Origin: Candidatus Yonathbacteria bacterium | GTDB taxonomy: Bacteria > Patescibacteriota > Minisyncoccia > Phycocordibacterales > UBA1550 | Assembly: GCA_003483855.1 (NCBI GenBank) | Contig: DMXP01000006.1 | Location: 24,280 to 88,279, forward strand | Direction: 5' to 3' | DNA length: 64,000 nt | Shown: one piece after another, positions 1-64,000 of the stretch | How the letters are laid out: each line of letters starts with the position of its first letter | How positions within the stretch are numbered: position 1 is the stretch's first letter | Program-made: the position numbers and the translations under genes | The notes under the pieces: model-generated | Database searches by the model: none | The model's input: the letters and a program-made list of their open reading frames with translations, nothing else | Told to the model about the DNA's origin: nothing

Positions 1-552
1 CCTGTCCACGATAGCAATAAGGTTGTGAAGTTTTTCACGACCAGCAAGCATCGCTGCTTCCCAAATTTGCCCTTCGTTCAATTCTCCATCACCTAGAAAA
101 CAGTACACTGTTCTATTTGAATTCTGCCCGCGGTCAAGACGGTCTGCAAGCGCCATTCCAACAGCTTGCGAAAGACCCTGCCCGAGTGGGCCAGAACTCG
201 TTTCAAGCATCGGCAAATATTCACGATGTGGGTGCCCCTGCAGGCGCGTGCCAAACTTGCGAAGTGTTTTTAATTCTTCTACAGGGAAATATCCTGAATG
301 CGCCATCACTGCGTAAAGCACGGGGCAAATGTGTCCGTTTGAAAGCACCACGCGGTCGCGTTCATCCCATGTGGGATTCTTTGGGTCATGTTTCAAAATA
401 TGAAAATAAAACGCAGTAAAAATGTCTGTCATCCCGAGAGGCCCTGCTGTGTGCCCCGACTTTGCTTCCACAAGCGCCTCAATAATAGACTTGCGAACCT
501 CAAGAGCCTTCTCTTCTAGAAATTTTATTTTGTCGTCGTGGAGGTGAGTCAT
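1..552 (-). CDS. Transketolase, N-terminal (TPP-binding) subunit; partial, runs off window start
   Basis: Minus-strand translation from ATG at 552: MTHLHDDKIKFLEEKALEVRKSII...SGHTAGPLG...GHPH...GPLGQGLSQAVGMALA...FLGDGELNEGQIWEA. These are transketolase N-terminal hallmarks. Not in the ORF track because it is truncated at the window edge. Confidence 0.85.
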   Translation of the reverse strand, partial: MTHLHDDKIKFLEEKALEVRKSIIEALVEAKSGHTAGPLGMTDIFTAFYFHILKHDPKNPTWDERDRVVLSNGHICPVLYAVMAHSGYFPVEELKTLRKFGTRLQGHPHREYLPMLETSSGPLGQGLSQAVGMALADRLDRGQNSNRTVYCFLGDGELNEGQIWEAAMLAGREKLHNLIAIVDR

Positions 553-562
553 GGGGGTGCAG

Positions 563-611
563 GTGTTAGGTTTTAGGTTGTAGGTTGTAGGTTTTAGGTT
601 GTAGGTTGTAG
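563..611. repeat. Tandem heptamer repeat (GTKKTAG)x7, i.e. a 21-mer gttttaggttgtaggttgtag x2 plus one
   Basis: Direct reading: gtgttag gttttag gttgtag gttgtag gttttag gttgtag gttgtag. Lies between the transketolase start and the HepT remnant. Confidence 0.8.
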
Positions 612-683
612 TAAATTCACCGAGCATAACTTTTCTTTAATGGCATCGCAAACCTGTTGAATGTAGAGTGTGTCGCTTTTCAT
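594..683 (-). pseudogene. HepT (DUF86/HEPN toxin) remnant: 29 codons, then a stop inside the heptamer repeat
   Basis: ATG overlaps the MntA stop (ATGA). Translation MKSDTLYIQQVCDAIKEKLCSVNLLQPTT* resembles DUF86 N-termini (M..D.LYL.HIL.AI..I). The frame terminates within the repeat tract. Confidence 0.45.
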
Positions 684-967
684 AATTCGTAAATTGGACG
701 AAGGTCAGATGTAATATATGACTTGAGGTACGGACTCACGCTCGACTCGGTTACAACATCAACGTCTCTTCCTAGGGAGAGGGCGAGCGCATCGCGAAAT
801 TGTATATACTGCACTAGGTCCATCTTGGTACCAAGCTTTACAAGAATATCAATATCACTTTCTGGAGTACCTTCTCCGCGCGAGACCGAACCAAATACAG
901 ACGCGCGGGCAATACCATAACGCTTGAATACTGGGGTCGCCTTCATTTTTATTTCCTGCAATTCCAT
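680..967 (-). CDS. MntA-type minimal nucleotidyltransferase (type VII TA antitoxin-like)
   Basis: Motif GSVSRGEGTPESDIDILV (GS..RG...SDID[IL]) in a 95-aa protein. Confidence 0.7.
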   Translation of the reverse strand: MELQEIKMKATPVFKRYGIARASVFGSVSRGEGTPESDIDILVKLGTKMDLVQYIQFRDALALSLGRDVDVVTESSVSPYLKSYITSDLRPIYEL

Positions 968-983
968 ATATAGTATTACATAA

Positions 984-1262
984 TTACATCAATACACCAA
1001 TGATCTTTCCTATTAAAAATACCACGAAGAAGCCCGTGAACGCCCCATAATAACCATATGTTCTAAACTCTTTTTTAAGAGTAAGTGCTGGTCCAAAAAA
1101 TAAAATAGGCATAAGTATAAACAAAAAAATGAGGACTCCCCATATGATAGTCTCATATGAAAGGTCTTCACCTGGATTAGAGATACGGACTACCAAGGAT
1201 AGAGCCCCCAAAGCAACAATTGGACTAAAAAAACAGACTAAAAAGGCTTTTATCTTTGTCAT
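984..1262 (-). CDS. Small hydrophobic membrane protein, hypothetical
   Basis: 92 aa with predicted TM helices. Well-spaced ORF on the coding strand of the operon. Confidence 0.5.
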   Translation of the reverse strand: MTKIKAFLVCFFSPIVALGALSLVVRISNPGEDLSYETIIWGVLIFLFILMPILFFGPALTLKKEFRTYGYYGAFTGFFVVFLIGKIIGVLM

Positions 1263-1266
1263 ATAA

Positions 1267-1938
1267 TTATTGTACCAAATTCTCTAACTTCGCGATAGCG
1301 CCAACGAAGTCATCTGCGTCTAAAATCGCCGAACCAGACACAAGTCGCGTTGCTCCTGCCTCTACGAGCGAGAGCGCGGTGTCAAAGTTTACCGAGCCAT
1401 CAATACTAATATGCAATTCAGGATGTTTCGCGCGGAGCGCACGCACATTTTCAAGTACTCGCTCGTCAAACGCTTCCCCTTGGAAGCCAATGCGCGCTAT
1501 ACCCATGCACTGCACAAAATCAATCCTCTCTATGTATGGCTCAATCGCTGAAAGAGGTGTCGTTGTGTTTATGGCAAGCCCGAGTTCTATTAATCCAACA
1601 GGAACCGACGCGCGAATTTTTTCAAAATCAACCATTGATTCCACGTGCACAATAATCCTTCTCACGCCTGCGCTCACCCACCTTGGAACCGCAAGCTCGG
1701 GATTTTCTATCATCAAGTCTACTTCAAAATCAATTTCCTCCCAGCGAGGCATTCCCTCTTCTTCGGCGGCAATTGCGTCAAAGTGCGCATCACGCGGATA
1801 CGGCCATGTGCGTGCCGGCACAAACTTGCCGTCCATAATGTCCAACTGTACAAACGGCACAACGCCAACAAAAAAACTCATCTTTTCATCCAAGTCTTCG
1901 TAGTCTCTAGGCATTATCGCGGGAATAATTTCTACCAT
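1267..1938 (-). CDS. rpe: Ribulose-phosphate 3-epimerase
   Basis: IMPRDYEDLDE...LDIMDGKFVP...H.ES...GLAINT in a 223-aa protein. Confidence 0.85.
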   Translation of the reverse strand: MVEIIPAIMPRDYEDLDEKMSFFVGVVPFVQLDIMDGKFVPARTWPYPRDAHFDAIAAEEEGMPRWEEIDFEVDLMIENPELAVPRWVSAGVRRIIVHVESMVDFEKIRASVPVGLIELGLAINTTTPLSAIEPYIERIDFVQCMGIARIGFQGEAFDERVLENVRALRAKHPELHISIDGSVNFDTALSLVEAGATRLVSGSAILDADDFVGAIAKLENLVQ

Positions 1939-1941
1939 AGC

Positions 1942-2382
1942 TTATTTGTCCAACTTTTGAATTCTTCGCGAGTGCCTTTCATCTCCGCTAAATGGCGTTT
2001 CCAGCCACACACGCACAACCTCTCTTGCTTCGTCCTCATCCACAAACCGCGCGCCGAGAGAAAGAATGTTCGCGTCATTGTGCTCGCGCGAAAGCACGGC
2101 AACATCAAACGGCCCGCCGTAGTATACAGCGGCGCGCGCGCCCTTCACCCTGTTTGCGCACATCGCTTCTCCTTGTCCAGAACCACCGAGAATAATCCCG
2201 CGAGACTCTGGGTCTTTAGCCACTGCCTCCGCTACAAGACGAATAAAATCTGGATAGTCATCTAGCGCTTCAATCTTATGCGCGCCAAAATCCTCTATAT
2301 CGTGCCCATGCGCGCGCAAAAACGGAAGGAGATTTTCCTTTAGCTCAAAACCTGCGTGATCGGTACCGATGTAGATGCGCAT
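1942..2382 (-). CDS. rpiB: Ribose-5-phosphate isomerase B
   Basis: MRIYIGTDHAGFELKE...GGSGQGEAMCANRVKG; 146 aa, RpiB/LacAB family. Confidence 0.85.
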   Translation of the reverse strand: MRIYIGTDHAGFELKENLLPFLRAHGHDIEDFGAHKIEALDDYPDFIRLVAEAVAKDPESRGIILGGSGQGEAMCANRVKGARAAVYYGGPFDVAVLSREHNDANILSLGARFVDEDEAREVVRVWLETPFSGDERHSRRIQKLDK

Positions 2383-2409
2383 AATGTTAAATGATAAATT
2401 TTAAATTTT

Positions 2410-3444
2410 CTAAAGGTATTCTGCCACCTTAACAACATGCTGTACGAGTGTATTCGTGTATCCCATTTCGTTGTCATACCACGCCATTACTTTTACAAGG
2501 TTGCCGTCTACCACGCGCGTGAGGTCAAGGTCCGCGATAGAACCATAGAGCTCACCAACGATATCCGAGGACACAATCGGCTCCTCGCTTACTTTAAAAA
2601 TCCCAGCCCAGCGAGGATCACGCGCAGCGTCACGAAGAATTTGATTTACTTCCTCAACACTCGTATTCCTTTTTGCTATGAATGTTACATCGGCGATAGA
2701 ACCCGCAATCACCGGCACACGAATAGAGATACCGTCAAACTTTCCTTTCAAATCTTTTACAACTTCTGTGACAGAAATAGCCGCGCCAGTTGAAGCAGGT
2801 ACCATATTTGCGGCACCTGCGCGTCCACCGCGAAGGTCTTTGCCTCCTGGACCATCCACAATCTTCTGTGTGCCTGTGTACGCGTGCGTAGTGTTCAAAA
2901 TTGCTTTTTCAATACCAATCGTTTCGTTCAAAATACAAACCACAGGACTTGCCGCATTCGTGGTACACGAAGCATTTGAAGAAATTTTTGCATTTGCTAA
3001 TTCGCCATCGTTGATGCCCATTAGCGCGGTAACACAGGGAACTTCCGGGAGAGACTCGCCTTTCATTGGCGCAGTAATAACTACGCGCTTCGCACCTTGG
3101 TCTAAATGAACCTTTGCGCTTTCTGTGCTTGTATAAAATCCAGTAGACTCAACCACGATATCAATATTGTATTTTGCCCACGGGAGATTGGTTGGTTCTT
3201 TCTCTTGAACGAGCGCAACTTTTTCACCTCCCACAATAAATCCAGGCTCATCGCCACCAACAACCTCCACCTCAAAGTCTGCCTTGCCGTAAGCAGTGTC
3301 ATATTTCAAAAGGTACGCCATATTTGATGGGTCACCGAGGTCGTTCACCACCACAATCTCAAACTCTGGGCGTGTGCGCGCCAATTTATAAAATGCGCGT
3401 CCAATGCGCCCAAACCCGTTAATCGCTACTCGTACTTTTGCCAT
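2410..3444 (-). CDS. gap: Glyceraldehyde-3-phosphate dehydrogenase
   Basis: VAINGFGRIGR...ASCTTN active-site motif; 344 aa. Confidence 0.9.
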   Translation of the reverse strand: MAKVRVAINGFGRIGRAFYKLARTRPEFEIVVVNDLGDPSNMAYLLKYDTAYGKADFEVEVVGGDEPGFIVGGEKVALVQEKEPTNLPWAKYNIDIVVESTGFYTSTESAKVHLDQGAKRVVITAPMKGESLPEVPCVTALMGINDGELANAKISSNASCTTNAASPVVCILNETIGIEKAILNTTHAYTGTQKIVDGPGGKDLRGGRAGAANMVPASTGAAISVTEVVKDLKGKFDGISIRVPVIAGSIADVTFIAKRNTSVEEVNQILRDAARDPRWAGIFKVSEEPIVSSDIVGELYGSIADLDLTRVVDGNLVKVMAWYDNEMGYTNTLVQHVVKVAEYL

Positions 3445-3539
3445 GGTTGATTTTCTTTGAGCGAAGCGAAGTTGAAAATCACCACCCGGTTAAATGACTT
3501 TTTATTAAAAGTCCCTGCTTTGCAGGATTTAACTGGGTA
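3445..3539 (-). promoter_or_regulatory. Conserved structured 5' leader element, copy A, immediately upstream of the gap start
   Basis: About 90% identical to 7037-7134. It has nested inverted repeats (cccRgttaaat...atttaactggg enclosing gactttttaYtaaaagtc and cctgctttgcagg). A second stem (ggtTgattttc/gaaaatcacc) abuts the ATG. Confidence 0.5.
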
Positions 3540-3610
3540 GACGACCCAACTTCGTACCACTCGTTATTTTAATGATTAAAACTATACTGTTATTTTACCA
3601 TACAGAACTA

Positions 3611-3637
3611 AAAAGGCACACATTTGTGTGCTTTTTT
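3611..3637 (-). terminator. Rho-independent terminator downstream of gatB
   Basis: Hairpin gcacaca-ttt-gtgtgc flanked by an A-run and a T-run; the gatB stop lies within the run. Confidence 0.6.
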
Positions 3638-5051
3638 AGTTCAATGCCTCCTCAAACAGCGTTTTGAGCATTGCGGGGTTCCCGCTTCCTTTTGAAGCCT
3701 TCATACCCTGTCCGATGAAAAATTGTAGGAGCGCTGTTTTGCCTGATTTATAGTCGGCAACAACAGTTGGATTTGCTTCAATAATTTCTGCGACCATTTT
3801 TTTGAGCGCCTCAATATCATTTTTCTGAATGAGGCCGTGCTTCTTTGCAATTTCGTGTGGATGTCCACCTTCTGCATACAAAATCGCGAGTGTGTCTTTT
3901 GCTCCACGTGAAGATAGGTCCCCATCTTTAATCATTGTCACGAGGTCGGCAAGTGACTTACCTGTTACTCCACCAATTGACTCAGAACCTTTCATAAGTC
4001 CAACGAGGTCTGATGTAACATAGTTTTCAATAAGCGCAATTGAAGGGCGGTCAACACCGATTGCAGCAATCGCATCTTCAAAAAGCCCGCCAAGTGTTTT
4101 ATCTGCCGTAAACACTTCTGCGTTCTCTGGCTTCACGCCATACTCACGCACGAGGCGCGCGCGCTTCTCCCATGGGAGTTCGGGCATCATCGCCTGTAAA
4201 TTTTCGATTGAAAATTCTGAAATCTCTGAAATTTTTAATTTTGGCAAATCGGGATCAGGGAAATAGCGGTAATCGTGAGCGCTTTCTTTTTTGCGCTGTG
4301 AAAATGTCTTCTGCCCACCTTCATCCCATCCGCGGGTTTCCTGCACAATCTCCCCAGGCCCGCCATCCAAAATTTTTGTCATACGCTCCACCTCGTACGC
4401 AATCGCTCTCTCCACCGAGCGAAACGAGTTTAAATTTTTCACCTCAACTTTCGTGCCAAGCTTGTCTGTCTTTGATATTGAAATATTTGCCTCCACACGC
4501 ATCTCTCCCTTTTCCATATTCGCATCAGATACGCCGAGCGTGCGGAGAAGAAGCTGGAGCTCGCGCGCAAAAGCGCCAGCTTCTTCGGCAGTATGAATCA
4601 CTGGCTTCGTCACGAGCTCCATCAGAGGCACGCCTGCGCGATTGTAATCCACAAGACTTCCTTCACTCCCTTCGTGCGATGAGCTCGCTGTGTCTTCCTC
4701 CAAATGCACACGCTCAATAGCGATGCCATTTAGCATTCCATTTGAAACAAGCGGATATTTGTACTGACTAATTTGATAGCCCTTTGGAATGTCTGGGTAA
4801 AAATAGTTCTTGCGGTCAAACTCGGTAAAGTCTGCGAGGTCGCTCCCAAGCGCCGTGCCTACACGAAGCACGTGATGCACCGCCTGCTTGTTAATCACAG
4901 GCAAAGTCCCCGGGTGCGCCATGCACACAGGGCAAATATTCACATTCGGCTCCGCATTAAACGGGTCATTTGCCGAATTGCAGAACATCTTTGTCTTAGT
5001 TTTTAGCTCGGCGTGAACCTCCAAGCCGACCGTTAGTTTGTATTCACTCAT
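3636..5051 (-). CDS. gatB: Asp/Glu-tRNA(Asn/Gln) amidotransferase subunit B
   Basis: MSEYKLTVGLEVHAELKTKTKMFC...; 471 aa GatB architecture. Confidence 0.9.
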   Translation of the reverse strand: MSEYKLTVGLEVHAELKTKTKMFCNSANDPFNAEPNVNICPVCMAHPGTLPVINKQAVHHVLRVGTALGSDLADFTEFDRKNYFYPDIPKGYQISQYKYPLVSNGMLNGIAIERVHLEEDTASSSHEGSEGSLVDYNRAGVPLMELVTKPVIHTAEEAGAFARELQLLLRTLGVSDANMEKGEMRVEANISISKTDKLGTKVEVKNLNSFRSVERAIAYEVERMTKILDGGPGEIVQETRGWDEGGQKTFSQRKKESAHDYRYFPDPDLPKLKISEISEFSIENLQAMMPELPWEKRARLVREYGVKPENAEVFTADKTLGGLFEDAIAAIGVDRPSIALIENYVTSDLVGLMKGSESIGGVTGKSLADLVTMIKDGDLSSRGAKDTLAILYAEGGHPHEIAKKHGLIQKNDIEALKKMVAEIIEANPTVVADYKSGKTALLQFFIGQGMKASKGSGNPAMLKTLFEEALN

Positions 5052-5062
5052 ATTTTAATATT

Positions 5063-5293
5063 TTATTTCAACCAAAGATTTTGCGGAATACCAGATTGCG
5101 CAATAACTGATTTTAGTGTTCTGGGGTGAATCGATTTTTGCCCGTGATATTGAATATGCGTCTGTCTCACCTTTCCGCCATACGAACCAATGTAGTAAAA
5201 GTGGCTTCCGTGTGTATGAGAATGTTGAAATCCATACTCTTTTAAAAAATCGACTACGCCCTTAAATGTCCAGTTGTTGAGTCCGCGAGGCAT
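5063..5293 (-). CDS. hicA: HicA-like (YcfA) mRNA interferase toxin
   Basis: 76 aa; ...KGVVDFLKEYGF...GSHFYY...KVRQTH...HPRTLKSVIAQSGI fits the HicA/COG1724 pattern. Confidence 0.55.
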   Translation of the reverse strand: MPRGLNNWTFKGVVDFLKEYGFQHSHTHGSHFYYIGSYGGKVRQTHIQYHGQKSIHPRTLKSVIAQSGIPQNLWLK

Positions 5294-5299
5294 AGTTTC

Positions 5300-5701
5300 T
5301 TACGCAAATGCGAGATTAAATTTACCAGAACTTAGAACGTATGGGGATTTTGTCGAGCGTGTATTGCTTCTCTTGACATCACTTGCCTGCGCGCTCTCCC
5401 ACATTTTTTCATACTCAGAGTCAACCGTTTGATTGAGCACGTGGGGGCGCAATTTAGACTTACGCGCGGAGCCGAGGTAGCCAACGATAGCTTCATTTAG
5501 AAGGACGATGGCTTCAATCTGTGATGCACCCTCAACAACGACATTAAACTCAAGCGCCACCGCAAAAAAAGTATCTTTTTCCTTGAATACCACGTATCGC
5601 ACCGACCCTTTTTGTAGAGTATTTTTGAAAGATTTCATATGTTCATAATACCCTAGCGTGGGCACAAAGACAACTTCAATATCTTCGTACTGTACTGTCA
5701 C
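5300..5701 (-). CDS. hicB: HicB-like antitoxin (UPF0150 N-terminal domain), GTG start
   Basis: RYVVFKEKDTFFAVALEFNVVVEGASQIEAIVLLNEAIVGYL resembles the HicB N-domain. Lies directly upstream of hicA. Confidence 0.5.
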   Translation of the reverse strand: MTVQYEDIEVVFVPTLGYYEHMKSFKNTLQKGSVRYVVFKEKDTFFAVALEFNVVVEGASQIEAIVLLNEAIVGYLGSARKSKLRPHVLNQTVDSEYEKMWESAQASDVKRSNTRSTKSPYVLSSGKFNLAFA

Positions 5702-5757
5702 CTAACCCCAAATTTTTCAATACCTTCGTACTGCACTGTCAATAATATTCATCAACT

Positions 5758-6012
5758 TTACTTAAAATTTTTAGCTTTTTCATCCCACGCCTTTTTTTCT
5801 TTTTCCTGTTTCTCAGCGACTTCTTTGAGACGAATATCCTCATCAGTTTTTGGTACTTCACCTCCAAAAAAATACATGAACCCTCCAGCGATAATAACCC
5901 AAAGCCACCAAAGGAAAGGGAAAGTTACCACGAGCCCCCAGATTAAAACCCCACAGATTAGTAATACACCAATAGTACGCATATTATTTTTTAACACTTC
6001 CTTTATCATCAT
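5758..6012 (-). CDS. Small membrane protein, hypothetical
   Basis: 84 aa with a Trp-rich TM segment and a charged C-tail. Confidence 0.45.
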   Translation of the reverse strand: MMIKEVLKNNMRTIGVLLICGVLIWGLVVTFPFLWWLWVIIAGGFMYFFGGEVPKTDEDIRLKEVAEKQEKEKKAWDEKAKNFK

Positions 6013-6055
6013 TCATAGTTTCATTATAAACTACTTTACCCTAAAATCCACTAAA

Positions 6056-7036
6056 TCACACCACCTTCTTCAAAAGTTTCAAAAGTTCGTCTTGAAATAC
6101 TTTCATACATTTGTCGTCCAAAATCGTGATAGTAAACACTTCCGAATGTGGATAGGTTTTCTTCATTGCTACTTCCACTTCATTCACGTGCTCTGGAGTT
6201 ACCATATCTGTTTTGGTGAGAATAATTATCTCGTGCTTTGAAGCCAAGTCTTTATCAAATGCTTCAAGCTCTTTGCGTACAGTTTCGTACACTGCGAGTG
6301 GGTCTTCGTTTTCAAGCGACACCAAATGCGCGAGCATTTTGGTGCGCTTCACATGACGGAGGAATTTATGTCCAAGCCCTTTTCCTTCTGATGCGCCTTC
6401 AATGAGCCCTGGGATATCCGCAATGATAAATCCAAAACAATCGCCCAAGTTTGGCTCAAGTGTGGTGAACGCATAGTCAGCAGTCTTTGCGCTCGCGCGT
6501 GTGAGCGCGTTCAAAAGCGAAGATTTGCCCGCGTTTGGCAAACCCACGAGCCCTATGTCCGCAACAATCTGAAGCTCAACTTTGAAATCTGCTTCTTGCC
6601 CTTTCATTCCAGGCACGTGCTCTTTTGGTGTGCGATTGGTTGATGTCTTAAAATGCTCGTTGCCAAATCCTCCACGCCCTCCTTTTAATACCAAAATCTG
6701 CTGACCTTCATCTAGAAGCTGATACTCAGATCCAGTATCAAGATTCGTCACAATAGAACCAATAGGCAAATCCAAAATAAAATCATCGCCGTTTCTGCCG
6801 TGCAAACTGTCATTGCCACCGTCGCCTGCGCGCTCCGCGAAGAAATCTTTTTGATGGCGATACTTCACAAGGATATGCACGTCGCGAACAGCGCGGATAA
6901 TCATATCTCCGCCCTTTCCACCGTCACCGCCAGAAGGACCAGCAAATTCTTTGCCTTTCTCATGCTTAAGACGCATAACGCCGTTTCCGCCGTCGCCCGC
7001 CTTCATATGCATCGTCATTTCATCTATAAATGCCAT
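6056..7036 (-). CDS. obg: GTPase Obg/CgtA
   Basis: MAFIDEMTMHMKAGDGGNGVMRLKHEKGKEFAGPSGGDGGKGGD (Obg fold) plus G-domain motifs GLPNAGKSSL and DIPG. Confidence 0.9.
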   Translation of the reverse strand: MAFIDEMTMHMKAGDGGNGVMRLKHEKGKEFAGPSGGDGGKGGDMIIRAVRDVHILVKYRHQKDFFAERAGDGGNDSLHGRNGDDFILDLPIGSIVTNLDTGSEYQLLDEGQQILVLKGGRGGFGNEHFKTSTNRTPKEHVPGMKGQEADFKVELQIVADIGLVGLPNAGKSSLLNALTRASAKTADYAFTTLEPNLGDCFGFIIADIPGLIEGASEGKGLGHKFLRHVKRTKMLAHLVSLENEDPLAVYETVRKELEAFDKDLASKHEIIILTKTDMVTPEHVNEVEVAMKKTYPHSEVFTITILDDKCMKVFQDELLKLLKKVV

Positions 7037-7134
7037 GATTGATTTTCTTAATGAGCTTGCGAATTTAGAAAATCAATCACCCAGTTAAATGACTTTTTAC
7101 TAAAAGTCCCTGCTTTGCAGGATTTAACTGGGTA
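7037..7134 (-). promoter_or_regulatory. Conserved structured 5' leader element, copy B, immediately upstream of the obg start
   Basis: Same nested-palindrome element as 3445-3539. The perfect 11-bp stem gattgattttc/gaaaatcaatc abuts the ATG. Confidence 0.5.
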
Positions 7135-7194
7135 AGGTAACTGATTCAATGTCACTTCACTCACTATGTTACTTTGACTATATCACAAAAATTA

Positions 7195-8094
7195 CTAGGC
7201 GTCCACTGCGAGTTTTGCGAGCGCAAGCGCGCCGTCTTTTGATCCCGCTACAGCTATAAAAAGTTTATTGTGGCAAAAGAGAGCGTCTGGTACTCCGGAA
7301 ATTTCTGCAAGCTCATCACCTGTCTTCCCTGCCCACGCGCTCGGTAGATTTTTTCTATTTTTAAATGAATGCACGTCGCTTCGCACCGCTTCTATTTTCC
7401 ACTTGCCCATATTTCCGCGATCCGGCTTCACAACAAAAAGCGGTTCTGATTTTGTGCCGAGAGCTTCGTACCATGGATAATGGTCTTCTAAAATAATAAT
7501 GCGTTTGTCATCTGCTTTTTCGTATGCTTCCTCAGCGTATCGCTTTCCTTCCTCTTCGGTGCGAGCACGCACGATTTCGCGCTCAAGAATTTTCACCGCA
7601 AAAGGAACCGCCTCAGAAAATCCTTCGTCCTCTGTGCGAGCTTCATTCCACCCAGGGCGAAAAGCAGATATCACGTCTTGAAGAATGTACGGCGCGACTT
7701 CTCCACGCACACCAAAAGTTTCAAAACCATTGTCTCCAGCGTCTACTGGTTGCGCAACTCGCTCATCAATCACACGCGCGACGTACGCCGATCCAGATAT
7801 TTTTTCTCCAAACTCTTTCCATACCAAGCCAAAAGAAGAATACGGGATTCCATTTGGGCGCACTCCTGATCCACCCTCCTGGTGATGGTCAAAACGTCCG
7901 CGCGCGTGGTCGTACTCACCGCCAACATCCACCACATAGTCGCCCGTTGCCCAAATATCGGGTTCGCGACTGCGAATAACCTCAATATTTCCATCATTCA
8001 AAAGAGAAAGCACTGCGCAGGCAAAAACCTCATCCGTGTGAAAGTTTCCGCTATGCGTTATTATTTTCAAGTTTTTTTCGTTCGTGTCGTTCAT
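7195..8094 (-). CDS. MYG1/UPF0160 family metal-dependent hydrolase
   Basis: N-terminal IITHSGNFHTDEVFA is the UPF0160/MYG1 signature; 299 aa. Confidence 0.7.
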   Translation of the reverse strand: MNDTNEKNLKIITHSGNFHTDEVFACAVLSLLNDGNIEVIRSREPDIWATGDYVVDVGGEYDHARGRFDHHQEGGSGVRPNGIPYSSFGLVWKEFGEKISGSAYVARVIDERVAQPVDAGDNGFETFGVRGEVAPYILQDVISAFRPGWNEARTEDEGFSEAVPFAVKILEREIVRARTEEEGKRYAEEAYEKADDKRIIILEDHYPWYEALGTKSEPLFVVKPDRGNMGKWKIEAVRSDVHSFKNRKNLPSAWAGKTGDELAEISGVPDALFCHNKLFIAVAGSKDGALALAKLAVDA

Positions 8095-8668
8095 ACTGAT
8101 GCGTAATTAGTCTCTGAACCAAAATGAATGCTAGCATAAAAAGTAACGCCATCAAAGCAAACTCTCCAATCTTGCGCGTTGTGCTGATGGCCGCATACCC
8201 AAAAAAGTACCCGACCCCAAAGTACAAAAGAACCCAACCTATAGACGCAAGAAATTCCGCTTTAAAAAAAAGCTTGAATGGGATATGCAGGACTCCAGAC
8301 ATAATAACAGTCGCGCGATTTGCGCCGTAAATAAATTTTGAAAAGAAAATAGATTTAAACGGGTTTGCGCGAAACTCGGGTAAAAAGAATATCATTATCC
8401 TTTCTGCTCTTTTTAGTATTCTCCTTGTGAGTCTAGCATCCTTGAGTTTCGCGCCGAGGTTGTACCACATCACATTTCCCAAAACCACACCAACGAGCGA
8501 AACCAAGAGAACATCCTTTCCGTCAAAAGCTTCCAAGGATACTAGCATCCCAGCAACAATCAAAAATACTTCACCCTCAAGGACCATCGCGATAAATAAA
8601 ATCACGTATCCAAAAATACGGTGATCCTGCACAAGCTGAACAAATACATCAATAGACTGCTCTAACAT
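8051..8668 (-). CDS. DedA/VTT-domain family membrane protein
   Basis: ...YVILFIAMVLEGEVFLIVAG... plus multiple TM helices; 205 aa. Confidence 0.65.
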   Translation of the reverse strand: MLEQSIDVFVQLVQDHRIFGYVILFIAMVLEGEVFLIVAGMLVSLEAFDGKDVLLVSLVGVVLGNVMWYNLGAKLKDARLTRRILKRAERIMIFFLPEFRANPFKSIFFSKFIYGANRATVIMSGVLHIPFKLFFKAEFLASIGWVLLYFGVGYFFGYAAISTTRKIGEFALMALLFMLAFILVQRLITHQYERHERKKLENNNA

Positions 8669-8670
8669 AA

Positions 8671-9018
8671 CTATTTATCTGAAAACAACTTATCAACAAT
8701 AAACGCTGTCGCTGAAACAACGAGAGAGCCTAGAAGCGCTGGAACAAAACCAGCGACATAAAATCCCTTCACGAATGAACCGACCCACCAAAAAAGTCCC
8801 GCGTTTACAACAAAAGAAAAGAGTCCGAGCGTGATGAGTGTAATCGGAAACGCGATAAGCAAAATAATTGGTCGCACTACTGCGTTTAAAATACCGAAAA
8901 AAGCCGCCACGAGCATCGCTGTGCCAAACGCATCCGATGCTATTTCTATTCCCGGCACGAATGAAGGGAGAGCCAAAATCACCAACGCCACTACAACCAA
9001 CTTTGTGATGAATTTCAT
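8671..9018 (-). CDS. DUF360/YvlD-like (holin family IV-like) membrane protein
   Basis: 115 aa, 3-4 TM, ...GILNAVVRPIILL... pattern. Confidence 0.5.
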   Translation of the reverse strand: MKFITKLVVVALVILALPSFVPGIEIASDAFGTAMLVAAFFGILNAVVRPIILLIAFPITLITLGLFSFVVNAGLFWWVGSFVKGFYVAGFVPALLGSLVVSATAFIVDKLFSDK

Positions 9019-9027
9019 AACTATAGT

Positions 9028-10002
9028 TTATGCGACTGCGTTCGGAGCTGTGCGACCTTCTAGAACTTCAATAATATTTGTCGCTACCATCTCCGCCATT
9101 TTTGTGCGCGTTTCTTCTGTCGCGGAAGCAAGATGAGGGTTCACAACAACATTCGGCAATGTTAAAAGCTCTTGAGTAACTTTTGGTTCAAATTCAAACA
9201 CATCAAGTCCTGCTCCGCGGATGGTGCCAGCTTTGAGAGCCTGAGCAAGGGCAACCTCGTCCACCACCGGTCCGCGAGATGTATTGATGAGAATTGCGCT
9301 CTTTTTCATAAGCGCAAGACGCTCTGCGTTGATGAGGTGGTGTGTCGACGGAAGAAGTGGCACATGAATACTCACAACATCTGCCTCCTTTAGAACCTCC
9401 TCGTGCCTAGAAAAATAACCAGCGTTGCATGAAGATTTTAGCGCGTCATTTTCCTTCATATCACAATAAATAACCTTCATGCCGAAGCCCTTGTGCAAAA
9501 TATTTGCCACTTCAAAACCAATGCGTCCTGCACCGATGAGACCGAGAGTTTTCCCTTTGATATCTGTACCGAGAAGTAGCATCGGCTCCCAGCCCACAAA
9601 TTTCCCTTCGCGAATTAATCTATCCCCTTCAGCAATACGAGAAGCAACGGTTAGTAGCAAGGCAACAGTGTGTTCTGCAACTGTGTCAGTGAGCACCTCG
9701 GGAGTGTTGGTTACCGCAATACCGCACTCGTGAGCCTTTGCTACATCTATATTATTATACCCTACCGCGTAATTCGCAATTATTTTTACAGATTCTGGCA
9801 TTGCGGAAATCATATCTGTGTCGATAGCGTCGGTAAGGAGCGATGCGACAGCGTCATACTCTTTTCCAGCAAGTACCTCCTTCAATTCATCACGCGTGAG
9901 CACTCCGTCTTTTTCGCTCACAGTCACTTCGTATCCTTTCTCTCTAAGCATCTCCTCCGCGCGCGCCGGAATGCGACGCGTCATAAATATCTTTTTTGTC
10001 AT
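9028..10002 (-). CDS. D-isomer-specific 2-hydroxyacid dehydrogenase (glycerate/hydroxypyruvate reductase-like)
   Basis: NAD-binding GLIGAGRIG and catalytic-domain motifs. Start chosen at MTKKIF (ATG at 10002); the ORF could extend to 10032. Confidence 0.8.
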   Translation of the reverse strand: MTKKIFMTRRIPARAEEMLREKGYEVTVSEKDGVLTRDELKEVLAGKEYDAVASLLTDAIDTDMISAMPESVKIIANYAVGYNNIDVAKAHECGIAVTNTPEVLTDTVAEHTVALLLTVASRIAEGDRLIREGKFVGWEPMLLLGTDIKGKTLGLIGAGRIGFEVANILHKGFGMKVIYCDMKENDALKSSCNAGYFSRHEEVLKEADVVSIHVPLLPSTHHLINAERLALMKKSAILINTSRGPVVDEVALAQALKAGTIRGAGLDVFEFEPKVTQELLTLPNVVVNPHLASATEETRTKMAEMVATNIIEVLEGRTAPNAVA

Positions 10003-10192
10003 ATGTACTAGTATTGTATCACGCTGACACATTGATGCACACTCTTGCGGGTTTACGTAAAATTTGGTATGGTTTGAAAATCAACACCCAGCCCCTTCTC
10101 TTTTTTGTTAGTGTTAAATTATAACACGCGAGACCAATCTCACAGAGCAGTCCATAACAAATATAGAATGAAGAAGCTGGGTTTCTTAAATA

Positions 10193-11434
10193 ATGATTGA
10201 GGTATTTTTCGACAGTATTCTTTATGTTTTCCTTTTTCTCACGCTATACCTTGAGGTGTTTTTTCTCATCACTTTTTTTGAGGAGCGCTTGAAACTCGCC
10301 GTAAAAAGCACGACTGACAAACTTTCGTACTACCCTTCCGTTACTATCATTGTCCCATGCTGGAACGAGGAAAAAACAGTCTCAAAAACAGTGCATTCTA
10401 TTCTTAAACTTAAATATCCAAAAAACAGACTGGAAATTTTTGTCGTGGACGACGGTTCTACCGACAATACATGGAAGGCCGTTCAGGAATTCGCTAACAA
10501 TCCTCAGGTAAAACTTTTCAAAAAAGAAAACGGTGGCAAACACACGGCGGTTAACCTCGGTATTGAAAACTCCACGAGCGAACTCATCGGATGTTTAGAC
10601 GCGGACTCGTTTGTTGAAAAGGACGCCTTGCGCGAAATAGCGACCGCTTTCAACGAGGATACAAAAATGATGGCAGGCATTCCTACAATCATTATTCACG
10701 AACCAAAAACGATCCTCCAAAAAATGCAAAAAACCGAGTACCACAATATCGCGTTTTTTAAACGCATGCTATCGCCTTTAGACGCAATACACGTCACGCC
10801 AGGACCATTTTCTTTTTTCAGAAGAGAAGTTTTTGAAAAAATAGGTCTCTTTAAAAAAGCGCATAATACTGAGGATATGGAGCTCGCGCTTCGCATGCAG
10901 TCAAACCATATGCGTATTAGAAACGTTCATACTGCGCGAGTTTACACAACTGCGCCAGAAAGCCTCCACAAGCTCTACCGTCAGCGACTTCGTTGGGCAT
11001 ATGGCGGAATGAAAAACACATTGGACTATCGCTTTATGCTTTTTCGTCGCGAGTACGGCATTTTGGGAATGATTACGCTTCCGCTTTCCTTATTTGCAGT
11101 TGTAATCTTTTTATACAATTTCAGCTTTGTTGCCTTTCACGCGATTAAAGCAATTGCAGAAAAGGCGACAGAAATCGGCACTGTTGGTTTTCTTTTTGCT
11201 ATCCCAACCACAAACCTTTTTTTCTTTAACACAGAGTTCATGGCAATACTTTCATACATATTCCTCGGGCTGGGATTAGTAATTATGTGGAATGGGGTAA
11301 AGTTGGCTGAGGGGCGTTTTCGCCCAAGTATGGGAATTCTTTACTTCATCGCGCTTTATGGTATTGTAGCGCCAATCTGGTTCACACGCGCCGTTGTGAA
11401 TGTCATATTCTCACGCGCAACTTCATGGCGTTAA
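10193..11434 (+). CDS. Processive family-2 glycosyltransferase (PgaC/IcaA/NodC-like)
   Basis: IIVPCWNEE...VVDDGSTDNT...NGGKHTAVN...DAD...QRLRWAYGG (QxxRW) with flanking TM helices. Confidence 0.8.
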   Translation: MIEVFFDSILYVFLFLTLYLEVFFLITFFEERLKLAVKSTTDKLSYYPSVTIIVPCWNEEKTVSKTVHSILKLKYPKNRLEIFVVDDGSTDNTWKAVQEFANNPQVKLFKKENGGKHTAVNLGIENSTSELIGCLDADSFVEKDALREIATAFNEDTKMMAGIPTIIIHEPKTILQKMQKTEYHNIAFFKRMLSPLDAIHVTPGPFSFFRREVFEKIGLFKKAHNTEDMELALRMQSNHMRIRNVHTARVYTTAPESLHKLYRQRLRWAYGGMKNTLDYRFMLFRREYGILGMITLPLSLFAVVIFLYNFSFVAFHAIKAIAEKATEIGTVGFLFAIPTTNLFFFNTEFMAILSYIFLGLGLVIMWNGVKLAEGRFRPSMGILYFIALYGIVAPIWFTRAVVNVIFSRATSWR

Positions 11435-11440
11435 ACCATT

Positions 11441-12160
11441 ATGAAAAACATCCGCGCTCAAATAGAAACTAAAAAATATGTGTTTGCTTTTGTTATTACT
11501 GCAGTTGTGTTTTTCAGCGCGCTTTTAATAAGCAATATTTTTTCACAAAACCGCATCGCGGAAGTTAAATCCATTGAGGACAAAATAGCTATGGACATCC
11601 TTTCTTCAGAAACACAATTTGCCCTTCTGAAAGAGTCATCGTGCAAATCAATAGACCACGGCGGTACAGCGTTTTCTGAAGAACTCGGCATATTGGCGGC
11701 ACGGTTGTCATATATGGAGGAAAAGCATGGTGACAACGACGAGGAGGTTATAGGACTCAAAAAATACTACTCGCTCCTTCAAATCAAGGATTATCTATTA
11801 GTGGAGCAGGTCAGGCAAAAATGCGGAGTAAAACCTCTTACAATTATTTACTTCTATTCAAATCTTGGCGACTGCGAGGACTGCAAGCGTGAGGGGTATG
11901 TTTTGAACAAGCTTCGCGATGAATTCCCAGAGCTTCGCGTGTACTCTTTTGACTACAACCTAGACCTATCCGCGATAAAAACAATGAAGTCAATTCATGG
12001 CATAAAAAACACTCTCCCCGCACTCGTCATTTGGGATGAAAATTACTATGGGTTCAAGAGCGCGGAAGATATTGAAAATATAATCCCACAGCTCAAACGC
12101 ATTCGCGCGGAACGCGAAAAAGAAGAAGCGACAAAGTCTGCAACGAGTTCAAAGAAATAA
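11441..12160 (+). CDS. Membrane-anchored hypothetical protein, tightly coupled to the GT2
   Basis: N-terminal TM helix and a CEDC dicysteine. Start lies 7 nt after the GT2 stop. Confidence 0.5.
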   Translation: MKNIRAQIETKKYVFAFVITAVVFFSALLISNIFSQNRIAEVKSIEDKIAMDILSSETQFALLKESSCKSIDHGGTAFSEELGILAARLSYMEEKHGDNDEEVIGLKKYYSLLQIKDYLLVEQVRQKCGVKPLTIIYFYSNLGDCEDCKREGYVLNKLRDEFPELRVYSFDYNLDLSAIKTMKSIHGIKNTLPALVIWDENYYGFKSAEDIENIIPQLKRIRAEREKEEATKSATSSKK

Positions 12161-12162
12161 CC

Positions 12163-12196
12163 GCCAAGCACCATTACTGGTGCTCGACGGTTATTG
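12163..12196. terminator. Hairpin terminator between convergent genes
   Basis: agcacca-ttac-tggtgct hairpin with flanking complementarity, between the convergent 12160 and 12211 ends. Confidence 0.45.
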
Positions 12197-12210
12197 ATTA
12201 GAATGTGTCT

Positions 12211-12696
12211 CTATTCCTCTGGAGCAAAAATGTCGCGCAGTGGCACAGGAACCAAAGGGAGCAAATCTTCCAGCACAAACCACTCACTGCTTTTCGCAAG
12301 TGGTGTAAGGCCGATGCATTTCGGGCATTTAAGCAATGTTTCGCGATCCACAAGACGCCAACTGCCGAGAGTAGAATCCTCTTTACAGTACTCGCACTGG
12401 AGGACCCCACGCCTCACGACGTCTCCAATCTCCTGTCTGATCCTCACAACTTTTGTGTCGGACGCAAGAGTTTTGCAACAATGCATATCAGAATGATCCG
12501 CTGAAGCGTTTCTGTATGCGATTTCTTTATGAAGTTTAATTGCTAAACCATTTTTTTCATCGCAAATTAGGCCAACTACATCCATCAGTGAAAGTGGCAA
12601 ATTGCTTTTCATATCGTTCTCCTTTGTTCTTGAATGGGAAATTCCAATGGGGATACTACCACCGCGGAGCAAAAAAAGCAAAAGGTCCGAGAGCAC
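12211..12696 (-). CDS. Hypothetical zinc-ribbon protein (possible DUF177/YceD-like)
   Basis: CEYC...CPKC with a C-terminal DLLPLVPVPL, reminiscent of YceD. Start is uncertain (an internal Met at 12612 is possible). Confidence 0.35.
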   Translation of the reverse strand: MLSDLLLFLLRGGSIPIGISHSRTKENDMKSNLPLSLMDVVGLICDEKNGLAIKLHKEIAYRNASADHSDMHCCKTLASDTKVVRIRQEIGDVVRRGVLQCEYCKEDSTLGSWRLVDRETLLKCPKCIGLTPLAKSSEWFVLEDLLPLVPVPLRDIFAPEE

Positions 12697-12764
12697 AAGT
12701 CACTGGTGCTAGACGTATTCTTGTTCACAAATCCTCCATACTAAACTGTTCTAAGAACAGCAAA

Positions 12765-12818
12765 AATCACCTATAGCCGTATCTGATACTATAGTATCAG
12801 ATACGGCTATAGGTGATT
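12765..12818. repeat. Perfect 54-bp palindrome centred on TATA
   Basis: aatcacctatagccgtatctgatac-tata-gtatcagatacggctataggtgatt; 25-bp arms with no mismatch. Confidence 0.85.
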
Positions 12819-12827
12819 AAAATAAAA

Positions 12828-12868
12828 AATAAAAAGGTGCCGACACATTGTCGGCACCTTTTTATTTT
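12828..12868 (-). terminator. Bidirectional Rho-independent terminator
   Basis: ggtgccgaca-cat-tgtcggcacc stem with an A-run upstream and a T-run downstream. It is 28 bp past the stop of the 12896 gene. Confidence 0.7.
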
Positions 12869-12895
12869 AAATATTCCCCATTCCCCATTCTACCA

Positions 12896-13420
12896 CTACG
12901 CTCCCCTCTCAATGAGTTCCATAAACGCAAGAATTTCTCCTGTGTATGTTGGAACAACAGAGTTGTTGTAATGATGAAGAATCTCCGTTGTGGTAGCGCC
13001 CTTGTAGTATTGCTCCGTATTAGGATTCTTACCACCAAGGTTCATGCCAACAGTCTCAATTGCAGAATCATAATTCTTGAACTTAATCTTGCATGACCCC
13101 CAACCAAACGGATTGTTGTAACAATCAAACTTTCCACCCGTAGACTCCTTGATTGCAATTGCCGGGAGCAAACGCCAGTCAAGATTATTTTCCTCCGCTA
13201 CTTTCACAAACTTCGCGCCGTAGCCCTCAAGAGGCATTCCGCGCTTCGCAAAGTAGGCGTCAACCTTCTTTGCGCGGTCATCATTGGCTGATGCATAGAA
13301 CGACTGAGCGATGTTTTTTAGCGAAAAATTAGTATTGAATGTCGCTAACGGCGAGCCACTTGTTGCCAAAAATGGCATAAGCACCAAACCGCGCACAAAT
13401 TGTATTGTTTGTTTTTTCAT
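12896..13420 (-). CDS. Secreted lysozyme-like/glucosaminidase-domain protein (putative peptidoglycan hydrolase)
   Basis: N-terminal signal-like segment. ...LLPAIAIKESTGG...NNPFGWG resembles the glucosaminidase/SLT fold. Confidence 0.45.
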   Translation of the reverse strand: MKKQTIQFVRGLVLMPFLATSGSPLATFNTNFSLKNIAQSFYASANDDRAKKVDAYFAKRGMPLEGYGAKFVKVAEENNLDWRLLPAIAIKESTGGKFDCYNNPFGWGSCKIKFKNYDSAIETVGMNLGGKNPNTEQYYKGATTTEILHHYNNSVVPTYTGEILAFMELIERGA

Positions 13421-13791
13421 AAAGTGACGGTATGTGCTCCGTCAACACCGTATCTGCGACAGTCCTAACAAAAAAGCACCTAACTAAAGGTGCATTTGAG
13501 CCTGACTGAAGATAAATCAAGTGTAGCATATCAGACCGAAAAAGTCAAGGATTTTTGTTGGGTTTTGATGCATTTCTTGAAACAAAATTGCTAAAATAGC
13601 CTTATTTTTCAATGGTTTTTACACAATACGCTTTACGACCTGTCAAACCTGTTTTTTCGTTATTTTTCTGCTTGCCTGCGCAAATTAAGGAGTGCCTTGG
13701 CGCGACTATAATTTGCGCGTGCAAAACACAAGGAGCCCCTAGCGACTATGTGCTTGCCTTTTAAAAAGTAGGAAATTTTACAAGCCCATGG

Positions 13792-16254
13792 CTAGCTCCC
13801 GTGGCACTTTTTGTACTTCTTGCCACTTCCGCACGGACATGGGTCATTCCTGCCGATTTTGTCGGAATGAATTGGCTCTGCGGTTTTCTCAGCCTCTTCC
13901 CCACCGCCTATTTCAATTGCATGCTTCACCACTTCGCGCGCCTTTTCCTCCTCCTTTACGAATGCTCCGGCGCCGATAGCTGGCACAAGGCGGAGAATTT
14001 CATTCTGCACGGATTCTTTCATTTCTCGGAAAAGGCGAAGTCCTTCTTTTTTGTATTCTACAAGGGGGTCACGCTGTCCGTACGCGCGGAGGTTCACAGA
14101 CGATTTCAAATATTCCATCGCGTCTAGGTGTTCCATCCACATCATATCCACGACCTGCAAAATCAAACGCTTCACAGCGTTGTAAAATTCCGCCTCACCA
14201 AGTCCAGCAACTTTTTCCGCAATATTATTTTCAAGAGCAGTGTCTCCAGCGACAATCTCCTCAAGATATGTTTTCGCGGAGTCCGTCCCACCCATTAAAA
14301 TTTCGCGACGCATTCCGTACACATACGCGCGCTGTTTGGTCATCACGTCGTCATACGAAAGCACGTGCTTGCGAGAATCAAAATGAAATCCTTCAATTTT
14401 TTCCTGCGCGGTTTCAAGCGAACGAGAAATCATTTTGTTTTGTATTGCCTCGTCCTCGGGGATGCCAAGCTTGCCCATCATGTTTTTTACCACGTCTGAA
14501 GCGAAGACGCGCATCAAACTGTCCTCCATTGATACGAAAAATTGCGTCTCACCTGGATCGCCTTGGCGTCCCGCGCGACCGCGAAGCTGGTTGTCTATAC
14601 GGCGCGCTTCGTGTCGCTCGGTTCCAAGCACAAAAAGTCCGCCGAGGGATTTTATTTCCTCGTAAAGCTCGGGAGTGCTTGGGTTTCCACCGAGTTTGAT
14701 ATCCACACCGCGACCTGCCATGTTTGTAGCGATGACCACGCTTCCTTTACGACCTGCCTGCGCGATAATTTCGCCCTCGCGTTCGTGGTTTTTTGCGTTC
14801 AAAACCTCGTGTGGCACGCCCTCATTCTTCAAATATTCCGAAAGAAGCTCGTTTTTTTCAATAGACACCGTACCGATGAGCACCGGCTGACCTTTTTCGT
14901 TGAGCTCCTTTACCTTGCGCGCGATTGCCTTGAACTTTCCGTTTTCGGTCTGGAAAATATGGTCCGTGCGGTCTATTCGGGAAACTTTGCGATTTGTAGG
15001 TATTGGAGTTACTTCAAGACCGTACACTTTGTAGAACTCCTCGCTTGATGTTTCGGCGGTTCCGGTCATTCCTGCAAGCTTGCCGTACAGACGAAAGTAA
15101 TTTTGGAATGTTATGGACGCGAAAGTGCGAGATTCTTGCTGGATTTTCACGCCTTCCTTTGCCTCCACCGCTTGATGAAGCCCCTCTGACCAGCGACGCC
15201 CGGGTTGCATGCGTCCTGTAAACTCGTCCACGATAATCACCTCGCCTTCTCGCACCACGTATTCCTTGTCGCGAATAAAAAGCGCCTGCGCGCGAACTGC
15301 GGTTTCCAAATGATGCACGTATTTCACTCCACGCTCTGTGTAAATATTATCAATACCCAAAATTTCTTCAGCTCTGTTGATTCCCTCGTCTGTAAGCTGA
15401 ATAGCTTTTAGTTTTTCATCCACAGTATAGTGCTCTGGAGATTTCAATTTTCCCGCAATGCCAGCAAAAACGGCGTACAAATTTTCCGCATCGCCAGACG
15501 GCGCGGAAATAATGAGCGGTGTACGCGCCTCATCTATTAAAATAGAGTCAATCTCGTCCACGATTGCAAAGTGGTAATCGCGTTGAGCGAGATCGGCGGT
15601 GTTGTACGCGACATTGTCACGAAGATAATCAAAACCGTACTCGTTGTTTGTGCCGTATGTGATGTCCGCGCGATATGCTTCTTGCTTTCCGCATGGACGC
15701 ATAAACTCATGAATGACTTTGAATGACCCAACTTCATCACGCTCCTCATCCTTGTCTTTGTGATTCGGATCGTAGAGATACGACGCGCTATGGTTGAGCA
15801 CCCCCACAGAAAGTCCAAGGAATGAATATATCTGCCCCATCCATGTCGCGTCGCGACGGGAGAGGTAGTCGTTGACCGTGACAACATGCACCCCTTTTCC
15901 TGGGAGCGCGTTTAGATACGCAGGAAGTGTCGCGACAAGAGTTTTTCCTTCGCCAGTCATCATCTCGGCAATTTTCCCCTGATGAAGGGCGATACCTCCC
16001 AAAAGTTGCACATCATAGTGTCGCTGACCAAGTGTTCGGCGAGACGCCTCGCGCACCACGGCAAAAGCCTCTGGGAGGATATCGTCCAAAAGCACGCCTG
16101 ACGCCAAGCGCGAGCGAAATTCCTCTGTTTTTGCGCAGAGCTCCTGGTCGGAGATCGCTTGGAGCGCTGGCTCAAAATCGTTGATTTTCTTCACAAGTGG
16201 CGCGTTTTTACCCGCTGGCCCGCTTCCGGCAAAGATATTTTTCAGAAATGACAT
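13792..16254 (-). CDS. secA: Preprotein translocase ATPase SecA
   Basis: 820 aa with DEAD-motor motifs and the C-terminal zinc-binding [14 protein letters not shown]. Confidence 0.92.
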
Positions 16255-16361
16255 TTAGACACTTTAGCATAAAATCCCCTCCATCTAAAGGGGCGGCTGG
16301 TCGTGGCACTTGGAGGTTGAACCTCCAAGTTGTTTTGGGCAAGATCACCTGCCCCAAAATC

Positions 16362-16398
16362 AAAAATCCCCCCAATTAAAATAATCGGGGGGATTTTT
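16362..16398 (-). terminator. Rho-independent terminator (C6/G6 stem)
   Basis: aaaaatcccccc-aattaaaataatc-gggggg-atttttgg, downstream of the small Lys-rich ORF. Confidence 0.55.
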
Positions 16399-16410
16399 GG
16401 GAAGCGCAAT

Positions 16411-16497
16411 TTACTTACGCTTTGCAGTCTTCTTTTTTGCTGCCTTTTTTGCTGTCTTCTTCTTTGCTACTTTCTTAGCCTTTTTCTTTGCTGCCAT
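16411..16497 (-). CDS. Putative small lysine-rich basic protein (28 aa, MAAKKKAKKVAKKKTAKKAAKKKTAKRK)
   Basis: Short ORF below the track cutoff. It has its own downstream terminator and lies between murB and secA on the coding strand. Function unknown (histone-like or ribosome-associated style). Confidence 0.35.
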   Translation of the reverse strand: MAAKKKAKKVAKKKTAKKAAKKKTAKRK

Positions 16498-16776
16498 TTT
16501 TTTATGTAATGTTTTGAGAAACACGAATGCGTCTCATAACAATGTATGCAAATTATTATCTTCAACAATGTTCGACCTGATGCAAAAATATTTTTCGCAT
16601 CACGTACAATTGTTGGATCATCGTCGTGTGAAATTTCTTTCACACACTGTACAGTGATCTACTAATATTATCTCGCATACAAAATTCATTCGCAATGCAT
16701 TTTGAAATTAAACTGTGGATAACTTTTTTTCTTTTTGTTGAGCTAAAAATTTTCTAAAACATATTTTAGAAAATTT

Positions 16777-17781
16777 TTACATCATCACAACTTCCTCCTC
16801 AAGCATCACTCCTGTTTTTTTCTTGATGTCATTTTTTATTTCGCGCGCTAGCGATAGCATCTCTTCTGCGCTCGCGTTTCCATAGTTCACCAAGATAAGC
16901 GCTTGCTTCTCGTGCACTCCTGCGTCTCCACGACGCGTGCCACGCCATTTGCCTACGTGGTCAATGAGCCATGCGGCGGAAAGCTTATATGTATTATCGC
17001 CCTGATCATATGCCTTTATTTCAGGAAACTCGTTTTTAAGAGAATTGTATTTTTGCGCGCTTACAACTGGATTTTTGAAAAATGAACCTGCGGTGCCTAC
17101 TGGTGGCGCTGGCATTTTTTTCGTTCGTATAGCAACAATCGCTTCGCGTATTTGGCTTAGCGTAGGCTCGCTGATTTCATTATCTTCAAAATATTTTTTT
17201 ACATCCTCGTAGTCCGTGTGTGGTGTGCTGTGTTGCGCGAGCTCAAAAGTAGCGCTCAGAACAATTAAATTTTTATTTTTTTTAAATATGCTTTCGCGGT
17301 AGCCAAACTCGCATTCATCGCGATGAAAAATTTTAATTTCGTTTTTTTTAATATCAAACGCTTCCACGGAAAAAATTGTCTCTTTTGCTTCAACTCCGTA
17401 TGCGCCGATATTTTGAACTACGGCTCCTCCAACCGTGCCTGGAATAATAGAAAGATTTTCAATCCCCCGCAAGTTGCGCGACACAGCATCACGCACAACG
17501 TCGTCCCACATCTCCCCCGCACTCGCGGTAACACGATTATCTTTGTATGCAATTCCCTTGATCTCAATTTTAATTACAAGTCCGGAAAATCCATCGCCCG
17601 AAACGAGAGTGTTTGAACCGCCTCCTAGAATAAATATTTGGAGCGATTTTTCGCGAGCAAAAATTATCGCTTCATTCAAATCATCAACGTCATTGACGCG
17701 CGCAAAAAAACGCGCATTGCCTCCAACACGCATTGTTGTGAATGGCGCAAGTTTTATATTCTCCTCAATATGAATATTCAT
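16777..17781 (-). CDS. murB: UDP-N-acetylenolpyruvoylglucosamine reductase
   Basis: FAD-binding N-terminus ...LAPFTTMRVGGNARFF...ILGGGSN...; 334 aa. Confidence 0.88.
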   Translation of the reverse strand: MNIHIEENIKLAPFTTMRVGGNARFFARVNDVDDLNEAIIFAREKSLQIFILGGGSNTLVSGDGFSGLVIKIEIKGIAYKDNRVTASAGEMWDDVVRDAVSRNLRGIENLSIIPGTVGGAVVQNIGAYGVEAKETIFSVEAFDIKKNEIKIFHRDECEFGYRESIFKKNKNLIVLSATFELAQHSTPHTDYEDVKKYFEDNEISEPTLSQIREAIVAIRTKKMPAPPVGTAGSFFKNPVVSAQKYNSLKNEFPEIKAYDQGDNTYKLSAAWLIDHVGKWRGTRRGDAGVHEKQALILVNYGNASAEEMLSLAREIKNDIKKKTGVMLEEEVVMM

Positions 17782-17810
17782 AAGTTTTGATAACTATAAC
17801 ACAAGCAAAC

Positions 17811-17842
17811 CTAGGGCGAGTCGTTTACGACTCGCCCTAGGT
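17811..17842. terminator. Perfect 14-bp-stem hairpin (terminator-like) upstream of murB
   Basis: cctagggcgagtcg-ttta-cgactcgccctagg, followed by T-rich sequence on both strands. Confidence 0.45.
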
Positions 17843-18078
17843 TTTCTCCTGTACTCTTTTGGCTAGCGAGTGCGAACTCCAACAAATGTCTAATATGTGA
17901 GTGCTTCGCTAGCCAAAGGAAAACAGGAGTTACTTGTATATTGTATTGTACGAAATCTTAGACAAAAATACCACCCGCCAAAATTCGGAATTAGCAAATT
18001 CTGAATCACCAGATTCACGGCTCGGCCGCAGAATCTTGGACATAAACTTTTATTCAGAAAATTTAATCGGGCAAGCAC

Positions 18079-18107
18079 AAAAAGCCCCGCTTTCGCGGGG
18101 TTTTTTG
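18079..18107 (-). terminator. Rho-independent terminator after the AbiEii-like gene
   Basis: aaaaagccccgc-tttc-gcgggg-tttttt. Confidence 0.65.
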
Positions 18108-18196
18108 TAGACTTTCGTTGGATGAATCACAGAGGAAGTTTCCTTCCCAGCACTCACATGACACAAGTGTAGCAGAAAACGAATTAAAAGTCAAAT

Positions 18197-18841
18197 TTAG
18201 ACACCTGATGTCAATTTTACCTGCCTTGTAACTTCCTCAACAACGCTTTTAATGACACCCGTGACATTCTTATTTTTAAAATTATCAGCTATTTCCAGCG
18301 GTATCTTTTGGACTGAATCTACTGCGGACAATGCAACTACCCAGCTCATAATGTCTTGCTCTGGATAAACTTCTTGCCACCACGATATCCATGAACGAAC
18401 ATCTGCCTCTTTTGCAAGGCAAGCAAGGTCAAAGTAGTCTTTATACTCCTCTCTTCCACATACAGCAACAAGTTTCATTACGGTTATATCTTTGATGCCT
18501 GCAAAACGAAAGGAATCCGCTGGTTGTGGCGTTTCCAAAAGCGTGTCAAACCGAGATATGAATGATACTTTCACACCGTCAATCACGCACCACAACGTAT
18601 CCTTTGTTTCAAAAAGAATTTCCACGGTGGTTTTTGAAAAAATTTCAGCTAGCTTGTTTTTTAAAGCAAACGTTTCAATTGGTTTCGCTATAAAATAATC
18701 TAAGTCTACACTTTTGCGATGACCAAGCTGAAGCGCAAGCGCTGTTCCTCCTGCAAGGTAATACTCTGGATCAAGATTTTCAAATACAACACGCGAAACA
18801 GAACGCATTGCCTCAGTAATTGTTTCTTGATGAATGTTCAT
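18197..18841 (-). CDS. AbiEii/AbiGii-family nucleotidyltransferase toxin (DUF1814)
   Basis: N-terminal LAGGTALALQLGHRKSVDLDYF matches the GG[ST]AL...R.S.D[IL]D motifs of type IV TA AbiEii toxins. Confidence 0.6.
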   Translation of the reverse strand: MNIHQETITEAMRSVSRVVFENLDPEYYLAGGTALALQLGHRKSVDLDYFIAKPIETFALKNKLAEIFSKTTVEILFETKDTLWCVIDGVKVSFISRFDTLLETPQPADSFRFAGIKDITVMKLVAVCGREEYKDYFDLACLAKEADVRSWISWWQEVYPEQDIMSWVVALSAVDSVQKIPLEIADNFKNKNVTGVIKSVVEEVTRQVKLTSGV

Positions 18842-19077
18842 GACAAGAGAAAATTCTTGAAATAATAATATTTACGCTCTGGAATACTTGTTGGCTTCAT
18901 TGCTTCAAACACCTGCTTCACCCTAGTGACACCGTATTCTCGCATAGCATTCGCCAAAAGGCTGAGCCCGCCGTATGAGAGAATTCTCTGTATTACAAAA
19001 TCCGTCGGAAGCGAGTCGATGCTCGCATCGTTGATATCCCACAAGACTTTTTGAAGATCCTGCTTATTCATGTACAT
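18838..19077 (-). CDS. Small protein upstream of and overlapping AbiEii; putative cognate antitoxin, unclassified
   Basis: 79 aa with a 4-nt overlap onto the toxin gene. No recognisable domain by eye. Confidence 0.35.
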   Translation of the reverse strand: MYMNKQDLQKVLWDINDASIDSLPTDFVIQRILSYGGLSLLANAMREYGVTRVKQVFEAMKPTSIPERKYYYFKNFLLS

Positions 19078-19128
19078 TAATTATACCATAATTTGGTACT
19101 AATTTCCACACACGTTAGTAACCCCTCA

Positions 19129-19176
19129 CACCAATCCTACAATAAACAGCTATAGCTGTTTATTGTAGGATTGGTG
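19129..19176. repeat. Perfect 48-bp palindrome centred on TATA
   Basis: caccaatcctacaataaacagc-tata-gctgtttattgtaggattggtg. Confidence 0.85.
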
Positions 19177-19204
19177 AAAAGTAATCCTCATTCACTCCAG
19201 CCCA

Positions 19205-19324
19205 ATTCGTAACAATAGAACGCTATCTCCAAGTGAGCGAGCGAAGTGCAAACACGACGTTTGCGACTTCCGAGCGAACGCAGGAGATATTGTACCCAGT
19301 TATATAGCGTTCTATTGTTACGAA
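19205..19324. repeat. MITE-like / long-hairpin element with perfect 22-bp terminal inverted repeats
   Basis: attcgtaacaatagaacgctat ... atagcgttctattgttacgaat flank a 76-bp core. The core contains a further hairpin (gcaaac-acgac-gtttgc). Confidence 0.6.
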
Positions 19325-19463
19325 TGAGAAAAAAAAGAAAAACAAGGAATTTGCCTTAGTAAACGTCATTGCGAGGTACGAAGCAATCCAATAAACACGG
19401 CTCAAATACCGGATTGCTTCGAGTACTCGCAAGAACAGAGAGCGTGAGGGTTAGAATATATTC

Positions 19464-21419
19464 CTATAGAACCGCATCTTTTATTGGATATTCTTTTAGA
19501 ATCTTTTCCGCTTCTTTGCGTTTGCCGTTTGTCAGCAAAATCTGTAAGTAATACTTTTCCGCAGTCTCAAATTCTGGCGCAAGCTCAAACGCGCGTTTAA
19601 ATATCTCCTCAGATTTTGCTGTATCTTTCTTGCTGTAATACGCGCTAGCAAGCTCAAAAAGAATTGTTTGTTTCGTAGGTGAAAGTTCCACAGCTTTATT
19701 TAGGTACTCTATTCCTTTATCAATCTCGCCTGTCTTTACAAGATACGACCCTGCAAAAAGCTGGTATCTTGCGTCAGTTGGAAGACTCTCTGCTTGTTTT
19801 TCAAGCTCGCTTTTCGCCAAATCAATAAATTGTTTTTGCATCTCTGAAATGCCTTTTGAGGAATCAAAGGCTCCGGTTGAAAATGATGCGAGTTGTTCAC
19901 GAGCTTCCGCGGTTCCAAACGAATTATACGCAATAGTTCTTTTCATTAATTCCAAATTGTACACAGCGCCTCTTTCTGAACGCTCGGACAATGCTCGAAT
20001 GAGCGTTGTGTTTTGCATATAACCATTGTAGTTTACCGCGTAAACAAGAACGAGAGCGAGGACAACTACCCCGCCGGAAACGAATGTCGTCAGGTCTTCC
20101 TCCCCAACTTTAAATTTACTTTCAACTTTCAACGTTCCACTTTCTACTTGCGTGTGACACATACCCTCCACATACGCGAGGATTGTTCCAAAATAAATGA
20201 GCGAGGTAAGATTATCAAACACAAAAAGATTTTGGAAAAAATATCCGCCAAGGAGACCAGTGAGTACGCTTTTTTCTACAACCGACAGTTCGTCCGCACG
20301 ACGCCAGATGCAATATACAGCGCAAGCAAAAAGCGATATATACCCCAAAAGCCCGAGGATACCGCCTGCTATCAGCCAGTCAAAGAAAACATTGTGCGCG
20401 CGGTCAAACCACTGCTCCTGCCCCCACATATTTGGGTCATAATATTCATTGAATACATAATTAAAGTTCTCCATTCCCCACCCGAGAATTGGACGTTCTT
20501 TAAACCCTTCGTACGCCATCCCCCACACCATCACGCGCGCATTTTTAGAAAAATTGCTAATTGATATTTCTGAAAATCGTGCTAGGAGTGGCGTCTCTTT
20601 TACAAATGTTGTTTCTCGCGCTACGATAAATCCTCCGATAATTATCGCAATTGTGATCAGGGCTCCAATCGCCCACTTGCGTAGTGTTTTTCTCTGAGAC
20701 TCTAGCACAGCTATAAGTAGCGTTGCGAGACCAACACCAACCATAAGACCCAAAACTGCACCGCGAGTTCCTGTGTGATACAGAACGACTGCTTGCAAAA
20801 TGGCAATCGCGCTATAAATAAAAATTTTTGCACGTTGTCCAGCGTTAGTGAAACTCTCACGCATCATTAAAAATACAGCAATAAATATATTAAAGTATGC
20901 GTAAATACCAAGATATGAAGAATTGCCAAGAGAAGCGCTCACGCGGAAACCAACTGGGGAGCCGGGCAATTGCAGTAATGCGTAAATTGCCATAATGACA
21001 CCAACTCCCAGATGAAAGTTTAAATATTGACGCCATAGGTCACGCACCTTAAGCACGGTGGATGCAACTATGAAATATGCAAAGAGGTGAAAATAAGTGA
21101 CCACACCCTCCATGCGCTCAAAGTTTGACCAAAAGCTCTTTGTTGGATTCTCACCAAAAATTGCAGAGAGAGTAATAATTGCGAGAAATGCGCCTAGTGC
21201 TCCCAGAAGCCAGCTTCTGTTTGGACGATATGCTGGATCTATAAACGCGAGGACAATCCACGCGGAAAACATTATTTCAACAACAATACGGAACGCGAAG
21301 TTTTTTCCTACGATAAATGGGAAAAAGGTCGATTGACCCAAAACGATAAACGGGATAAAAGGCACCAAAATAAACCCCGTTAAAACCACCGCATTTGCTA
21401 AAATCTTGTGTAAATTCAT
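19464..21419 (-). CDS. O-antigen ligase/polymerase-like polytopic membrane protein with C-terminal TPR repeats
   Basis: About 12 TM helices with a Wzy_C-like loop region, then TPR-like repeats (…YLNKAVELSPTKQ…AFELAPEFETAEKYY…). 651 aa. Confidence 0.6.
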   Translation of the reverse strand: MNLHKILANAVVLTGFILVPFIPFIVLGQSTFFPFIVGKNFAFRIVVEIMFSAWIVLAFIDPAYRPNRSWLLGALGAFLAIITLSAIFGENPTKSFWSNFERMEGVVTYFHLFAYFIVASTVLKVRDLWRQYLNFHLGVGVIMAIYALLQLPGSPVGFRVSASLGNSSYLGIYAYFNIFIAVFLMMRESFTNAGQRAKIFIYSAIAILQAVVLYHTGTRGAVLGLMVGVGLATLLIAVLESQRKTLRKWAIGALITIAIIIGGFIVARETTFVKETPLLARFSEISISNFSKNARVMVWGMAYEGFKERPILGWGMENFNYVFNEYYDPNMWGQEQWFDRAHNVFFDWLIAGGILGLLGYISLFACAVYCIWRRADELSVVEKSVLTGLLGGYFFQNLFVFDNLTSLIYFGTILAYVEGMCHTQVESGTLKVESKFKVGEEDLTTFVSGGVVVLALVLVYAVNYNGYMQNTTLIRALSERSERGAVYNLELMKRTIAYNSFGTAEAREQLASFSTGAFDSSKGISEMQKQFIDLAKSELEKQAESLPTDARYQLFAGSYLVKTGEIDKGIEYLNKAVELSPTKQTILFELASAYYSKKDTAKSEEIFKRAFELAPEFETAEKYYLQILLTNGKRKEAEKILKEYPIKDAVL

Positions 21420-21425
21420 AGTGTC
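21382..21425. repeat. 44-bp direct repeat, copy 1 (includes the authentic start of the 19464-21419 gene)
   Basis: aaaaccaccgcatttgctaaaatcttgtgtaaattcataRtgtc is repeated at 22054-22097 with 1 mismatch. Confidence 0.85.
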
Positions 21426-21433
21426 TCAGTTGT

Positions 21434-21766
21434 CTAATTGCTGATTATTTCAACAATTTTTCTAATAATTTCTTTTGTTTTCCTTTCCTTCACATTTCCA
21501 ACCTTATACAAAATTAGACCTTTATCAGCAGTAAAAATTCTGTTTGGCCTTATGTTGCTATCCACCAAAAGATTGCCTTTTGCAAAATCAGTTCTCAGTA
21601 ATGAAATTGAGTATTTATCTTTTACAGTTTTACTGGTTATCTGACAAAGAATAACATCATCACCCTTGAGTCTGCTGACAACAAAAGCTGGCCTCTTTTT
21701 TATACTAGACAAATCAGAAAAAGGAAACGGGATAACCACAATGTCCCCTTTTATAAATTCTTCCAT
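21434..21766 (-). CDS. MazF/PemK-family endoribonuclease toxin
   Basis: GDIVVIPFPFSDLSSIKKRPAFVVS matches the MazF/PemK N-terminal signature; 110 aa. Confidence 0.7.
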   Translation of the reverse strand: MEEFIKGDIVVIPFPFSDLSSIKKRPAFVVSRLKGDDVILCQITSKTVKDKYSISLLRTDFAKGNLLVDSNIRPNRIFTADKGLILYKVGNVKERKTKEIIRKIVEIISN

Positions 21767-21987
21767 GTTTTTTCTTCCACTAGTTTAAGCCAGTCCTTAG
21801 CCAAACTGGACTCGCTGATAGTGGTTGAAAAAGCTAAATTTGTTTTTGGGGTATTTTTTTTTGTGTTTTTAGAATTTAACTTTTCTAAATTTTTTGTGAT
21901 TTTTTCATAAATACCTAAAGGCAAAAGCATCATCGGCTTGCCACCAATAATTATTCTGGAGCTTGATTTTAGAGCTAAATGATTCAT
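21751..21987 (-). CDS. Putative antitoxin of the MazF-like toxin (AbrB/MazE-like?)
   Basis: Overlaps the toxin start by 16 nt. LKSSSRIIIGGKPMMLLPLGIYEKI suggests a swapped-hairpin fold. Start set at the internal Met; the ORF could extend to 22050. Confidence 0.4.
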   Translation of the reverse strand: MNHLALKSSSRIIIGGKPMMLLPLGIYEKITKNLEKLNSKNTKKNTPKTNLAFSTTISESSLAKDWLKLVEEKTWKNL

Positions 21988-22053
21988 TTCTACATTATAG
22001 TGTAGTCTTATGGATAAGTAAACAAGGGCTCGGTTGTTGATATTTGCCACATC

Positions 22054-22097
22054 AAAACCACCGCATTTGCTAAAATCTTGTGTAAATTCATAATGTC
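22054..22097. repeat. 44-bp direct repeat, copy 2 (orphan duplicate of the membrane-gene 5' end, upstream of the TA cassette)
   Basis: Identical to 21382-21425 apart from 1 mismatch. It creates the spurious ORF 22008-22238, which begins MNLHKILANAVVL like the real gene. Confidence 0.85.
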
Positions 22098-22210
22098 ACT
22101 ATATAACTTGGTACAATATATTCTACACTCGCTCGGAAATACAAATCGCATGTTTGTATTTCTCTCACTCGTTTGAATATCGTACCATAAATTAATTGGA
22201 ATGATGAATT

Positions 22211-22879
22211 CTACTCGCGATATTCTTTCAATAGCCAAGAACTCGACTGTACTTTCCCCCCACCGACATTAAAGACCATTTCTACGCCAAGCTCTTTACA
22301 TATTTTTGCCTCTGGAATATCCGCTTCCGCTTTTCGATCACCACCATTTGCAAACACTTGTGGACGAATCTTTTCAATTGCCTCTCCCACATCATTGCGG
22401 TCACTTTCTAAAATGAAAACATCGTCAACACAACTAAATCCTCGTATAATCCCAGCACGTTCTTCTTGATTCATAAAATTCTTTCCTTTCTTGCGAATTA
22501 ACCACTTGTCACAATTAAGCACAACGACCAATTTGTCGCCAAGATTCTTTGCTTCCTCAAACATTTGAAGATGACCAATATGAACAGGGTCAAAGCCTCC
22601 ACTCACCATCACTACACGCTTTGCTGTCTCGCGACCGTAGTCGTCTTCGTAGCGAATAATGTCGTTCTCTTGTGGTTTACCATAAACAAACTCTAGGTAA
22701 GCGCCAGGCAGTAGTCGATGTTTTTGCATCGGTTCTACTTTATAAAAACCAAAATGCCATTCTGTGCGCTGGCTGTGCGACTGAAGGCTAGTGCGTCCGC
22801 GGACAAGGATAAACTTGAGCCATGTATGTTTAGTGTTGAAAAGCTTCCACATCGCCCCCCATGGTCTTACTATTTTCAT
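22211..22879 (-). CDS. Cupin domain fused to a cytidylyl/adenylyltransferase domain (RfaE domain II / TagD-like)
   Basis: N-terminal RPWG..W......KF..V..G..SLQSHSQRTE (cupin). C-terminal VMVSGGFDPVHIGHLQMFEEAK (HxGH nucleotidyltransferase). Confidence 0.6.
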   Translation of the reverse strand: MKIVRPWGAMWKLFNTKHTWLKFILVRGRTSLQSHSQRTEWHFGFYKVEPMQKHRLLPGAYLEFVYGKPQENDIIRYEDDYGRETAKRVVMVSGGFDPVHIGHLQMFEEAKNLGDKLVVVLNCDKWLIRKKGKNFMNQEERAGIIRGFSCVDDVFILESDRNDVGEAIEKIRPQVFANGGDRKAEADIPEAKICKELGVEMVFNVGGGKVQSSSWLLKEYRE

Positions 22880-22940
22880 AAAAAATACTATACCACAAAG
22901 ACTATTGCCTAACTACTCAACAAAACCGAAATAATGTAAT

Positions 22941-24035
22941 ATGCTTATACATATGAAAAAAGCGCTTATAACAGGCATCACTGGGCAAGACGGTTCGTAC
23001 CTTGCCGAGCTCCTCCTTGAAAAAGGATACGAGGTACACGGGATAATTCGTCGCGCAAGCAGTTTTAACACGGGAAGAATCGATCACATTTATCAAGACC
23101 CGCACGAATCTGGCAAACGCCTTTTTTTGCACTATGGAGACCTCACAGATTCCACCAATCTCATCCGCATCATCAAAGAGGTTCAGCCCGACGAGATTTA
23201 CAACCTTGCGGCACAAAGCCACGTAAAAGTATCTTTCGAGGTCCCTGAATATACAGGGAACTCCGATGCGCTCGGCACGCTTCGCATCCTTGAGGCTATC
23301 CGCCTTCTTGGGCTTGAGAAAAAGACAAAATTCTACCAAGCTTCAACCTCAGAAATGTTTGGAGCAACTCCACCACCGCAAAGCGAGGACACTCCATTTT
23401 ACCCTCGTAGCCCCTATGGCGCGGCGAAAGTGTACGCATACTGGATAACAAAGAACTACCGCGAGGCTTATGGCATTTTTGCAGTATCGGGAATTCTTTT
23501 CAATCACGAATCCCCTCGCCGCGGAGAGACATTCGTAACAAGGAAAATTACGCGCGCGGCCACAAGAATCTCACTCGGATTACAGGAAAAATTATTCCTT
23601 GGGAACCTTAATGCAAAAAGAGACTGGGGACATGCAAAGGACTATGTGAATGCAATGTACCTTATGTTACAGCATCCTGAACCTGAGGATTTTGTTATTG
23701 CGACTGGTGAACAATATTCCGTACGCGCATTTTGTAATGCTGTTTTCAAAGAACTAGGAATTGAGCTCAAATGGAAAGGAGAAGGGGCTAGCGAAATTGG
23801 AACTGACAATGCTACAGGAAAGACAATTATAGAAATTGACCCACGTTATTTCCGACCCACAGAAGTTGAATCGCTCCTTGGTGACCCTTCAAAGGCACAG
23901 GAAAAACTTGGATGGAAAGCGGAGGTTGGTTTCGAGGGACTCGTAAAAGAGATGGTTGCGACAGACCTTGAGGAAGCAAAGAAGGATGTCCATCTCGCGA
24001 AAGGTGGGTTCAAAATCCAGAAGCACTACGAATAA
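22941..24035 (+). CDS. gmd: GDP-mannose 4,6-dehydratase
   Basis: [44 protein letters not shown]...; 364 aa. Confidence 0.9.
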
Positions 24036-24055
24036 AAGACGAGGTCTCTTCCCTT

Positions 24056-24511
24056 ATGAATCATATCCCCGCCGAGCTTTACCAAAAAATACACGCGGTA
24101 CTCCCTATTGTTTGTGCCGATATTGTGTTGGTAAAAAATAATTCTTTTCTGCTTGCAAAACGAAACAACAAACCCGCGCAAGGACAATGGTTTTTCCCAG
24201 GTGGAAGAATATTGAAAGGCGAGAGACTCGAGGATGCAATAAGGAGAAAGATCCACGAAGAGCTGGGAATAGTGGCAAATGTTGAAAAAATCCTTGGTGT
24301 AGATGACACAATTTTCCCCGATGGGCCATTTGATAGCCCTACCCACACCGTAAATATTGTTTTTCTTGTAAGTCTCGAAAACCAAAATGATGTTATTTCA
24401 CTCGACACCCAAAACGAAGAATATCAGTGGTATACTCACATAGACGATGTATGGCATCCATACGTGAAAAAGTTTCTCGCGCTTGCAGGATTTGAGAAGC
24501 AATATAATTAA
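24056..24511 (+). CDS. gmm: NUDIX hydrolase, GDP-mannose mannosyl hydrolase-like
   Basis: Nudix box GGRILKGERLEDAIRRKIHEELG, positioned between gmd and fcl. Confidence 0.7.
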   Translation: MNHIPAELYQKIHAVLPIVCADIVLVKNNSFLLAKRNNKPAQGQWFFPGGRILKGERLEDAIRRKIHEELGIVANVEKILGVDDTIFPDGPFDSPTHTVNIVFLVSLENQNDVISLDTQNEEYQWYTHIDDVWHPYVKKFLALAGFEKQYN

Positions 24512-24522
24512 CGACAGCGACT

Positions 24523-25455
24523 ATGAAAAAAGATTCTAAAATATTTGTTGCAGGACATCGTGGACTCGTCGGGTCTGCTATTGCGCGAGCGCTTCAAAAC
24601 GACGGCTTTACAAATCTTGTCCTTAAAACACACCAGGAACTTGACCTCACGAATCAACAAGCGGTTGCTGATTTTTTTACAAAAGAAAAACCAGAGTTTG
24701 TTTTCCTTTCTGCGGCAAAAGTTGGCGGTATTATGGCAAACAAGACTTTCCCAGCAGATTTTATTTACAATAATCTCGCGATACAAGCAAACATTATCCA
24801 CAGCGCATACGTAAATAATGTAAAAAAATTACTATTTCTCGGAAGCTCATGCATCTATCCAAAGCTCTGTCCACAGCCCATAAAGGAGGAGTATCTGCTA
24901 TCTGGACCGCTTGAGGAATCAAATAAAGCCTACGCGGTAGCAAAAATCGCGGGAATCATTATGTGTCAATCATACAACGAGCAGTACGGCACCAATTTCA
25001 TCTCTCTAATGCCAACTAATCTATACGGACAAAATGACAATTTTGATCTTGAAAATTCTCATGTGCTTCCTGCAATGATTCGGAAATTCCATGAAGCAAA
25101 GGTTTCTCTAGCGCCAAGTGTTACTCTATGGGGCACTGGAAGCGCAATGCGCGAATTTCTGCACGTTGACGATCTTGCAGATGCAAGCCTCTTCTTGATG
25201 AAAAATTATAATGAGTCATCCATTGTAAACGTTGGTACAGGAGAAGACGTCACAATTAAGGAGCTTGCGGAAATGATTAGGAATATAGTGGGCTATTCAG
25301 GCGAGATTGTTTGGGACACAACCAAACCAGACGGAACCCCAAGGAAACTCCTAGATGTTAGCAAAATGAATTCTCTTGGATGGAAGCATAGAGTACCTCT
25401 CGACGAGGGCATAACATCTACATACAACTGGTTTAAGGAAAATTACAAACTCTAA
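24523..25455 (+). CDS. fcl: GDP-L-fucose synthase (GDP-4-keto-6-deoxymannose 3,5-epimerase/4-reductase)
   Basis: KIFVAGHRGLVGSAI...LFLGSSCIYPK...; 310 aa. Confidence 0.88.
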   Translation: MKKDSKIFVAGHRGLVGSAIARALQNDGFTNLVLKTHQELDLTNQQAVADFFTKEKPEFVFLSAAKVGGIMANKTFPADFIYNNLAIQANIIHSAYVNNVKKLLFLGSSCIYPKLCPQPIKEEYLLSGPLEESNKAYAVAKIAGIIMCQSYNEQYGTNFISLMPTNLYGQNDNFDLENSHVLPAMIRKFHEAKVSLAPSVTLWGTGSAMREFLHVDDLADASLFLMKNYNESSIVNVGTGEDVTIKELAEMIRNIVGYSGEIVWDTTKPDGTPRKLLDVSKMNSLGWKHRVPLDEGITSTYNWFKENYKL

Positions 25456-26312
25456 ATCCTTATCCACGTTTCAGGAACAATATTTGGATGAGGATCTGGT
25501 TCTTTTTTCACCCACTTCCTTGGCGCAATTACTATTTTTTTTGGATTTTTGTTAAGATAAGCGCCCCACCACGAAAAGGAAGAGTTTGCGATAATATGGT
25601 TAGAGCACGAGGACATGAGAAACAACTCTTCGTATTCTTTTAATCTTGAATTTGAAACATACTTAAAATCAGTGCGTTCGCCGAATTCTTTTTTAACCCA
25701 TAGAATATCATCAGAAAAAAAGTAAAATATTGGTAATTCAATTTTTGATTGCATCAGGTTAATGGCTTTTTCGTAATATTCTTTTGAACAAACCCCATGC
25801 GCGCTATTGGTTTTAGGATCATTCACATAGTCCCCTCTCCTAATATGCACGGAAACGCTCTTTGTTTTATCAATCTTGTTTTTCTCTGCCAAAAAAACCT
25901 CAGATTCTTTTTTTAAAGTAAACTCTTTTAGTGCCTTATCTTTTACCTCTATAAAATTTTTTTCAGATTGAAAATACCCTTCAATATACTTGTGGTTTTT
26001 CTTAAAAAAACTCGCATCATAATCTACATAATGCTTCTTCAAAACTCTCTGACTAAATGCTCTCAATAATTTTGAAAAAATACCAAACGGATTTCTTGCC
26101 TTTTCAACCTCGCTTATCGTCGCTATAGTCGCCGAAAGATTAAATGGGAACATTCTGTATTGTCTGGGCGTATTTGCGTTCACATAGCGCGGGTCATCAT
26201 ATCCTGTAATATCAAGTTTAAGTGCCTCCTTTTTTTGAGAAGCAACCGAAAATCCCGTTGCATACTGAAACATCTGATTTCCCAGCCCGCCTTTTAATTT
26301 AACAATAATCAT
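25452..26312 (-). CDS. GT11-family alpha-1,2-fucosyltransferase
   Basis: N-terminal ...KLKGGLGNQMFQYA... is the GT11 signature; 286 aa. Confidence 0.75.
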   Translation of the reverse strand: MIIVKLKGGLGNQMFQYATGFSVASQKKEALKLDITGYDDPRYVNANTPRQYRMFPFNLSATIATISEVEKARNPFGIFSKLLRAFSQRVLKKHYVDYDASFFKKNHKYIEGYFQSEKNFIEVKDKALKEFTLKKESEVFLAEKNKIDKTKSVSVHIRRGDYVNDPKTNSAHGVCSKEYYEKAINLMQSKIELPIFYFFSDDILWVKKEFGERTDFKYVSNSRLKEYEELFLMSSCSNHIIANSSFSWWGAYLNKNPKKIVIAPRKWVKKEPDPHPNIVPETWIRI

Positions 26313-26317
26313 GGCTA

Positions 26318-27136
26318 CTATTTTTTAACAAATAAAGAGTCGCTCTTTATTCTTTCTAACACTACAATATTAAAGTCGGAAAGAAAATTCGCAATTTCAT
26401 CTTGGTTTTCTGTCTCAATCATAAGATGTGCTCCAGAAGAGAGCAATGAAAGCGTTGTTGTTGCTCCGAGAAGGACATCTTTTTCGTATCCTTCGGTGTC
26501 AATTTTAATAAAATCAATAGTCTGTGCAATTTCAGGAGTGATGCAACTATCGAGCGTTTTAACCTGGATTGTGGTGTGAGATTTTGTGCTACCTGCTATG
26601 GATGTATCTTGAATAGCCGCACCGCCAAGGTGTGCTGTATCGACATAAATTTCTGCGGACTCCTCACGAGCGCCAAGCGCAAATGACATTATTGAAACCT
26701 GCTTATCCAGTTCGTTGAGTGAAATATTTTTTATAAGTACATCAATCGTTTGAGGGAAGGGTTCAAATGCATATGCATGAGAATAGTTATAACTCAGAAG
26801 CCCAAGTATGGTGTATCTGCCACGATTAGCACCAATATCAATCAAAGTTCGCTTCTTTGGTGGTTTATCAAGCCAGTGCATAAGATGCGACTCAAAATAC
26901 TCAGAACAAATTGTCAGCGTGTCATCATGTGTACGAGGAATCATGAAAGTACCAACGGAATTCTTAATAATAAAATAAGACTTTTCACTCATAGTATCTA
27001 TCATGGTGCTATGAAAAACCCTTCGAAAAAACGTCCATAGTTTTACTCGCCAGTAAAAGAAGAAGAAGTCAATTCTAGAACCAGACACAACAGAAGTGTG
27101 TATGTAGTCTTTCAAGAGTATAAATATTTTCCTCAT
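26318..27136 (-). CDS. FkbM-family methyltransferase
   Basis: ...LIDIGANRGRYT...AFEPFPQT... Start moved to MRKIF, abutting the upstream gene; the ORF could extend to 27169. Confidence 0.65.
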   Translation of the reverse strand: MRKIFILLKDYIHTSVVSGSRIDFFFFYWRVKLWTFFRRVFHSTMIDTMSEKSYFIIKNSVGTFMIPRTHDDTLTICSEYFESHLMHWLDKPPKKRTLIDIGANRGRYTILGLLSYNYSHAYAFEPFPQTIDVLIKNISLNELDKQVSIMSFALGAREESAEIYVDTAHLGGAAIQDTSIAGSTKSHTTIQVKTLDSCITPEIAQTIDFIKIDTEGYEKDVLLGATTTLSLLSSGAHLMIETENQDEIANFLSDFNIVVLERIKSDSLFVKK

Positions 27137-27864
27137 ATATTTTCTTTTACAAATACAAAACAACCACATGCATACTTCTCATTCTCCAAAAGCTTCACGT
27201 CAGCGTCGCGTATAATTGCGCCTGAATGTTCGGGAATGAGTGTAAATTCTTTGAGTGTAAGATTGGGGAATAATTTTTTCACTGCCTCGTAGCTGTAAAT
27301 TCTGTGCGCATTGTATTCAATCATTGCCTCCTTGCCAATTGGAACCACAAAAAGAAGCAAGCCACTTTTTGCAAGTACTCGCGATAGTTCTTTCGCGGCT
27401 TTTATATCGCCATCAGGGTCAATAGGGTCGCCATATCGTCCAAGTCCGATATGCTCAACAACATGCATGCAGGAAAGAGAGTTGATAGAGCCGTCCTCAA
27501 AAGGAAGCCGCATTAAATCTGCCTGCTTGCTCTCTAAATTCGAAAGCACAATATCAGCAGGACGATAATCATAAAAATCCACAGGAACAAAAGCAGAGAC
27601 AATCCCAGCAAAATACAGTGACGAAGAAATATCAACATGTTTTTCTGGCTTAGTTTCTGCAAGAACCCTTGCTGCCCAGGATGTATGATAAACGTAGTGT
27701 CTATCAAATCCTGTCTTTATTGTCTTGTCTTTTACTTGTGGATAAAAGTCTGATATCGACAAACTAAATCGTGGATTTTTGTCTTGTTTATGAAACCTCA
27801 AAAAATCCACGAGTACAAATGGTATGAGCACAATACGTATTATTTTTTTTATAAGTGCTTTCAT
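27133..27864 (-). CDS. DUF268-family putative SAM-dependent methyltransferase (paralogue A)
   Basis: About 60% identical to the 34665-35435 product. Shared motifs include DFYDYRPA...LMRLPF...SCMHVVEHIGLGRYGD...NAHRIYSYE. Confidence 0.55.
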   Translation of the reverse strand: MKALIKKIIRIVLIPFVLVDFLRFHKQDKNPRFSLSISDFYPQVKDKTIKTGFDRHYVYHTSWAARVLAETKPEKHVDISSSLYFAGIVSAFVPVDFYDYRPADIVLSNLESKQADLMRLPFEDGSINSLSCMHVVEHIGLGRYGDPIDPDGDIKAAKELSRVLAKSGLLLFVVPIGKEAMIEYNAHRIYSYEAVKKLFPNLTLKEFTLIPEHSGAIIRDADVKLLENEKYACGCFVFVKENI

Positions 27865-27907
27865 TTGCAGTGTTTTAACAGAGAGTATATATAAAATTCA
27901 AAAAAAT

Positions 27908-28648
27908 TTACTTTCTTTTAATAACTGACACCCCTTTGTGTTGCACTGCAATAGATGCGCATTCATTTGCGAAAATTATAGCTTCCTCAATATCCTCTGT
28001 TTCAGCATACTTCACCAAAAGAGCTGCAAAAAAACTATCCCCTGCTCCTGAAACATCATTGACCTCAACTTTTTCTCTTACCGGGTAAATTTTGCCATTA
28101 AAGCACGCTCCGGACTCCCCTTTCGTATAAATAATTTTACCATCGAGGGCTTTAGGTATAAAATCTTTCGACCGCTCATACTCAAAATTATTAATTTTCA
28201 CAAACTTTACCTTGTTGGCCCAGTCGCCTAGTATCTTTTTTGTATCGATAAATACATTGTCGTGATTCTCACAAAGATACTTGATGTCCTCCTCGGTTAA
28301 AAAGCCCTTGTTGTAGTCCGAAATCGCAATAATGTCGTAATCAAGTGGAACCCTTTTAATATCAATTCGTGGAATAACATGGTCGGTGTCTACGCGAATA
28401 AACATATGGTTGCTTTCGAGATGCATATATCTTGTCTTGGTTACATTTTCCCATCCTTCATTTGTCACAATGTCACAGTTGTCAAAAATACTGCGAACGT
28501 TTCGCTCAACGTTCATTGCCATTCCTGGGTTTTCAGTTTGGTTAACGATGCTTAGGGCTGGAACTGGGATATCTGGGCACAGCCTATTCGCCTTGCAGTA
28601 CACAAAGACATCACGACAGCTCTCTCCTACGATAAGTATTTTTTTCAT
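27908..28648 (-). CDS. PfkB-family sugar kinase (RfaE domain I-like)
   Basis: C-terminal DVSGAGDSFFAAL PfkB signature; 246 aa. Confidence 0.65.
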   Translation of the reverse strand: MKKILIVGESCRDVFVYCKANRLCPDIPVPALSIVNQTENPGMAMNVERNVRSIFDNCDIVTNEGWENVTKTRYMHLESNHMFIRVDTDHVIPRIDIKRVPLDYDIIAISDYNKGFLTEEDIKYLCENHDNVFIDTKKILGDWANKVKFVKINNFEYERSKDFIPKALDGKIIYTKGESGACFNGKIYPVREKVEVNDVSGAGDSFFAALLVKYAETEDIEEAIIFANECASIAVQHKGVSVIKRK

Positions 28649-29685
28649 TTGATTATCAGGCCAGGTGAAAGGTGTAGTTCCTCAAAACTCAATTGTTTTT
28701 TAATCAAAGGTTTCCCTAGGAGACCAAGAATTGCATTAGCAATATCCACTTTTGTTGGGTAGTAAAACTCAGTAAGTGCTGTTGATGTAGGACATGGTAC
28801 ATTCGGACACGAAAGAGAGGAGGGCGTATCCTTAAATTTGACTGAGCTGTTTTGAGCTACCTTCGCAATAATCTCCGACCCAATATTAAACGCTCCGTTC
28901 GTAGTATCGACACAAAGGAGCCGTCCAGTCTTTGCCACCGATGACGCAACCGTTGCGTGGTCAACTGGATTAATACTGACGAGATCAATAAGCTCAACAC
29001 CAACATCATCTCCAATAAGCTCCAGCGCCTCAAGAGTAGCTACGAGCCCATCTCCATAGGTAACAACGGTTACATTACTGCCTCCTTTGACCACCTGCGC
29101 CATGTCAAGTGGTTCAGCATATATTCCCTCGGGAACGTCCTGTTTCGTGCCATAAAGCCATCGTGGTTCAAGGATAACGACAGGGTTTTTATCGCGAAGC
29201 GCCGACACCAAAAGTCCCTTTGCCATTTTAGGTGTTGATGGGATAACCACCTTGAGCCCCAACGCATTACCAAAGAGCGCATAGAGAGCCTGTGTGTGCT
29301 GAGGGCCATTACCCCACTGTCTTCCCACCGCAATACGGAAAACTATTGGTACAGGATTGCCACCTCCAAACATGTAGTTCCACTTCGCAGCTTGAGTAAA
29401 AATTTGATCAGCTGCAAAAAGTGAAAATTCAACACGACCGTGATGCACAATGGGGTGCATACCGTTAATCGCCACGCCAACAGCCATACCCGTGAATGCC
29501 GCCTCTGACACCGGCACATCAAAAACACGCTCTTCATACTTTGCCTTGAGCCCGCTGGTTGTTCCGTCCGCGCCATTTTTATATGAAACACCGAGCCCGA
29601 TTACTACAATGTTTGGGTCTTTCTCCATCATCTGGTCGGTCGCTTCTTTAAGCGCCTCTGTGTATTTAATAATTCGTTCAGGCAT
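28645..29685 (-). CDS. TPP-dependent 2-oxoacid dehydrogenase E1 component, beta subunit-like (transketolase C-terminal-like)
   Basis: ...EALKEATDQMMEKDPNIVVIGLGV... E1-beta architecture. Start moved to MPERI (ATG at 29685). Confidence 0.75.
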   Translation of the reverse strand: MPERIIKYTEALKEATDQMMEKDPNIVVIGLGVSYKNGADGTTSGLKAKYEERVFDVPVSEAAFTGMAVGVAINGMHPIVHHGRVEFSLFAADQIFTQAAKWNYMFGGGNPVPIVFRIAVGRQWGNGPQHTQALYALFGNALGLKVVIPSTPKMAKGLLVSALRDKNPVVILEPRWLYGTKQDVPEGIYAEPLDMAQVVKGGSNVTVVTYGDGLVATLEALELIGDDVGVELIDLVSINPVDHATVASSVAKTGRLLCVDTTNGAFNIGSEIIAKVAQNSSVKFKDTPSSLSCPNVPCPTSTALTEFYYPTKVDIANAILGLLGKPLIKKQLSFEELHLSPGLIIK

Positions 29686-30631
29686 AGAGATTAGTATATA
29701 AATTTTCCTTTGGTGGATACTTCGCATCAACAGCAAATTGAATGCTCTCTAGTACCGTTGCGCGTGCTTCTTTTTCAATATTATTTAAGTCTTCATCTGA
29801 AACACCACTTTTGACAAGAGATTCTTTCAACTTTTTCAAAGAATCTTTTTCCTGTCGCTTCTCTAGCACGTCCTCCTCACGATACCCTTCGTCAAAGATA
29901 GGCGCGCTGTGTGCCATGTGGCGATAGGTGATGCATTCAAGCACTGCAGGGCCCTTTCCTGCCCTCATACCATCGACAAGAGATTTTGCCTTTTCAAAAA
30001 CATCCTGATAGTCATTGCCGTCAACCTTGAGATATTTTACTCCGAGTCCAGTCACAATCTTTTCAACATTATGACTCTCACCACGACGCTCATGGAGCCT
30101 CGTATTAACCGAATGTAAATTATTTTCAATAACGAGTAAAAACGGAAGTTTAAAAAGTGCTGCGAGGTTCAATGTCTCACTCACAACCCCCTCCTCAGAT
30201 GCGCCATCCCCAATGAACCCTACCGACACACTGCCCCTTTTATTATATTTCTGCTCAAAGGCTGCGCCTGCGGCAATTGGCGTGATACTACCTAGGACTG
30301 GCGTCGAGCCGATAAAGCCAGCTGACTTATCAATCATGTGCATCGAGCCACCCATACCCTTCGCGCAACCGTACTCTTTGCCGAGAATCTCACACACCAT
30401 CCTCTTTAAATCACCTCCCTTCGCCAAGTAGTGACCGTGCGAGCGATGGTTGCCCAGCACGCGATCGTCTTTCTCAAGGGCATCACAAACACCAACAGCC
30501 ACGGCCTCTTGTCCCACATAAAAATGCACGAAGCTCATAATTTTGTTCTTCATATAAAAATCAGCAAGCTCCTGCTCCGCCATGCGGATGAGAACCATCT
30601 TTTTATATGCTTCTAGTAATTGGGTTTTCAT
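29678..30631 (-). CDS. TPP-dependent 2-oxoacid dehydrogenase E1 component, alpha subunit-like
   Basis: TPP motif GDGASEEG...NN plus ...YRHMAHS...; 317 aa. Confidence 0.75.
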   Translation of the reverse strand: MKTQLLEAYKKMVLIRMAEQELADFYMKNKIMSFVHFYVGQEAVAVGVCDALEKDDRVLGNHRSHGHYLAKGGDLKRMVCEILGKEYGCAKGMGGSMHMIDKSAGFIGSTPVLGSITPIAAGAAFEQKYNKRGSVSVGFIGDGASEEGVVSETLNLAALFKLPFLLVIENNLHSVNTRLHERRGESHNVEKIVTGLGVKYLKVDGNDYQDVFEKAKSLVDGMRAGKGPAVLECITYRHMAHSAPIFDEGYREEDVLEKRQEKDSLKKLKESLVKSGVSDEDLNNIEKEARATVLESIQFAVDAKYPPKENLYTNLYA

Positions 30632-30635
30632 ATGA

Positions 30636-31670
30636 CTACATTTCTATAAGTATTCTCCCCGCCTGTCCGCTTCGAACCAAGTCAATTGCTTCATTAATTT
30701 GGTCCAGTTTCATACGGTGTGTGATGATATCGTCAATCTTGAGTATCCCTGATTTGTGCAATTTTACATACCTTGGTATGTCCTTGCTCGGAGAAAACTT
30801 TCCACCTTGGGTTGCCTTTATCATTTTTCCCTCACCTCCAAAAAGGTGATGCGCGTTTTTTAATTCAATGTTTTCGCCTGGCTTTGGTTGGCCAACTAGG
30901 ATGTAACGGCCCTTTCCCGAGAGAAGTGGTATCGTATCCTCTAGGCTTTGCTTGTTGCCAGAGGTATCAATAATCACATCAACATCTTTAATACCGAACT
31001 TTTCAAAAAGCTTGTCCTTGATACTATCTGTTTTACAATTAATAAAGAAGTGTGCCCCCAAAGATTCGGCTGATTCCTTTTTGTTGTCATAGATATCTAC
31101 AGAAACGATTGGATACGCGCTCGCGAGTGTTGCTGCCCGTACAAGATTTAGCCCAAGTCCACCAGCGCCAACAACCATAACACTCTCTCCAAATTTAACC
31201 TCGGCTTCGTCATTAATTGTGCCAAGCGCAGTTGAGAGGCCACATCCTAGCAACGCGCACAATTCATTCGGCGTGTCATGAGGGACTGCAGTAATTCTAT
31301 TTTCAGACACAATCGAATATTCACTAAGTGTCGTAACCTTACCACTCTTAATGGTCTTGTCTTGATAAGTGTAGCTCGGGAAATCAGCCTCTATTCCATC
31401 TCCTTGTCGCCAATGCATAACCACTTTGTCCCCTGCTTTTACTTTGGTCACGCCGGGTCCTATTTTTTCAACGATTCCTGCTCCTTCGTGCCCGAGTAGG
31501 TGGGGCACGTACGCCGCGTTGTTTTTGTTACCTGCAATCTCCTGAAGTTGAGCTCCGCAGATGCCACTCGCAAGAACCTTCACCAAAACCTGCCCAAATA
31601 CCAAATCAGTCAAACCGACCTCTCCAATTACCAATGGCCCGTTTATTGTCTCCAGAATAGCTACTTTCAT
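30636..31670 (-). CDS. Zinc-containing medium-chain alcohol/polyol dehydrogenase (MDR family)
   Basis: ...GICGAQLQEI...GHEGAGIVE... and Rossmann GAGGLG; 344 aa. Confidence 0.75.
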   Translation of the reverse strand: MKVAILETINGPLVIGEVGLTDLVFGQVLVKVLASGICGAQLQEIAGNKNNAAYVPHLLGHEGAGIVEKIGPGVTKVKAGDKVVMHWRQGDGIEADFPSYTYQDKTIKSGKVTTLSEYSIVSENRITAVPHDTPNELCALLGCGLSTALGTINDEAEVKFGESVMVVGAGGLGLNLVRAATLASAYPIVSVDIYDNKKESAESLGAHFFINCKTDSIKDKLFEKFGIKDVDVIIDTSGNKQSLEDTIPLLSGKGRYILVGQPKPGENIELKNAHHLFGGEGKMIKATQGGKFSPSKDIPRYVKLHKSGILKIDDIITHRMKLDQINEAIDLVRSGQAGRILIEM

Positions 31671-31769
31671 CCGGCCATTTTAGCATAAAAAGTAATAAAT
31701 GCTATACTTTCACCATTAAACACCATGCGTGTTAGCGACACTATAGATAGCTAGGAAAATCTGAAAACA

Positions 31770-32984
31770 ATGTCCAGTATACTACTCTATCATCACCTTG
31801 GCCTCGGCGACCACATCATGTGCCACGGTATTGTTCGTGAATACTGCAAAAAATACGAAAAAGTTGCGATTTTTTGCTTGCCACATAATTACCCTTCAGT
31901 GTCATTCATGTACCGAGACTTAACTAACCTAACCATAATTAAAGGTGGCGACTCAGACGCTCGCAAATTCATAAAGCAAAATGCTTCTGAACCAGAGGAA
32001 TTGAAATACGATGAAATAAAAATTATAGGATTTCAATATCTAAATAAGGGTAGCAATGTCCCGTTAGAGATGCAGTTTTACCGACTCGCAGACATTCCCT
32101 TTAATAAAAAATGGGATAGTTTTTTTATTAAAAGAGATTCCCAAAAAGAACAAGCGCTCTTTGAAAAAGTTGCCCCACAAGGTGATTATGCTTTCATCCA
32201 CGAAGATATCCCTCGAGGGTTCATAATTAACAGAGATCATATTAATAAAGATTACGAAGTTATTGTCGCAAATCAGAGTCACACAAACAATATTATTGAC
32301 TACTGTACTATTATAGAAAGAGCAAAGGAAATTCATGTAATTGATTCTTGTTTTATGTTTTTAATTGACTTCTTGTCATACAATAACCCAGACCAAAAAC
32401 TTTTCGTTCATCGATATTCCAGAGAAAACCACGAGTGGTTGCTTCCCTTTCTCAAAAAAGACTGGCACATCATTATAGACAGGCATGACAAAAAAGAACC
32501 TATTAAGGAAATACTTAGAACACTTTTGGGTGATAGAAATACTATTCTAAGAAAAATTATCCGGCGAATATTCAAGAGAATGAGGTGGGATATGGTTAGG
32601 CCGAGTTCCCCTGATTTAAACGCGCTCATCAAACGATATGTTTATAGAAAATCATTTCTCGCTATCTCTACCAATGATAATAGTGATGATTATATATCTG
32701 TTGCGCAGGACGCTGGTGCAATGAGAGCGAATTCAAGCATGCTAGAAGTAGCAGTACCGGCAGATACTGTATTCTATTCTGGTACATTTCCCAAAAACGG
32801 TGATCTGGGGGCTTTACTAAAAAAGTTACGCCTGCTAACAAAAAATATTATAATATTTCATACAAAAAATTGTGCACCAGAATATCTTGAATCAATGCTT
32901 GTACAAGCTGGATTTGAAACTCGCGAGAAACACGTGTTCCCTTATGAAGTATGTTTCGTCTGCCGAACGGTAACTAAAAAATAA
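31770..32984 (+). CDS. Hypothetical; N-terminal half GT9 (heptosyltransferase)-like, C-terminal domain unknown
   Basis: HHLGLGDHIMCHGIVREY and ...EIHVIDSCFMFLIDFL resemble GT9 motifs. Only plus-strand gene inside the minus-strand operons. Confidence 0.35.
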   Translation: MSSILLYHHLGLGDHIMCHGIVREYCKKYEKVAIFCLPHNYPSVSFMYRDLTNLTIIKGGDSDARKFIKQNASEPEELKYDEIKIIGFQYLNKGSNVPLEMQFYRLADIPFNKKWDSFFIKRDSQKEQALFEKVAPQGDYAFIHEDIPRGFIINRDHINKDYEVIVANQSHTNNIIDYCTIIERAKEIHVIDSCFMFLIDFLSYNNPDQKLFVHRYSRENHEWLLPFLKKDWHIIIDRHDKKEPIKEILRTLLGDRNTILRKIIRRIFKRMRWDMVRPSSPDLNALIKRYVYRKSFLAISTNDNSDDYISVAQDAGAMRANSSMLEVAVPADTVFYSGTFPKNGDLGALLKKLRLLTKNIIIFHTKNCAPEYLESMLVQAGFETREKHVFPYEVCFVCRTVTKK

Positions 32985-32990
32985 CTGGTG

Positions 32991-33761
32991 TTAAATTTCA
33001 CGTAGGTAAAGCGCGTCCTGTATTGTTTTGCTCCTGAGCGTTTTACGCATAAGCAGATCAATTTGGAATTTAGTAAGAAAAAGTATGAACTTAAAGAACC
33101 AGTTTGGTATTTTCTTTTCTGTAAACAAATGAAGGTTTGCTCCATCACTATATAAATTTAGCTTATACTTTTTCGCAATGTATAAAAGTGTCTTAAATGA
33201 ATAAAATGAGATATGCTGTCCATGTTTCAACCCGTAATATTCCCAATCATCTCTTGGGACTTCTTCTGGTAAGAGGAGTGTTGAGAAAAATATATTTTTT
33301 GAAATTTTTAACATCTTTTCTATTTCATTGATTGGAAGATCAAAGTGCTCAAAACATTCAAAGCAAGTAAGTGCTTCTATGTGTTGATTTTTATATTCAA
33401 GTCCTTTCATAAATAAATTTGGCGTGTGCAAATCATAAGTATAAAAATCCAGCCCGTAGTCACGCATCAATCGCGCAAGCATACCGTACCCCCCAGCATA
33501 ATCGAGGAAACTTGCTCGTATATTAAAAAGAAACATGAAGAGAACTAATGTTTTTCGAGATAAGTATACATTGCGAAGCACATATCCTGTATCAGTATCT
33601 GCTATTGGCTCCTGATACGCCTCAGCAAGCCACACAGGATTCCCAACAAACATAAATCCGCACCCACGACATAGATAATATTCGGCATCATAAACCCCCC
33701 TTATTTTCAAGGTTTTCATTAGTAATGCTTGAGACTGACAGATTTTGCATTCCATAATCAA
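32991..33761 (-). CDS. Class I SAM-dependent methyltransferase with N-terminal zinc ribbon
   Basis: CKICQS...CRGCG followed by ...LDYAGGYGMLARL... (SAM-binding motif I). Confidence 0.6.
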   Translation of the reverse strand: MIMECKICQSQALLMKTLKIRGVYDAEYYLCRGCGFMFVGNPVWLAEAYQEPIADTDTGYVLRNVYLSRKTLVLFMFLFNIRASFLDYAGGYGMLARLMRDYGLDFYTYDLHTPNLFMKGLEYKNQHIEALTCFECFEHFDLPINEIEKMLKISKNIFFSTLLLPEEVPRDDWEYYGLKHGQHISFYSFKTLLYIAKKYKLNLYSDGANLHLFTEKKIPNWFFKFILFLTKFQIDLLMRKTLRSKTIQDALYLREI

Positions 33762-33765
33762 TACC

Positions 33766-34662
33766 TCAGCCTAGCAGAGATTTTAATTTTCTAAAAATCC
33801 TAACGAAAATATTTTTAACCAGAAAAGAGCTATAGTTTTTGTCAGCTTCTTTGTTTACCATAATTGAATCTGGGTGAATTATTTTTGAAATTGTGCCAGT
33901 TGGCATTTTACTAAAAATATCATCTGTTTTTGTGTGAGTGGCATTTCCACCAAAACCAATATTCGAAACGAGGTTCACATTCGGGAGAATAGTTATTCCA
34001 TTATTGTCATATATTGAGTATACCAATTGTCCATCCCATGTATCAATTTTGTTCGCGTAAAGCTTGTCAAAAAGATTAAGCCAGTATTTTTGCATTTTCT
34101 TGTCCTTGAATATTTGCGCAATGCGATTGTTTTTTTTGAAATCAGGGTAGCTTTTCATTTCGATGTCGTATTCTTGCCAAGCACGACGCCATGTTGCCCA
34201 TCCCCAAATATGCGGAAAATTTGAAAAATAATAGCTTACATCTCCGTACATTTTTCCAAACTGAAAATTGTCTCCTGAAATCATTTTTACCTTTTCTGTA
34301 TTTCTATATTTACTTAATAATTCCTCACAAAAAGAAAAGAAGGATGGGTCTGGCAAGCAGTCATCTTCCAAAATAACCCCCTCTTCAACATTATCAAAAA
34401 ACCATGTGATTGCGCTGGAAACACCTTTTTTGCAACCTAGATTTTGATCTGAATATTTTCTATATACTTCACACGGCCAATCAATATTTTCTGTTACTTT
34501 TCTTGTCTCTTCACAAAGCTTCGCCTCGCCCTCTCTGTGCACACGTGGTCCATCGGCAGCAATATATAATTTTGCGGGCTTGATAGCTCGAATAGCTTCA
34601 AAAACCTGCTTTGCTACATCAGGACGATTGAAAACAATAAAAAGAACTGGTGTTTGATACAT
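33766..34662 (-). CDS. GT-A fold glycosyltransferase, family uncertain
   Basis: LFIVFNRPDV...KLYIAADGPR...ILEDDCLP...WGWATWRRAW. Confidence 0.45.
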   Translation of the reverse strand: MYQTPVLFIVFNRPDVAKQVFEAIRAIKPAKLYIAADGPRVHREGEAKLCEETRKVTENIDWPCEVYRKYSDQNLGCKKGVSSAITWFFDNVEEGVILEDDCLPDPSFFSFCEELLSKYRNTEKVKMISGDNFQFGKMYGDVSYYFSNFPHIWGWATWRRAWQEYDIEMKSYPDFKKNNRIAQIFKDKKMQKYWLNLFDKLYANKIDTWDGQLVYSIYDNNGITILPNVNLVSNIGFGGNATHTKTDDIFSKMPTGTISKIIHPDSIMVNKEADKNYSSFLVKNIFVRIFRKLKSLLG

Positions 34663-34664
34663 TT

Positions 34665-35435
34665 TTATTTTTTAATAAACCAGAAACATCCACACCCCCA
34701 ATTTTGTTCTTTAACCATATTTTTGTCAGCATTTGATATAAGTCCATATTTTTTGTAATCATCAGGAACTAAAGAAAATTCTTTGATGTCCATATCTGGG
34801 AACATGCTCACAACTTGCTCATACGAATAAATTCGGTGAGCGTTAAATTCTATCTTTGGTTTTCCAACGGGGACTACGAACACAAGCGAACCACCACTTT
34901 TTACCACCCTGGAGAGCTCCTTTGATGCCTTGATGTCCCCCGTAGAATCGAGACGATCTCCATACCTTCCAAGTCCGATATGCTCGACTGTGTGCATACA
35001 CGAAATTGATTCAATACTATTATCAATAAACGGCAATCTCATTAAGTCCCCCCTCTTGCACTCCAGATTATCAAACCTTATTTCAGCAGGCCGATAATCG
35101 TAAAAATCTACAGGAATAAATGCTGACATCATTGTAGAAAAAGTAACCGTGGAGGATATGTCTATGTGTTTGGTGGGATTTATTTTTTTTACTACCCGAC
35201 AAGCCCACGCGGGATGATAAACATAGTGGGGTTCAAATCCAGTTGTGGCGGTGTTGTCTAAAAGGCATGGAAATAAATCCGTAATATTTGTAGTGAATCT
35301 TTTGTCATCCTCTAGAAGTTTTTTGAAAATAAAATACTCATTAAAAAAGGACGGGTATCTAATCATTTTTTTAACTAAATGATAAATTGCTACTGCAATA
35401 GAATACTGAGCAAGAGTTTTTCTTATTTTTTCCAT
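34665..35435 (-). CDS. DUF268-family putative SAM-dependent methyltransferase (paralogue B)
   Basis: See paralogue A. Confidence 0.55.
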   Translation of the reverse strand: MEKIRKTLAQYSIAVAIYHLVKKMIRYPSFFNEYFIFKKLLEDDKRFTTNITDLFPCLLDNTATTGFEPHYVYHPAWACRVVKKINPTKHIDISSTVTFSTMMSAFIPVDFYDYRPAEIRFDNLECKRGDLMRLPFIDNSIESISCMHTVEHIGLGRYGDRLDSTGDIKASKELSRVVKSGGSLVFVVPVGKPKIEFNAHRIYSYEQVVSMFPDMDIKEFSLVPDDYKKYGLISNADKNMVKEQNWGCGCFWFIKK

Positions 35436-36580
35436 AATTTTTGAATAAATTGTACTATTTTAAAAGCAGTCAGGTTTCTAGTGTACCATTTATTAAGTAT
35501 TTTTGACTCTGTTGCTAACCCATTCAATATTTCCATTACGTGTTTTTCAATTAAATTTGATTCTGAACCAGACAGACCGACACTAGATCTTAATAATGAA
35601 AAATAAACAATTTTGGAATCTATTTTATTTTCGAGTAGTCTTTTACATACATCTAATGCCTCACTGTATTTTTTCTGCCTATAATTTACTATAAAATTAT
35701 CATATAACTCAGAAGGACGGTCGCTCGCCGTAACTTTTAAATCCTGCGCGACAAGTAAATTCTTTTCTGAATATAAGTCCTGTAGCAGAATTGAAAGATT
35801 TTCCTTCAAACTGGAATTTTTAAAGACATCATACGCAAGAATTTCTTTTTTTGCGTATGAGGAAAGTAGCCCCCAAATATCCTCAATTGCAAGGTAATAA
35901 TTAACTGAAAAATTCCCTTTATTAAATTCTCTTTCAAAATAGGATGGCTCACTACTATTTTGTCTGTGGTAGAAAAAAGTATCTGGGCAAACAAGAACAA
36001 GGTTCCCCGCCGAAAGATACCTCATTTCGAAACTCTGAGTGTCAAAACCGTGGTGTTCCGGATATTGAGATGTCTTCAAAAATGATTCCTTAGTGAAAAG
36101 AAAATTATCTAAAAGAATTCCGCTTCTATCAAAAATATTATCAATAATAATGGGCTTACCTAAAATGGTATTAAAATGGGGGGTAAACATTTTCTTACTC
36201 TTGGAATGGAAAAAACGCCTCTCGTAAAAAACTACTCCATCCGCCTTTTTCTCTAATAAAAAATGTACCATTTCTCTCAGAGAATTTGGATCAAGTATAT
36301 TATCGCTATCTAAGCAAAAAATGAGTTCCCCCTTTGAATTTTTTATACCAGTATTCCTTGCTGCTCCGCCACCTTTATTTTTATCATGGTAAAAAAGTTT
36401 TATTTCTGAATGTCTATCAGCAAGCTCCTGCATCACTTCCCTAGTCGCATCAGTTGACCCATCATCTACCATTACTATTTCAAAATTATCCAATCCTCCA
36501 GCAAAACAAGACCCTACCGCCTCTTCGAGGGTGTCTTGGCAATTATAGCAAGGCATTATGATTGAAAGAGTTGGTTTCAT
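35423..36580 (-). CDS. Family-2 glycosyltransferase
   Basis: LSIIMPCYNCQDTLEEAV...VMVDDGSTD...KNKGGGAARNTG. Confidence 0.8.
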   Translation of the reverse strand: MKPTLSIIMPCYNCQDTLEEAVGSCFAGGLDNFEIVMVDDGSTDATREVMQELADRHSEIKLFYHDKNKGGGAARNTGIKNSKGELIFCLDSDNILDPNSLREMVHFLLEKKADGVVFYERRFFHSKSKKMFTPHFNTILGKPIIIDNIFDRSGILLDNFLFTKESFLKTSQYPEHHGFDTQSFEMRYLSAGNLVLVCPDTFFYHRQNSSEPSYFEREFNKGNFSVNYYLAIEDIWGLLSSYAKKEILAYDVFKNSSLKENLSILLQDLYSEKNLLVAQDLKVTASDRPSELYDNFIVNYRQKKYSEALDVCKRLLENKIDSKIVYFSLLRSSVGLSGSESNLIEKHVMEILNGLATESKILNKWYTRNLTAFKIVQFIQKLWKK

Positions 36581-36587
36581 TCAGTGT

Positions 36588-37481
36588 TTAATCTTTTATG
36601 TTCCTAATCTTATCAGTCCAGTAATCCATATACAACGGTTCATAATTTGAGTTCTTTTTGATACTTTCAAATTTATCCGCCAAATCCTTTTCACTTAGAT
36701 TGTCTAGCTCGTGCCAATCTCTAACTGACCACAAAGGAATCCCAATTTTTTCAAAATAATCTATAGTTATAGAACTTTTAACTATTGGCACAGAACCTAT
36801 ATACAAAGCATCCCATGTTCTGTGTCCCTCTACACATGACCCAGGTGGTGAAGCTATAAATTTATATGTGGCAAGGAAGGGTAAATATTGAAAAAAATTC
36901 ATCCACCTTTTGTAAGTATCGGCTAATGGATTCACCTTAAGGACATCCATGGCTTGCTGTCTTTCTCCTAAATTGTTAACTACAGTAAACCCATAAAAAA
37001 TACGGTCCATCTTAGCAATATTTTTCATTATAACTCTATTAAAAATAGATGGTATTCCTAAAACATAGTAATGTTTATTTTCTATCCCAAGAGGTATCGG
37101 GACTACTTTTGAATTAGCTATTAGAACATTTATTCCGTACCATTTTATAATCTTGTCATCGGCCATACTAAATATTTCTTGGTCTATGACCGCATCACCA
37201 TTGTGAGTTACTAAAACATAAGGTGATTCTATCTTGGGATGAACCTCAGTAAGGAATTTTTTAATGTTACTATCTCCAACAAAAATAACATCTTTGTCTC
37301 TGACGCTACCTACATCAAAATCCTTCCGCAAATCATCATAAATATGATCTGCAAAATTGCGAAAACCATCTCCCGTTATATACGGATAACTTGATGGCCT
37401 AGGGTTAGATGAGTATCTTATAAGAATACGTCCTGCGATGCGATATATGCGAAATATTAGGTCAAATAATTTTTGCTTCAT
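36588..37481 (-). CDS. Exostosin/GT47-like glycosyltransferase
   Basis: C-terminal YKFIASPPGSCVEGHRTWDALYIGSVPIV matches the GT47 motif s.FCL.P.G....S.R..EA...GCvPVi. Confidence 0.45.
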   Translation of the reverse strand: MKQKLFDLIFRIYRIAGRILIRYSSNPRPSSYPYITGDGFRNFADHIYDDLRKDFDVGSVRDKDVIFVGDSNIKKFLTEVHPKIESPYVLVTHNGDAVIDQEIFSMADDKIIKWYGINVLIANSKVVPIPLGIENKHYYVLGIPSIFNRVIMKNIAKMDRIFYGFTVVNNLGERQQAMDVLKVNPLADTYKRWMNFFQYLPFLATYKFIASPPGSCVEGHRTWDALYIGSVPIVKSSITIDYFEKIGIPLWSVRDWHELDNLSEKDLADKFESIKKNSNYEPLYMDYWTDKIRNIKD

Positions 37482-38365
37482 AATCCTTTTAGCATTAAAT
37501 TTATGTGGTGCGACAACTTATTGTAAAAAATTACAATCATAATTAATTTTTTATAAATAAACTTAGGAATATATTCTCTTATCTTTGTTCTGAAAAAAAA
37601 CTTCAAATATGGGACCTCAGCTAGTGGAGCTACGGGCCTAAGTGCTCTTTTAGGATACAGCCCTCTTGATTGGAGTGAATAACCTTCACCACCGTCATCA
37701 ATTGAAGCAAAGAGTTCATATTTAGGGATTGCATAATGAATAGGGAGCCAGCTCGTATCTCCTCCCCCTTTTTCGAAATCAAAAGGACAATATTTTGAAT
37801 ATCCCCTTAATATCGGTGGTCCAATTTTAATTATTTTATTAAATAACGATATCAAAAAAATGCCGGCCATACTAATAATGTATGTCTTTTCTATATCTGT
37901 TTCTTTTAGCGATTCTTTATCAAGCAAGAATGTGGAAATATTTTTATACTCTCTTTTTTGTAGAGCGCTATATGGTTCTATCAATTTTCCAGAATTCCAC
38001 CATGAGTAGCACAGATATTCTGAGCAAGCATCCTTCATTTCTTTTAGGATTTCTTCGTATTTTTTTGTATCTACTAAATTTAGATGGTCCTCAATCCAAA
38101 AGAAAACAAAGTCGGTATTGATATCACCTAACATCAAACGAGTATCGCTGAACCACCCCTTCTCGCTCTCTAACATATATGGGATCAACTTATCACCTAA
38201 ATTATCATGTAAAAAGAATAACGTATCAAATTTATATTTTCCCCTTACGTTAATTACCCACTTTTCTGCTTCAATATCCTTGAATGACAAAAAGGAATCC
38301 TTCATCCTCAAGAATCTCTCTTCGTCATTTATATAAAAATTAGCGAATATAGTTAGGGTTGCCAT
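37478..38365 (-). CDS. Hypothetical protein (glycan-cluster member), AT-rich
   Basis: 295 aa, no recognisable motif. Translationally coupled to both neighbours. Confidence 0.45.
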   Translation of the reverse strand: MATLTIFANFYINDEERFLRMKDSFLSFKDIEAEKWVINVRGKYKFDTLFFLHDNLGDKLIPYMLESEKGWFSDTRLMLGDINTDFVFFWIEDHLNLVDTKKYEEILKEMKDACSEYLCYSWWNSGKLIEPYSALQKREYKNISTFLLDKESLKETDIEKTYIISMAGIFLISLFNKIIKIGPPILRGYSKYCPFDFEKGGGDTSWLPIHYAIPKYELFASIDDGGEGYSLQSRGLYPKRALRPVAPLAEVPYLKFFFRTKIREYIPKFIYKKLIMIVIFYNKLSHHINLMLKGL

Positions 38366-38368
38366 AAT

Positions 38369-39514
38369 TTACCAAAAAGTTGCCTGCGGATTTATATTCT
38401 CAAGGATATCTTTTTTTATTTCTTCATCATAACCTCCCGCCTTCAAAATCACAGTTACTGGACCCTTGTTTTTGAGCACCTTAGGCGATTCTATCACAAA
38501 ACTAGTACCGTACAATCTTTTACCATGTTTAATTGGGCTATTATCTAAAATAGCGATTATTTTATCAGTTTTGAGGCCGAATTGGATTAATGTCTGTGAA
38601 AATATATGTGCCCCAAATAAATATACTGGGTGATCACTTTTTTCTATTAAACTGTTCAGGACGGCAATCATTTCGAGGTGGTAGTTTATATAACCCATAA
38701 ACACCTTCTTGTACTCATTGTACTTGTTCTCTATTGAAACTAGATCAGACGAAACATCAGCTTTTTCTGTAGCATAAAAGATACTATGAGGGTCACCGTA
38801 ATATTGCTTTTCCAAAACAATAAAACCATTTTTTTCTAGTAGGTATTCAGTAAAGTATTCAGTTAGAAAAACCGTATGCTCAAAATTTAGGCAATTTGTC
38901 CAATTCAGTTTGAGCATTGGAAGAAGATTAGGGAAGGTGAAGATATGCCTATCTCCTTTTTTCATGAACTTTGAGATGTGCTCAATGAAAACTATCGGAT
39001 TATATGTGTGCTCAAATACATGCGAATGAATAATTGTGTCAAAATGTTCATCAATAACAAATTTATCATCAAACCAAGCTTTGATTACTCTTATTTGCGG
39101 ATCATCTATGTGCTCAGGATTCGGTTCAACTATTGTCCATTTTATATTTGAATCAAGAGTACGATAATTTTTTGCAATTTGGTCGTGGGCTCCACCTATC
39201 TCTAAAATATTTTTTGACTTATATTTATACAGAAATTGCGCGAAAGCAGTATAATGCTCTTTCCATATTTTCCCAGTGCCATCATTGTGTTGGTTCCTAT
39301 ATAAAATTTCCAGCGGGATTAATTTTCGTAGCTGAATCAATCCAGTGTCCTTACAAATATCCCAAACCATATCAGCTACAATATCTTCATCCTGCGGGGC
39401 ATCAACACACCCCATAAACACCGGAAAATTCTCAAACGTGTGTAAGTGCTCAAGATTCTCCTTGCCCGTAATCAGGCTTTTTGTTCTTTCATTAAACGTA
39501 TCAAGTTTTTTCAT
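38369..39514 (-). CDS. NDP-hexose C-methyltransferase-like (TylCIII/TcaB9-type SAM MTase with C-terminal domain)
   Basis: ...ILEIGGAHDQI... SAM motif plus a C-terminal ...YLFGAHIFSQT...ILDNSPIKHGK domain typical of sugar C-methyltransferases. Confidence 0.5.
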   Translation of the reverse strand: MKKLDTFNERTKSLITGKENLEHLHTFENFPVFMGCVDAPQDEDIVADMVWDICKDTGLIQLRKLIPLEILYRNQHNDGTGKIWKEHYTAFAQFLYKYKSKNILEIGGAHDQIAKNYRTLDSNIKWTIVEPNPEHIDDPQIRVIKAWFDDKFVIDEHFDTIIHSHVFEHTYNPIVFIEHISKFMKKGDRHIFTFPNLLPMLKLNWTNCLNFEHTVFLTEYFTEYLLEKNGFIVLEKQYYGDPHSIFYATEKADVSSDLVSIENKYNEYKKVFMGYINYHLEMIAVLNSLIEKSDHPVYLFGAHIFSQTLIQFGLKTDKIIAILDNSPIKHGKRLYGTSFVIESPKVLKNKGPVTVILKAGGYDEEIKKDILENINPQATFW

Positions 39515-39524
39515 ACACCGTTAC

Positions 39525-39917
39525 CTACTTTTGATTGTGTTCGCTTTCAATCTTTCCATCAGGTCTTTGTGTGTCATCCTCAATACGAACAACATCATCA
39601 ACTTCTGGTGTGGAAACCTCCTGTAGAATAATGTCAGTTATCGCAATAACTCGATGCTTTTTTGGTGGGGGTACATTAAAAAAATCTCCTGCTTTCATTT
39701 GAAATTTCTCCACGATACCTTCATCATTTTCTAGCCAAACTTCTGCTTCACCCTCTATAATATAGTTGGTTTCTCTTTTTTTACTATGGTACTGGAAGCT
39801 CGTTCTTGTGCCTGCATTTATATAAATGCGCTTATAGCAATAGGAATCGTTTAGCTCAAGCCAAACTTCTTTACCCCACGGTTTTGAGACCTCTTTGAAC
39901 GGATTATTCTTGTACAT
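39525..39917 (-). CDS. Cupin-domain protein (phosphomannose-isomerase-type cupin)
   Basis: PWGKEVWL...Y.KRIYINAGTRTSFQYHSKKRE; 130 aa. Confidence 0.55.
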   Translation of the reverse strand: MYKNNPFKEVSKPWGKEVWLELNDSYCYKRIYINAGTRTSFQYHSKKRETNYIIEGEAEVWLENDEGIVEKFQMKAGDFFNVPPPKKHRVIAITDIILQEVSTPEVDDVVRIEDDTQRPDGKIESEHNQK

Positions 39918-40923
39918 AGTGATTAATTACATCTGATATGATACTTATAATTGACTCTTTTATGTCCTCACGCTTCGCCAGTTCTTCAATAAGTAGAGCG
40001 TATTCTGGTGAGGCAAAATGATAATGCCCAGCAATAATAGAGCATAACATTTTATTGTCAGGAGTATTTTTATTCATCCATTTTTTCCACTTGCCACCTT
40101 GATAAACTTTTTCCAGGAAATCATCTAGTGGGATTCCATAAACAAGACATTTTGCTATCACAATTTGTGTTTGAATAACACCAAGCTGTGGAGCTATATT
40201 TACAGCATCGACAATTCCACCCCTCAGCTTAATTTCGTCCTTAGTAAGATAGTCTGCGTTATGCTCCTTTAGTTTAAGTCCTTTGCTCTTAAGCATTCTT
40301 GATACACTCTCAACAAATGGCTTATTAAATGACCCAGCCTGATTAATTTCCTTTATTACAGTACCTGTCTGGACTACATAAAATTCTGGGTCACAGAAAC
40401 TCTTAAAAAAATCAATCTCCCTCTCCCACTCTGCGATATTTGGAAGACTATAATTTGTCCCAGTATTCTCGTCTGTTCCTATTTCAATTTGTATGGTTGG
40501 CTTTAAATCCATGCAGTGCAAAATTGCTTTTTTAGTTGCCTCTAACCTCTCGCCATTTGTTCCTTTAAAATGGCAAAAATCTATATGAATTAAATCAAAA
40601 CCATTCTTAATATCATCCTCAATTGTCGAGTATGTATCTGTAATATCGTAGTTACCATTAAACCCCGGGCCACAGTGGTCTCGACAGATTTTAACCTCAG
40701 CATTTGGATTTTGATTCTTCATCTCACCTACAAATTCCATATATTCTTTAGTCGTCCAATTGTTTACATACCCACCAGAATAATCAACCTGATTTTTAGA
40801 AGCGATAAGCATCAACGGTTTGCGATTGAAATGGGAATACCTAAATACAGCCTCTATGATCTCTGGGCTCATTGGCCCAAGCGCTAAGGAAACTAGATTT
40901 TTATTGTTTTTAACAGGTATCAT
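39904..40923 (-). CDS. GatZ/KbaZ-family protein (tagatose-bisphosphate aldolase accessory / ketose-6-phosphate epimerase-like)
   Basis: ...LMLIASKNQVDYSGGYV...CRDHCGP... aligns with GatZ ...[21 protein letters not shown]...GGDHLGP. Confidence 0.5.
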   Translation of the reverse strand: MIPVKNNKNLVSLALGPMSPEIIEAVFRYSHFNRKPLMLIASKNQVDYSGGYVNNWTTKEYMEFVGEMKNQNPNAEVKICRDHCGPGFNGNYDITDTYSTIEDDIKNGFDLIHIDFCHFKGTNGERLEATKKAILHCMDLKPTIQIEIGTDENTGTNYSLPNIAEWEREIDFFKSFCDPEFYVVQTGTVIKEINQAGSFNKPFVESVSRMLKSKGLKLKEHNADYLTKDEIKLRGGIVDAVNIAPQLGVIQTQIVIAKCLVYGIPLDDFLEKVYQGGKWKKWMNKNTPDNKMLCSIIAGHYHFASPEYALLIEELAKREDIKESIISIISDVINHYVQE

Positions 40924-40941
40924 TATTGTGACATTTTATCA

Positions 40942-42537
40942 TTATTTAAGGGATTTATTAAGCATATTCCTTCCTAGGCTATGTAGTAACGTATCAAACG
41001 GCGCATTATGAAGTGGCGCCATATTAAGAAAGATCAAGGATGTGAGGATATTCACTTTTTTAACATCAAATTTATTGTCACGCAAAAACTTTTCGTAGTG
41101 TTCCTTTACCTCTAACAAGTCACTTTTTACGAAGAAATTGTAACAGGCATTATCATCACAAATACTTGAAGAGAACATGCCATCCTTAATTAGGGGGTAA
41201 GACAAGATCATGCCACCATATAGTTTTGCAAGGTCATAATACAAATCACCAAAATCAGTGAGTCCACCGAATTCATGCCGCCAATCAATAAGCAAGAACT
41301 TATCCTTGTCTGAGTGTGGGTCTTTGGGGATGAGGACATTATCAAATTGTAAATCTCCATGAAAATTAGAGGGTATGCCATTTGTTATATAATCCCAATC
41401 AATTTTGCTTAGTAGCTCATCTGTTGTTGGTATTTCTATCCCATTAATAAACCTACTTTCCTCGGTTGAGCCAATTTTATTATAAAACATTTGCAATCGC
41501 TTTTTTGTCTTAGTGCAGTAGAAGTCATAGCAAGCTTTAGTAAACTTATCTCTATCATTGTCTGATAAGTTAATCTCTTTCCATAGGTATTTTTTTGCCC
41601 AGACAAGAAAATCTGTAGCTATTTTAGGATCTAGGACACTATAGACAGTTTGACCGTCAACGAGAAGATAAGAGTAAAAATTATTTCTATACCCTTCAAT
41701 TGCTGGCGTCAAGCCGAGTAACGCATTGTTCGCGCGATAATTTCTTTTTTCAGCTACAGTTTTATCAGAAAAAAACTTAATCACACGATTGTTCACAAAA
41801 TATAAAAATTCATCTTCCTTGCTAAAATTAAATTTTTTCTCCTCACCGGAAAAATTTTTATTGGTTTCATTGTATTTAGAATCGGAACCAGTGTCGAACC
41901 ATGTAAAACCAACAGGTACAAGCCTCTTCTCAAGAAGCCCCTTCAAGCCGTCTGTCATTTGCAACTCATTGTCTCTAAGTTCTCTGTTTTGCTCAAGTGC
42001 TGAAAAAAACTCTTTGTGATCATGGATGCCAGCGAGACCAATAAAGGCAAACTTGTTGTCTGTTTTAATCTTTGTATCAAGTTGATATATAAGATTATTT
42101 TTCATTTTTATTGTGCAGTAAGCCTCTGTTTCGCGTACAGGAGCAACACCGATCCAGTTCTCATCTGGCAGTGGAACGTCTTCAAGCACAATGGTGTCTG
42201 CGGTAGAAAAAATAAACGGGCAATCCAAATATTTTTTGCATGCGAGAAGCGAGTACCCAGGCCCCGTCCCTGGACCTGTATATTTATCGACTTCAACAAA
42301 ATTAAAGATTCTATCTGGATAGGCTAGTTCTAGATAATCAATAACGGTATCTTTCTTGTGACCAACTGCAATCACTATCTCTGTATCAACTGGAAATTTC
42401 TCAATAATATACGAAATAACTGCTTTACTATTTATTGGCAAAATGCCCTTGTTGATAGACTCGGAAAAATGCCCCATCCTAGACCCTACTCCAGCAGTTA
42501 AAATACAAACCTTGTATTTTTCTTCTTTATTTTTCAT
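40942..42537 (-). CDS. Bifunctional sugar-1-phosphate nucleotidyltransferase (N) / APH-choline-kinase-fold sugar kinase (C)
   Basis: N-terminal KVCILTAGVGSRMG (NTP-transferase G-loop). C-terminal HGDLQFDNVLI...LIDWRHEFGGL...DLYYDLAKL (protein-kinase-like fold). Confidence 0.65.
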   Translation of the reverse strand: MKNKEEKYKVCILTAGVGSRMGHFSESINKGILPINSKAVISYIIEKFPVDTEIVIAVGHKKDTVIDYLELAYPDRIFNFVEVDKYTGPGTGPGYSLLACKKYLDCPFIFSTADTIVLEDVPLPDENWIGVAPVRETEAYCTIKMKNNLIYQLDTKIKTDNKFAFIGLAGIHDHKEFFSALEQNRELRDNELQMTDGLKGLLEKRLVPVGFTWFDTGSDSKYNETNKNFSGEEKKFNFSKEDEFLYFVNNRVIKFFSDKTVAEKRNYRANNALLGLTPAIEGYRNNFYSYLLVDGQTVYSVLDPKIATDFLVWAKKYLWKEINLSDNDRDKFTKACYDFYCTKTKKRLQMFYNKIGSTEESRFINGIEIPTTDELLSKIDWDYITNGIPSNFHGDLQFDNVLIPKDPHSDKDKFLLIDWRHEFGGLTDFGDLYYDLAKLYGGMILSYPLIKDGMFSSSICDDNACYNFFVKSDLLEVKEHYEKFLRDNKFDVKKVNILTSLIFLNMAPLHNAPFDTLLHSLGRNMLNKSLK

Positions 42538-43376
42538 AATTCTTTAAGAATATCTTTTACATACTTTGTCATCATTCTAAGTGGAGCTTTTATTCCTGTG
42601 TAAAGCGTAAACTGCGCAGCTGCTTGATATGTGGCCATTTCATATCCTGAAATTGTAATTTTCCCTGCTTTTTTTGCTGTTTTTATAAGCTTGGTATGCA
42701 TTGGTGAAACTACCACGTCCATTATAGCATGGTAGTTTTTAAGTTCGTCCTTATCAACGATCATGTCCTGATCTTTCGGGGTCATACCTACTGGCGTCGC
42801 ATTTATAAGTATATCAGCTTTAATTTCCTTACGAACGTTACTTGGACAATATTTTATGCTAAATTTTTTTGAAATCATGCGGGCTTTTTTCTCATCTCTA
42901 TTTGATAACGTTATTTCTTTACATAGGCCTCTTTTGAGAGCAACTATTATTGCTCTCGATGCACCGCCTGCTCCAATTATGTGGGCAGTTTTACCTTTTA
43001 TGGGGTAATATTTCTCAAGAGCCATTTCAACACCAACAACATCAGTGTTATATCCGGTAAGAATACCGTTTGTATTTACGATGGTATTTATAGCTCCAAT
43101 TTCTTTCGCGACAGGGTCTACAGCGTCTACATATTTATGTACAATTGTTTTATGTGGCATTGAGACACCGCAACCACGAATATCCAGTGCGCGCACCCCC
43201 AAAATTGCCTTATTTAAATTATCAGGAGTGGCACGAAAAGGCTTATAAATAAAATCTAGAGACAGAGCCTTGAATGTTCTATTGAATATGAGGCTTCCAA
43301 AATTTCCAGGAGCAGACGCAATTGAAATGCAGAATTTCGTATTTTTTGTAATCTTAATATTTTTCATAACAATCAA
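42534..43376 (-). CDS. Shikimate/quinate dehydrogenase family oxidoreductase (AroE-like) inside the glycan cluster
   Basis: ...SMPHK...GAINT...GYNTDVVG...GAGGASRA...; 280 aa. Confidence 0.65.
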   Translation of the reverse strand: MIVMKNIKITKNTKFCISIASAPGNFGSLIFNRTFKALSLDFIYKPFRATPDNLNKAILGVRALDIRGCGVSMPHKTIVHKYVDAVDPVAKEIGAINTIVNTNGILTGYNTDVVGVEMALEKYYPIKGKTAHIIGAGGASRAIIVALKRGLCKEITLSNRDEKKARMISKKFSIKYCPSNVRKEIKADILINATPVGMTPKDQDMIVDKDELKNYHAIMDVVVSPMHTKLIKTAKKAGKITISGYEMATYQAAAQFTLYTGIKAPLRMMTKYVKDILKEL

Positions 43377-43919
43377 TTACTGGAGAATATTTTTAAGATT
43401 ATGAGGTACTTCTAAGAACTTTTCCATTAAATGCAGGCACGCCTCCGCAACCGCTCCCTCTCCAGATTTTGCACTAGTTACAAAATCTGCTTTATTGCGT
43501 GCTAAATAAAAAGCATTTGCAGGCGCAATACTGTATGCTACATGCTCAAAAATCATCGCGTCATAAATACCATCTCCAACATATGCAGATTCACTAAGAT
43601 CAAAATTTTCTTCAAGCCACGAGAGCCTCGTTGCCTCACTTACGAGATTAAGCTTTAGCCCCATATCAATAGCAACTCTTTTTTCGGTTATTTTAAATCC
43701 TCTTTTATCTGCAGATATTGCGCAAACATTTATTAATTTACTAATCAGTTTGATGCCATCATTGTCATGTGGCCCAAAGATTTTTGCCAGTTTACCGTCT
43801 TTCGTGTATAGAAATTGGCCTGTTGTTAACACTCCATCAACATCAAGAATTAGGTTCTTGATAGTTTTTTCTTTGGCCTTCATAACCGCGATTATAGACC
43901 ATGGGGCTATATTTTGCAA
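43377..43919 (-). CDS. HAD-IIIA phosphatase, KdsC/YrbI family (sugar-acid phosphate phosphatase)
   Basis: LILDVDGVLTTG... and ...VAYVGDGIYD; 180 aa. Confidence 0.7.
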   Translation of the reverse strand: MQNIAPWSIIAVMKAKEKTIKNLILDVDGVLTTGQFLYTKDGKLAKIFGPHDNDGIKLISKLINVCAISADKRGFKITEKRVAIDMGLKLNLVSEATRLSWLEENFDLSESAYVGDGIYDAMIFEHVAYSIAPANAFYLARNKADFVTSAKSGEGAVAEACLHLMEKFLEVPHNLKNILQ

Positions 43920-44021
43920 TTTAAGTTGATGGCCACCACCATTTCGTCAAAGTAAGCATTAAATGAGAATTTAATAATTAGCCGATAAATACTTGTCCTA
44001 ACATATTTAATGTTGACAATT

Positions 44022-45572
44022 TTACTTTTCGCGCGCGATTGGAATTAATTTAACCCTTTTAAATAAAAGTTCCATGAATCGTTCTATATCTGCCCAATCC
44101 TGGGGCTCAAAAAAACCAAATAATTTATACAATGCTATATAAGTCAGTGCAGAAGTACCCCCCGCAATAAGCAGTGTTGTTAAACTAACAATGAAGTTAG
44201 CTATAAATAAGTTGAGGATTAACATTACAAAAGCAACGATAATATTATTCGTGATTATTTTTTTATAATAGCTTCTTCGGTTAGACAGGTTTAAATAACG
44301 AGTTTCAACATAAAAAAACAAATATGCTACTGGTAACACTGATATGAAATACGCCCAAGCGGCTCCCACTATTCCGTAAAGAGGCAACAGCGTAAAAAGT
44401 GCTATAGCATTAAGAATAGCCATGCACACAGAAGCAATAGATAAAAATTTTAATTTGCCGAGACCTAAAAGAAAGTTTGACAATGGCCCAAAAAGAGCGA
44501 GAATAAAATTAGTTAAAGCCAAAATAATAAGAACGCCTGATGCCCTGTCTGCAAAATCTGAACTAAGCCAATATTTCAAGATCTCATAAGAAAATGATAT
44601 CGACGTTATCGTTAGAGCTCCAGCAATTATTATCATCAGTCTAAAAGTTCTTATGTACATTGTTTTCATTCTAGATATTTCGTCTCCTCCGCTTAATTGT
44701 GACGTAGTTGGGAGCATGCTTACGGTCAAGGTATTAGTGATGCCGGGGATTTTTGCGGTTACGTTTCCAGGCATACTATAGTACGTAAGATTACTAGGGC
44801 CAACAAAAAACGGAATTACAATTTTATCAAGAGACGAGAGGGCCGTAGTTGCTATATTATTTACATATGCAATTAGTCCAAATCGGTAACAATTTATTAT
44901 TTCTTTTTTGTTCCATCCGAACTTAAAGGTTGCAATCGGTAAAAGTTTTCTCGCCTGCTGGAAAATAATTATTGAAAATACTGCTGCTACTATTAATTGC
45001 ACAATAAATATCTCGCGTATAGACCCGCCCATCTTAACCACAAACAGCATACCTAGACTAGAAAGCGTGATTGAAGTCATTCCTATCTTGTTGCTTATAT
45101 CAAAACGCTGAATGGCCGATAATATTAAGCTATATGTTGCGGTTATTATGTTAAAAAATAATATTCCACCAGCAAGTATAAACAATTTAAAATATTTCTC
45201 GTAGGCTAAAAAAGATGCCGGCAAGAAAGACGGGCCAAACAAGCCAATCATTACAGAAATAATTAAACTAAGTAGCCCAAGAATAAGGAACAGTGAGTTA
45301 GCAGAATGTGTTAGCCGCTTTATTGCTTCCTCATCTTTTTTGCCATAATAGTATGACATATACTTAAGGACTGCGACCCCAAGGCCAAGCTCAAAAAGTC
45401 CGAACAACCCTGCCGATGTGTTTATAAATAAATAAATACCATATTCTTTTACACCGAGGGTAAGGACAATTATTGGCGTTATAAAGAGAGTAAAAACGAT
45501 AGGCCAAAGATACCCCATTATGTTGTACGAACTATTTTTGAATGCTTTATATGTAAGTGAATCTTTTTCCAT
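44022..45572 (-). CDS. wzx: Wzx-type oligosaccharide flippase (MOP superfamily)
   Basis: 516 aa, about 12-14 TM helices, in polysaccharide-cluster context. Confidence 0.6.
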   Translation of the reverse strand: MEKDSLTYKAFKNSSYNIMGYLWPIVFTLFITPIIVLTLGVKEYGIYLFINTSAGLFGLFELGLGVAVLKYMSYYYGKKDEEAIKRLTHSANSLFLILGLLSLIISVMIGLFGPSFLPASFLAYEKYFKLFILAGGILFFNIITATYSLILSAIQRFDISNKIGMTSITLSSLGMLFVVKMGGSIREIFIVQLIVAAVFSIIIFQQARKLLPIATFKFGWNKKEIINCYRFGLIAYVNNIATTALSSLDKIVIPFFVGPSNLTYYSMPGNVTAKIPGITNTLTVSMLPTTSQLSGGDEISRMKTMYIRTFRLMIIIAGALTITSISFSYEILKYWLSSDFADRASGVLIILALTNFILALFGPLSNFLLGLGKLKFLSIASVCMAILNAIALFTLLPLYGIVGAAWAYFISVLPVAYLFFYVETRYLNLSNRRSYYKKIITNNIIVAFVMLILNLFIANFIVSLTTLLIAGGTSALTYIALYKLFGFFEPQDWADIERFMELLFKRVKLIPIAREK

Positions 45573-45662
45573 TTTTGAAAGTATACCATGTCATTAAACT
45601 TGAGGCATCGGCTTGAACAGGCTCCATGAAACCAAAAGAAATGCTAGAATACGGAGAACATC

Positions 45663-46430
45663 ATGAAATTTAGCATAATTACCCCAACATACAAACGACG
45701 GGACTTAATAGACCGAACCATTCAGTCAGTACTACACCAATCCTACATTGACTGGGAAATGATTATCGTAAATGATTCCCCAGATGATTCTTCGTACCAG
45801 ACGCTTCCATCTTCTCTTACTGATCCCAGAATTCACTACTATGTGAATGATGTAAACTGTGGCGTGAACTATTCGCGAAACCGTGCACTCGGTAACATTG
45901 CGAAAGATTCAGACTGGGTTATTTTTTTGGATGATGATGATTATCTCGCGCCTGATGCACTCGCAACCTTACACGAGCTCGCTATCGCGCACCCTGATTG
46001 CAAGTGGTTTGTCACCAATCGCGCATACGCAAATGAAGTGCCTGTCACAAGATATCCTGAACCGGAAACATGGTATTCGTACATAAAAGACGTTCTCATT
46101 TTAAAGCGGTGCAGAGGTGATGTAACACACTGTATAAAAACGAGCCTTCTCACCAATATTCGATATTCAAAATACATCAAGCAAGCCGAGGAATGGTTAT
46201 TTTACTATCAAATTGCTCTTCGTGAAAAAATGTTTTATCACAACCATAACAGCACACTCACCGATGGATATGATGAGGTCTCTGGGCTTAACTTCCGCAA
46301 ACGCACACATGCCGAGCAAATCGAAACACTTCGTGCGTTTATTCGCGAAGGCCACGAGCTATGCCTACTTCACCACCCAACATTTCTTATTTATTTGGGA
46401 ATGAGGATACTCCGAATTATTTTGAAATAA
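45663..46430 (+). CDS. Family-2 glycosyltransferase
   Basis: FSIITPTYKRRDLIDRTIQSVLHQSY...IIVNDSPDD...; 255 aa. Confidence 0.75.
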   Translation: MKFSIITPTYKRRDLIDRTIQSVLHQSYIDWEMIIVNDSPDDSSYQTLPSSLTDPRIHYYVNDVNCGVNYSRNRALGNIAKDSDWVIFLDDDDYLAPDALATLHELAIAHPDCKWFVTNRAYANEVPVTRYPEPETWYSYIKDVLILKRCRGDVTHCIKTSLLTNIRYSKYIKQAEEWLFYYQIALREKMFYHNHNSTLTDGYDEVSGLNFRKRTHAEQIETLRAFIREGHELCLLHHPTFLIYLGMRILRIILK

Positions 46431-46475
46431 AAAAACCCGACAAAAAATCTGTCGGGTTTTTATTAAGACTTAGAA

Positions 46476-47420
46476 CTACCGGTAGGTCTCGGATTCAATG
46501 CACTCTATGAGCCCTTGGTCGAGGGTGAAATTAGGACGCCACCCTAATTCCCTTAACCTAGAGTCATCGATAGACTGATCCTTACTTTCTTGGAAAAAAC
46601 CAAGTTTTTCAACTATTTCAATACCTCCATCGTAACCCATTAATGAACAAATTTTTTCTACCAGGCTATTTATGGAAATAGCTCCAGAGCCACCGATACA
46701 AAAAATCTCGCCGTTCTTAGCTTTTTCCTCAATGAGCAAAATGGCATCAATTAGGTCATCCACATAAACAAATTCCCTTATAGCATCTTTAACGCTGGAA
46801 TACACCTGTGGCCTTTCACCGTTGTTAACAGACCTAATCGTTGTTGGTATAACTCTGCTAATATTTGAATCATTCGGGCCATACAAATTGGGACATCGAA
46901 TAATATTTATTGGCAGATTGTAACTTGAAAAATAATTCTGAGCAACGATATCCTGACAAGCCTTAGTGCACTCGTATGTATACTTAGGTTTAAGAAGGGT
47001 CTCCTCAGTGTATGGTGATGGAGTATCTCCATACACTTTGGAAGACGTTGATACAATGATTTTTCTAACAGTCTCCATCCCCACTGTTCGAACCGCCTCC
47101 AAAAGATTAACAGTGCCCATCACATTGTTCATGTAAGCACGCACAGGCTCATCAAAACATTCCTTAAGGATGGAGTTGGATGCGAAATGATAAATAGTAT
47201 TAATCTCATGTACACTTATAATTTCACACAGAGAATCATAATCATTCAAATCCCCCTTTATTGCAACAACATTATCTGCTCCGTAGGAACGTATCGGCTT
47301 GTTGTGATGATACAACAAAACAATTTTGCCATCCTTAGTATCATCAAGCTTCAGCAATCGAGAGGTTAAACTTAACCCCATAAATCCGGCTGCGCCAGTT
47401 ATTAATATGTTGTTTTTCAT
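46476..47420 (-). CDS. NAD-dependent epimerase/dehydratase (extended SDR)
   Basis: ILITGAAGFMG Rossmann motif and ...YGPN...; 314 aa. Confidence 0.75.
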   Translation of the reverse strand: MKNNILITGAAGFMGLSLTSRLLKLDDTKDGKIVLLYHHNKPIRSYGADNVVAIKGDLNDYDSLCEIISVHEINTIYHFASNSILKECFDEPVRAYMNNVMGTVNLLEAVRTVGMETVRKIIVSTSSKVYGDTPSPYTEETLLKPKYTYECTKACQDIVAQNYFSSYNLPINIIRCPNLYGPNDSNISRVIPTTIRSVNNGERPQVYSSVKDAIREFVYVDDLIDAILLIEEKAKNGEIFCIGGSGAISINSLVEKICSLMGYDGGIEIVEKLGFFQESKDQSIDDSRLRELGWRPNFTLDQGLIECIESETYR

Positions 47421-47568
47421 TTTGTTTAACCCCTTTCAATTAAATAGCCTCGGTAAAATGTAGTCAGATTGGCAAAATTCAGCCCCATTACACATATGTG
47501 AGAAATTGCTCATATTCTCAATTCCTGCCTTAATATACATTATTTTTGAATAATAGTAAGATGTACAG

Positions 47569-48294
47569 ATGAAAGGAATTATTTTAGCAGGAGGGGCAGG
47601 AAAAAGACTGAGCCCCCTTACTCGGGTAACATCAAAACAGCTTTTACCTATCTACAACCGGCCGATGATCTATTACCCGCTTAATACACTCATTAAGGCT
47701 GGTATTAAAGAAATTTTAATTATTATCGCGCCCGAAAAGGCGGGTGAATTTTTGAATCTCCTTGGATCAGGAAAGGACTTTGGTGTAAAATTCACGTATG
47801 AAATTCAGGACAAGCCGAGGGGGCTCCCTGAGGCATTTATTATTGGGGAAAATTTTTTAGACAACGATGACGTGGTTATGATTTTAGGAGACAACATCTT
47901 TGAAAAAGATTTATCAGAAGATATTCGTTCATTCAAAAGCGGAGGTCGCGTTTTTGCGGTTGAGGTTGAAGACCCGGAACGCTCAGGAGTTGTTGAGTTT
48001 GATAAAAATATGAAGGTTCTTTCAATAGAGGAGAAACCTGAACATCCAAAAAGCAATTTTATTATTCCAGGGCTTTTTATTTACGATTCACGCGTTATTC
48101 AGTTCGCAAAAGAACTTGAACCGAGCAGGCGTGGGGAGCTTGAAATAACTGATATTCATAAAAAATATCTAGAACTAGGAGAACTTGACGTTAAAAAATT
48201 CTCGGGTGAATGGATTGACGCGGGAACGTTTGACTCACTCCTAAGGGCTAATCAGTTAGCTCAGGAGAAGTTGCACAAGAATTTGGTTATATAA
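47569..48294 (+). CDS. Glucose-1-phosphate nucleotidyltransferase (RmlA/RfbF-like, short form)
   Basis: MKGIILAGGAGKRLSPLT...QLLPIYNRPMIYYPL; 241 aa. Confidence 0.75.
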   Translation: MKGIILAGGAGKRLSPLTRVTSKQLLPIYNRPMIYYPLNTLIKAGIKEILIIIAPEKAGEFLNLLGSGKDFGVKFTYEIQDKPRGLPEAFIIGENFLDNDDVVMILGDNIFEKDLSEDIRSFKSGGRVFAVEVEDPERSGVVEFDKNMKVLSIEEKPEHPKSNFIIPGLFIYDSRVIQFAKELEPSRRGELEITDIHKKYLELGELDVKKFSGEWIDAGTFDSLLRANQLAQEKLHKNLVI

Positions 48295-48305
48295 AATCAA
48301 AACCA

Positions 48306-49181
48306 CTAAACAGCGGGAACAAATTCTCTAATATGGTCAACAATCTTTTTCTCCGCCTTCCATCCTAATTCACTTTTTGCCCGAGTCACGTCCACTGAGG
48401 AGCCCATTCGGTTCCCTTTGCGTTCAGGGAGCATTCTTATTTCTCCACCAAAGGCTTTTGCAATATCTATAATACTGTATCCATCCTCAGCACCGAGACC
48501 GAAGTCGTCACCTTCGCCATTTTCTCCAACTAAAATAAGCCCACTCACGATATCGTCGACGTGAGTAAAATTGCGCACCTGTGTGCCTGGTGCTACAACT
48601 GTGAGTGGTTCACCTTTTTTAAACTTCTCTTTAAAGAGCGCAATTAGTGTTGCGTATTGTCCTGTAGAAATTTCTCTCGGCCCATATACATTATAAAAAT
48701 AAGTTATGGCGTACGGTAATCCAAACCATACTCCATAATTTTGAACCAGGTCGGTGTTATTTGCTTTGGTCCATGCATAAGGGCTCTGATCTCTGCCGAG
48801 CCCTCCGTCGCCAAACTTGGTACTTGAGCCAGCGTAAACAATTTTTATTTTGTGCTTTCTACAAAACTCAAGTACAGTGAATGTTCCTGCTACGTTGGAT
48901 TCCCAAACTATAGGCAGATCAGCAAAACTTTGCTCTACGCGAGAATATTCACCGAGGTGATACACAAGATCAGGAATAAAATTGATTAGTTTCGCAATGT
49001 CCTTTGTGTGTCCCTCGATATACGTCGCACCAGGAATATGATTTTCTTTTGTGCCAGTGAAATAATTGTCTAGAGAATGCACATCATATCGCCCTTCTTG
49101 CACCAAGCGCTCAATAAGGTTGGACCCTATGAACCCAGCGCCACCGGTTACTAAGACTTTCTTTTTAGCTGTTTCTGCCAT
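48306..49181 (-). CDS. NAD-dependent epimerase/dehydratase, UDP-glucuronate decarboxylase (UXS)-like
   Basis: VLVTGGAGFIGSNL...LDNYFTG...; 291 aa. Confidence 0.7.
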   Translation of the reverse strand: MAETAKKKVLVTGGAGFIGSNLIERLVQEGRYDVHSLDNYFTGTKENHIPGATYIEGHTKDIAKLINFIPDLVYHLGEYSRVEQSFADLPIVWESNVAGTFTVLEFCRKHKIKIVYAGSSTKFGDGGLGRDQSPYAWTKANNTDLVQNYGVWFGLPYAITYFYNVYGPREISTGQYATLIALFKEKFKKGEPLTVVAPGTQVRNFTHVDDIVSGLILVGENGEGDDFGLGAEDGYSIIDIAKAFGGEIRMLPERKGNRMGSSVDVTRAKSELGWKAEKKIVDHIREFVPAV

Positions 49182-49483
49182 AATTTTAATAGTATAGCAC
49201 TACAAGTCCATAAAAAGACAGGCGACGAAGTCCGCGAAGGACAATTTTTTCATACAAAATCAGCAATGACACAATGCGAGGAGAATGTTGAATGTTGAAT
49301 GGGTGAGGAAGGGTGTTATTGCATACTACGGCATCTTTAATTTTGGGTATTCAAAACCACAAATTCTGTCAAATTTACGGTTTTGGAAACCATAAATTCC
49401 GCTAATTCCCCTAAATAGGTAGATTTACGGGAGTACCGCTCCCCGAAATTGACAAAATGTGGGGAGTTTGCTATCATAAAACT

Positions 49484-50617
49484 ATGAAGATCCCAAGAAT
49501 ATACAACAATATAGAAAAATATCTTCACCCGAACAAGGTTCTGGTTATTTTTGGCCCGCGACGAGTGGGCAAAACAACTCTCATTACTGATTTCCTTTCA
49601 ACATATAAAGGAAAATATCGCTTAGAGTCTGGGGATGACATTCGAGCGCGGGAGATCCTTGGTTCAGAAGACCTTTCTTTGCTAAAAGAATACGCAACGG
49701 GATACGACCTCATTGTCATCGACGAAGCGCAACGCATACCCAAGATCGGCTGGGGGCTAAAGTTGCTTGTTGACCATGTTCCGGGGATTCGTATCATCGC
49801 AACAGGATCATCATCGTTTGAACTTGCTGGACAAGTTGGAGAACCGCTTACCGGACGCAAACACACAATGACACTCTTCCCTCTTTCAGAAATTGAGCTA
49901 CTCGCCTATTATAACAACAATTCGTATGACCTTTCTTCAAAGCTTGCCGAGCGACTTGTGTTCGGTGGCTATCCAGAAGTTATTTCTGCAAAAAATACAC
50001 TTGAGCGAAAAGATGCTCTCGGTGAAATCGTCGGGTCGTATCTTCTCAAAGATATCATGGAGTTGGACCGTGTTCGCAATACAAAGATATTGAGTAACCT
50101 TGTTCGTCTCATTGCTTTTCAAATTGGAAACGAGGTTTCGTTGACCGAAATCGCGACAACCCTTGGCATAGACAGAAAAACGGTTGCTCGGTATATTGAC
50201 TTGCTTGAAAAATCCTTCATCCTCTACAATCTTCGTGGCTTTAGCCGTAACCTAAGAAAGGAAGTGACCAAAAAAAGCAAATATTACTTTTACGACATTG
50301 GTGTCCGTAATGCCATTATTTCAAACTTCAACAATCTTTCTGAGCGTGATGATGTGGGAGCGTTATGGGAAAATTTTTTAGTTATTGAGCGACTTAAAAC
50401 ACGCGTTTACAAAAACATCTCCGCGAATGACTACTTTTGGCGCACATGGGACCAAAACGAGGTTGACTTCGTTGAGGAACGCGAAGGAAAACTTTTTGGC
50501 TATGAATTTAAGTGGAAAAAGGCAAAAGCAAAAGAGCCAAAAAATTGGCGCGGAACATACCCGGAAGCAACTTACGGGGTGATCACTCCAGAAAATTATC
50601 TCCAAATATTAGAGTAG
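49484..50617 (+). CDS. AAA+ ATPase with DUF4143 (COG1373 family)
   Basis: Walker A FGPRRVGKTT and Walker B LIVIDEAQ, with a C-terminal DUF4143-like region. Start moved to MKIPRIY; the ORF could start at 49457. Confidence 0.65.
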   Translation: MKIPRIYNNIEKYLHPNKVLVIFGPRRVGKTTLITDFLSTYKGKYRLESGDDIRAREILGSEDLSLLKEYATGYDLIVIDEAQRIPKIGWGLKLLVDHVPGIRIIATGSSSFELAGQVGEPLTGRKHTMTLFPLSEIELLAYYNNNSYDLSSKLAERLVFGGYPEVISAKNTLERKDALGEIVGSYLLKDIMELDRVRNTKILSNLVRLIAFQIGNEVSLTEIATTLGIDRKTVARYIDLLEKSFILYNLRGFSRNLRKEVTKKSKYYFYDIGVRNAIISNFNNLSERDDVGALWENFLVIERLKTRVYKNISANDYFWRTWDQNEVDFVEEREGKLFGYEFKWKKAKAKEPKNWRGTYPEATYGVITPENYLQILE

Positions 50618-50733
50618 ATTGGAACAAAAACCCAACCATAATTGGAATGATTACGAGTGCCCATCTCAAATATGTTACATTACGCACGCCTATTGAAACA
50701 ACAAAAACGCTGGTATATGTATGGCAAACGTCT

Positions 50734-50801
50734 CCTTAAACCCTAAAGTCAAAAAGGCCGTTGAATACTTTTCCTTTCATTGCTTTGGCGATGAGAGACC
50801 A
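50734..50801. repeat. 68-bp direct repeat, copy 1 (orphan duplicate of the GT4 gene 3' end)
   Basis: ccttaaaccctaaagtcaaaaaggccgttgaatacttttcctttcattgctttggcgatgagMgacca is repeated at 51807-51874 with 1 mismatch. Confidence 0.85.
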
Positions 50802-50868
50802 GTTTATAAACTTTATAAACTATTGATTTTTTGACTAAGTTTATTAACTTTGATAAAATACGCTCATA

Positions 50869-51795
50869 ATGACAGTCCAGGAAAAATTAAAGATAATACA
50901 GAGAAATACTGGCTTGAGCCAAACAGAACTTAGCAAAAAACTCGGTGTGTCTCACGTTTCCTTTAGCAAGTGGTGGAATGGGCATACTTTGCCAAGGGGA
51001 AAATCCATTCTCTTGATAGACTCTCTTTATTTGGAAGTTACTGGTCAAAAAATTATTCCAAAGGATTACTTAACTGCTAAAAAGCAGGATCTTCTCAATT
51101 ATTCAAAAAAACATGGTGATATTATTAAAGAAATTATTTCTACCCCTGATATTAGAGATCAGTTTATGTTGAAACTCACCTATCATTCAAACAGCATAGA
51201 GGGTAGTACTCTTACAGAAAATGATACTGCAGCGATTCTTTTTGATAACGTGGCTCTGCCAAACAAGACACTTGTAGAGCAACTTGAAGCCAAGAACCAC
51301 CAAACAACGCTTTTGTATCTTTTTAATCATCTCGCTAAAAAGGGTGCTATTGATGAAGGTTTGATATTAAAACTGCACAGCATATTGATGAACGGTATTT
51401 ATGATGATGCTGGATTTTACCGTAGGCACGGTGTCCGTATTGTAGGAGCGAACATGCCAACAGCAAATTACTTGAAAGTTCCGGAGTTAATGAAGGATTT
51501 AGCGCGAAATATCAAAAAAGAAAAGGCGGATGCCGTGGCTCACGCATCTATAATTCACAGTATTTTTGAGAAAATTCATCCTTTTCCAGACGGTAACGGG
51601 CGAATTGGCAGATTGCTTATGATTGCAATGCTTTTGAAAGTCAATTTTGCCCCAGCTGTAATACACCAAGAAAATAAACGACTTTATTATACATACTTGA
51701 ATAGAGCGCAGACCAAAAATGACACTAGTCAATTGGAAGATTTTGTGTGTGACGCCATACTAGACGGATTTGAAATTTTAGAGAGAAAAATTTGA
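50869..51795 (+). CDS. Fic/Doc-family protein with N-terminal XRE-type HTH
   Basis: N-terminal ...LSQTELSKKLGVSHVSFSKW... (HTH). Fic motif HPFPDGNGRIGRLL. Confidence 0.8.
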   Translation: MTVQEKLKIIQRNTGLSQTELSKKLGVSHVSFSKWWNGHTLPRGKSILLIDSLYLEVTGQKIIPKDYLTAKKQDLLNYSKKHGDIIKEIISTPDIRDQFMLKLTYHSNSIEGSTLTENDTAAILFDNVALPNKTLVEQLEAKNHQTTLLYLFNHLAKKGAIDEGLILKLHSILMNGIYDDAGFYRRHGVRIVGANMPTANYLKVPELMKDLARNIKKEKADAVAHASIIHSIFEKIHPFPDGNGRIGRLLMIAMLLKVNFAPAVIHQENKRLYYTYLNRAQTKNDTSQLEDFVCDAILDGFEILERKI

Positions 51796-51806
51796 GGGAA
51801 CTAGAG

Positions 51807-51874
51807 CCTTAAACCCTAAAGTCAAAAAGGCCGTTGAATACTTTTCCTTTCATTGCTTTGGCGATGAGCGACCA
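51807..51874. repeat. 68-bp direct repeat, copy 2 (the authentic 3' end and stop of the GT4 gene)
   Basis: See copy 1. On the minus strand it encodes ...WSLIAKAMKGKVFNGLFDFRV*. Confidence 0.85.
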
Positions 51875-53064
51875 ATCGTATTTTTCGGCGACCAAGGTGC
51901 GTCCGTTTATGAATAGGCGGTTGCGGAGCGCTGGGTCGTCTATGAGGCGCTTTATTTGACGCGCGATGCTTTCTGGACTGTTTATATCCGCAAAAAGGCC
52001 AGTTGGCTCGTGATCTGGATTTTTGTCAGGATCAAAAAGGAAATCTGGGATACCTCCAACAGGTGTCGCAATAACGGGAATACCAGCCGCCATTGCCTCC
52101 AAAAATGAATTCCCATGTCCCTCCGAGCGCGAAGGTCTAATAAAAATATCAGACACCTTGAGATATTTTGGCATATCCTCGTGATGCACCTGACCGAGAA
52201 ATTGAACGCAATAATCATCAACGCCTTTTTCGCGAGCAAGGTTGCGAAGCATTTCCTCGTCGGGTCCTATGCCAAGAATTAAAAATTTAACATTGTGCGG
52301 AAGAAACACGAGCGCGCGAATTACCTCATCAACCGCATTTTTTGCAACCATACGCGACGTAGTAATTAGAAATATGTCGCCTGGATTCTTTCCAAGACTG
52401 TATTTCAATATTGAAAGCTCGTTCTCATAATATTCCTTTGCAAAGTGCTCCACGTTCACCGCATTTGGCACGACCTCGAGCGGTCCCACATATCCCATAT
52501 TGCGAGCGAACCCTGCAAGGTAGTTCGAAATAGTTTGAATGAAGTCCGCTCGCGCAAAAACTCGCTGTAGAAGCGGAAACGCAAACTGCAAGCGGTGTTT
52601 GATATATTCTATAGGGTCCCCCTCTTGAAGCGTAAGCAAAAAACGAACGTTTGGATTTCGCATTTTGAAAAAGAGCGCCGAGAAACCCGCATAATTTGCC
52701 ATCATTGCCCAAATGCCGTCATAGGCGTTTTTTTGTGAAGCGACTGCGCTTTTAGAAAACCCCAAATAGGAAAAAAATATTTATTGACTGAAAGTGGAAA
52801 ACGCGACAGGTCTGCAATATTTGGGTCCTTTGTTGCAAACCCTACGCGATGAACGTTCACGTTTCCTATTCGCTCAAACTTTGGGAGCGTTGAATCAAAA
52901 CGGAGCGTTACCATATCAAACACATAATCATCTCCCGAGGTTCGGTCAGTAATCTCTTTTATCGCCACCTCGGCTCCCGCAACTACATCAGGATAATACG
53001 CAAGGGAAAATATGAGTATTCGTTTCACTGATATAAGTTTATATAGAAATACCGCAAAAAACAA
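51809..53064 (-). pseudogene. GT4-family glycosyltransferase interrupted by a frameshift in an A7 (plus-strand T7) homopolymer at 52728-52734
   Basis: The N-terminal GT4 domain ORF (52702-53064, ...ILIFSLAYYPDVVAGAEVAIKEI...) and the C-terminal ORF (51809-52765, ...EGHGNSFLEAMAAGIPVIATPVGG...) overlap in different frames. One extra A (A8) would fuse them as ...SLHKKNAYDGIW.... Confidence 0.6.
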
Positions 53065-53070
53065 GCCGAG

Positions 53071-53340
53071 TTATTCAAAAAGGTCAGAGCGTGTTCCTGT
53101 GCGCACAAGGATGATATCATCGTCATCGTATTTCCAAATCAAGAGCAAGTCAAATTCTATATGACATTCCCAGCACCCTTCGTATTCCCCATGTAACTTG
53201 TGAAGTTTTGATGCTAAAGGAACATTTTTACCGAGACGAAGGCATTCGATCATCTCATAAAGCACCGCCACATCACGATTGTGGCGCACAATGCGTTTTA
53301 GATCACGATTAAATATTCCCGAAGGAAAAATCTTTCTCAT
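53071..53340 (-). CDS. yafQ: YafQ-family (RelE/ParE superfamily) toxin
   Basis: ...HKLHGEYEGCWECHIEFDLLLIWKYDDDDIILVRTGTRSDLF aligns with E. coli YafQ ...HPLQGSWKGYRDAHVEPDWILIYK...RTGTHAALF. The ATG overlaps the dinJ stop (ATGA). Confidence 0.65.
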   Translation of the reverse strand: MRKIFPSGIFNRDLKRIVRHNRDVAVLYEMIECLRLGKNVPLASKLHKLHGEYEGCWECHIEFDLLLIWKYDDDDIILVRTGTRSDLFE

Positions 53341-53621
53341 ACATGTGCGCGCCAATTCTTACCGAGTATATCAGTAAACATTGCTTCAGCTGAAGAATAT
53401 GATTTGAGATTTTCCCCAGACTTAGCATTTGCAATCGCTTTGCGCGTTTCGGCGTTTGGAATATTAAGAGAAAAAGGGATTCCTTTGTCGGTGGCAATAC
53501 GGCGATAAAATACATTGATAGCTTCAGACGGAGATATTCCTATTTTATGCAATACTGTTTCAGCCTTTTTTTTAACCGAAGGTTCTATACGAGCTCTCAC
53601 AAAAGATGTTTTTGTAGTCAT
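53337..53621 (-). CDS. dinJ: DinJ/RelB-family antitoxin
   Basis: MTTKTSFVRARIEPSVKKKAETVLHKIGISPSEAINVFYRRIATDKGIPFSL matches DinJ ...FVRARIDEDLK...ALPFDL. Start moved to the internal Met. Confidence 0.65.
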   Translation of the reverse strand: MTTKTSFVRARIEPSVKKKAETVLHKIGISPSEAINVFYRRIATDKGIPFSLNIPNAETRKAIANAKSGENLKSYSSAEAMFTDILGKNWRAHV

Positions 53622-53674
53622 ATGAGTATTGTAGCACATTTGTGCCACAATGCAAGAATTGAAATACGTGCGAA

Positions 53675-55051
53675 TTAGTGCGGTTCATTATCGTCAGTTT
53701 CCTCAATTATTTCAAAATCGTCTGCGTTTATGGTTGTCTTTTGTTCGATATTTTTAGTAAGGCGGATACCCGCTAGCGCAAGTGCTCCCAGAAACGCGGA
53801 GCCTACATACCATGGCCACAAACCTCTCTCCTGTCGTGGAGTAACTGAAGTGGCTGGCGCTTCAGAAATTGCATTCAGAGCGGACGCTTCCTGAAGTGAT
53901 GGCGCTTGCGGTGCCACACGAGTTTCCGCGCTTGCTACAACCTTCGTTTTTTCGGCAGTTTTCAAAACAGGAGCAGGGGCTTGCGAAGAAACTGCTTCAA
54001 CCTTTATTGGAACGCTTGTTCCATTTGGAAAACGAAGTTCGGGAATAATGCCAACAGGTGTGGCGAGCCCTGTTACCTCGCTGGCGAATGTTACGCTTCT
54101 GCGCGCTCCGAGAATTGTATTTTTTGGAAATGTAAAAATTTTTTCACCGCTTGCAACCTGCCAACTGGAAATATCAAGCTCGTCAGCGCCATTATTTTGA
54201 ATCGTAAAAAATGAACGCGTATTGTCACCCCCACTACTCAAAGAAAGATTCGGCAAAACAACGCGCACGAGCATCTTGTCAGTTGCAGTTAAACTTCCTG
54301 AGACAACATCGAGCACTGCGGTGTATTCACCGGGATAATAATATGTGTGCGAAACACTTTCGCCCACAGCCGACGCTCCATCGCCAAACGACCACGTTGT
54401 TTGCACGGCTCTACCAAAATTATTTTCCAGCCCAGCGATTTTCCCTTCAAAAATTATTGGCGCGCCTGCTAGCACCACACGAGTTTGCGGACCTGCCTGA
54501 GCTGTCACTTGTGGTGCTGTCTGTGTTGATGCTGTGTTTGTAGTTGTAGTTGTGTTTGTGGTTGTATTTGTTGCAACCGACTCATTTGCGCTTTGCGAAA
54601 CTGAATTCGCGACACCTGGTGTTGGTAACGCGTTCACCCATTCACCTGCCGTTATTCTTTGATAGCTCTCGCCTGCGTCAATACTTCCCCACCCGATTTG
54701 ATCAACATCTTTACCTTTTGAATCTCTAACGCGTATGGTGTTGGATTCAGTGAGCGTTATGTCTGTAACGATGTCAGAATTACTATATGAATTGCGAGAA
54801 ATTAAAAAATAACTATTTGCCTTGATTATTTTTCCATTTAGCTGGGTGCTTGATACCAATGAACCAAAACTGCTACCAGTAGCTGTTTTTCTTTGAATAT
54901 ACCAACCAGTCAAATCAACATCGGAACTACCAGAGTTATAAAGTTCTATAAATCTTTCATTTATCGGAGAAATTTGAACTTCATTAACAAACACTGTCGC
55001 AGAGACCGTCTGCGCGGAAAATAACATTAAAATAAAAATAATTTTTTTCAT
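53675..55051 (-). CDS. Secreted/membrane-anchored lamin-tail-domain (LTD) protein with Thr-rich linker and C-terminal TM anchor
   Basis: Signal-like MKKIIFILMLFSAQTVSA, then LTD motif VFVNEVQISPINERFIELYNSGSSDVDLTGWYI, a TNTTTNTTTTTNT linker and a C-terminal hydrophobic helix. Start moved to the internal Met (ATG at 55051). Confidence 0.6.
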   Translation of the reverse strand: MKKIIFILMLFSAQTVSATVFVNEVQISPINERFIELYNSGSSDVDLTGWYIQRKTATGSSFGSLVSSTQLNGKIIKANSYFLISRNSYSNSDIVTDITLTESNTIRVRDSKGKDVDQIGWGSIDAGESYQRITAGEWVNALPTPGVANSVSQSANESVATNTTTNTTTTTNTASTQTAPQVTAQAGPQTRVVLAGAPIIFEGKIAGLENNFGRAVQTTWSFGDGASAVGESVSHTYYYPGEYTAVLDVVSGSLTATDKMLVRVVLPNLSLSSGGDNTRSFFTIQNNGADELDISSWQVASGEKIFTFPKNTILGARRSVTFASEVTGLATPVGIIPELRFPNGTSVPIKVEAVSSQAPAPVLKTAEKTKVVASAETRVAPQAPSLQEASALNAISEAPATSVTPRQERGLWPWYVGSAFLGALALAGIRLTKNIEQKTTINADDFEIIEETDDNEPH

Positions 55052-55223
55052 ACTAAGTCTATGTAGCTCCTCAAACGCCTCGAGTACAAGGCGAAAACGT
55101 ATTGTTTTTTTGAGCCGTACGTCGCGCTTCAATGGACACTGCGCGACACGATTTTGCAAAATCGACGGTGAAAGAAAACCATACGTTTTCAACGAAGTAG
55201 ACGAGGATGTTTTAGGGGCGACA

Positions 55224-57173
55224 CTAATCGTCTCCGCGAAGGATTGCCGTCAGCACATCCTCGGGGACTTCGCGAGGTTTTGGAGGTTGTTCTTCACGTC
55301 TCGAATCAGCTGATTCTGAACCAGCAGGCTTCACGCCTTGGGCGAAGACTCTTGGACGTAGACTTGATTGCTCTTGGGCTACTGGAGGTGCCTTTGGCGT
55401 CGCGGTTGGTTTCTCAATTTCGCTGTCTAAAATCCCCGCTAAAGCAGCCTTGAGACCGCCTAAACTCTCTTTGGATGGGCCTTTGCTCCTTACTGGTGGA
55501 ATAGCGCCTTTTTGAGAATGACGGCTCTGTGTAAGAGTAGAAAGGCTCATTCTCTCTTCCTTGGGCTTGGGCTCCTGTGGCGCTGGTTTTTGGAAATCTT
55601 TAAATGCTTGAGCGAATGGCTTTTCAAATTTCTCAGGAGGTTTTGAATTTTCTTTTCGCGCAGGTCGCTCAAACATAGCACTGCTATCCCTTTGCACCAC
55701 AGGAGCTCGTTGGGTACTCTCCGCACGCGGTGCAGGGCGCTCGCGCGCTGGTTCTGGAGCCGGCGCTTCCATTCCTGTTCCATACCATTCGGTAATACTT
55801 TTCTCCACTTCCGCGCGTGTGTGTCCGTACAATTCTCGCGAGAACTTAATCACTTCTTCGCGAAGCGATTTTTTTGGTGGGGCAATCGGACCTAATGTTA
55901 CAGATGAAAATGGATGCGAAGCAACACCGTCAATCATGAGCTTGAGATACATTTGATATTTTCCAAGACTCACCATATCCTCTGCGGTAAAAACAGGGGC
56001 GTATTCTTTTTCCAAAACTTCTGCGTCTGGAGCGCCAACGCGAAACATAATCTGCGTACCGACATTTCCAAAAACTGCATCAGCGACTTTTTCATCCATC
56101 TGCTTGATATATTGGTGAGCAATAGTGAGCGCGAGTTTGTACTTGCGAGCTTCGGACAAAATATCGGCAAATGATTCGTTTGCGAACGATTGAAACTCGT
56201 CCACGTACATATAAAAGTTGGGAAGCCTTTTGAGTTCACCTTCGGTCAAGTCCGCGCGCGACATTGCGGCGAGGTAAATTTTTGTAATAATCATTCCACC
56301 CAAAAGAGCGGCGTTTCCTTCACCGAGTTGCCCTTTGGAAAGGTTCACAATGAGAATTTTCCGCTCGTCCATCATTTTTCGCAAATCAAAACTTGATTTC
56401 GGTTGCCCGATAATATTTCGAATGAGCGGGTTTGATGTGAATTGTCCGAGTTTGTTTTGAATTCCCGGTACTGCTTCTTTTGCATAGTTCTCGCTGTACT
56501 TTGCAAATTCATCAACCCAATACGCTTTTACCGATGGGTCCTTCACATTGTCGACGATTTTTTTCCTATACGCCTTGTCAGTAAGCATTCTGCTAACGCC
56601 GAGAAGCGTTGATTCAGGATATTCAAGGAGTGCGAGGAGCGCGTTCATCATAATATACTCCATACGCGAAGAAAAAGTTTCTGGTCCCCAAATCTTTTTA
56701 AATGCAGACATGAGTCCGTTTGCAATGAGGTGTCGCTTGTCTGGCCCTACGTCCTCCATCACATTGAAGGAAATCGGATTGTCTGTATCAAACGGCGCAA
56801 AGTAGACGACGTCTTTTAATCTCTCCGGTGGAATGTAGTCGAGAAGGAGCGCAGCTGATTTCCCGTGTGGATCTATAAATGCGATACCCTCGCCGTTTTT
56901 AATGTCCTGCACCACCATGTTTTCAATACACGTAGACTTGCCCATGCCCGTCTTGCCTATGATGTACATATGACGCGTGCGGTCTTCGGCTTTTATCCCA
57001 AATGGAACACGCTTGTTCCTGCGGTCTGTCTCCGCAAAGTACGTGATGCGATTTTTATCGTAGAGATACATAGTGTAGTTGGTAGTCACTAGTTTGTAGT
57101 GAATAGTGAGCACATAAAGTATATCACCAAACATAAACAAAAGAGAAACACGGGGGCGATGGGCAAAGCCCAT
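55224..57173 (-). CDS. TraD/VirD4/TrwB-like type IV coupling-protein family ATPase (DNA-translocating P-loop NTPase) with disordered Pro/Lys-rich C-terminus
   Basis: Walker A IIGKTGMGKST...FIDPHG, Walker B MYVDEFQSF, ...IAHQY.... Possible N-terminal TM (LLFMFGDILYVLTIHY). An alternative start lies at 57071. Confidence 0.5.
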   Translation of the reverse strand: MGFAHRPRVSLLFMFGDILYVLTIHYKLVTTNYTMYLYDKNRITYFAETDRRNKRVPFGIKAEDRTRHMYIIGKTGMGKSTCIENMVVQDIKNGEGIAFIDPHGKSAALLLDYIPPERLKDVVYFAPFDTDNPISFNVMEDVGPDKRHLIANGLMSAFKKIWGPETFSSRMEYIMMNALLALLEYPESTLLGVSRMLTDKAYRKKIVDNVKDPSVKAYWVDEFAKYSENYAKEAVPGIQNKLGQFTSNPLIRNIIGQPKSSFDLRKMMDERKILIVNLSKGQLGEGNAALLGGMIITKIYLAAMSRADLTEGELKRLPNFYMYVDEFQSFANESFADILSEARKYKLALTIAHQYIKQMDEKVADAVFGNVGTQIMFRVGAPDAEVLEKEYAPVFTAEDMVSLGKYQMYLKLMIDGVASHPFSSVTLGPIAPPKKSLREEVIKFSRELYGHTRAEVEKSITEWYGTGMEAPAPEPARERPAPRAESTQRAPVVQRDSSAMFERPARKENSKPPEKFEKPFAQAFKDFQKPAPQEPKPKEERMSLSTLTQSRHSQKGAIPPVRSKGPSKESLGGLKAALAGILDSEIEKPTATPKAPPVAQEQSSLRPRVFAQGVKPAGSESADSRREEQPPKPREVPEDVLTAILRGDD

Positions 57174-57186
57174 CGCCCCCGTGTTT

Positions 57187-58185
57187 TTATTTCACCTTCT
57201 TCTTATTAAGCATCATGAGAATAAGCCCAACCATTTTGTCTTTGTGCGTGGGGTCGCTCTCAGCAACTAGAAGTGTGATTGCCGTGAGTGCTGGCGGTGT
57301 GATACGCGTCGTATCAAGAACTTTTGCTTTTGCGAGGAACCACACGAAAGCATACGCGCCACTCCGTTTGTTGCCATCAATGAACGGATGATTTTTGATA
57401 ACGAAGTATAAGAAATGCGCCGCCTTCTCCTCGACGGTTGGGTACATATCTTTACCACCAAATGCTTGCGCGACATTACCAATGATCCCCGCGAGGCTTC
57501 CTCGCTCGCGCTCAGTCGCAAAAAGGTCAGTAGCTTCGCCTTTCGCAATGAGTGATTCTTTCAAAGTATCAAGCGCACCACCAAACATATCTGCGGTAAT
57601 TTTGACAGATTTTTTTGTCGCGCCTTTCGTCATCAGAGCATCTTTGTCGTACGCATCAAGTGAGAGCCATGTGTCAGAGAAAAGCGTGATGAGCTCAAGA
57701 ATACTCTCGGTGTCCATAGCTGTTCCAGCAGAAAGTAGCGCCTTCACATCAGCGACAGCTTTCAAAAAACCATCATAGTTTTTAGCAATGCGTGACTTGT
57801 TTATGGTGTAGCCATCAACAATATGCGCGCGGAGTGTTTTGGTTGCCCACTGGCGAAACTGAGTGGCAGTCTTTGAGTTGACTCTGTAGCCAACAGAGAG
57901 GATTGCGTCTAGGTTATAGTACTCGATAATACGTTCTACTTTACGTTTTCCTTCAGTTTGAACTGTTGCATTTTTTGCAACAGTTGACCTCGTGTCAAGT
58001 TCACCCTCTTGGTAGATATTTTTAAGATGGCGTGAGACAACAGACTTATCACGTCCAAAAACCTCAGCGATTTGATCGAGCGTCGCCCACACCGTCTCCC
58101 TACCAAAATCCCCACGAAGCTCAATAGCTCCCGACTTTGCCTGGTAGATAACGACTTCCTTTTTTATTTTTTGCAGTTTCATCAT
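57187..58185 (-). CDS. RhuM-family N-domain fused to a Fic/Doc domain
   Basis: ...IEYYNLDAILSVGYRVNSKTATQFRQWATKTL (RhuM) and HPFIDGNKRSGAYAF (Fic/Doc motif). Confidence 0.7.
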   Translation of the reverse strand: MMKLQKIKKEVVIYQAKSGAIELRGDFGRETVWATLDQIAEVFGRDKSVVSRHLKNIYQEGELDTRSTVAKNATVQTEGKRKVERIIEYYNLDAILSVGYRVNSKTATQFRQWATKTLRAHIVDGYTINKSRIAKNYDGFLKAVADVKALLSAGTAMDTESILELITLFSDTWLSLDAYDKDALMTKGATKKSVKITADMFGGALDTLKESLIAKGEATDLFATERERGSLAGIIGNVAQAFGGKDMYPTVEEKAAHFLYFVIKNHPFIDGNKRSGAYAFVWFLAKAKVLDTTRITPPALTAITLLVAESDPTHKDKMVGLILMMLNKKKVK

Positions 58186-58305
58186 TTCTAATTATATCAC
58201 AGAGGCACCAATTATTTCTGTACCTGTATGTGCCATTGTCATCTACACAAATTCGCAATATGCGTTTTTTGCATATTCTATATTAGAAATTCTATATTCT
58301 ATATT

Positions 58306-59541
58306 CTATTCTTTCAAGAGCGCCTCCACTGTATACAAATTCTTTGGGTCCCAGAGGAACCATGAGTTGAGCCCAGAGTCATAGGTTGCTTGTATTTGAG
58401 CGCGGACTTCTGTTGCGCCATAGGTGCCACCATAATTAAAATCCTGAAGCCACGGACGGAGTTTGTTCTTGTCGTATGCTTCTTTTGTATAAAGCGCGGG
58501 CGTGGATGTGCCGATGCGCTGTGCTCCAAGGTGGAGCACAGGTGTCGTCGTTGCAACTGCGCGCTCCACAGCGCGACTCATTGAGAAGTGGATCACATCA
58601 TACACGTGTTCATTTGGATTCTTCCATCCATTAAAATTTGGCGGGTAGTGAGACGGATACACCATGGGAGAGATGTAATCAAAATAAGGAAGCGCGCGCT
58701 CTAGCACCTGCCCTATGTTTAGGTCGTCGTTGTTTGTCGCAGTCATTCCAAAGAGATCCGCGGAAAGTTTTGCGCCAGTTGGGCTAAGCGCGCCGTGAAG
58801 GTGTGCGAAAAAATGCTCGAGTGCCTCGTCTTTGCTAATACCATGACCCCACGAATAATCAACATCTTTCATCGGGCCATCTGAAGGAAAACGAATGTAA
58901 TCAAAGTTGAGCTCATCAAAGCCCATCGCGTATGCCTCTTTTCCAAGGGCAACAATGTAATCCCAATATGGTTTCGCAGAGACGTCTATAAAAGAAAGCC
59001 CCTTGAAGTCCTTCCACACTGTGCCGTCGCTTTTTTTGAGCACTGCAAGCTCTGGATGAAGCTTTGTGTAGTACGGGTCTTGGAACACTGTGATGCGCGC
59101 GATCGTATAGATTCCTTTTTCGTGAAGTCGCGCGAGAAATTTTTTAAGATCTTTGGTGCGACATCCTCCACCATTATTACCTTTGAGAATCGGGTCCACG
59201 GCATCAAAAGCAATAGTTCCGCTATAATCCTTGATATCAATAATGATGCTGTTCACCTCGGTAGTGTCCGCAATATGCACAAGTTTTTCACGAAACAATG
59301 ATGTGCTTGCGGCGCAGGCAGTCATATATATTGCCTTCACGGCCTTTGGAGTTTCTATATGAGTAACTATAATTTCTGACTCCCCCTTTACAGTGACTGT
59401 AGTGGTAGCTGTAGTGCTTGTTGCTGACACTGTGTCTACTCTATACTCGACTGAAGAAATTGCTGGTATAAAAAAATAAAAGACGGAGAAAGCTCCGACC
59501 ATGGCTACACCTAAAGCAAGAATGTTTCTATTTCGTGTCAC
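58306..59541 (-). CDS. Membrane-anchored putative glycoside hydrolase (DUF4015/GHL TIM-barrel family)
   Basis: N-terminal TM, then ...AVKAIYMT...NSIIIDIKDYSGTIAFD... typical of COG1306/DUF4015. Confidence 0.5.
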   Translation of the reverse strand: MTRNRNILALGVAMVGAFSVFYFFIPAISSVEYRVDTVSATSTTATTTVTVKGESEIIVTHIETPKAVKAIYMTACAASTSLFREKLVHIADTTEVNSIIIDIKDYSGTIAFDAVDPILKGNNGGGCRTKDLKKFLARLHEKGIYTIARITVFQDPYYTKLHPELAVLKKSDGTVWKDFKGLSFIDVSAKPYWDYIVALGKEAYAMGFDELNFDYIRFPSDGPMKDVDYSWGHGISKDEALEHFFAHLHGALSPTGAKLSADLFGMTATNNDDLNIGQVLERALPYFDYISPMVYPSHYPPNFNGWKNPNEHVYDVIHFSMSRAVERAVATTTPVLHLGAQRIGTSTPALYTKEAYDKNKLRPWLQDFNYGGTYGATEVRAQIQATYDSGLNSWFLWDPKNLYTVEALLKE

Positions 59542-59834
59542 TGTATCTTTTGAGTGTTTACTATTTTTTCTTCGGGGGCAGATGGAAAAGCTTGTTCGGC
59601 ATCATCAATAAGTTTTTTACAATTACTGCAATAAACGACAGATGAAAGATAGGAAAGTACTGAAATCGCAACCCCGACTACTACAAGAAGTGGTGTGCGC
59701 ACCCACGACGGAAACCCGCCGATTGCCACGACAACGACCGCGACTCCTAATATTGTCAGTGCTGTGTGTTTGGTCATAGGGATAGTATACACGAAAAAAC
59801 AGAATGTGGAATATCGAATGTGGAATGGACTCAA
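59538..59834 (-). CDS. Small membrane protein, hypothetical
   Basis: 2 TM helices. Start uncertain; an internal Met at 59777 is possible. Confidence 0.35.
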   Translation of the reverse strand: MSPFHIRYSTFCFFVYTIPMTKHTALTILGVAVVVVAIGGFPSWVRTPLLVVVGVAISVLSYLSSVVYCSNCKKLIDDAEQAFPSAPEEKIVNTQKIQ

Positions 59835-59837
59835 TTA

Positions 59838-59873
59838 CACAAAACCCGAAATTCGCCTTTGGCGAATTTCGGG
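59838..59873 (-). terminator. Rho-independent terminator of rsmI (13-bp stem)
   Basis: cccgaaattcgcc-ttt-ggcgaatttcggg followed by ttttgtg on the minus strand. It is nested inside 20-bp inverted repeats at 59803-59822 and 59888-59907. Confidence 0.65.
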
Positions 59874-59907
59874 AGCTCTGTATTATTCAACATTCGATAT
59901 TCCACAT

Positions 59908-60609
59908 TCAATATTCATTCCCCAAGACTATTACCACAAACTCTCCACGAAGTCGGTCTGGGTTTTTTGCAAAATGAGCTTTTACCTCAGGTACCGTCCC
60001 GCGAGCAAATTCCTCATATATTTTGGTAAGTTCACGCGCAATTATGATATTGCGCTCCGCTCCGCAAAACTTTTCTAGAGACTCAAGGGCTTTTTCAATT
60101 CTGTGCGGAGATTCATAAAAGGCCATGACGCGTGTAGACTCGGCAATCTCTTTAAACAAAGTTTCCCTCCCTTTCTTGTGCGGAAGGAACCCTAGGAATG
60201 TGAACTCGGCGACAGAAACGCCCGCAGTAGAAAGCGCTGTAATAAGCGCTGATGGTCCAGGGATTGGTACCACGCTTACATTTGACAATTGACCTTTGAC
60301 TTTTGACTCAAGAATCTGAGAGACTAAGAGCACTCCTGGGTCCGAGATGCACGGAGTCCCCGCGTCCGATACAAGCGCGAGATTTTTCCCATCTTCAAGC
60401 AAGCTCAAGATTTTATCAACCTTCGCGAGTTTTGACTGCGCGTGGTAGCTCATTGTCGGAGTACCTATCTCGTACTTTGAAAGCAGACGCTTGGTCACGC
60501 GCGTATCCTCACACAAAATCAAATCAACTTCCTTGAGCACGCGCAAAGCGCGCAAGGTTATGTCCTCCAGGTTCCCTATTGGTGTGCCTACTACAAATAG
60601 TGTTGCCAT
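59908..60609 (-). CDS. rsmI: 16S rRNA (cytidine1402-2'-O)-methyltransferase
   Basis: LFVVGTPIGNLEDITLRALRVLKEVDLILCEDTR; 233 aa. Confidence 0.88.
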   Translation of the reverse strand: MATLFVVGTPIGNLEDITLRALRVLKEVDLILCEDTRVTKRLLSKYEIGTPTMSYHAQSKLAKVDKILSLLEDGKNLALVSDAGTPCISDPGVLLVSQILESKVKGQLSNVSVVPIPGPSALITALSTAGVSVAEFTFLGFLPHKKGRETLFKEIAESTRVMAFYESPHRIEKALESLEKFCGAERNIIIARELTKIYEEFARGTVPEVKAHFAKNPDRLRGEFVVIVLGNEY

Positions 60610-60667
60610 ATGGACACACTAGCAAAATTAGAGAAAAAAGAAAGCCGAGCGCGAAGCGCTCGGCAAG

Positions 60668-61114
60668 TTAATTAAAAAATATTGCGAGGTATCCGTTTTT
60701 GTGACCAGTCCAAACACAATCACAACCAGCTTCCTTGATAATAACTGGCGGGCCATACCCAAGAAGCTTAAACTCACTGCATTCTGAAATCTCGCTTTCC
60801 GCCGTTGCGCCATTTCGTTGCGTTCCGTTTTTAAGCCTCACTACAAGCAAACTATCTTTCCCAGAGTTCTCTTGATAAATTGTGTCAATGACTCCGACAA
60901 AAATATTTGAACCTATGTGGATTTCAGCATCCGCAAGATAACATTTGTTAAAAAGTTTCCTGCCCCACCTTGGCGTAATGTCGTCTCCAAGGTGTTCAAG
61001 CTTTCGCCCGTATGCTTTCATCAACTCGCCAGTTTTTCGTACAATCCTTTTTGCGTGACGCGTTACCCAGATTAACACCAGTCCATAAAACATTCTTAAT
61101 TTTCTCATTTCCAA
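60668..61114 (-). CDS. Hypothetical protein
   Basis: 148-aa ORF on the coding strand between murC and rsmI. No recognisable motif. Confidence 0.4.
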   Translation of the reverse strand: MEMRKLRMFYGLVLIWVTRHAKRIVRKTGELMKAYGRKLEHLGDDITPRWGRKLFNKCYLADAEIHIGSNIFVGVIDTIYQENSGKDSLLVVRLKNGTQRNGATAESEISECSEFKLLGYGPPVIIKEAGCDCVWTGHKNGYLAIFFN

Positions 61115-61121
61115 CTCCTTT

Positions 61122-61146
61122 CATTTTGTACAAAAAAATCACCATC
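61122..61146 (-). terminator. Weak hairpin plus T7 terminator after murC
   Basis: tcacca-tcaa-tggtga with A7 on plus (T7 on minus). Confidence 0.4.
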
Positions 61147-61194
61147 AATGGTGACAGAGACTTCTAAAAACAAAGTATAACATGCGCTGTGGAA

Positions 61195-62490
61195 TTATCC
61201 TAACAGACTCTCTCCCACCTTATAAATATCTCCTGCGCCCATTGTAATAATAACGTCGTTTGGCGTAATTGTATCCCTCAAGTAATTTTCAATTTCAGAA
61301 AAATTAGCGCCCACACGAACATTTAGGTTGTGTACGCGAATTGCCTCTGCGAGAATCTCTGAGCTAATTTCTGGGTCTGGAGTCTCGCGAGCGGCGTAAA
61401 TTGGCGCTACAATTACCTCGTCTGCATCGCCAAAACTTTGCGCAAAATCCTTCAGCAAGGTTTTGGTGCGCGAATACAGGTGTGGCTGATAAACCACAAC
61501 CAGACGCCATTTGAAATATTTAGCGCGAAAGCCCTGAAGCGTCGCTTTTATTTCCGTTGGATGATGAGCGTAGTCGTCGTACACAAGAGCGCCGTTTTTT
61601 ATCTCGCCTTTAAGCTCCATGCGTCGCCAAGTGCCACCAAAGAGCGCAAGCAGGCGTGTCGCCTCTATAACATCGACTCCCAAAATTTTTGTAACGGCGA
61701 TGGCAATTTTTGCATTTTTTTTATTGTGCTCGCCAGCGATTTGAAGCGGTACTATTATATTCTCATTAGTGTAATCAACAATGCGCGCTGTCGCGTTTAC
61801 GAGCACTGGCGCCACAAAAGGGTCGTTTGGGTCGCAGACAATAGCTCCGCTGGCAGGCACTTTTTCCGCAAACTCCGCGAATGCTTTTTGCACTCCTCCA
61901 ATAGTTCCATAATAATCCAAGTGATCGTTGTCAATATTTGTGATAGCCAAAATCTCCGGTGACAAATTTATAAATGAACGCTGATACTCACACGCTTCCA
62001 CAACAAAAAGATTGCTCGTTCCTAAAATAAAATTCGTGCCAGTTTTTTTAAGAAGACTTCCAACGACAACAGTCGGCGACAATTTCGCTCCAACTAGAAT
62101 TTCTGAAATCATAGCAGTCGTTGTTGTTTTTCCGTGGGTTCCTGACACAGCGATAGTTCTCATTCCTTCGGAAACAATCCCCAAGACACGCGGGTACGAG
62201 AAAACTTTTGCTCCACGCCCTGAAGCAACAACAAGTTCTGGATTATCCATTGATATGGCTGGTGAATACACAACTAAATCACAATTTTCTGGGACATTTG
62301 TCGCATTATGACCTATAAAGATTTTTGCGCCGTCCTCTTCAAGTTTTTCGATAATAATCGAACGCTCGCGATCAGAACCAGTAACAGAGGCTCCTTTTGA
62401 AAGCATCAGTCGCGCCAATGCCGATACACCGATGCCACCGATGCCGACAAGATGTACGGCGTGAATATTTTTTAAAAATTCTTCATTCAT
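61195..62490 (-). CDS. murC: UDP-N-acetylmuramate--L-alanine ligase
   Basis: ...HLVGIGGIGVSALA...GTHGKTTTT...; 431 aa. Confidence 0.9.
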   Translation of the reverse strand: MNEEFLKNIHAVHLVGIGGIGVSALARLMLSKGASVTGSDRERSIIIEKLEEDGAKIFIGHNATNVPENCDLVVYSPAISMDNPELVVASGRGAKVFSYPRVLGIVSEGMRTIAVSGTHGKTTTTAMISEILVGAKLSPTVVVGSLLKKTGTNFILGTSNLFVVEACEYQRSFINLSPEILAITNIDNDHLDYYGTIGGVQKAFAEFAEKVPASGAIVCDPNDPFVAPVLVNATARIVDYTNENIIVPLQIAGEHNKKNAKIAIAVTKILGVDVIEATRLLALFGGTWRRMELKGEIKNGALVYDDYAHHPTEIKATLQGFRAKYFKWRLVVVYQPHLYSRTKTLLKDFAQSFGDADEVIVAPIYAARETPDPEISSEILAEAIRVHNLNVRVGANFSEIENYLRDTITPNDVIITMGAGDIYKVGESLLG

Positions 62491-62502
62491 TATAACTTAG
62501 TA

Positions 62503-63198
62503 TTAATTTGCTCTTGGCAATCCCTCCAAAATTTCCTCTGCGCGTTCAATATCATGTGAGTAAGCAATAGGTACCCAGAAATCACTCTCTACAACCTGCA
62601 TAGGATTATGGCGAATGTACTCCTCAATCATGTCGGTTAAATAGTACTCGCCGTTTTTTGTATGGAGCGCTTCGTATTCAAAAATTTTTGGAGAAAGCAC
62701 GTACACTCCCGTGACGGCAAGATTTGATTTCGGATGCTCTGGTTTTTCTTCAATATTTTTTATTGTGCCGTCTTCGTTTGTCACCACTACGCCAAATCGA
62801 CGCGGATCATCCACAAATGAAACAAGGAGCGCAAAATCCTCCTCGACACACCGCGCTACGCCATCTTTACCATGTAGATCATCCGCGTACATCAATAGAA
62901 ACTTTTTTTCGTTTTCAAGATGTGGTTTACAAATGCGGAGCGCGTGCGCGGTGCCAAGCGGTTCATCCTGCTCCACATACGTTACCCTCTTCCCCATAAA
63001 TTCGTCCCCTAGAAAATCGCGTATCATCTCGCGCTTGTAGCCAACTACGATTACAACCTCATCCACAGCTTCTGGAAGAACCTCCCAAATATGTTGTATG
63101 AGTGGCTTGCCAAGCACCTCCACGAGCGGTTTCGGTCTCTCAAGTGTTAGCGGGTGCATTCGCTTCCCTTCTCCAGCTGCAAAAATAACTGCTTTCAT
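62503..63198 (-). CDS. Sugar-phosphate nucleotidyltransferase (MurU/ManC-like short form)
   Basis: MKAVIFAAGEGKRMHPLTLERPKPLV; 231 aa. Confidence 0.7.
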   Translation of the reverse strand: MKAVIFAAGEGKRMHPLTLERPKPLVEVLGKPLIQHIWEVLPEAVDEVVIVVGYKREMIRDFLGDEFMGKRVTYVEQDEPLGTAHALRICKPHLENEKKFLLMYADDLHGKDGVARCVEEDFALLVSFVDDPRRFGVVVTNEDGTIKNIEEKPEHPKSNLAVTGVYVLSPKIFEYEALHTKNGEYYLTDMIEEYIRHNPMQVVESDFWVPIAYSHDIERAEEILEGLPRAN

Positions 63199-63234
63199 GT
63201 TGATTGCAATAATAACAGAAAATAAAGTTCTCGG

Positions 63235-64000
63235 CTATTTAAGTTTCTTCACCAATTTCACAAACTGATCCCCTCTATCAAATTCGTTTTTAAATACACC
63301 AAAACTTGCTGCACCAGGAGACAGCAGTATGGTGTCTCCTTTTTTCGCAAAGTCACTCGCTGTTTCGACTGCGTCCTTCATATTGTCTACAATACAAACA
63401 GGGTATGAGGTATTTTTCGGGATAAGCGACAAAAGTTTTTCTGTCGCGGCGCCTTCAATGAGGACGAGTGCTTTCACTGTCTTATGTACAAGCTTCGCCA
63501 TATCAGAATAATCCAAATTTTTATCTGCTCCACCAGCAATTAGCACAATGTTCTTCTTACTCTTCGTGCCAAGCGCCTCAAGTGCCACCCTGTTCCCGTC
63601 TGGAGTTGTTGCCGTCGTGTCATTGTAATACTTCACTCCACCAACCGTACGTACAAGTTCAAGTCGTCCGGGAACTCCAGTAAAACTCTCAACTCCTTTT
63701 TTTATTGCATCTTTTGGGACATCAAGCTCCTGACAAGAGAGTATTGCACACGCAATGTTCGCGCGGTTATGCTCACCAGGAATTTTAATTTTCCACGTCT
63801 TTGGCACAATACTTTTCTTCGCAACTAATATCTCGCTATTTATCCTGCCTTTAAAGCGAGCCTTAATTTCTTTTACAGCCTGATCTCCAAGAACGAGAAC
63901 TTCGTCTTCTTTTTGATATTTAAAAATATTCGCTTTGTCATCAAAATATTTACTCATATCTCCTTTGTAGTAATTCAAATGGTCTGGCAAAAAATTCGTA
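63235..64000 (-). CDS. murD: UDP-N-acetylmuramoylalanine--D-glutamate ligase, C-terminal part (N-terminus beyond window end)
   Basis: ...IPGEHNRANIACAI...FTGVPGRLE...YYNDTTATTPD... Mur ligase central and C-terminal motifs. Confidence 0.8.
   Translation of the reverse strand, partial: TNFLPDHLNYYKGDMSKYFDDKANIFKYQKEDEVLVLGDQAVKEIKARFKGRINSEILVAKKSIVPKTWKIKIPGEHNRANIACAILSCQELDVPKDAIKKGVESFTGVPGRLELVRTVGGVKYYNDTTATTPDGNRVALEALGTKSKKNIVLIAGGADKNLDYSDMAKLVHKTVKALVLIEGAATEKLLSLIPKNTSYPVCIVDNMKDAVETASDFAKKGDTILLSPGAASFGVFKNEFDRGDQFVKLVKKLK

Follow-up and report, generated by a model that had tools for sequence, protein, structure and literature searches.

The closest characterised system to the locus described here is the phage route to UDP-arabinofuranose, in which AfhE is reported to be both arabinose-5-phosphate 1-kinase and UDP-arabinose pyrophosphorylase, and AfhF the bisphosphate phosphatase (PMC13326640). 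Starting from ribulose 5-phosphate, this route runs through an isomerase, an anomeric kinase, removal of the distal phosphate by a HAD enzyme and a transferase to give the NDP-sugar; its genes are found in phage HY126, with counterparts in RB69 (gp55/gp52:53/gp51) and DLP3 (gp83/82/81) (PMC13326640). The NDP-heptose pathway (GmhA, HldE or the pair HddA and HddC, and GmhB) shows the same four-step logic by way of a 1,omega-bisphosphate, and HldE fuses its kinase and transferase; however, its four proteins are from families other than those seen here: a SIS isomerase, a PfkB or GHMP kinase, a cytidylyltransferase-like transferase and a HAD-IIIA phosphatase. In AmgK/MurU, LicA/LicC and FKP, a kinase and a nucleotidyltransferase also yield an activated sugar or alcohol, but from free, salvaged substrates and without a phosphatase, isomerase, epimerase or reductase. 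The LicCA protein of Treponema is a fusion, with the APH/choline-kinase fold and the transferase-then-kinase order that are seen here.

We analysed a locus within a window of 64,000 nt (the whole stretch of DNA under study) that encodes a cassette of six functions, which most likely builds a nucleotide-activated sugar for surface glycans. As in AfhE, one polypeptide joins a MurU/LicC-like nucleotidyltransferase at the N-terminus to an APH-like kinase at the C-terminus; the cassette also shares with the AfhE/AfhF route an adjacent HAD phosphatase and a ketose-phosphate to aldose-phosphate isomerase, and its viral form has the same mini-HAD type. It differs from that route in its isomerase, a cupin of the phosphomannose isomerase (PMI) type where the phage route has a SIS-fold API, in the KdsC-like phosphatase of its cellular form, in two additional obligatory enzymes (a GatZ-like protein and a reductase), and in its context of surface-glycan genes instead of thymidylate-synthase-like DNA-modification genes. 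By analogy, the cassette would follow a type of route whose only product demonstrated to date is a phage DNA sugar, and would work like the NDP-heptose pathway without being a member of it. Our literature search found no characterised member of the cassette and no paper on it.

Organisation and distribution of the cassette

The five genes noted in the first-pass annotation are all on the minus strand and tightly packed. They are listed below, from upstream to downstream, with the domains of the fusion gene and the gene that follows them.

43377..43919, minus strand: KdsC/YrbI-like HAD phosphatase (180-aa ORF)
42534..43376, minus strand: AroE-fold reductase, SdhL-like
40942..42537, minus strand: nucleotidyltransferase-kinase fusion gene (4-nt overlap with the reductase gene)
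41848..42537, minus strand: N-terminal sugar-1-phosphate nucleotidyltransferase domain of the fusion (about aa 1-230)
40942..41832, minus strand: C-terminal APH/choline-kinase-like kinase domain of the fusion (about aa 236-531)
41338-41361, minus strand: kinase catalytic loop HGDLQFDN, within the C-terminal domain of the fusion
39904..40923, minus strand: GatZ/KbaZ-fold class II aldolase-like metalloenzyme (339 aa)
39525..39917, minus strand: type II phosphomannose-isomerase-like cupin (130 aa)
38369..39514, minus strand: C-methyltransferase-like gene (Pfam Methyltransf_23 and a C-methyltransferase C-terminal domain)

The likely true start of the phosphatase is the ATG at 43883, which gives a protein of 168 aa; a promoter-like match upstream of the phosphatase start (43919-43891) was no better than chance level. 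An 18-nt gap separates the fusion gene from the GatZ-like gene, which the cupin gene overlaps by 14 nt, and the range of 39904-43919 originally given for five genes actually holds four and these 14 nt of the cupin. Past the cupin, the minus-strand run continues through the C-methyltransferase-like gene, two unknown genes and glycosyltransferases to about 33 kb, with no room for terminators along it. The surroundings form a glycan island with a Wzx flippase and glycosyltransferases, and the interval 22.9-26.3 kb of the window holds Gmd, a GT11 fucosyltransferase and a gene resembling GDP-fucose synthase.

The genome-neighbourhood check that the first-pass annotation had proposed showed that the arrangement is not rare: there are more than 2,000 homologues, the majority of them from Patescibacteria and DPANN archaea. 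A shikimate-dehydrogenase-fold enzyme and a GatZ homologue had been called uncommon in a glycan cluster; in one sense this was wrong, as the exact combination is found widely among the ultra-small Patescibacteria and DPANN archaea and among viral contigs (uncultivated phages); marine microbes share the cassette too. In the 40 related loci with enough flank, on which our co-occurrence counts are based, neither the GatZ-like gene nor the cupin was ever missing (40/40 each), and in 38 loci the fusion gene had a homologue of the HAD phosphatase next to it. The reductase, found in 35/40 loci, belonged either to the SdhL-like family (15) or to the classical SDR family (20), never to both (p 8e-7); the cupin subtype co-varied with the reductase family. 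The six functions appeared again in 76 viral contigs with a rebuilt cassette, where the reductase was truncated and the phosphatase came from another family, a mini-HAD of ~120 aa replacing the KdsC-like enzyme in 67/76 loci.

Fused genes join the cupin, transferase, kinase, GatZ-like protein and reductase. The cupin and the nucleotidyltransferase-kinase form a single ORF in 66 of 72 viral loci, the nucleotidyltransferase-kinase is fused to the GatZ-like protein at locus L063, and the SdhL-like reductase is fused to the cupin at locus L039; an IMPase-nucleotidyltransferase fusion also occurs. Because of the co-occurrence in the 40 loci and these fusions, the association of the genes is far beyond chance. 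The conserved unit is not the five genes first noted but six functions, two of which (phosphatase and reductase) are carried out by proteins of different families depending on the lineage; since each has been swapped for unrelated families, the functions and not the particular proteins are under selection.

Enzymes encoded by the cassette

The families first assigned to the five genes (KdsC-like HAD, AroE fold, nucleotidyltransferase-kinase fusion, GatZ fold and PMI-type cupin) were borne out by Pfam, PDB and fold matches. The N-terminal domain of the fusion matched Pfam NTP_transf_3, and its best PDB sequence match was LicC (E 1.5e-5), which acts on a phospho-alcohol rather than a sugar 1-phosphate. 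Its AlphaFold model (pLDDT 85) matched the folds of RmlA, GalU, GDP-mannose pyrophosphorylase, MurU and HddC, sugar-1-phosphate transferases being the best matches. The GVGSR loop and the FTWFDTG motif (W-x-D-T-G) are intact. Loci without the loop arginine carried a second transferase gene (p 4e-9), which compensates for the lost arginine.

In the C-terminal domain, H393-G-D-L-Q-F-D-N400, D418-W-R and YYDLAK (LIDWR...YDLAK) are invariant. Pfam APH matches to this domain were weak, although found in 9/9 members, and a PDB sequence search revealed no similarity to any solved kinase. An hhalign comparison of the full-length profile with ORF047 of Enterococcus phage 9183, which has the same nucleotidyltransferase-kinase architecture and adjoins a HAD gene and a thyA homologue, gave a match with a probability of 99.5% (E 1e-22) covering both domains. 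The kinase profile also matched RB69 gp52, remotely (probability 78%, E 2e-5) but with the catalytic motifs aligned. AfhE is the sole biochemically characterised phage relative, and the sequences compared were ORF047 and RB69 gp52 rather than AfhE of HY126. On the strength of the motifs, the weak Pfam matches and the phage homologues, we assign the domain as a putative kinase, and the fusion as a predicted nucleotidyltransferase followed by an APH-like kinase in one polypeptide, with AfhE-type architecture. These results support the kinase-plus-transferase logic of AmgK/MurU or LicA/LicC that had been suggested for the protein.

The HAD protein has the motifs DVDGV and GDGIYD, and its best PDB matches were KdsC/YrbI proteins (E 3e-16), but it scored 78 bits against TIGR01670, under the cut-off of 107. 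No KdsA- or KdsB-like gene was present among the family-assigned genes of the window. The enzyme would remove the distal (omega) phosphate of a sugar.

The cupin matched Pfam MannoseP_isomer (PF01050) at 36.7 bits, over the cut-off of 23.6. The PMI-type metal ligands Q42, H44, E49 and H88 do not vary between cupin subtypes, and many Arg and Lys residues are invariant too; together, the basic residues and ligands fit a phosphorylated substrate, and the protein is predicted to convert a ketose-phosphate into an aldose-phosphate. The type II PMI/GDP-mannose pyrophosphorylases (ManC, AlgA and XanB) likewise combine a PMI cupin with a sugar-1-phosphate nucleotidyltransferase, which are fused in the viral cassette as well. 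However, the domain order in the cassette is reversed, a kinase and a phosphatase stand in for phosphomannomutase, and epimerase/aldolase and reductase steps are added, which makes plain GDP-mannose unlikely as the product.

The AlphaFold model of the GatZ-like protein (pLDDT 85) had 3txv and 2fiq as its top Foldseek matches (TM 0.78-0.80, E about 1e-14), followed by class II FBP/TBP aldolases and a tagatose 4-epimerase. Its D82-H83, E147 and H221, which are invariant in 25 family members, align with D87-H88, E171 and H257 of GatZ, whose metal-binding and catalytic roles have been described; GatZ and KbaZ are reported to be 4-epimerases of fructose 6-phosphate and tagatose 6-phosphate (PMC11907403). 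With this fold and the metal ligands kept, the protein is not an unrelated TIM-barrel, the outcome that the first-pass annotation had named as fatal to its proposal. Pfam PF08013 matched at 29.2 against a cut-off of 26.7, over the N-terminal 100 residues only, and the NCBIfam KbaZ/GatZ models gave 18-30 bits against cut-offs of 569-707. K279, E44 and C20 of GatZ are not conserved; N242 and I40 occupy the positions of K279 and E44, and N242 resembles the Asn of true aldolases.

The fold (TM about 0.8), the Asp-His/Glu/His metal site and an H-x-x-D-Y loop are shared with GatZ/KbaZ, the Atu3167-type D-tagatose-6-phosphate 4-epimerases and the tagaturonate/fructuronate epimerase UxaE, but the cassette protein is only 15-20% identical to GatZ/KbaZ/UxaE and about 80 residues shorter, and its setting is anabolic and glycan-linked, not catabolic. 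As judged from sequence, it is a separate, shorter subfamily of the GatZ/KbaZ fold, and would act either as a ketose-phosphate C4 epimerase by a retro-aldol/aldol mechanism or as a true aldolase. UxaE works with UxaC (an aldose-ketose isomerase) and UxuB (a ketoreductase), and the chemistries of this trio are the same three as those predicted for the GatZ-like protein, cupin and reductase.

The best PDB match of the reductase was Haemophilus influenzae HI0607 SdhL (1npy; E 1.5e-48), and its fold family also includes 5-ketofructose reductase (7cok). The protein passed the AroE model TIGR00507 (213.8 against a cut-off of 200.2) but fell below the SdhL equivalog NF009202 (238 bits against 306), and is SdhL-like, not SdhL. 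Equivalents of AroE K65, N86/T87, D102 and Q244 are kept, and those of the catalytic Lys and Asp of the fold (K76 and D112) are invariant. In contrast, AroE S14, S16 and Y215, the residues that bind the carboxylate of shikimate, are replaced by Ala, Gly and Val, and their equivalents are not conserved across cassette homologues. With this clamp gone, the protein is not to be filed as AroE (EC 1.1.1.25), and the retention of Lys/Asp without the three clamp residues goes against the sugar acid first considered as a substrate. The reductase is predicted to be an NAD(P)-dependent ketoreductase whose substrate is probably not a carboxylate. It shares with SdhL an N-F-G motif that replaces the H-S-x-S carboxylate clamp of AroE, but differs in sitting in a nucleotide-sugar cassette and in being replaceable by an SDR. 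We know of no physiological substrate for the SdhL branch.

Proposed pathway and alternatives

We propose, with a probability of roughly 0.55, that the cassette encodes a pathway, complete in itself and independent of a phosphomutase, from a central ketose phosphate to an NDP-aldose for the neighbouring glycan genes. The back half (isomerase, kinase, phosphatase and transferase) is well supported by homology and analogy: the PMI-type cupin would convert a ketose omega-phosphate into an aldose omega-phosphate, the APH-like kinase domain would phosphorylate the anomeric hydroxyl to give an aldose 1,omega-bisphosphate, the KdsC-like HAD would take off the omega-phosphate, and the N-terminal transferase domain would condense the aldose 1-phosphate with an NTP. 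Since the HAD is KdsC-like and not of the AfhF/GmhB-like subtype, the phosphatase may instead act first, followed by the kinase on the free sugar.

The front half, in which the ketose phosphate at the start would be modified by the GatZ-like protein and the reductase, is tentative and weakly supported. The GatZ-like Zn enzyme would reshape this compound, most simply by C4 epimerisation of fructose 6-phosphate to tagatose 6-phosphate, and the SdhL-like NAD(P)H reductase would reduce a carbonyl of an intermediate just ahead of the isomerase. A scheme from fructose 6-phosphate through tagatose 6-phosphate to an aldose 6-phosphate, however, gives no necessary role to a reductase present in 35/40 loci, so that the front half is incomplete or wrong. 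We agree with the first-pass annotation that the substrate cannot be read from the sequence. At slightly below even odds, the combination of a GatZ-type retro-aldol enzyme, an SdhL-type ketoreductase and AfhE/AfhF-like bisphosphate activation would yield an activated sugar or sugar alcohol new to any organism. If so, it would be a surface-glycan building block common to Patescibacteria, DPANN archaea, some marine microbes and their phages, and the SdhL branch, an orphan within the shikimate dehydrogenase family, would gain a first physiological role.

An NDP- or CDP-activated polyol (a hexitol or similar) is an unlikely product, although it survives better than the other alternatives. The GatZ-like protein would epimerise, the cupin and reductase would isomerise and reduce, and the HAD would dephosphorylate, as do PMI, mannose-6-phosphate reductase and a phosphatase in the mannitol synthesis of celery; re-phosphorylation, at whichever position activation requires, and cytidylylation would follow the logic of LicA/LicC and of pneumococcal Gtp1-3 for CDP-2-glycerol. 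Under such a route each of the six functions is a usual one for its protein family, and the core reductase, otherwise left unexplained, gains a role; consecutive isomerase and reductase steps fit the SdhL-cupin fusion. It also agrees with LicC as the best sequence match of the transferase, with the LicCA-like domain order, with the choline-kinase-like IDW...YD.A motif of the kinase, and with the Escherichia coli gat genes, which pair GatZ with the ketose-phosphate/alditol-phosphate dehydrogenase GatD. However, neither the window nor the inspected loci showed a polyol-phosphate transferase of the LicD, TagF or CDP-alcohol type; the neighbours there are ordinary glycosyltransferases. In addition, the transferase model prefers sugar-1-phosphate transferases and has the W-x-D-T-G motif, the nearest characterised relative makes an NDP-aldose, and the viral cupin-nucleotidyltransferase-kinase fusion suggests that the kinase takes up what the isomerase makes.

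Somewhat less probable again is a GatZ-like protein that works as a true aldolase, or in the manner of a transaldolase, and assembles either a new carbon skeleton or a dicarbonyl ketose phosphate, for example from a dihydroxyacetone unit and a 2-oxo-aldehyde or longer aldose phosphate. The reductase would then reduce the extra carbonyl, and the same back half would activate an L-hexose, 6-deoxy sugar or higher-carbon sugar. This would explain the constant need for a ketoreductase and its coupling to the isomerase, and is consistent with N242 aligning with the aldolase Asn and not with GatZ K279, with the 5-ketofructose reductase in the shikimate dehydrogenase fold, with a clamp-less reductase suited to a neutral or phosphorylated keto-sugar, and with the long-chain sugar omega-phosphates on which the KdsC family acts. 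But the cassette encodes no source of the acceptor aldehyde, the H-x-x-D-Y loop is that of GatZ (an epimerase) and not the H-G-x-S phosphate loop of GatY/FBA, and the scheme is purely inferential.

We read the cassette as one for de novo synthesis by analogy with AfhE/AfhF, which starts from a central sugar phosphate and proceeds through a 1,omega-bisphosphate. The salvage-type activation first suggested, in which the environment or a host would supply a free ketose, aldose or sugar acid for phosphorylation and activation while the other genes interconvert free sugars, is improbable. Salvage is indeed the task of kinase-transferase pairs such as AmgK/MurU, the fold matches include MurU, and Patescibacteria and DPANN archaea are scavengers; yet a dedicated phosphatase is kept in cells and viruses despite family replacement, the cupin is of the sugar-phosphate type, GatZ-family enzymes act on ketose 6-phosphates, the characterised relative does not begin with a free sugar, and the reductase lost its carboxylate-binding residues. 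No transporter was conserved with the cassette among the inspected loci. Incidental adjacency of a housekeeping shikimate dehydrogenase and an ordinary PMI for GDP-mannose/GDP-fucose, without a single pathway, could draw on the TIGR00507 score and the GDP-fucose genes in the window but is effectively refuted by the 40/40 synteny and the multiple fusions, the missing AroE clamp, the exclusive replacement of the reductase by an SDR, and the presence of Gmd beside the cassette in only 8/92 loci.

The C-methyltransferase-like gene, which lies directly 3' of the cupin in the window, has the same position in about one-fifth of the related loci and in 8 viral loci; it is an accessory tailoring gene, not part of the core.

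Cassette genes and enzyme families

Reading of the ORFs in the window showed five closely spaced genes on the minus strand, running from 43919 to 39525. The gene cluster described in the first-pass annotation is real, and its five family calls hold by profile, structure and motif matches; its range stopped at 39904, however, and so left out the cupin.

Genes of the cassette in the window
Start 43919 (likely start, ATG at 43883), minus strand: KdsC-like HAD phosphatase ORF, 180 aa
Minus strand: shikimate-dehydrogenase-fold protein, 280 aa
Minus strand: nucleotidyltransferase-kinase fusion protein, 531 aa
Minus strand: GatZ-like protein, 339 aa
End 39525, minus strand: cupin, 130 aa, its start overlapping the GatZ-like stop by 14 nt

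Promoter and terminator matches in a scan of the window occurred at chance level, including a promoter-like match at 43919-43891. The run is preceded by a Wzx/MATE-type flippase gene and continues on the same strand downstream of the cupin with a C-methyltransferase-like gene, two proteins without a family match, and glycosyltransferases. The two proteins (37478-38365 and 36588-37481) had no significant family or PDB match, and no similarity was found between the former and the WavE-like and marine 275-aa neighbours of other loci. WavE-family or family-less 295-aa proteins adjoin the cassette in several loci (L004/L005 6166-7128, L009 10656-11645, which belongs to a Saccharibacteria MAG, and 37478-38365 in the window). 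Similarity between these two groups was not detected, and both are candidates for a glycosyltransferase that uses the cassette product. The window also encodes MurC.

Sequence and fold both identify the N-terminal half of the fusion protein as a sugar-1-phosphate nucleotidyltransferase, and the C-terminal half contains the invariant motifs HGDLQFDN and IDWR...YDLAK of the APH/choline-kinase superfamily. Weak Pfam APH matches were obtained in 9/9 fusion members tested, and similarity of the kinase half to solved kinase sequences was not detectable. The fused transferase domain lacks the arginine of the G-x-G-x-R loop in 26 loci (including L001, L019, L020, L025, L028, L032, L035, L040, L041, L044, L046, L049, L055, L068 and L088). 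An extra transferase with an intact loop, either stand-alone or fused to an inositol-monophosphatase-like (IMPase) domain, accompanies 18 of these 26 loci, compared with 5/67 intact-loop loci (p 4e-9). The fused domain that has lost its arginine may survive as a structural partner.

The HAD protein is nearest the KdsC/YrbI phosphatases, with a score under their curated cut-offs. Among solved structures, the reductase is closest to H. influenzae SdhL, an orphan enzyme; the fold family also includes a 5-ketofructose reductase. Alignment with E. coli AroE showed that the catalytic Lys and Asp, the Asn-Thr pair and Gln244 are retained and that Ser14, Ser16 and Tyr215 are lost. These three AroE residues bind the carboxylate of shikimate; their loss indicates that the reductase is AroE-like rather than AroE, and makes the sugar acid substrate suggested in the first-pass annotation unlikely. 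A housekeeping aroE was ruled out by the lost carboxylate clamp and by the replacement of this gene with an SDR in other loci.

The model of the GatZ-like protein was confident (pLDDT 85), and its best fold matches were two GatZ-family structures (TM 0.78-0.80), ranking above class II aldolases. The residues at the GatZ D87-H88, E171 and H257 positions are invariant across the GatZ-like family; other GatZ signature residues are not retained, and N242 resembles true aldolases. According to a published report, GatZ and KbaZ interconvert fructose-6-P and tagatose-6-P as 4-epimerases, by retro-aldol/aldol chemistry (PMC11907403). The GatZ-like protein may be an epimerase or an aldolase. The cupin scores above the cut-off of the Pfam type II phosphomannose isomerase domain, and its Gln/His/Glu/His ligands are invariant, together with many basic residues.

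Distribution and viral forms

For the fusion protein and for the GatZ-like protein, homologues at 60-90% identity number more than 2,000 each, and nearly all named ones belong to Patescibacteria and DPANN archaea. Further carriers are Marinimicrobia, a Nitrosarchaeum MAG, a 'Gammaproteobacteria' MAG and a low-GC marine bacterial lineage. The closest relative locus, in a Candidatus Yonathbacteria MAG, has the same gene order and a fusion protein that is 94% identical, which places the source organism in the Patescibacteria. The G+C content is approximately 35% at 32000-48000, which covers the cassette and its neighbours, whereas most of the sequence on either side has 44-46%. This drop fits horizontal acquisition, as does the very high identity that the cassette proteins keep between the domains of life. 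A Coxiella-type O-antigen pathway (virenose or dihydrohydroxystreptose) was rejected because the closest relatives lie in Patescibacteria, with the Yonathbacteria MAG at 94% identity.

We mapped the window proteins onto 80 metagenomic loci and counted genes in the 40 with enough flanking sequence. The GatZ-like gene and the cupin were each present in 40/40 and the HAD gene in 38/40. An SdhL-like gene was found in 15/40 and a classical 240-aa SDR in 20/40, so that one or the other occurred in 35/40 and both in 0/40 (Fisher p 8e-7); the cupin subtype varied with the reductase family. Cassette functions are also joined in rare fusions.

Rare gene fusions in related metagenomic loci
L039, 7448-8728: SdhL-like protein and cupin, one ORF, 426 aa
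L063, 4189-6945: transferase, kinase and GatZ-like protein, one ORF, 918 aa
L025, 2943-4490: IMPase-like protein and second transferase, 515 aa

A scan of IMG/VR yielded 76 uncultivated viral contigs with full-length relatives (L096-L171), some of 170-300 kb, in which the cassette is rebuilt (for example, L096 5307-9089 and L120 3400-9498). A mini-HAD of approximately 120 aa occurs in 67/76, and the cupin, transferase and kinase are joined as a single ORF in 66/72 viral loci; a truncated 206-aa SdhL-like protein and a GatZ-like protein complete the set. The viral cupin is 70-83% identical to that of the window, whereas the other viral parts reach only about 30-40%. A tail-fibre-like gene lies immediately upstream of one viral cassette, and other viral loci are situated amid glycan genes. 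At L096 1-12000, the GC skew is very strongly positive (+0.2 to +0.38), and all inspected genes are on one strand.

A search of a phage collection also gave distant full-length matches to the fusion protein in Enterococcus phages. There the matching gene is flanked by a small HAD gene and a hypothetical gene, and thymidylate-synthase-like genes adjoin. The fusion profile matched the homologue predicted in Enterococcus phage 9183 across both domains (probability 99.5%, E 1e-22), and the kinase aligned with the RB69 gp52 kinase on its catalytic motifs (78%, E 2e-5). In Enterococcus phage 9183, a cultured phage (L172; MT939241), consecutive genes at 3893-8845 encode a thymidylate kinase, a thymidylate-synthase homologue, a dUTPase, a 114-aa HAD, the full-length nucleotidyltransferase-kinase homologue and a 406-aa hypothetical protein. 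From its gene content, this row looks like a DNA sugar-hypermodification module of the AfhE/AfhF type, named after the phage enzymes for UDP-arabinofuranose.

Proposed pathway and alternatives

The logic of AfhE and AfhF is that of GmhA/HldE/GmhB for NDP-heptose. In the phage pathway, an arabinose-5-P isomerase makes arabinose-5-P, AfhE (N-terminal pyrophosphorylase, C-terminal kinase) converts it to the 1,5-bisphosphate, the HAD enzyme AfhF takes off the 5-phosphate, and AfhE forms UDP-arabinofuranose (PMC13326640, 2026). To judge from the described activities, the cassette resembles an AfhE/AfhF- or HldE/GmhB-type activation to which GatZ-like and SdhL-like enzymes have been added. It is widespread in little-known lineages and their viruses. 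A literature search turned up nothing that deals directly with the cassette, with SdhL, or with GatZ as part of glycan clusters, and no characterised cassette member was found.

In the back half of the proposed pathway, the cupin would yield an aldose omega-phosphate, the kinase would phosphorylate the anomeric position, the HAD protein would strip the distal phosphate, and the transferase would form the NDP-sugar, with no phosphomutase required. We assign this order a probability of about 0.7; the kinase-transferase logic of the first-pass annotation was right. The front half is tentative and rather doubtful: the GatZ-like enzyme would act as a C4 epimerase on fructose-6-P or a different ketose phosphate, or would build a ketose phosphate by aldol chemistry, and the reductase would take away an extra carbonyl directly before the isomerase acts.

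The simplest epimerase-only scheme gives the reductase no role. Therefore, either the GatZ-like enzyme, as a true aldolase, would make a dicarbonyl or longer sugar, or the product would be an NDP- or CDP-polyol. Against a polyol, no LicD- or TagF-type transferase was found in any inspected locus, the transferase domain resembles sugar-1-P enzymes, and the viral cupin is fused straight to the kinase-transferase. Salvage, as first suggested, is unlikely, and the description as five genes also needs correcting. Incidental adjacency is excluded. All six functions (phosphatase, reductase, nucleotidyltransferase, kinase, GatZ-like enzyme and cupin isomerase) are kept while unrelated or remodelled families stand in for one another as phosphatase and as reductase, which is the mark of a single selected pathway.

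A large part of microbial diversity falls within the Patescibacteria and DPANN archaea, which live attached to their hosts' cells and whose surface glycans are, to our knowledge, hardly known at all. Bacteria and archaea share the cassette with 60-90% identity, and uncultivated phages have copied and rebuilt versions of it; this points to a sugar that is important on the cell surface and perhaps in the recognition of host or phage. If the pathway were solved, a further route to a nucleotide sugar would be gained. The replacement of phosphomutases by a kinase followed by a phosphatase, described not long ago for a DNA sugar of phages, would prove to be common among cells, and two orphan enzyme groups, the SdhL-like dehydrogenases and the short GatZ-like proteins, would be given functions. 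Even if the product is an ordinary sugar such as NDP-talose or NDP-galactose, annotations would be corrected, for more than 2,000 homologues of each protein. Where source labels are given, the GatZ-like protein is a 'tagatose-bisphosphate aldolase non-catalytic subunit' and the fusion a 'choline kinase'; the reductase would carry the annotation 'shikimate dehydrogenase'.

Other genes of the window

A GDP-L-fucose set at 22941-26312 comprises a GDP-mannose 4,6-dehydratase (Gmd; 599 bits), a Nudix hydrolase, a GDP-fucose-synthase-like epimerase/reductase and a GT11 protein (alpha-1,2-fucosyltransferase family). The scanned window genes had no match to the GDP-mannose pyrophosphorylase or phosphomannomutase families. 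A role of the cassette in supplying GDP-mannose to this set was rejected, as Gmd occurs together with the cassette in only 8/92 loci.

Within the glycan island, the stretches 27908-31670 and 22211-22879 hold genes for a PfkB-family kinase fragment, the E1 beta and E1 alpha subunits of a thiamine-diphosphate-dependent dehydrogenase, a Zn alcohol dehydrogenase and, separately, a cytidylyltransferase-like protein. They may represent a second unusual sugar or side-chain pathway, and none of them was found in the 92 related loci. The stretches 49457-51795 and 53675-57173 encode an ATPase of the AAA_14/DUF4143 type and an HTH-containing Fic/DOC protein, which interrupt the glycan genes, and, further along, a protein with lamin-tail and PKD domains and a coupling ATPase like TraD/VirD4.

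What the first reader, a model, noticed from the sequence alone, without database searches (positions are those of the whole stretch)
50734..51874. HTH-Fic cassette flanked by 68-bp direct repeats that duplicate the 3' end of the adjacent GT4 gene
A 1005-bp insert carrying a single gene (XRE-HTH plus Fic domain with HPFPDGNGR) is bracketed by two 68-bp copies (1 mismatch) of the last 65 coding nt plus stop of the minus-strand glycosyltransferase. This is a second example of gene-terminus duplication around an accessory cassette. The Fic gene also has a tandem tttataaac tttataaac motif in its upstream region.
Basis: seen in the sequence. Interest (0 to 1): 0.65.

Follow-up and report, generated by a model that had tools for sequence, protein, structure and literature searches.

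The report
Fic defence cassette with duplicated gene end
A 1-kb self-regulated Fic toxin/defence gene was recently inserted at the end of a sugar-transferase gene in an uncultured groundwater bacterium, leaving a 68-bp spare copy of that gene's end; cassettes of this family recur in this form across related bacteria, without any enzyme gene for moving DNA.

Summary
Positions 50734-50801 and 51807-51874 are 68-nt direct repeats with one mismatch. They bracket a 1005-bp insert carrying one gene, an XRE-HTH plus class II Fic protein with its own promoter and operators. Three independent assemblies agree over 20.9 kb.

It is a true insertion. Eleven contigs of a sister Ca. Yonathbacteria lineage have the empty site. 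One strain of that lineage (L111) carries an identical cassette at an identical right junction, with an allele switch inside the repeat. The repeat therefore acted as a recombination arm.

No integrase or transposase, terminal inverted repeats, attC or shared att motif was found. The pattern recurs: 10 of 61 family loci against 1 of 114 control positions have flanking repeats. Related genomes show orphan termini of other genes.

The best reading is recombinase-free, homology-anchored insertion that leaves a displaced orphan gene end, at the border of a variable glycan locus loaded with defence and toxin-antitoxin cassettes. How the first duplication arose is unresolved.

This is a new variant of known processes (C-terminal displacement, insertion-duplication) and is moderately interesting.

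The parts
50727..50733 (.). Native sequence immediately downstream of the GT4 stop codon, still attached to the left (orphan) repeat copy.
   Evidence: Window 50727-50803 matches the GT4 end plus downstream flank of the sister lineage at 76/77.
50734..50801 (-). Left repeat copy. This is the orphan (displaced) GT4 3' terminus: 2 nt past the stop, the stop codon and 21 codons, with A at 50796.
   Evidence: It is identical over 70 nt to the repeat in strain L111.
50802..51806 (+). The 1005-bp inserted cassette, with GC 0.36 against 0.45 for GT4.
   Evidence: It is absent from 11 sister-lineage contigs. Nucleotide homology to six other genomic contexts starts at 50800-50812 and ends at 51788-51795.
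50802..50822 (+). Operator 1 region: the palindrome GTTTATAAAC (50802-50811) overlapping AACTTTATAAACTA (50809-50822).
   Evidence: The 14-nt palindrome AACTTTATAAAGTT (2 mismatches or fewer) occurs at least once in 81 of 82 family loci and twice in 70 of 82, within 140 nt upstream of the gene. It occurs only 12 times in 549 kb elsewhere in the same loci.
50831..50859 (+). Sigma-70-type promoter TTGACT-17-TAAAAT with an extended -10 TG. Operator 2 (AAGTTTATTAACTT, 50837-50850) lies in the spacer. The -10 hexamer ends 9 nt before the ATG.
50869..51795 (+). HTH-Fic gene, 308 aa. It has an N-terminal XRE-type HTH, the inhibitory-helix motif SNSIEG (residues 107-112) and the Fic motif HPFPDGNGRIGR (residues 237-248).
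   Evidence: Pfam; motifs; PDB alignment to FICD and C. difficile Fic; PADLOC PDC-S04 7.7e-44 and SoFic 5.5e-33.
51796..51806 (+). An 11-nt spacer, GGGAACTAGAG, between the Fic stop codon and the right repeat. It is part of the transferred unit.
   Evidence: The junction is identical in L111, which has a different GT4 background.
51807..51874 (-). Right repeat copy. This is the 3' terminus of the resident GT4 reading frame, with C at 51869.
51809..53028 (-). GT4 glycosyltransferase gene, split into 108-aa and 298-aa ORFs by a -1 frameshift in a poly-A run (A7 at 52728-52734; relatives have A8 and encode 405 aa).
   Evidence: All three assemblies agree.
49197..50726 (+). Neighbouring independent insertion: an AAA_14/DUF4143 ATPase gene (ORF 49484-50617) between the GT4 downstream flank and the epimerase gene. 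It has no long flanking repeat.
   Evidence: Absent from the sister lineage. PADLOC PDC-S01 1.9e-143. No flanking repeat found.
21375..22097 (-). Second terminus duplication. The 51-nt repeats (21375-21425 and 22047-22097) duplicate the start of the Wzy_C-TPR gene and bracket a PemK/MazF toxin gene (21434-21766) plus an upstream small ORF.
   Evidence: The repeat is conserved, at 43 nt and 86% identity, in a relative with 89% nucleotide identity.

Best explanation
The 1005-bp unit is a self-contained, autoregulated HTH-Fic gene. It has its own promoter, two operator palindromes and a class II, auto-inhibited AMP-transferase of the SoFic/PDC-S04 kind. It is most likely a toxin-like or abortive-infection defence module.

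It sits at the border of a large strain-variable glycan-biosynthesis locus in a Ca. Yonathbacteria genome. It entered by host homologous recombination that used the 3' end of the conserved GT4 gene as the homology arm, not by a cassette-encoded or site-specific recombinase. There are two possible routes. A linear fragment carrying the cassette plus the GT4 end could recombine on the GT4 side and be joined illegitimately on the other side. Alternatively, a circle of the cassette plus one repeat copy could integrate by a single crossover. Both routes give an intact gene end next to the cassette and a displaced orphan copy of the old end on the far side. The same arm then lets the cassette pass between diverged lineages.

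Shown here:
- it is an insertion relative to an empty site;
- an identical cassette lies in a second lineage;
- there is a crossover inside the repeat;
- no recombinase is annotated in ~61.6 of the window's 64 kb, and no shared att motif was found;
- the pattern recurs across the family.

Inferred:
- RecA dependence;
- which of the two routes was used;
- how the very first duplication arose;
- the defence function.
For: **Empty site.** Eleven contigs of the GW2011_GWA1_44_13-like lineage (GT4 92% nucleotide identity) run from the GT4 stop straight into the spacer and an epimerase gene. The window's left copy keeps that native flank.

**Recent exchange.** L111 is 99% identical to that sister lineage in GT4 and the toxin-antitoxin genes. 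Yet it carries the last 688 nt of the cassette with no substitutions relative to the window (one 27-nt deletion apart) and the same junction, GGGAACTAGAG followed by the repeat.

**Crossover inside the repeat.** Position 40 of L111's repeat has the cassette-linked allele C, whereas all 11 empty contigs have T. Position 63 onward has the sister-lineage alleles. In the window the single mismatch (A63 left, C63 right) fits a donor/recipient polymorphism.

**No mobility machinery.**
- No integrase or transposase appears in the precomputed Pfam calls across window ~193-61795.
- None appears among the 10 ORFs tested from repeat-bounded inserts of 8 other genomes; those ORFs are more Fic genes, AEP-TOTE and a helicase.
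- The repeats share no k-mer core.
- There is no tRNA.
- There is no Rfam hit.

**Recurrence.**
- Flanking repeats scoring at least 40 bits occur at 10 of 61 family loci against 1 of 114 control positions (Fisher p = 1.2e-4).
- Of 14 repeat pairs at 90% identity or more in 574 kb, 9 bracket Fic.

**Signs of diverged alleles rather than a simple target duplication.**
- L039 has three copies of a histidine-kinase 3' end that share a near-identical core and then diverge.
- In L205, Fic lies between two copies of the LTD-gene terminus that have clearly diverged (about 70% identical by my reading of the alignment).
- L106 has an orphan LTD terminus.

**Location.** Both terminus duplications in the window lie at the two borders (Wzy_C, GT4) of the variable glycan cluster.

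**Precedent.** C-terminal displacement with orphan 3' ends has been attributed to homology-facilitated illegitimate recombination (PMC5361080).
Against: - The left junction in L111 is unknown, because the contig starts inside Fic. A repeat-flanked form in the second lineage is therefore not shown.
- No empty site was found within the window's own lineage.
- The far junction lies exactly at the functional edge of the cassette: 0 nt before operator 1 here and 2 nt after the stop codon in L039. Homology among cassettes always starts at the same palindrome. That looks more like a discrete element with defined ends than like random illegitimate joints.
- Some repeats are perfect and end abruptly (L032 95/95, L075 91/92), as a true target-site duplication would.
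- Microhomology at the window's joint is only 2 nt (GT), which is uninformative.
- I did not verify in the literature that duplicative rather than deletional outcomes of homology-facilitated illegitimate recombination have been reported.
- The other cassette insertions or deletions here, namely the ATPase, RhuM-Fic and the extra RelB/YafQ pair, have no long repeats.
Confidence: 0.5

Rival explanations
1. The cassette is a discrete mobile unit that is inserted by a cut-and-fill or copy-choice process, making a true but long and variable target duplication. Two routes are possible. One is staggered breaks made by a transposase acting in trans, as in the IS1634 group of IS4 elements, which make variable repeats of tens to hundreds of bp (from my own knowledge). 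The other is replication template switching that leaves the chromosome, copies the cassette and re-enters 20-200 nt behind the exit point. Homologous recombination through the repeat then only spreads the finished structure.
For: - Cassette homology in six contexts starts at 50800-50812 and ends at 51788-51795, which coincides with the inner edge of the repeat.
- Several repeats are perfect or near-perfect with abrupt ends: the window 67/68, L032 95/95, L075 91/92.
- Repeat lengths vary from about 20 to 211 nt, with no shared motif.
Against: - The cassette has no terminal inverted repeats (sequence read directly).
- No transposase is annotated in window ~193-61795 or among the 10 ORFs tested from repeat-bounded inserts elsewhere.
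- The diverged repeat copies with mosaic identity in L039 and L205 are not expected from a fresh duplication.
- The identical right junction in two lineages, with an allele switch inside the repeat, needs homologous exchange in any case.
Confidence: 0.22
2. It is a non-autonomous integrative element, of the cis-mobilisable (CIME-like) or pseudo-SCC-like kind. The 68-bp repeats are attL and attR, formed when a tyrosine or serine recombinase encoded elsewhere integrated a circular cassette carrying an attP copy of the GT4 3' end.
For: - The architecture is that of integration into the 3' end of a gene with restoration of that end.
- The allele pattern in L111 and in the window fits a crossover within the repeat.
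- L039 shows tandem accretion at a single gene end.
Against: - No recombinase gene lies in the cassette, in window ~193-61795, or among the 10 ORFs tested from repeat-bounded inserts of other genomes.
- Repeats at different loci share no core sequence. They comprise coding 5' ends, coding 3' ends, terminators and even the Fic promoter itself.
- Copy boundaries differ between the three L039 copies.
- The rest of the genome was not available to search.
Confidence: 0.12
3. It is an assembly artefact. Either two strain variants, or an empty chromosome plus a free 1073-bp circle, were threaded into one path through a shared repeat.
For: - The repeats are longer than the k = 31 of the Logan unitigs, and those unitigs break inside the repeat.
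- A k31 graph alone cannot separate the integrated form from an empty site plus a circle.
Against: - Three independent assemblies from different samples give an identical 20.9-kb sequence. The two MEGAHIT assemblies (contig prefix k127) use k-mers that span the whole 68-nt repeat plus both flanks; the JGI assembler's k is unknown.
- The A/C mismatch tags each copy to its own flanks.
- L111 independently shows the cassette-repeat-GT4 junction.
Confidence: 0.02

Closest known systems
C-terminal displacement with orphan 3' ends in Rhs, CDI and Vibrio T6SS effector-immunity loci, attributed to homology-facilitated illegitimate recombination (PMC5361080, which cites Jackson 2009, Prudhomme 2002 and de Vries & Wackernagel 2002)
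   Same: - A conserved gene supplies the homology arm.
- Incoming foreign DNA is placed next to it.
- The old gene end is kept as an orphan on the far side.
- Repeated events give arrays of orphan termini, as in L039.
- No dedicated recombinase is involved.
   Different: - Here the new terminus is nearly identical to the old one (67/68) rather than being a different toxin tip.
- The cargo is an unrelated stand-alone gene.
- 5' termini, terminators and promoters can also be the duplicated segment.
- The host is a Patescibacterium.
Campbell-type insertion-duplication of a circular molecule carrying a short chromosomal segment, as used in insertion-duplication mutagenesis of naturally transformable bacteria (from my own knowledge)
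   Same: The product is the same: target segment, insert, target segment. The allele pattern, in which the left copy takes the donor's distal allele and the right copy keeps the resident one, fits a single crossover in the 68-nt segment.
   Different: No circular form has been observed. A 68-nt arm is short for RecA-dependent integration. This mechanism does not explain how the first cassette-plus-terminus circle arose.
Cis-mobilisable elements (CIMEs) and other recombinase-less islets bounded by att repeats at the 3' end of a gene (from my own knowledge)
   Same: A small accessory insert with no recombinase, bounded by direct repeats that restore the 3' end of the target gene. Tandem accretion is possible.
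   Different: The repeats of different family members share no att core, and no cognate integrase was found. Repeat length and position vary from locus to locus.
SoFic and the PADLOC candidate PDC-S04: single-gene Fic anti-phage defence acting by AMPylation (PMC12249575)
   Same: A stand-alone Fic-domain protein with the canonical HxFx(D/E)GNGRxxR motif and an inhibitory glutamate helix. It gives strong PADLOC profile matches and sits among other defence candidates.
   Different: It carries an N-terminal XRE-HTH with a conserved double operator. It scores far below the NCBIfam SoFic equivalog cut-off (34.8 against 550 bits). No phenotype is known. The family is confined to Patescibacteria-type genomes in the collections searched.
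IS1634/IS1549-group insertion sequences, which create long variable direct repeats (from my own knowledge)
   Same: Direct repeats of tens to hundreds of bp and of variable length flank the inserted DNA.
   Different: Those elements encode a DDE transposase and have terminal inverted repeats. This cassette has neither.

Membership tests
Fic/Fido AMP-transferase, class II (intramolecular inhibition) | Pfam PF02661 match above the gathering score | tested here: met
   71.4 bits against a cut-off of 24, E = 1.1e-19, covering residues 161-255.
Fic/Fido AMP-transferase, class II (intramolecular inhibition) | Active-site motif HxFx(D/E)GNGRxxR | tested here: met
   HPFPDGNGRIGR at residues 237-248. 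It aligns with the motif of C. difficile Fic and human FICD.
Fic/Fido AMP-transferase, class II (intramolecular inhibition) | Inhibitory helix motif (S/T)xxxE(G/N) on the same chain, N-terminal to the Fic core | tested here: met
   SNSIEG at residues 107-112. It aligns with TVAIEG of FICD in the phmmer alignment.
Fic/Fido AMP-transferase, class II (intramolecular inhibition) | AMPylation activity and its target | not testable with these tools
   This needs biochemistry.
SoFic / PDC-S04 single-gene anti-phage defence | Match to the PADLOC profiles | tested here: met
   PDC-S04 7.7e-44 and SoFic 5.5e-33.
SoFic / PDC-S04 single-gene anti-phage defence | NCBIfam SoFic equivalog cut-off | tested here: not met
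   NF046030 scores 34.8 bits against a cut-off of 550.
SoFic / PDC-S04 single-gene anti-phage defence | Protection against phage | not testable with these tools
   The host is uncultured and there is no assay.
Site-specific integrative element (integrase plus att sites; CIME if non-autonomous) | Direct repeats at both ends that duplicate the target | tested here: met
   68 nt, 67/68 identical.
Site-specific integrative element (integrase plus att sites; CIME if non-autonomous) | Tyrosine or serine recombinase in the element or nearby | tested here: not met
   None appears in the precomputed Pfam calls for window ~193-61795 or among the 10 ORFs tested from repeat-bounded inserts of 8 other loci. 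The rest of the genome was not seen.
Site-specific integrative element (integrase plus att sites; CIME if non-autonomous) | A conserved att core shared by insertions of related elements | tested here: not met
   No 8-mer is shared by three or more repeats other than A/T runs. The repeats are of varied nature.
Site-specific integrative element (integrase plus att sites; CIME if non-autonomous) | Excised circular form carrying one att copy | not testable with these tools
   This needs raw reads or PCR. Unitigs cannot resolve it.
IS, MITE or DDE transposon | Terminal inverted repeats and a short target duplication of fixed length | tested here: not met
   The cassette ends GTTTATAAACTTT... and ...GGGAACTAGAG are not inverted repeats. 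The inverted-repeat scan found none at these ends. Duplications range from about 20 to 211 nt.
Integron gene cassette | Promoterless ORF followed by an attC imperfect palindrome, with intI nearby | tested here: not met
   The cassette has its own promoter and operators. Only 11 nt follow the stop codon. No integrase is annotated in window ~193-61795.
Homology-anchored terminus displacement (HFIR-like or insertion-duplication) | An intact gene end and an orphan copy bracket foreign DNA that is absent from relatives | tested here: met
Homology-anchored terminus displacement (HFIR-like or insertion-duplication) | An allele mosaic that places a crossover inside the duplicated segment | tested here: met
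   In L111, position 40 has the cassette-linked allele and position 63 onward has the resident alleles. All 11 empty contigs differ from L111 at position 40.
Homology-anchored terminus displacement (HFIR-like or insertion-duplication) | Microhomology at the illegitimate joint | tested here: inconclusive
   Only GT (2 nt) is shared between the ancestral GT4 sequence CCA|GTC and the cassette start GTTTAT.
Homology-anchored terminus displacement (HFIR-like or insertion-duplication) | A donor form with the cassette next to the gene end but no orphan copy | tested here: inconclusive
   L111 has the right junction, but its contig starts inside Fic, so the left side is unknown.
Mobile mystery protein A/B pair (TIGR02612/TIGR02613; HTH plus Fic) | NCBIfam cut-off for TIGR02613 | tested here: not met
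   37.1 bits against a cut-off of 124.4. This is a resemblance only; here the HTH and Fic parts are fused.

The most novel reading that the evidence does not exclude
The HTH-Fic gene with its operator-bearing end is an autonomous, recombinase-free mobile element of Patescibacteria. In this reading the cassette itself promotes its capture and insertion with long, variable target duplications. This might work through the repressor bound at the terminal palindrome defining or protecting the DNA end, or through Fic modification of a host topoisomerase or recombination protein. That would account for the precisely conserved cassette ends and the enrichment of flanking repeats across the family.
Probability: 0.07. 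Interest if true: 0.85.

Novelty: new variant of a known kind. Interest (0 to 1): 0.55.

Why it matters
Patescibacteria (CPR) have tiny genomes with few recognisable mobile elements, and how they gain accessory and defence genes is poorly understood. This case gives a documented example, with an empty site, an occupied site in a second lineage and a crossover mapped to within 23 nt. A defence-type gene moved between lineages that differ by 7-8%, using only about 68 nt of a conserved gene end.

The same signature, repeat-bounded Fic inserts with no recombinase found among the ORFs tested, recurs in about a fifth of 80 species-level genomes. If general, orphan gene termini could serve as a computable marker of recombinase-free gene gain at the borders of variable surface-glycan loci. 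It would also mean that streamlined genomes tolerate insertions into gene ends because the end is duplicated.

The conserved double operator also gives a directly testable regulatory model for a very widespread CPR Fic family.

Tried and rejected
**Searches that found nothing**
- tRNA or tmRNA as an integration target: none in the window.
- Rfam families in 48000-54000: none.
- A common att core among the repeats: none.
- Integrase or transposase: none in window ~193-61795 or among the 10 ORFs tested from repeat-bounded inserts elsewhere.
- Phage or plasmid carriage of this family: the IMG/VR best hit is 37% identical, and GenBank phages and PLSDB plasmids are all below 60%, with the listed hits under 40%.
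- An empty site within the window's own lineage, looked up by exact protein for GT4, the ATPase and the epimerase: only the occupied form was found.
- Literature on Fic cassettes with direct repeats in CPR: nothing relevant in the held library.

**Checks that did not support the idea tested**
- Empty site for the MazF cassette: the closest relative (89% nucleotide identity) already has both the cassette and the repeat, so that insertion is old.
- The third long repeat pair (3483-3539 and 7078-7134) as a further cassette example: rejected. It is a 57-nt intergenic palindromic repeat around housekeeping genes (gatB and obg, with a HicA toxin gene between them).
- Flanking repeats around the ATPase, RhuM-Fic, RelB/YafQ and AbiE cassettes in the window: none of note.

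**Limits**
- The metagenome scan with the first 35 nt of the repeat returned only two loci. It did not return the JGI contig that is the window's own, so that collection is incomplete for this organism.
Full report
**1. The observation**

The window contains two 68-nt direct repeats, 50734-50801 and 51807-51874. They differ at one base, 50796 A against 51869 C, and lie 1073 nt apart start to start. This is the longest repeat in the 64 kb, and BLAST E for the pair is 1e-32.

The 1005 bp between them (50802-51806) hold one ORF, 50869-51795 (+), of 308 aa. Pfam gives Fic at 1.1e-19 and an N-terminal HTH_3 match just under its cut-off.

The right copy is the 3' end of a minus-strand GT4 glycosyltransferase. 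It comprises 2 nt past the stop, the stop codon (51809-51811) and 21 codons. The mismatch is synonymous, TCT against TCG.

Two MEGAHIT k127 assemblies of different sequencing runs and one JGI assembly are 100% identical to the window across 40869-61795. Because k = 127 exceeds 68, real reads must span each repeat copy with both of its flanks. Logan k31 unitigs break at 50763, 50766 and 51836, exactly where a duplicated 68-mer with one mismatch predicts. The structure is real.

**2. The organism and the setting**

The proteins are named by their sources as Candidatus Yonathbacteria or Parcubacteria, from groundwater metagenomes.

A glycan-biosynthesis cluster occupies roughly 22-49 kb of the window. 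It contains epimerases, glycosyltransferases, methyltransferases, nucleotidyl-transferases and a MatE-type flippase. A Wzy_C-TPR gene (19464-21419) bounds it on one side and the GT4 gene on the other.

Around these borders sit many small selfish or defence genes:
- PemK/MazF;
- AbiEii;
- HicA;
- RelB/YafQ;
- an AAA_14/DUF4143 ATPase (PADLOC PDC-S01, 1.9e-143);
- the HTH-Fic gene (PDC-S04 7.7e-44; SoFic 5.5e-33);
- a RhuM-Fic/Doc gene (PDC-S23, 2.1e-114).

No integrase, resolvase or transposase family appears in the precomputed Pfam calls for window ~193-61795. There is no tRNA gene and no Rfam hit near the cassette.

**3. It is an insertion**

The closest sister lineage is GW2011_GWA1_44_13-like, with GT4 at 92% nucleotide identity and an intact 405-aa product. 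It was recovered in at least 11 contigs from several samples. In all of them the GT4 stop is followed directly by a short spacer and an epimerase gene.

The window's left repeat copy, together with the 7 nt to its left (50727-50803), matches that lineage's GT4 end and downstream flank at 76/77. The left copy is therefore the old, native terminus, now an orphan. The right copy is contiguous with the gene.

Relative to the sister lineage, two further genes are also insertions, and neither has a long repeat:
- the ATPase gene (49197-50726);
- the RhuM-Fic gene (57192-58320).

The cassette has GC 0.36 against 0.45 for GT4.

**4. The cassette is a discrete, conserved unit**

Nucleotide homology between the window's cassette and six other genomic contexts (L022, L026, L027, L106, L107, L205; 75-86% identity) always starts at 50800-50812 and ends at 51788-51795. 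That span runs from the first operator to the stop codon.

The region upstream of the gene carries a TTGACT-17-TAAAAT promoter. It also carries two copies of a 14-nt palindrome, AACTTTATAAAGTT, one upstream of the -35 hexamer and one in the spacer. Across the family loci tested, 81 of 82 have at least one copy and 70 of 82 have two within 140 nt of the start codon. Only 12 matches occur in 549 kb elsewhere in the same loci. This layout implies autorepression by the N-terminal HTH, which is an inference.

The protein has the Fic motif HPFPDGNGRIGR (residues 237-248). It also has an inhibitory-helix motif, SNSIEG (residues 107-112), which aligns with TVAIEG of human FICD. That makes it a class II, auto-inhibited AMP-transferase.

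It falls far below the NCBIfam equivalog cut-offs for SoFic and for "mobile mystery protein B".

The family is very widespread in Patescibacteria-type genomes: 214 confirmed hits in the species-representative genome collection, most at 60-67% identity. No close relatives were found on viral contigs, phage records or plasmids.

**5. Evidence for recent movement, and how it moved**

A scan of JGI metagenomes with the first 35 nt of the repeat found contig L111, 3572 nt long. From the repeat onward it is 99% identical to the sister, empty lineage.

To the left of the repeat, however, it carries the last 688 nt of the Fic cassette. That stretch has no substitutions relative to the window apart from a 27-nt in-frame deletion, and it has the same 11-nt spacer and junction.

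Within L111's repeat, position 40 has the allele found in both window copies (C). All 11 empty contigs have T at that position. From position 63 onward L111 has the sister-lineage alleles.

So the cassette entered that background together with at least the first 40 nt of the repeat, and the exchange ended before position 63. The repeat served as the homologous arm.

In the window, the mismatch (A63 in the orphan, C63 in the resident copy) is what a single crossover between a donor repeat (A63) and a resident repeat (C63) would leave. Given zero substitutions in 688 nt of cassette between the two lineages, a post-insertion point mutation in 136 nt of repeat is the less likely reading, though it is possible.

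**6. The pattern is recurrent**

I examined 80 loci of the family from different species.
- Flanking direct repeats scoring at least 40 bits lie within 1 kb on either side of the gene at 10 of 61 testable loci. The figure is 1 of 114 for control positions in the same loci (Fisher p = 1.2e-4).
- In an all-against-all scan of 574 kb, 17 loci had a repeat pair bracketing Fic. Of the 14 pairs at 90% identity or more, 9 bracketed it.

The repeats are heterogeneous:

| Locus | Repeat | What is duplicated |
|---|---|---|
| L032 | 95/95 | Start of a downstream gene plus 43 nt upstream |
| L056 | 94 nt, 89% | 5' end of a signal-peptide gene |
| L039 | 69-114 nt, three copies | 3' end of a histidine kinase |
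| L096, L094 | 20-58 nt | Terminator-like hairpins |
| L075 | 92 nt | The Fic promoter itself plus an upstream terminator |

They share no sequence core.

Among the 10 other ORFs tested from repeat-bounded inserts that hold more than one gene, I found further Fic paralogues, RhuM-Fic, an AEP-TOTE primase-helicase and a peptidase, but never a recombinase.

Three cases show diverged rather than identical copies:
- L039's three kinase termini share a near-identical 69-nt core and then diverge in the last 45 nt.
- In L205 a cassette 84% identical in nucleotides to the window's lies between an orphan and an intact LTD-gene terminus that have clearly diverged (about 70% identical by my reading of the alignment).
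- In L106 an orphan LTD terminus lies beside the cassette.

In the window itself, the MazF cassette is bracketed by a 51-nt duplication of the Wzy_C gene start. A relative with 89% nucleotide identity already has both the cassette and the repeat (43 nt, 86%). That event is therefore old, and synteny breaks again exactly at the outer edge of the orphan copy.

**7. Most likely mechanism**

The data fit homology-anchored gain at the borders of a variable locus. DNA from a relative carrying "cassette plus end of a conserved border gene" recombines in the conserved gene. The other end is joined a short way inside the resident copy, or a circle of the cassette plus one repeat integrates by a single crossover. 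Either way the old terminus survives as an orphan. Successive events give arrays of orphans.

This is the logic proposed for C-terminal displacement in Rhs, CDI and T6SS loci by homology-facilitated illegitimate recombination (PMC5361080). It is also the logic of Campbell-type insertion-duplication (from my own knowledge).

I put this at about 0.5.

What argues against it is the neatness of the cassette ends and the perfect, abrupt repeats in L032, L075 and the window. Those would also fit a genuine long target duplication, made either by a transposase in trans of the IS1634 kind or by template switching. I give that rival about 0.2.

A site-specific recombinase acting in trans, giving a CIME-like element, remains possible (about 0.12) because only 64 kb of this genome was seen. 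The heterogeneous repeats argue against it.

Assembly artefact is very unlikely (0.02).

**8. Function**

By family membership the protein is an auto-inhibited AMP-transferase under its own repressor domain. By its PADLOC matches, and by its position among defence candidates and toxin-antitoxin genes, it is most likely a toxin-like abortive-infection or addiction module of the SoFic type (PMC12249575). This is inference only.

The L111 copy has lost nine residues, DDAGFYRRH, of the conserved core. That suggests inactivation in that strain.

**9. Verdict**

It is a new variant of known recombination outcomes rather than a new class of element. Its value lies in three things: the mapped inter-lineage transfer, the recurrence across Patescibacteria, and the conserved operator architecture. 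The origin of the first duplication and the biochemical function remain open.

Noticed in passing
window 52728-52734 (GT4 gene, minus strand): The GT4 gene next to the cassette carries a -1 frameshift in a poly-A run: A7 here, against A8 in the sister lineage and L111. This splits it into 108-aa and 298-aa ORFs, whereas relatives encode 405 aa. All three assemblies agree. It is either a pseudogene or a slippage-prone, phase-variable tract.
   Followed up: partly
window 21375-22097; L112 3326-4045: A PemK/MazF toxin-antitoxin cassette is inserted at codon 15 of the Wzy_C-TPR gene, with a 51-nt duplication of the gene start (92% identical). The same structure is present in a relative with 89% nucleotide identity, where the repeat is 86% identical. 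Synteny with that relative breaks exactly at the outer edge of the orphan copy, where the relative has an extra HAD/PMM gene.
   Followed up: yes
window 3483-3539 and 7078-7134: Two copies (96% identical) of a 57-nt intergenic element with an internal palindrome (CCCGGTTAAAT...ATTTAACTGGG) flank gatB, a HicA toxin gene with neighbouring small ORFs, and obg. The element looks like a repeated terminator or REP-like sequence, not a cassette boundary.
   Followed up: partly
window 49197-50726: An AAA_14/DUF4143 ATPase gene (PADLOC candidate PDC-S01, E = 1.9e-143) is a separate insertion between the GT4 downstream flank and the epimerase gene, relative to the sister lineage. It has no flanking repeat. 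A homologue lies in the opposite orientation beside a related Fic cassette in L205.
   Followed up: partly
window 57192-58320: A RhuM-Fic/Doc gene (PADLOC PDC-S23, E = 2.1e-114) is a further single-gene insertion, between the DUF4015 gene and the TraG/VirD4-like ATPase gene. It is absent from the sister lineage, which has 48 nt at that point. It has no long flanking repeat. RhuM-Fic also lies next to HTH-Fic in L039.
   Followed up: partly
L111 about 313-314 (equivalent to window 51405-51431): The Fic copy in the sister-lineage strain has a 27-nt in-frame deletion that removes DDAGFYRRH from the conserved Fic core. It is bounded by a TG microhomology. This is probably an inactivated allele.
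   Followed up: partly
L039 3755-6190: There are three copies of the 3' end of a histidine-kinase gene, arranged as kinase, HTH-Fic, copy 2, RhuM-Fic, copy 3. The copies start at different points and diverge in their last 45 nt. This is an array of orphan termini from successive insertions at one gene end.
   Followed up: partly
L205 511-707 and 1744-1848; L106 5985-6136: In two relatives, cassettes closely related to the window's lie beside orphan fragments of the 3' end of the LTD/PKD surface-protein gene. In L205 the orphan and the intact terminus bracket the cassette and have clearly diverged (about 70% identical by my reading of the alignment).
   Followed up: partly
L012-L021 (e.g. L013 4788-5958) against window 53071-53648: The sister lineage has two tandem RelB/YafQ pairs between the LTD gene and GT4, where the window has one. 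No direct repeats flank them.
   Followed up: partly
window 50854-50871: The -10 hexamer of the Fic promoter ends 9 nt before the ATG. The transcript is therefore probably leaderless or nearly so, with no room for a Shine-Dalgarno sequence. Other family members have longer leaders.
   Followed up: no
L075 3879-3970 and 4965-5056; L082 1475-1496 and 2785-2806: In some genomes a second copy of the Fic promoter and operator segment lies downstream of the gene without a following Fic ORF. Twelve stray operator matches occur elsewhere in the family loci. These may be scars of lost cassettes or extra regulon sites.
   Followed up: no

Follow-up and report, generated by a model that had tools for sequence, protein, structure and literature searches.

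The window analysed here is a 64 kb stretch of DNA from Candidatus Yonathbacteria. Within it we confirmed five genes, all on the minus strand, which an earlier note had described as a co-directional block encoding RhuM-Fic, an ATPase, a lamin-tail-domain (LTD) protein, DinJ and YafQ. Pfam and NCBIfam agree with these domain calls. The block and its surroundings, all on the minus strand unless marked, contain the following features.

51809..53064, GT4 glycosyltransferase, downstream context (Pfam)
53071..53355, YafQ/RelE-family toxin (Pfam YafQ_toxin 84 bits, TIGR02385 55 bits)
53337..53648, RelB/DinJ antitoxin (Pfam RelB 63 bits, TIGR02384 70 bits)
53675..55051, Sec-exported, C-terminally anchored surface protein with LTD, 458 aa (Pfam, AF2, fold matches)
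53699..53722, its cytoplasmic tail motif DDFEIIEE, residues 444-451 (conservation profile, 115 homologues)
55052..55223, structured ATPase-LTD intergenic spacer with a long hairpin, 172 nt (folding, conservation)
55224..57071, P-loop ATPase assigned to the VirD4/TrwB family (T4CP-like), 615 aa (Pfam, NCBIfam, AF2, Foldseek)
55227-55271, ATPase terminal motif EVPEDVLTAILRGDD (motif conservation)
55227..55775, disordered ATPase C-terminal tail rich in Pro/Ala/Glu/Ser/Lys/Arg, residues 433-615, 183 residues (composition, conserved short motifs)
56196..56213, Walker B YMYVDE, residues 287-292 (aligned to TrwB LFIDE by phmmer)
56934..56957, Walker A GKTGMGKS, residues 39-46 (invariant in 37 homologues)
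57146..57186, strong intrinsic-terminator-like hairpin (19-bp stem, 13 G-C pairs, T-rich tail)
57187..58185, RhuM N-domain with Doc-type Fic domain, 332 aa (Pfam RhuM 85 bits, Fic 45 bits)
57201..58327, no strand, presence/absence segment bearing RhuM-Doc, 1127 bp (blastn against the relative L007)
58306-59541, membrane-anchored DUF4015 glycosyl-hydrolase-like protein (Pfam DUF4015 296 bits; TM segments)
59538-59834, small 2-TM protein, upstream context (TM segments)

The ATPase starts at 57071 (MYLYDKNR) and not at 57173. This start is common to all homologues and to an NCBI protein from a Candidatus Yonathbacteria MAG, to which the ATPase is 100% identical. The LTD protein starts at 55051 (MKKIIF), inside the ORF 53675-55192. 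The five genes are not uniformly closely spaced as first described. Between the Fic and ATPase genes, upstream of the latter, stands the terminator-like hairpin (57186-57146), and the ATPase and LTD genes are set apart by the 172-nt spacer. This spacer folds with a minimum free energy of -56.1 kcal/mol (z -3.84), a stability reached by 0 of 200 shuffles. Its hairpin is kept in L007, L090, L008 and L094, with two-sided changes in 8 of the 44 pairs, and a search of Rfam with the spacer returned no family.

Family, fold and conservation of the ATPase

The Pfam matches of the ATPase to TrwB_AAD_bind (36.3 bits, cut-off 20.5), TraG-D_C (27.7) and T4SS-DNA_transf (23.2) all exceed their cut-offs, and DUF87 matches at 30.3. 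Its best PDB sequence match in phmmer is TrwB, which aligns at both Walker motifs. The best PDB folds found by Foldseek are DotL (6sz9), Cagbeta (8dol) and TrwB (1e9s) with E values of 5e-7 to 1e-5, and HerA ranks behind them. The underlying AF2 model is of moderate quality (pLDDT 72.5, residues 313-392 poor), with TM-scores to the T4SS coupling proteins (T4CPs) of ~0.47. Judged by sequence and predicted fold, the ATPase is a member of the VirD4/TrwB coupling-protein family. The earlier note had left this point to profile classification, and Pfam and fold both return the T4SS coupling-protein type.

As in VirD4, TrwB, TraD and DotL, a helical (all-alpha) insert parts the Walker A motif from the Walker B motif, and both motifs occupy equivalent positions. 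V290, D291 and E292 of the Walker B motif are invariant and Y287 and Y289 are conserved in at least 90% of 37 homologues. Sequence identity to the solved T4CPs is, however, just ~14%. Unlike the T4CPs, the ATPase has no N-terminal transmembrane domain (TMD), and we found no hydrophobic segment in it (maximum Kyte-Doolittle 19-residue score 1.33). The lack of a TMD is unusual for a T4CP. The long disordered C-terminal tail reported in the earlier note is present, with Pro and Lys among its enriched residues, and it closes with a conserved EVPEDVL. The terminal motif is kept across the family, with or without a downstream LTD gene. The C-terminal tails of TraD and DotL bind partners, and by analogy this disordered extension with its conserved short motifs may be of the same kind.

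More than 8000 homologues of the ATPase were found, the best 120 being 57-100% identical, and at least 595 species genomes carry one. About 200 residues are invariant among 37 sequences. The ATPase is under strong purifying selection, its members sharing 57-88% identity. Its gene also keeps its place in a conserved order of murD, murC, rsmI, the small 2-TM protein, DUF4015, ATPase, (LTD) and GT4. In a sample of 80 ATPase loci from other species, for which the denominators vary by side, 50 of 64 have DUF4015 no more than 3 kb upstream and 43 of 60 have GT4 no more than 3.5 kb downstream. The ATPase is therefore a core chromosomal gene of the Paceibacteria (ultra-small CPR bacteria), a class of the Patescibacteria, and belongs to a cell-envelope cluster. 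Also unlike the T4CPs, this class-wide chromosomal gene adjoins no T4SS, relaxase or oriT-related gene.

The ATPase is evidently among the 5,713 Patescibacteria T4CP homologues collected by Quinonero-Coronel et al. 2025 (PMC12102498). In that study, VirD4-like T4CPs occur in 2,918 of 3,035 genomes, only 148 of the 5,713 homologues lie near virB4, and exaptation is deemed possible. We found no description in its text of the lack of a TMD, the DUF4015/GT4 neighbourhood, the tail motifs or the LTD neighbour; the terms 'LTD' and 'PKD' occur 0 times each.

Accessory cassettes, mobile elements and defence

RhuM-Doc matches TIGR01550 DOC_P1, the Doc-like toxin phrog_577 and, over its full length, PADLOC PDC-S23 (E 2e-114), a single-gene defence candidate. 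Its Fic motif, HPFIDGNKRSG, is of the Doc type. In the 87-90% identical relative L007, blastn joins window position 58328 to 6867 and 57200 to 6885, so that just 17 bp stand there in place of the segment, and the cassette occupies the identical site in L010. RhuM-Doc is therefore an accessory cassette outside the conserved core. The terminator hairpin falls within the stretch that aligns with L007 and is thus a native part of the DUF4015-ATPase spacer. On the other side of the ATPase, the DinJ and YafQ genes overlap by 19 nt and have a promoter-like site at 53715-53687. L007 and L090-L092 carry the pair, L008 and L010 lack it, and in L095 a different RelE-type arrangement occupies its site, which makes it a lineage-specific accessory insertion. 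DinJ-YafQ and RhuM-Doc are both ordinary members of their families. The two cassettes entered the flanking spacers in separate events, and each has transcription signals of its own. Their presence or absence in close relatives does not fit the single operon-like block of five genes proposed in the earlier note. On balance we lean towards a composite, in which a vertically inherited chromosomal core is flanked by separately acquired selfish or defence cassettes and the domesticated ATPase most likely acts in trans as an orphan coupling motor.

The earlier note also considered a decayed integrative/conjugative element. On this reading, or that of another mobile element, the ATPase would be a leftover coupling protein and the Fic and DinJ-YafQ genes would be addiction or cargo genes, the remainder of the element having disappeared. 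TA and Fic genes are indeed typical passengers of mobile elements. The closest relatives of the ATPase outside CPR are monoderm plasmid DUF87/TcpA-like ATPases, phrog_5156 and mad8 of MADS. The plasmid proteins share 27-43% identity with it over ~370-420 residues, and some of them adjoin relaxase/Tcp conjugation genes or transposases. The ATPase also matches phrog_5156 at 209 bits and Bacillus phage proteins at 26-29% identity. Some of these relatives are much larger, phrog_5156 having ~390 extra N-terminal profile positions and a Peribacillus protein 870 aa. In contrast to the conjugation, phage and defence contexts of these relatives, the present ATPase sits in a housekeeping envelope cluster. 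It is intact, extremely conserved and constant in chromosomal position across hundreds of species, and the Fic and TA genes vary independently of it in close relatives. We confirmed for the whole 64 kb the reported lack of relaxase, VirB4 and pilus (pilin) genes, and VirB6, integrase and tRNA genes are likewise missing from it. The GC content of the block does not shift against its flanks, and no att-like repeats were found around it. With the ATPase in a conserved synteny block under purifying selection, and these hallmarks wanting, the decayed-element reading is already largely refuted and we consider it barely tenable.

Another possibility is that the block is an anti-phage defence island and the ATPase itself a defence component, for example a mad8-like or HerA-like one that acts together with the Fic and TA genes. 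PADLOC matches the ATPase to mad8 at 66.5 bits and weakly to HerA. Its neighbours match PDC-S23 (RhuM-Doc), PDC-S04/SoFic (HTH-Fic) and PDC-S01 (AAA_14-DUF4143), and the window holds further TA/Abi genes. However, no other mad gene is present, and whereas defence genes are patchy, nearly all of the class has this ATPase in a syntenic position. The candidate defence genes have been gained and lost around an unchanged ATPase, whose position is kept in L001-L006 and L008, which lack all of the flanking candidates. We therefore regard a defence role of the ATPase as very improbable.

The LTD protein and its adjacency to the ATPase

The LTD protein matches Pfam LTD at 83 bits in two stretches and PKD at 41 bits. 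Its order is signal peptide, LTD, Thr/Asn-rich linker, PKD, second LTD-like domain, linker, TM helix and acidic cytoplasmic tail, in agreement with the membrane-anchored secreted lamin-tail-domain protein of the earlier note. AF2 predicts three beta-sandwich domains (20-141, 183-265 and 269-350) and a helix at 412-434, with fold matches to S-layer arrays, Ig/PKD arrays and the lamin Ig domain. Like the extracellular nuclease ExeM, the protein has an N-terminal signal peptide followed by an LTD, and a C-terminal hydrophobic anchor. Unlike ExeM, it has no nuclease or other enzymatic domain, but LTD-PKD-LTD and a conserved acidic cytoplasmic tail; NCBIfam ExeM matches it weakly and over the LTD only. 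The tail consensus, DDFEI(I/L)(D/E)E, is strongly conserved among 115 homologues, and distant homologues away from the ATPase retain it as GDDFxILDE. The DDFEI-type motif is limited to LTD-family ORFs in all fetched loci and in a whole-library search, and it is absent from ~7 LTD genes adjoining the ATPase. The conservation of the cytoplasmic tail implies some cytoplasmic partner.

An LTD gene lies downstream of the ATPase in 26 of ~75 species, about one third, and these loci are dispersed over the neighbour-joining tree of the ATPase. All LTD homologues of at least 35% identity with available upstream sequence have the ATPase upstream (25 loci). The adjacency recurs in many other genomes and is thus a conserved neighbourhood, not a chance one, and the LTD gene stood directly behind the ATPase gene ancestrally. 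The minimal pair suggested in the earlier note is nevertheless no obligate unit. In about two thirds of the related species the ATPase is directly followed by the glycosyltransferase without an LTD gene, and full-length LTD homologues of 23-32% identity, also from Paceibacteria, adjoin transketolase/PfkB genes without the ATPase.

These observations bear on a two-component trans-envelope module, in which the TMD-less ATPase would dock on the DDFEIIEE tail of the LTD protein and form a 'split' coupling protein. Such a module would move or sense a macromolecule (e.g. DNA uptake/export, host-cell contact) without a classical T4SS. The adjacency is old and recurrent, scattered over the ATPase tree and kept while the LTD proteins diverge to ~25-35% identity, and the stop-to-start distance is 1-5 nt in many loci. 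In addition, the ATPase lacks any membrane anchor, and the LTD motif, strongly conserved and family-specific, calls for a cytoplasmic partner. However, GT4 is just as tightly placed in the two thirds of species that lack the adjacent LTD gene, LTD homologues with the same tail occur far from the ATPase, and the ATPase tail motif is independent of LTD presence. The ectodomain is akin to generic S-layer or adhesin Ig arrays. A role of LTDs, including DNA binding, is not established, and ExeM can degrade DNA without its LTD (PMC6085458). The adjacency may be no more than part of a gene order that is conserved in this class in general; rsmI is equally syntenic although functionally unrelated. We consider direct ATPase-LTD coupling doubtful, and the full two-component module unlikely.

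Possible roles of the ATPase

We propose that the ATPase is a domesticated coupling-protein relative whose N-terminal membrane domain was lost or never present. Like TrwB, Cagbeta and DotL, it would act as a hexameric motor powered by ATP in the cytoplasm. Because it has no membrane anchor of its own, partner proteins would recruit it to the membrane; its all-alpha domain and the short motifs conserved in the 183-residue tail would be candidate sites of contact, as the TraD and DotL tails suggest. The LTD protein would display its Ig-like domains on the cell surface while its tail binds a cytoplasmic partner. The partner that suggests itself first is the ATPase encoded next to it. The ATPase most likely works in trans and would couple or energise the relaxase-less T4SS that most Patescibacteria carry elsewhere on the chromosome, or another envelope translocation step; neither the window nor any related locus contains T4SS genes. 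In S. epibionticum, the T4SS cluster has no recognisable coupling or relaxase proteins (PMC10633639), and the T4SS genes are essential while the reported t4cp homologue is not (PMC12102498).

Alternatively, the constant envelope-glycan neighbours DUF4015 and GT4 could hint at an altogether different role. The ATPase might have been exapted for envelope or division work outside type IV secretion, for example as an FtsK-like DNA pump during division or as an energiser of surface glycan or glycoprotein export or assembly. In that case the same envelope programme would include the LTD protein as a glycosylated surface or S-layer-like component. Its constant neighbours include murD, murC, DUF4015 and GT4 genes, epimerases and Wzx/Wzy-type genes. 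The Thr/Asn/Ser-rich linkers of the LTD protein are typical of O-glycosylated stalks, and its fold matches S-layer proteins. T4CPs fall in the FtsK-HerA superfamily, and the literature permits exaptation (PMC12102498). On the other hand, a gene order shared within just one class says little about function, and fold and profile searches alike place T4CPs, not FtsK, at the top. Furthermore, we know of no VirD4-type ATPase in any glycan or S-layer pathway. We judge this exaptation to be quite unlikely. The GT4 gene at this locus is itself split, an A-run having lost 1 nt relative to the intact 413-aa orthologue in L091.

A coupling-type ATPase in a fixed envelope neighbourhood

The block at 53071-58185 consists of five co-directional genes, and the domain calls that the earlier note made for these minus-strand ORFs are borne out by Pfam and NCBIfam. 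They are listed here with a hairpin that lies between the first two.

57187-58185, minus: RhuM plus Fic/Doc gene (RhuM-Doc; PF13310 85 bits, PF02661 45.5 bits)
57186-57146, minus: terminator-like hairpin with a 19-bp stem, just downstream of the RhuM-Doc cassette, in the native spacer
55224-57071, minus: ATPase gene, corrected start 57071 (MYLYDKNR, 615 aa), the same start as in a Candidatus Yonathbacteria MAG protein at NCBI
53675-55051, minus: lamin-tail domain (LTD) protein gene, corrected start 55051, 458 aa
53337-53648, minus: RelB/DinJ antitoxin gene (PF04221 62.9 bits, TIGR02384 69.6 bits)
53071-53355, minus: YafQ toxin gene (PF15738 84.3 bits, TIGR02385 55 bits)

By sequence and predicted fold, the ATPase is a member of the VirD4/TrwB family of type IV coupling proteins (T4CPs) that lacks a transmembrane domain (TMD). 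Its Pfam domains are TrwB_AAD_bind, DUF87 and TraG-D_C, TrwB is its best PDB match by sequence, and both Walker motifs (Walker A GKTGMGKS, residues 39-46; Walker B YMYVDE, residues 287-292) align to TrwB in phmmer. The all-alpha domain profile, TrwB_AAD_bind (PF10412), scores 36.3 bits on residues 57-380 against a cut-off of 20.5, and helices 110-235 of the AF2 model have a pLDDT of ~68-95, mostly 83-95. This model covers residues 1-445 (pLDDT 72.5, pTM 0.77), and its best folds in Foldseek are DotL (6sz9), Cagbeta (8dol) and TrwB (1e9s), with E of 5e-7 to 1e-5; HerA and DndH rank behind them. These results agree with the P-loop ATPase of the coupling type of type IV secretion systems (T4SSs) proposed in the earlier note, and as between a TrwB_AAD_bind and a HerA/FtsK assignment they place the protein in the VirD4/TrwB type, not in an unrelated family.

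Like VirD4 and TrwB, the ATPase combines a P-loop NTPase carrying Walker A and B motifs with an all-alpha insert. In classical T4CPs, however, an N-terminal TMD anchors the hexamer in the membrane and the gene is linked to a T4SS and/or a relaxase, whereas the ATPase here has no such domain and its gene is unlinked. A scan of the whole protein gave a maximum 19-residue Kyte-Doolittle value of 1.33, with no window at 1.5 and no N-terminal TMD, from a start codon common to every homologue compared; the protein is thus predicted to be soluble. T4SS genes (VirB4 and others) and relaxase genes are absent from the 64-kb window and from the called genes of the homologous loci L001-L006 of other genomes. 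Residues 433-615 form a tail rich in Pro, Ala, Glu, Ser, Lys and Arg with three conserved islands, the last of which, (K/R)E(V/I)PEDVLxx(I/L)L, lies near the C-terminus almost throughout the family.

In Paceibacteria, the class of Patescibacteria/CPR to which the genome of the window belongs, the ATPase gene is part of the core set and keeps a fixed position. Of its residues, about 200 are invariant in the 37 sequences compared, identity is 57-100% among the best 120 of >8000 database matches, and a scan of one genome per species found a homologue in at least 595 species. The public assemblies of three homologues have the gene order murD, murC, rsmI, a small protein, DUF4015, the ATPase, LTD/PKD and then glycosyltransferases or epimerases, with neither a Fic gene nor a DinJ-YafQ pair at these loci. 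The P0094 loci L003 and L004 are an exception: NTP_transferase replaces the mur genes and DUF4015 is missing. Among the best 80 loci of the one-genome-per-species scan, the DUF4015 gene, which encodes a glycosyl-hydrolase-like membrane-anchored protein, is at most 3 kb upstream of the ATPase in 50 of 64 loci, and a GT4 glycosyltransferase gene within 3.5 kb downstream in 43 of 60.

Outside CPR, the nearest relatives of the ATPase are plasmid proteins (27-43% identity), some adjoining relaxase or Tcp conjugation genes and one an orphan beside transposases. The top profile match in any library is phrog_5156 (209 bits), a phage protein family of unknown function, with residues 12-436 (window 55764-57038) matching profile positions 390-813 of 824. 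Identity to the ATPase is 26-29% for gp156 of Bacillus phage G and for SPO1-like phage proteins, and the T4CP-like ATPases of large Bacillus phages seem to be uncharacterised. The ATPase also matches mad8 of the MADS defence system (66.5 bits). MADS is a multi-gene operon, mad1-mad8, that includes a methyltransferase; PADLOC detected no other mad gene among the neighbours, and we rejected this assignment. A defence role of the ATPase itself is unlikely, because the gene stays put while candidate defence genes come and go around it.

The LTD surface protein and its pairing with the ATPase

The LTD protein has the following layout.

N-terminus: signal peptide, a hydrophobic segment then VSA, ending in TVSA and followed by TV
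residues 20-141: LTD (Pfam/AF2)
between first LTD and PKD: Thr/Asn-rich linker
residues 183-265: PKD domain (Pfam 41 bits/AF2)
residues 269-350: second LTD-like beta-sandwich (AF2)
between second LTD-like domain and helix: Ala/Pro/Ser-rich linker
residues 412-434: uncharged C-terminal helix (AF2)
C-terminus: cytoplasmic tail of 24 residues

With the LTD, the signal segment and the C-terminal helix all found, the secreted, membrane-anchored LTD protein described in the earlier note stands. PF00932 (LTD) scores 83 bits over two stretches, and fold comparison pairs the AF2 domains with the Ig fold of lamin A/C (target TM-score 0.67) and with a collagenase PKD domain (0.78). Other fold matches are S-layer proteins (Sap), phage Hoc and Ig-type adhesion molecules, and no nuclease or DNA-binding fold is among them. 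Bacterial LTDs are without an established role, and the LTD of ExeM is dispensable for DNA degradation (PMC6085458).

The LTD ectodomain is fast-evolving, but the cytoplasmic motif ADDFEIIEE ranks with the best-conserved stretches of the protein. The motif is kept in many LTD copies adjacent to the ATPase and, as GDDFxILDE, at the extreme C-terminus of distant, non-adjacent homologues; across much of the LTD family the tail does not vary. On a surface protein that crosses the membrane once, such conservation implies a partner in the cytoplasm. About seven ATPase-adjacent copies lack the motif and stop just past the TM helix. We also considered the TM helix plus acidic tail as a general sorting or docking tag of surface proteins. 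The tail motif was confined to LTD-family ORFs in a regex scan of all ORFs of 144 loci, and a whole-library phmmer search with the 49-residue TM-plus-tail module returned 19 representatives, almost all LTD-sized proteins or fragments. We rejected the general tag, as far as a query this short can show.

Among the best 80 ATPase loci, the next gene downstream of the ATPase is of the LTD family in 26 of the ~75 with room for one, and in 19 of the 60 with at least 3 kb. At loci without it, GT4 mostly comes next after the ATPase, in equally tight spacing. From the LTD side, a metagenome scan with a 12-sequence LTD alignment as the query gave 55 loci, and the ATPase is upstream of every LTD homologue of at least 35% identity with upstream sequence available; the loci that have it number 25 in total. 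Full-length distant homologues (23-32% identity), labelled Paceibacterota, Nomurabacteria or Parcubacteria, occur in another setting (transketolase, PfkB kinase, LTD) that lacks the ATPase within 5 kb. LTD-positive and LTD-negative loci are interleaved on the ATPase NJ tree, which would fit an ancestral adjacency followed by repeated loss or relocation. The pairing is real, old and recurrent, yet not obligatory; of the conserved LTD-ATPase neighbourhood that the earlier note proposed to search for in other genomes, the recurrence stands on both the ATPase and the LTD side and the constancy does not.

Since gene order is generally conserved in the class, including the unrelated rsmI, adjacency alone is weak evidence of joint function. 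We rejected the EVPEDVL terminal motif of the ATPase as a tracker of LTD adjacency because its presence is independent of LTD. Another tail motif, EKPFAQAF, is restricted to close relatives, so that its comparison with LTD adjacency is confounded by phylogeny. Our literature search turned up no paper that connects LTD proteins with T4CPs. Of the options, docking of the ATPase directly on the LTD tail is the most interesting; we place it between improbable and doubtful, since the two are only partly associated and the motif of neither protein follows the presence of the other. A hitherto undescribed split coupling machine of CPR, in which a soluble VirD4-type hexamer docks on the DDFEI(I/L)(D/E)E tail of an LTD-PKD-LTD protein, is improbable. 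If true, it would join an Ig-like sensor or adhesin outside the cell directly to a translocation motor in the cytoplasm. The result would be a minimal trans-envelope device by which macromolecules are exchanged with the host cell independently of the channel of a classical T4SS.

The 172-nt ATPase-LTD spacer (55052-55223, minus) folds into a long predicted hairpin (MFE -56.1 kcal/mol, z -3.84), for which we found no Rfam family. The hairpin is conserved in four Yonathbacteria-like relatives, with both-side changes at 8 of 44 pairs; many other lineages have merely 1-5 nt between the two genes. The hairpin may act as an attenuator, an RNA-processing site or a stabiliser of the mRNA and so set the ATPase:LTD ratio.

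Probable working and candidate partners of the ATPase

Like its solved relatives, the ATPase would form a hexameric ATP-driven motor, and partners would recruit it to the membrane by way of its helical domain or tail motifs. It most likely acts in trans with the chromosomal relaxase-less T4SS present in ~80% of Patescibacteria genomes, or else serves, by exaptation, some other process of the envelope. Such a working agrees with published surveys. VirD4-like genes occur in 2,918 of 3,035 Patescibacteria genomes, and only 148 of 5,713 patescibacterial T4CPs are near virB4 (PMC12102498); VirD4-like ATPases lie away from T4SS genes in nearly all Patescibacteria (PMC12102498; PMC10633639). In S. 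epibionticum, the T4SS genes are essential and the t4cp homologue is not, and the survey left room for exaptation (PMC12102498).

Our ATPase is one of these already reported orphan patescibacterial T4CP homologues. In the literature searched, we found no description of its lack of a TMD and conserved tail motif, of its fixed DUF4015/GT4 neighbourhood, or of the recurrent LTD neighbour with an invariant cytoplasmic motif. The locus sharpens the question of the role of orphan VirD4-like ATPases for Paceibacteria, the largest class, where the ATPase is an anchor-less core gene with a fixed envelope neighbourhood, a motif-bearing tail and a recurrent surface-protein neighbour. Candidate partners are the LTD tail, the DUF4015 protein and a 2-TM protein encoded upstream, and they could help to explain what powers the exchange between ultra-small epibiotic bacteria and their hosts.

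The small 2-TM protein (59538-59834, minus) is conserved and has a cytoplasmic tail. Its gene overlaps the DUF4015 gene by 4 bp and, in close relatives, keeps its place two genes upstream of the ATPase. The membrane domains of classical T4CPs likewise have two TM helices, and by this analogy the protein is a speculative candidate for the missing anchor of the ATPase.

Accessory cassettes and the surrounding window

The RhuM-Doc and DinJ-YafQ genes are separate insertions. RhuM-Doc matches PADLOC PDC-S23 over its full length (residues 8-329, E 2e-114), and its translation contains HPFIDGNKRSG, which has the form HxFx(D/N)(A/G)NKR that we take to be of the Doc type. Compared with L007, a relative 87-90% identical to the window, 57201-58327 is an extra 1127 bp containing exactly this gene, and the more distant relative L010 has the cassette at the identical site. 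No repeats or att-like sites were found around this indel or the whole block. The dinJ gene is directly upstream of yafQ with a 19-nt overlap; the pair is shared with L007 and the loci L090-L092, and is absent from L008 and L010. In another relative (L095:6706-7584), YafQ-like, DinJ-like and YafQ-like genes occupy the LTD-GT4 junction where the window has DinJ-YafQ, which suggests that toxin-antitoxin (TA) genes have inserted there repeatedly and independently. For a single operon of all five genes the signs are mixed: the genes are co-directional, but prediction places the strong terminator-like hairpin between the Fic gene and the ATPase, the structured spacer between the ATPase and LTD genes and a promoter-like site 5' of dinJ; an extended -10-like sequence was also spotted by eye between the terminator-like hairpin and the ATPase.

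Further cassettes lie nearby. An HTH-Fic gene (50869-51795, plus) has a canonical HPFPDGNGRIGR motif and matches PADLOC PDC-S04/SoFic. It is bracketed by a 68-nt direct repeat (50734-50801 and 51807-51874, 99% identical), the duplicated 3' end of the GT4 gene, and the close relatives L091 and L092 lack it; the gene has the look of a cassette that was inserted recently with duplication of its target. An AAA_14/DUF4143 ATPase gene (49457-50617, plus) matches PADLOC PDC-S01, a single-gene defence candidate (E 2e-143). L091 and L092 have it as well, at the equivalent site, and in L100 a homologue lies a few kb from the LTD gene. With RhuM-Doc, HTH-Fic, DinJ-YafQ and AAA_14-DUF4143, the envelope-locus spacers are a small hotspot where TA and candidate defence cassettes land in tiny genomes. 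The TA pair and the RhuM-Doc gene are themselves ordinary. The GT4 gene 3' of YafQ (51809-53064, minus) is split into ORFs of 120 and 318 aa by a 1-nt deletion in an A-run near 52734; the L091 orthologue is intact (413 aa), and the split could reflect a sequencing error in the homopolymer, a pseudogene or phase variation at this site.

The earlier note also read the block as a possible decayed integrative/conjugative element. It had seen no relaxase, VirB4 or pilus genes in the window, and our Pfam scans of essentially all ORFs of at least 110 aa agree, with no integrase, relaxase, VirB4, VirB6, pilin or tRNA in the 64 kb. Flanking repeats were not found around 53-58 kb, and the GC content of the block (0.42-0.48) does not set it apart from the neighbouring kilobases (0.39-0.46). 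Because RhuM-Doc and DinJ-YafQ are separate insertions, the block has no GC distinction and chromosomal synteny is conserved, the decayed element is unsupported.

The same scans identified housekeeping genes (GatB, Obg, SecA, GAPDH, MurB, MurC, MurD and RsmI) and a large surface-glycan cluster with GDP-mannose dehydratase, epimerases, GT2/GT4/GT11, methyltransferases, Wzy and MatE-type proteins. More toxin genes, an AbiEii nucleotidyltransferase and MazF/PemK at 18197-18841 and 21434-21766 (minus), are scattered among cell-wall and O-antigen-ligase-like genes. At ~32000-47000, GC content is 0.32-0.38 versus ~0.38-0.49 in most other 1-kb bins. This stretch holds GT2, methyltransferase, DUF268 and sugar-nucleotide enzyme genes, a MatE-type protein and several ORFs with no Pfam match, and is probably a horizontally variable surface-glycan cluster.
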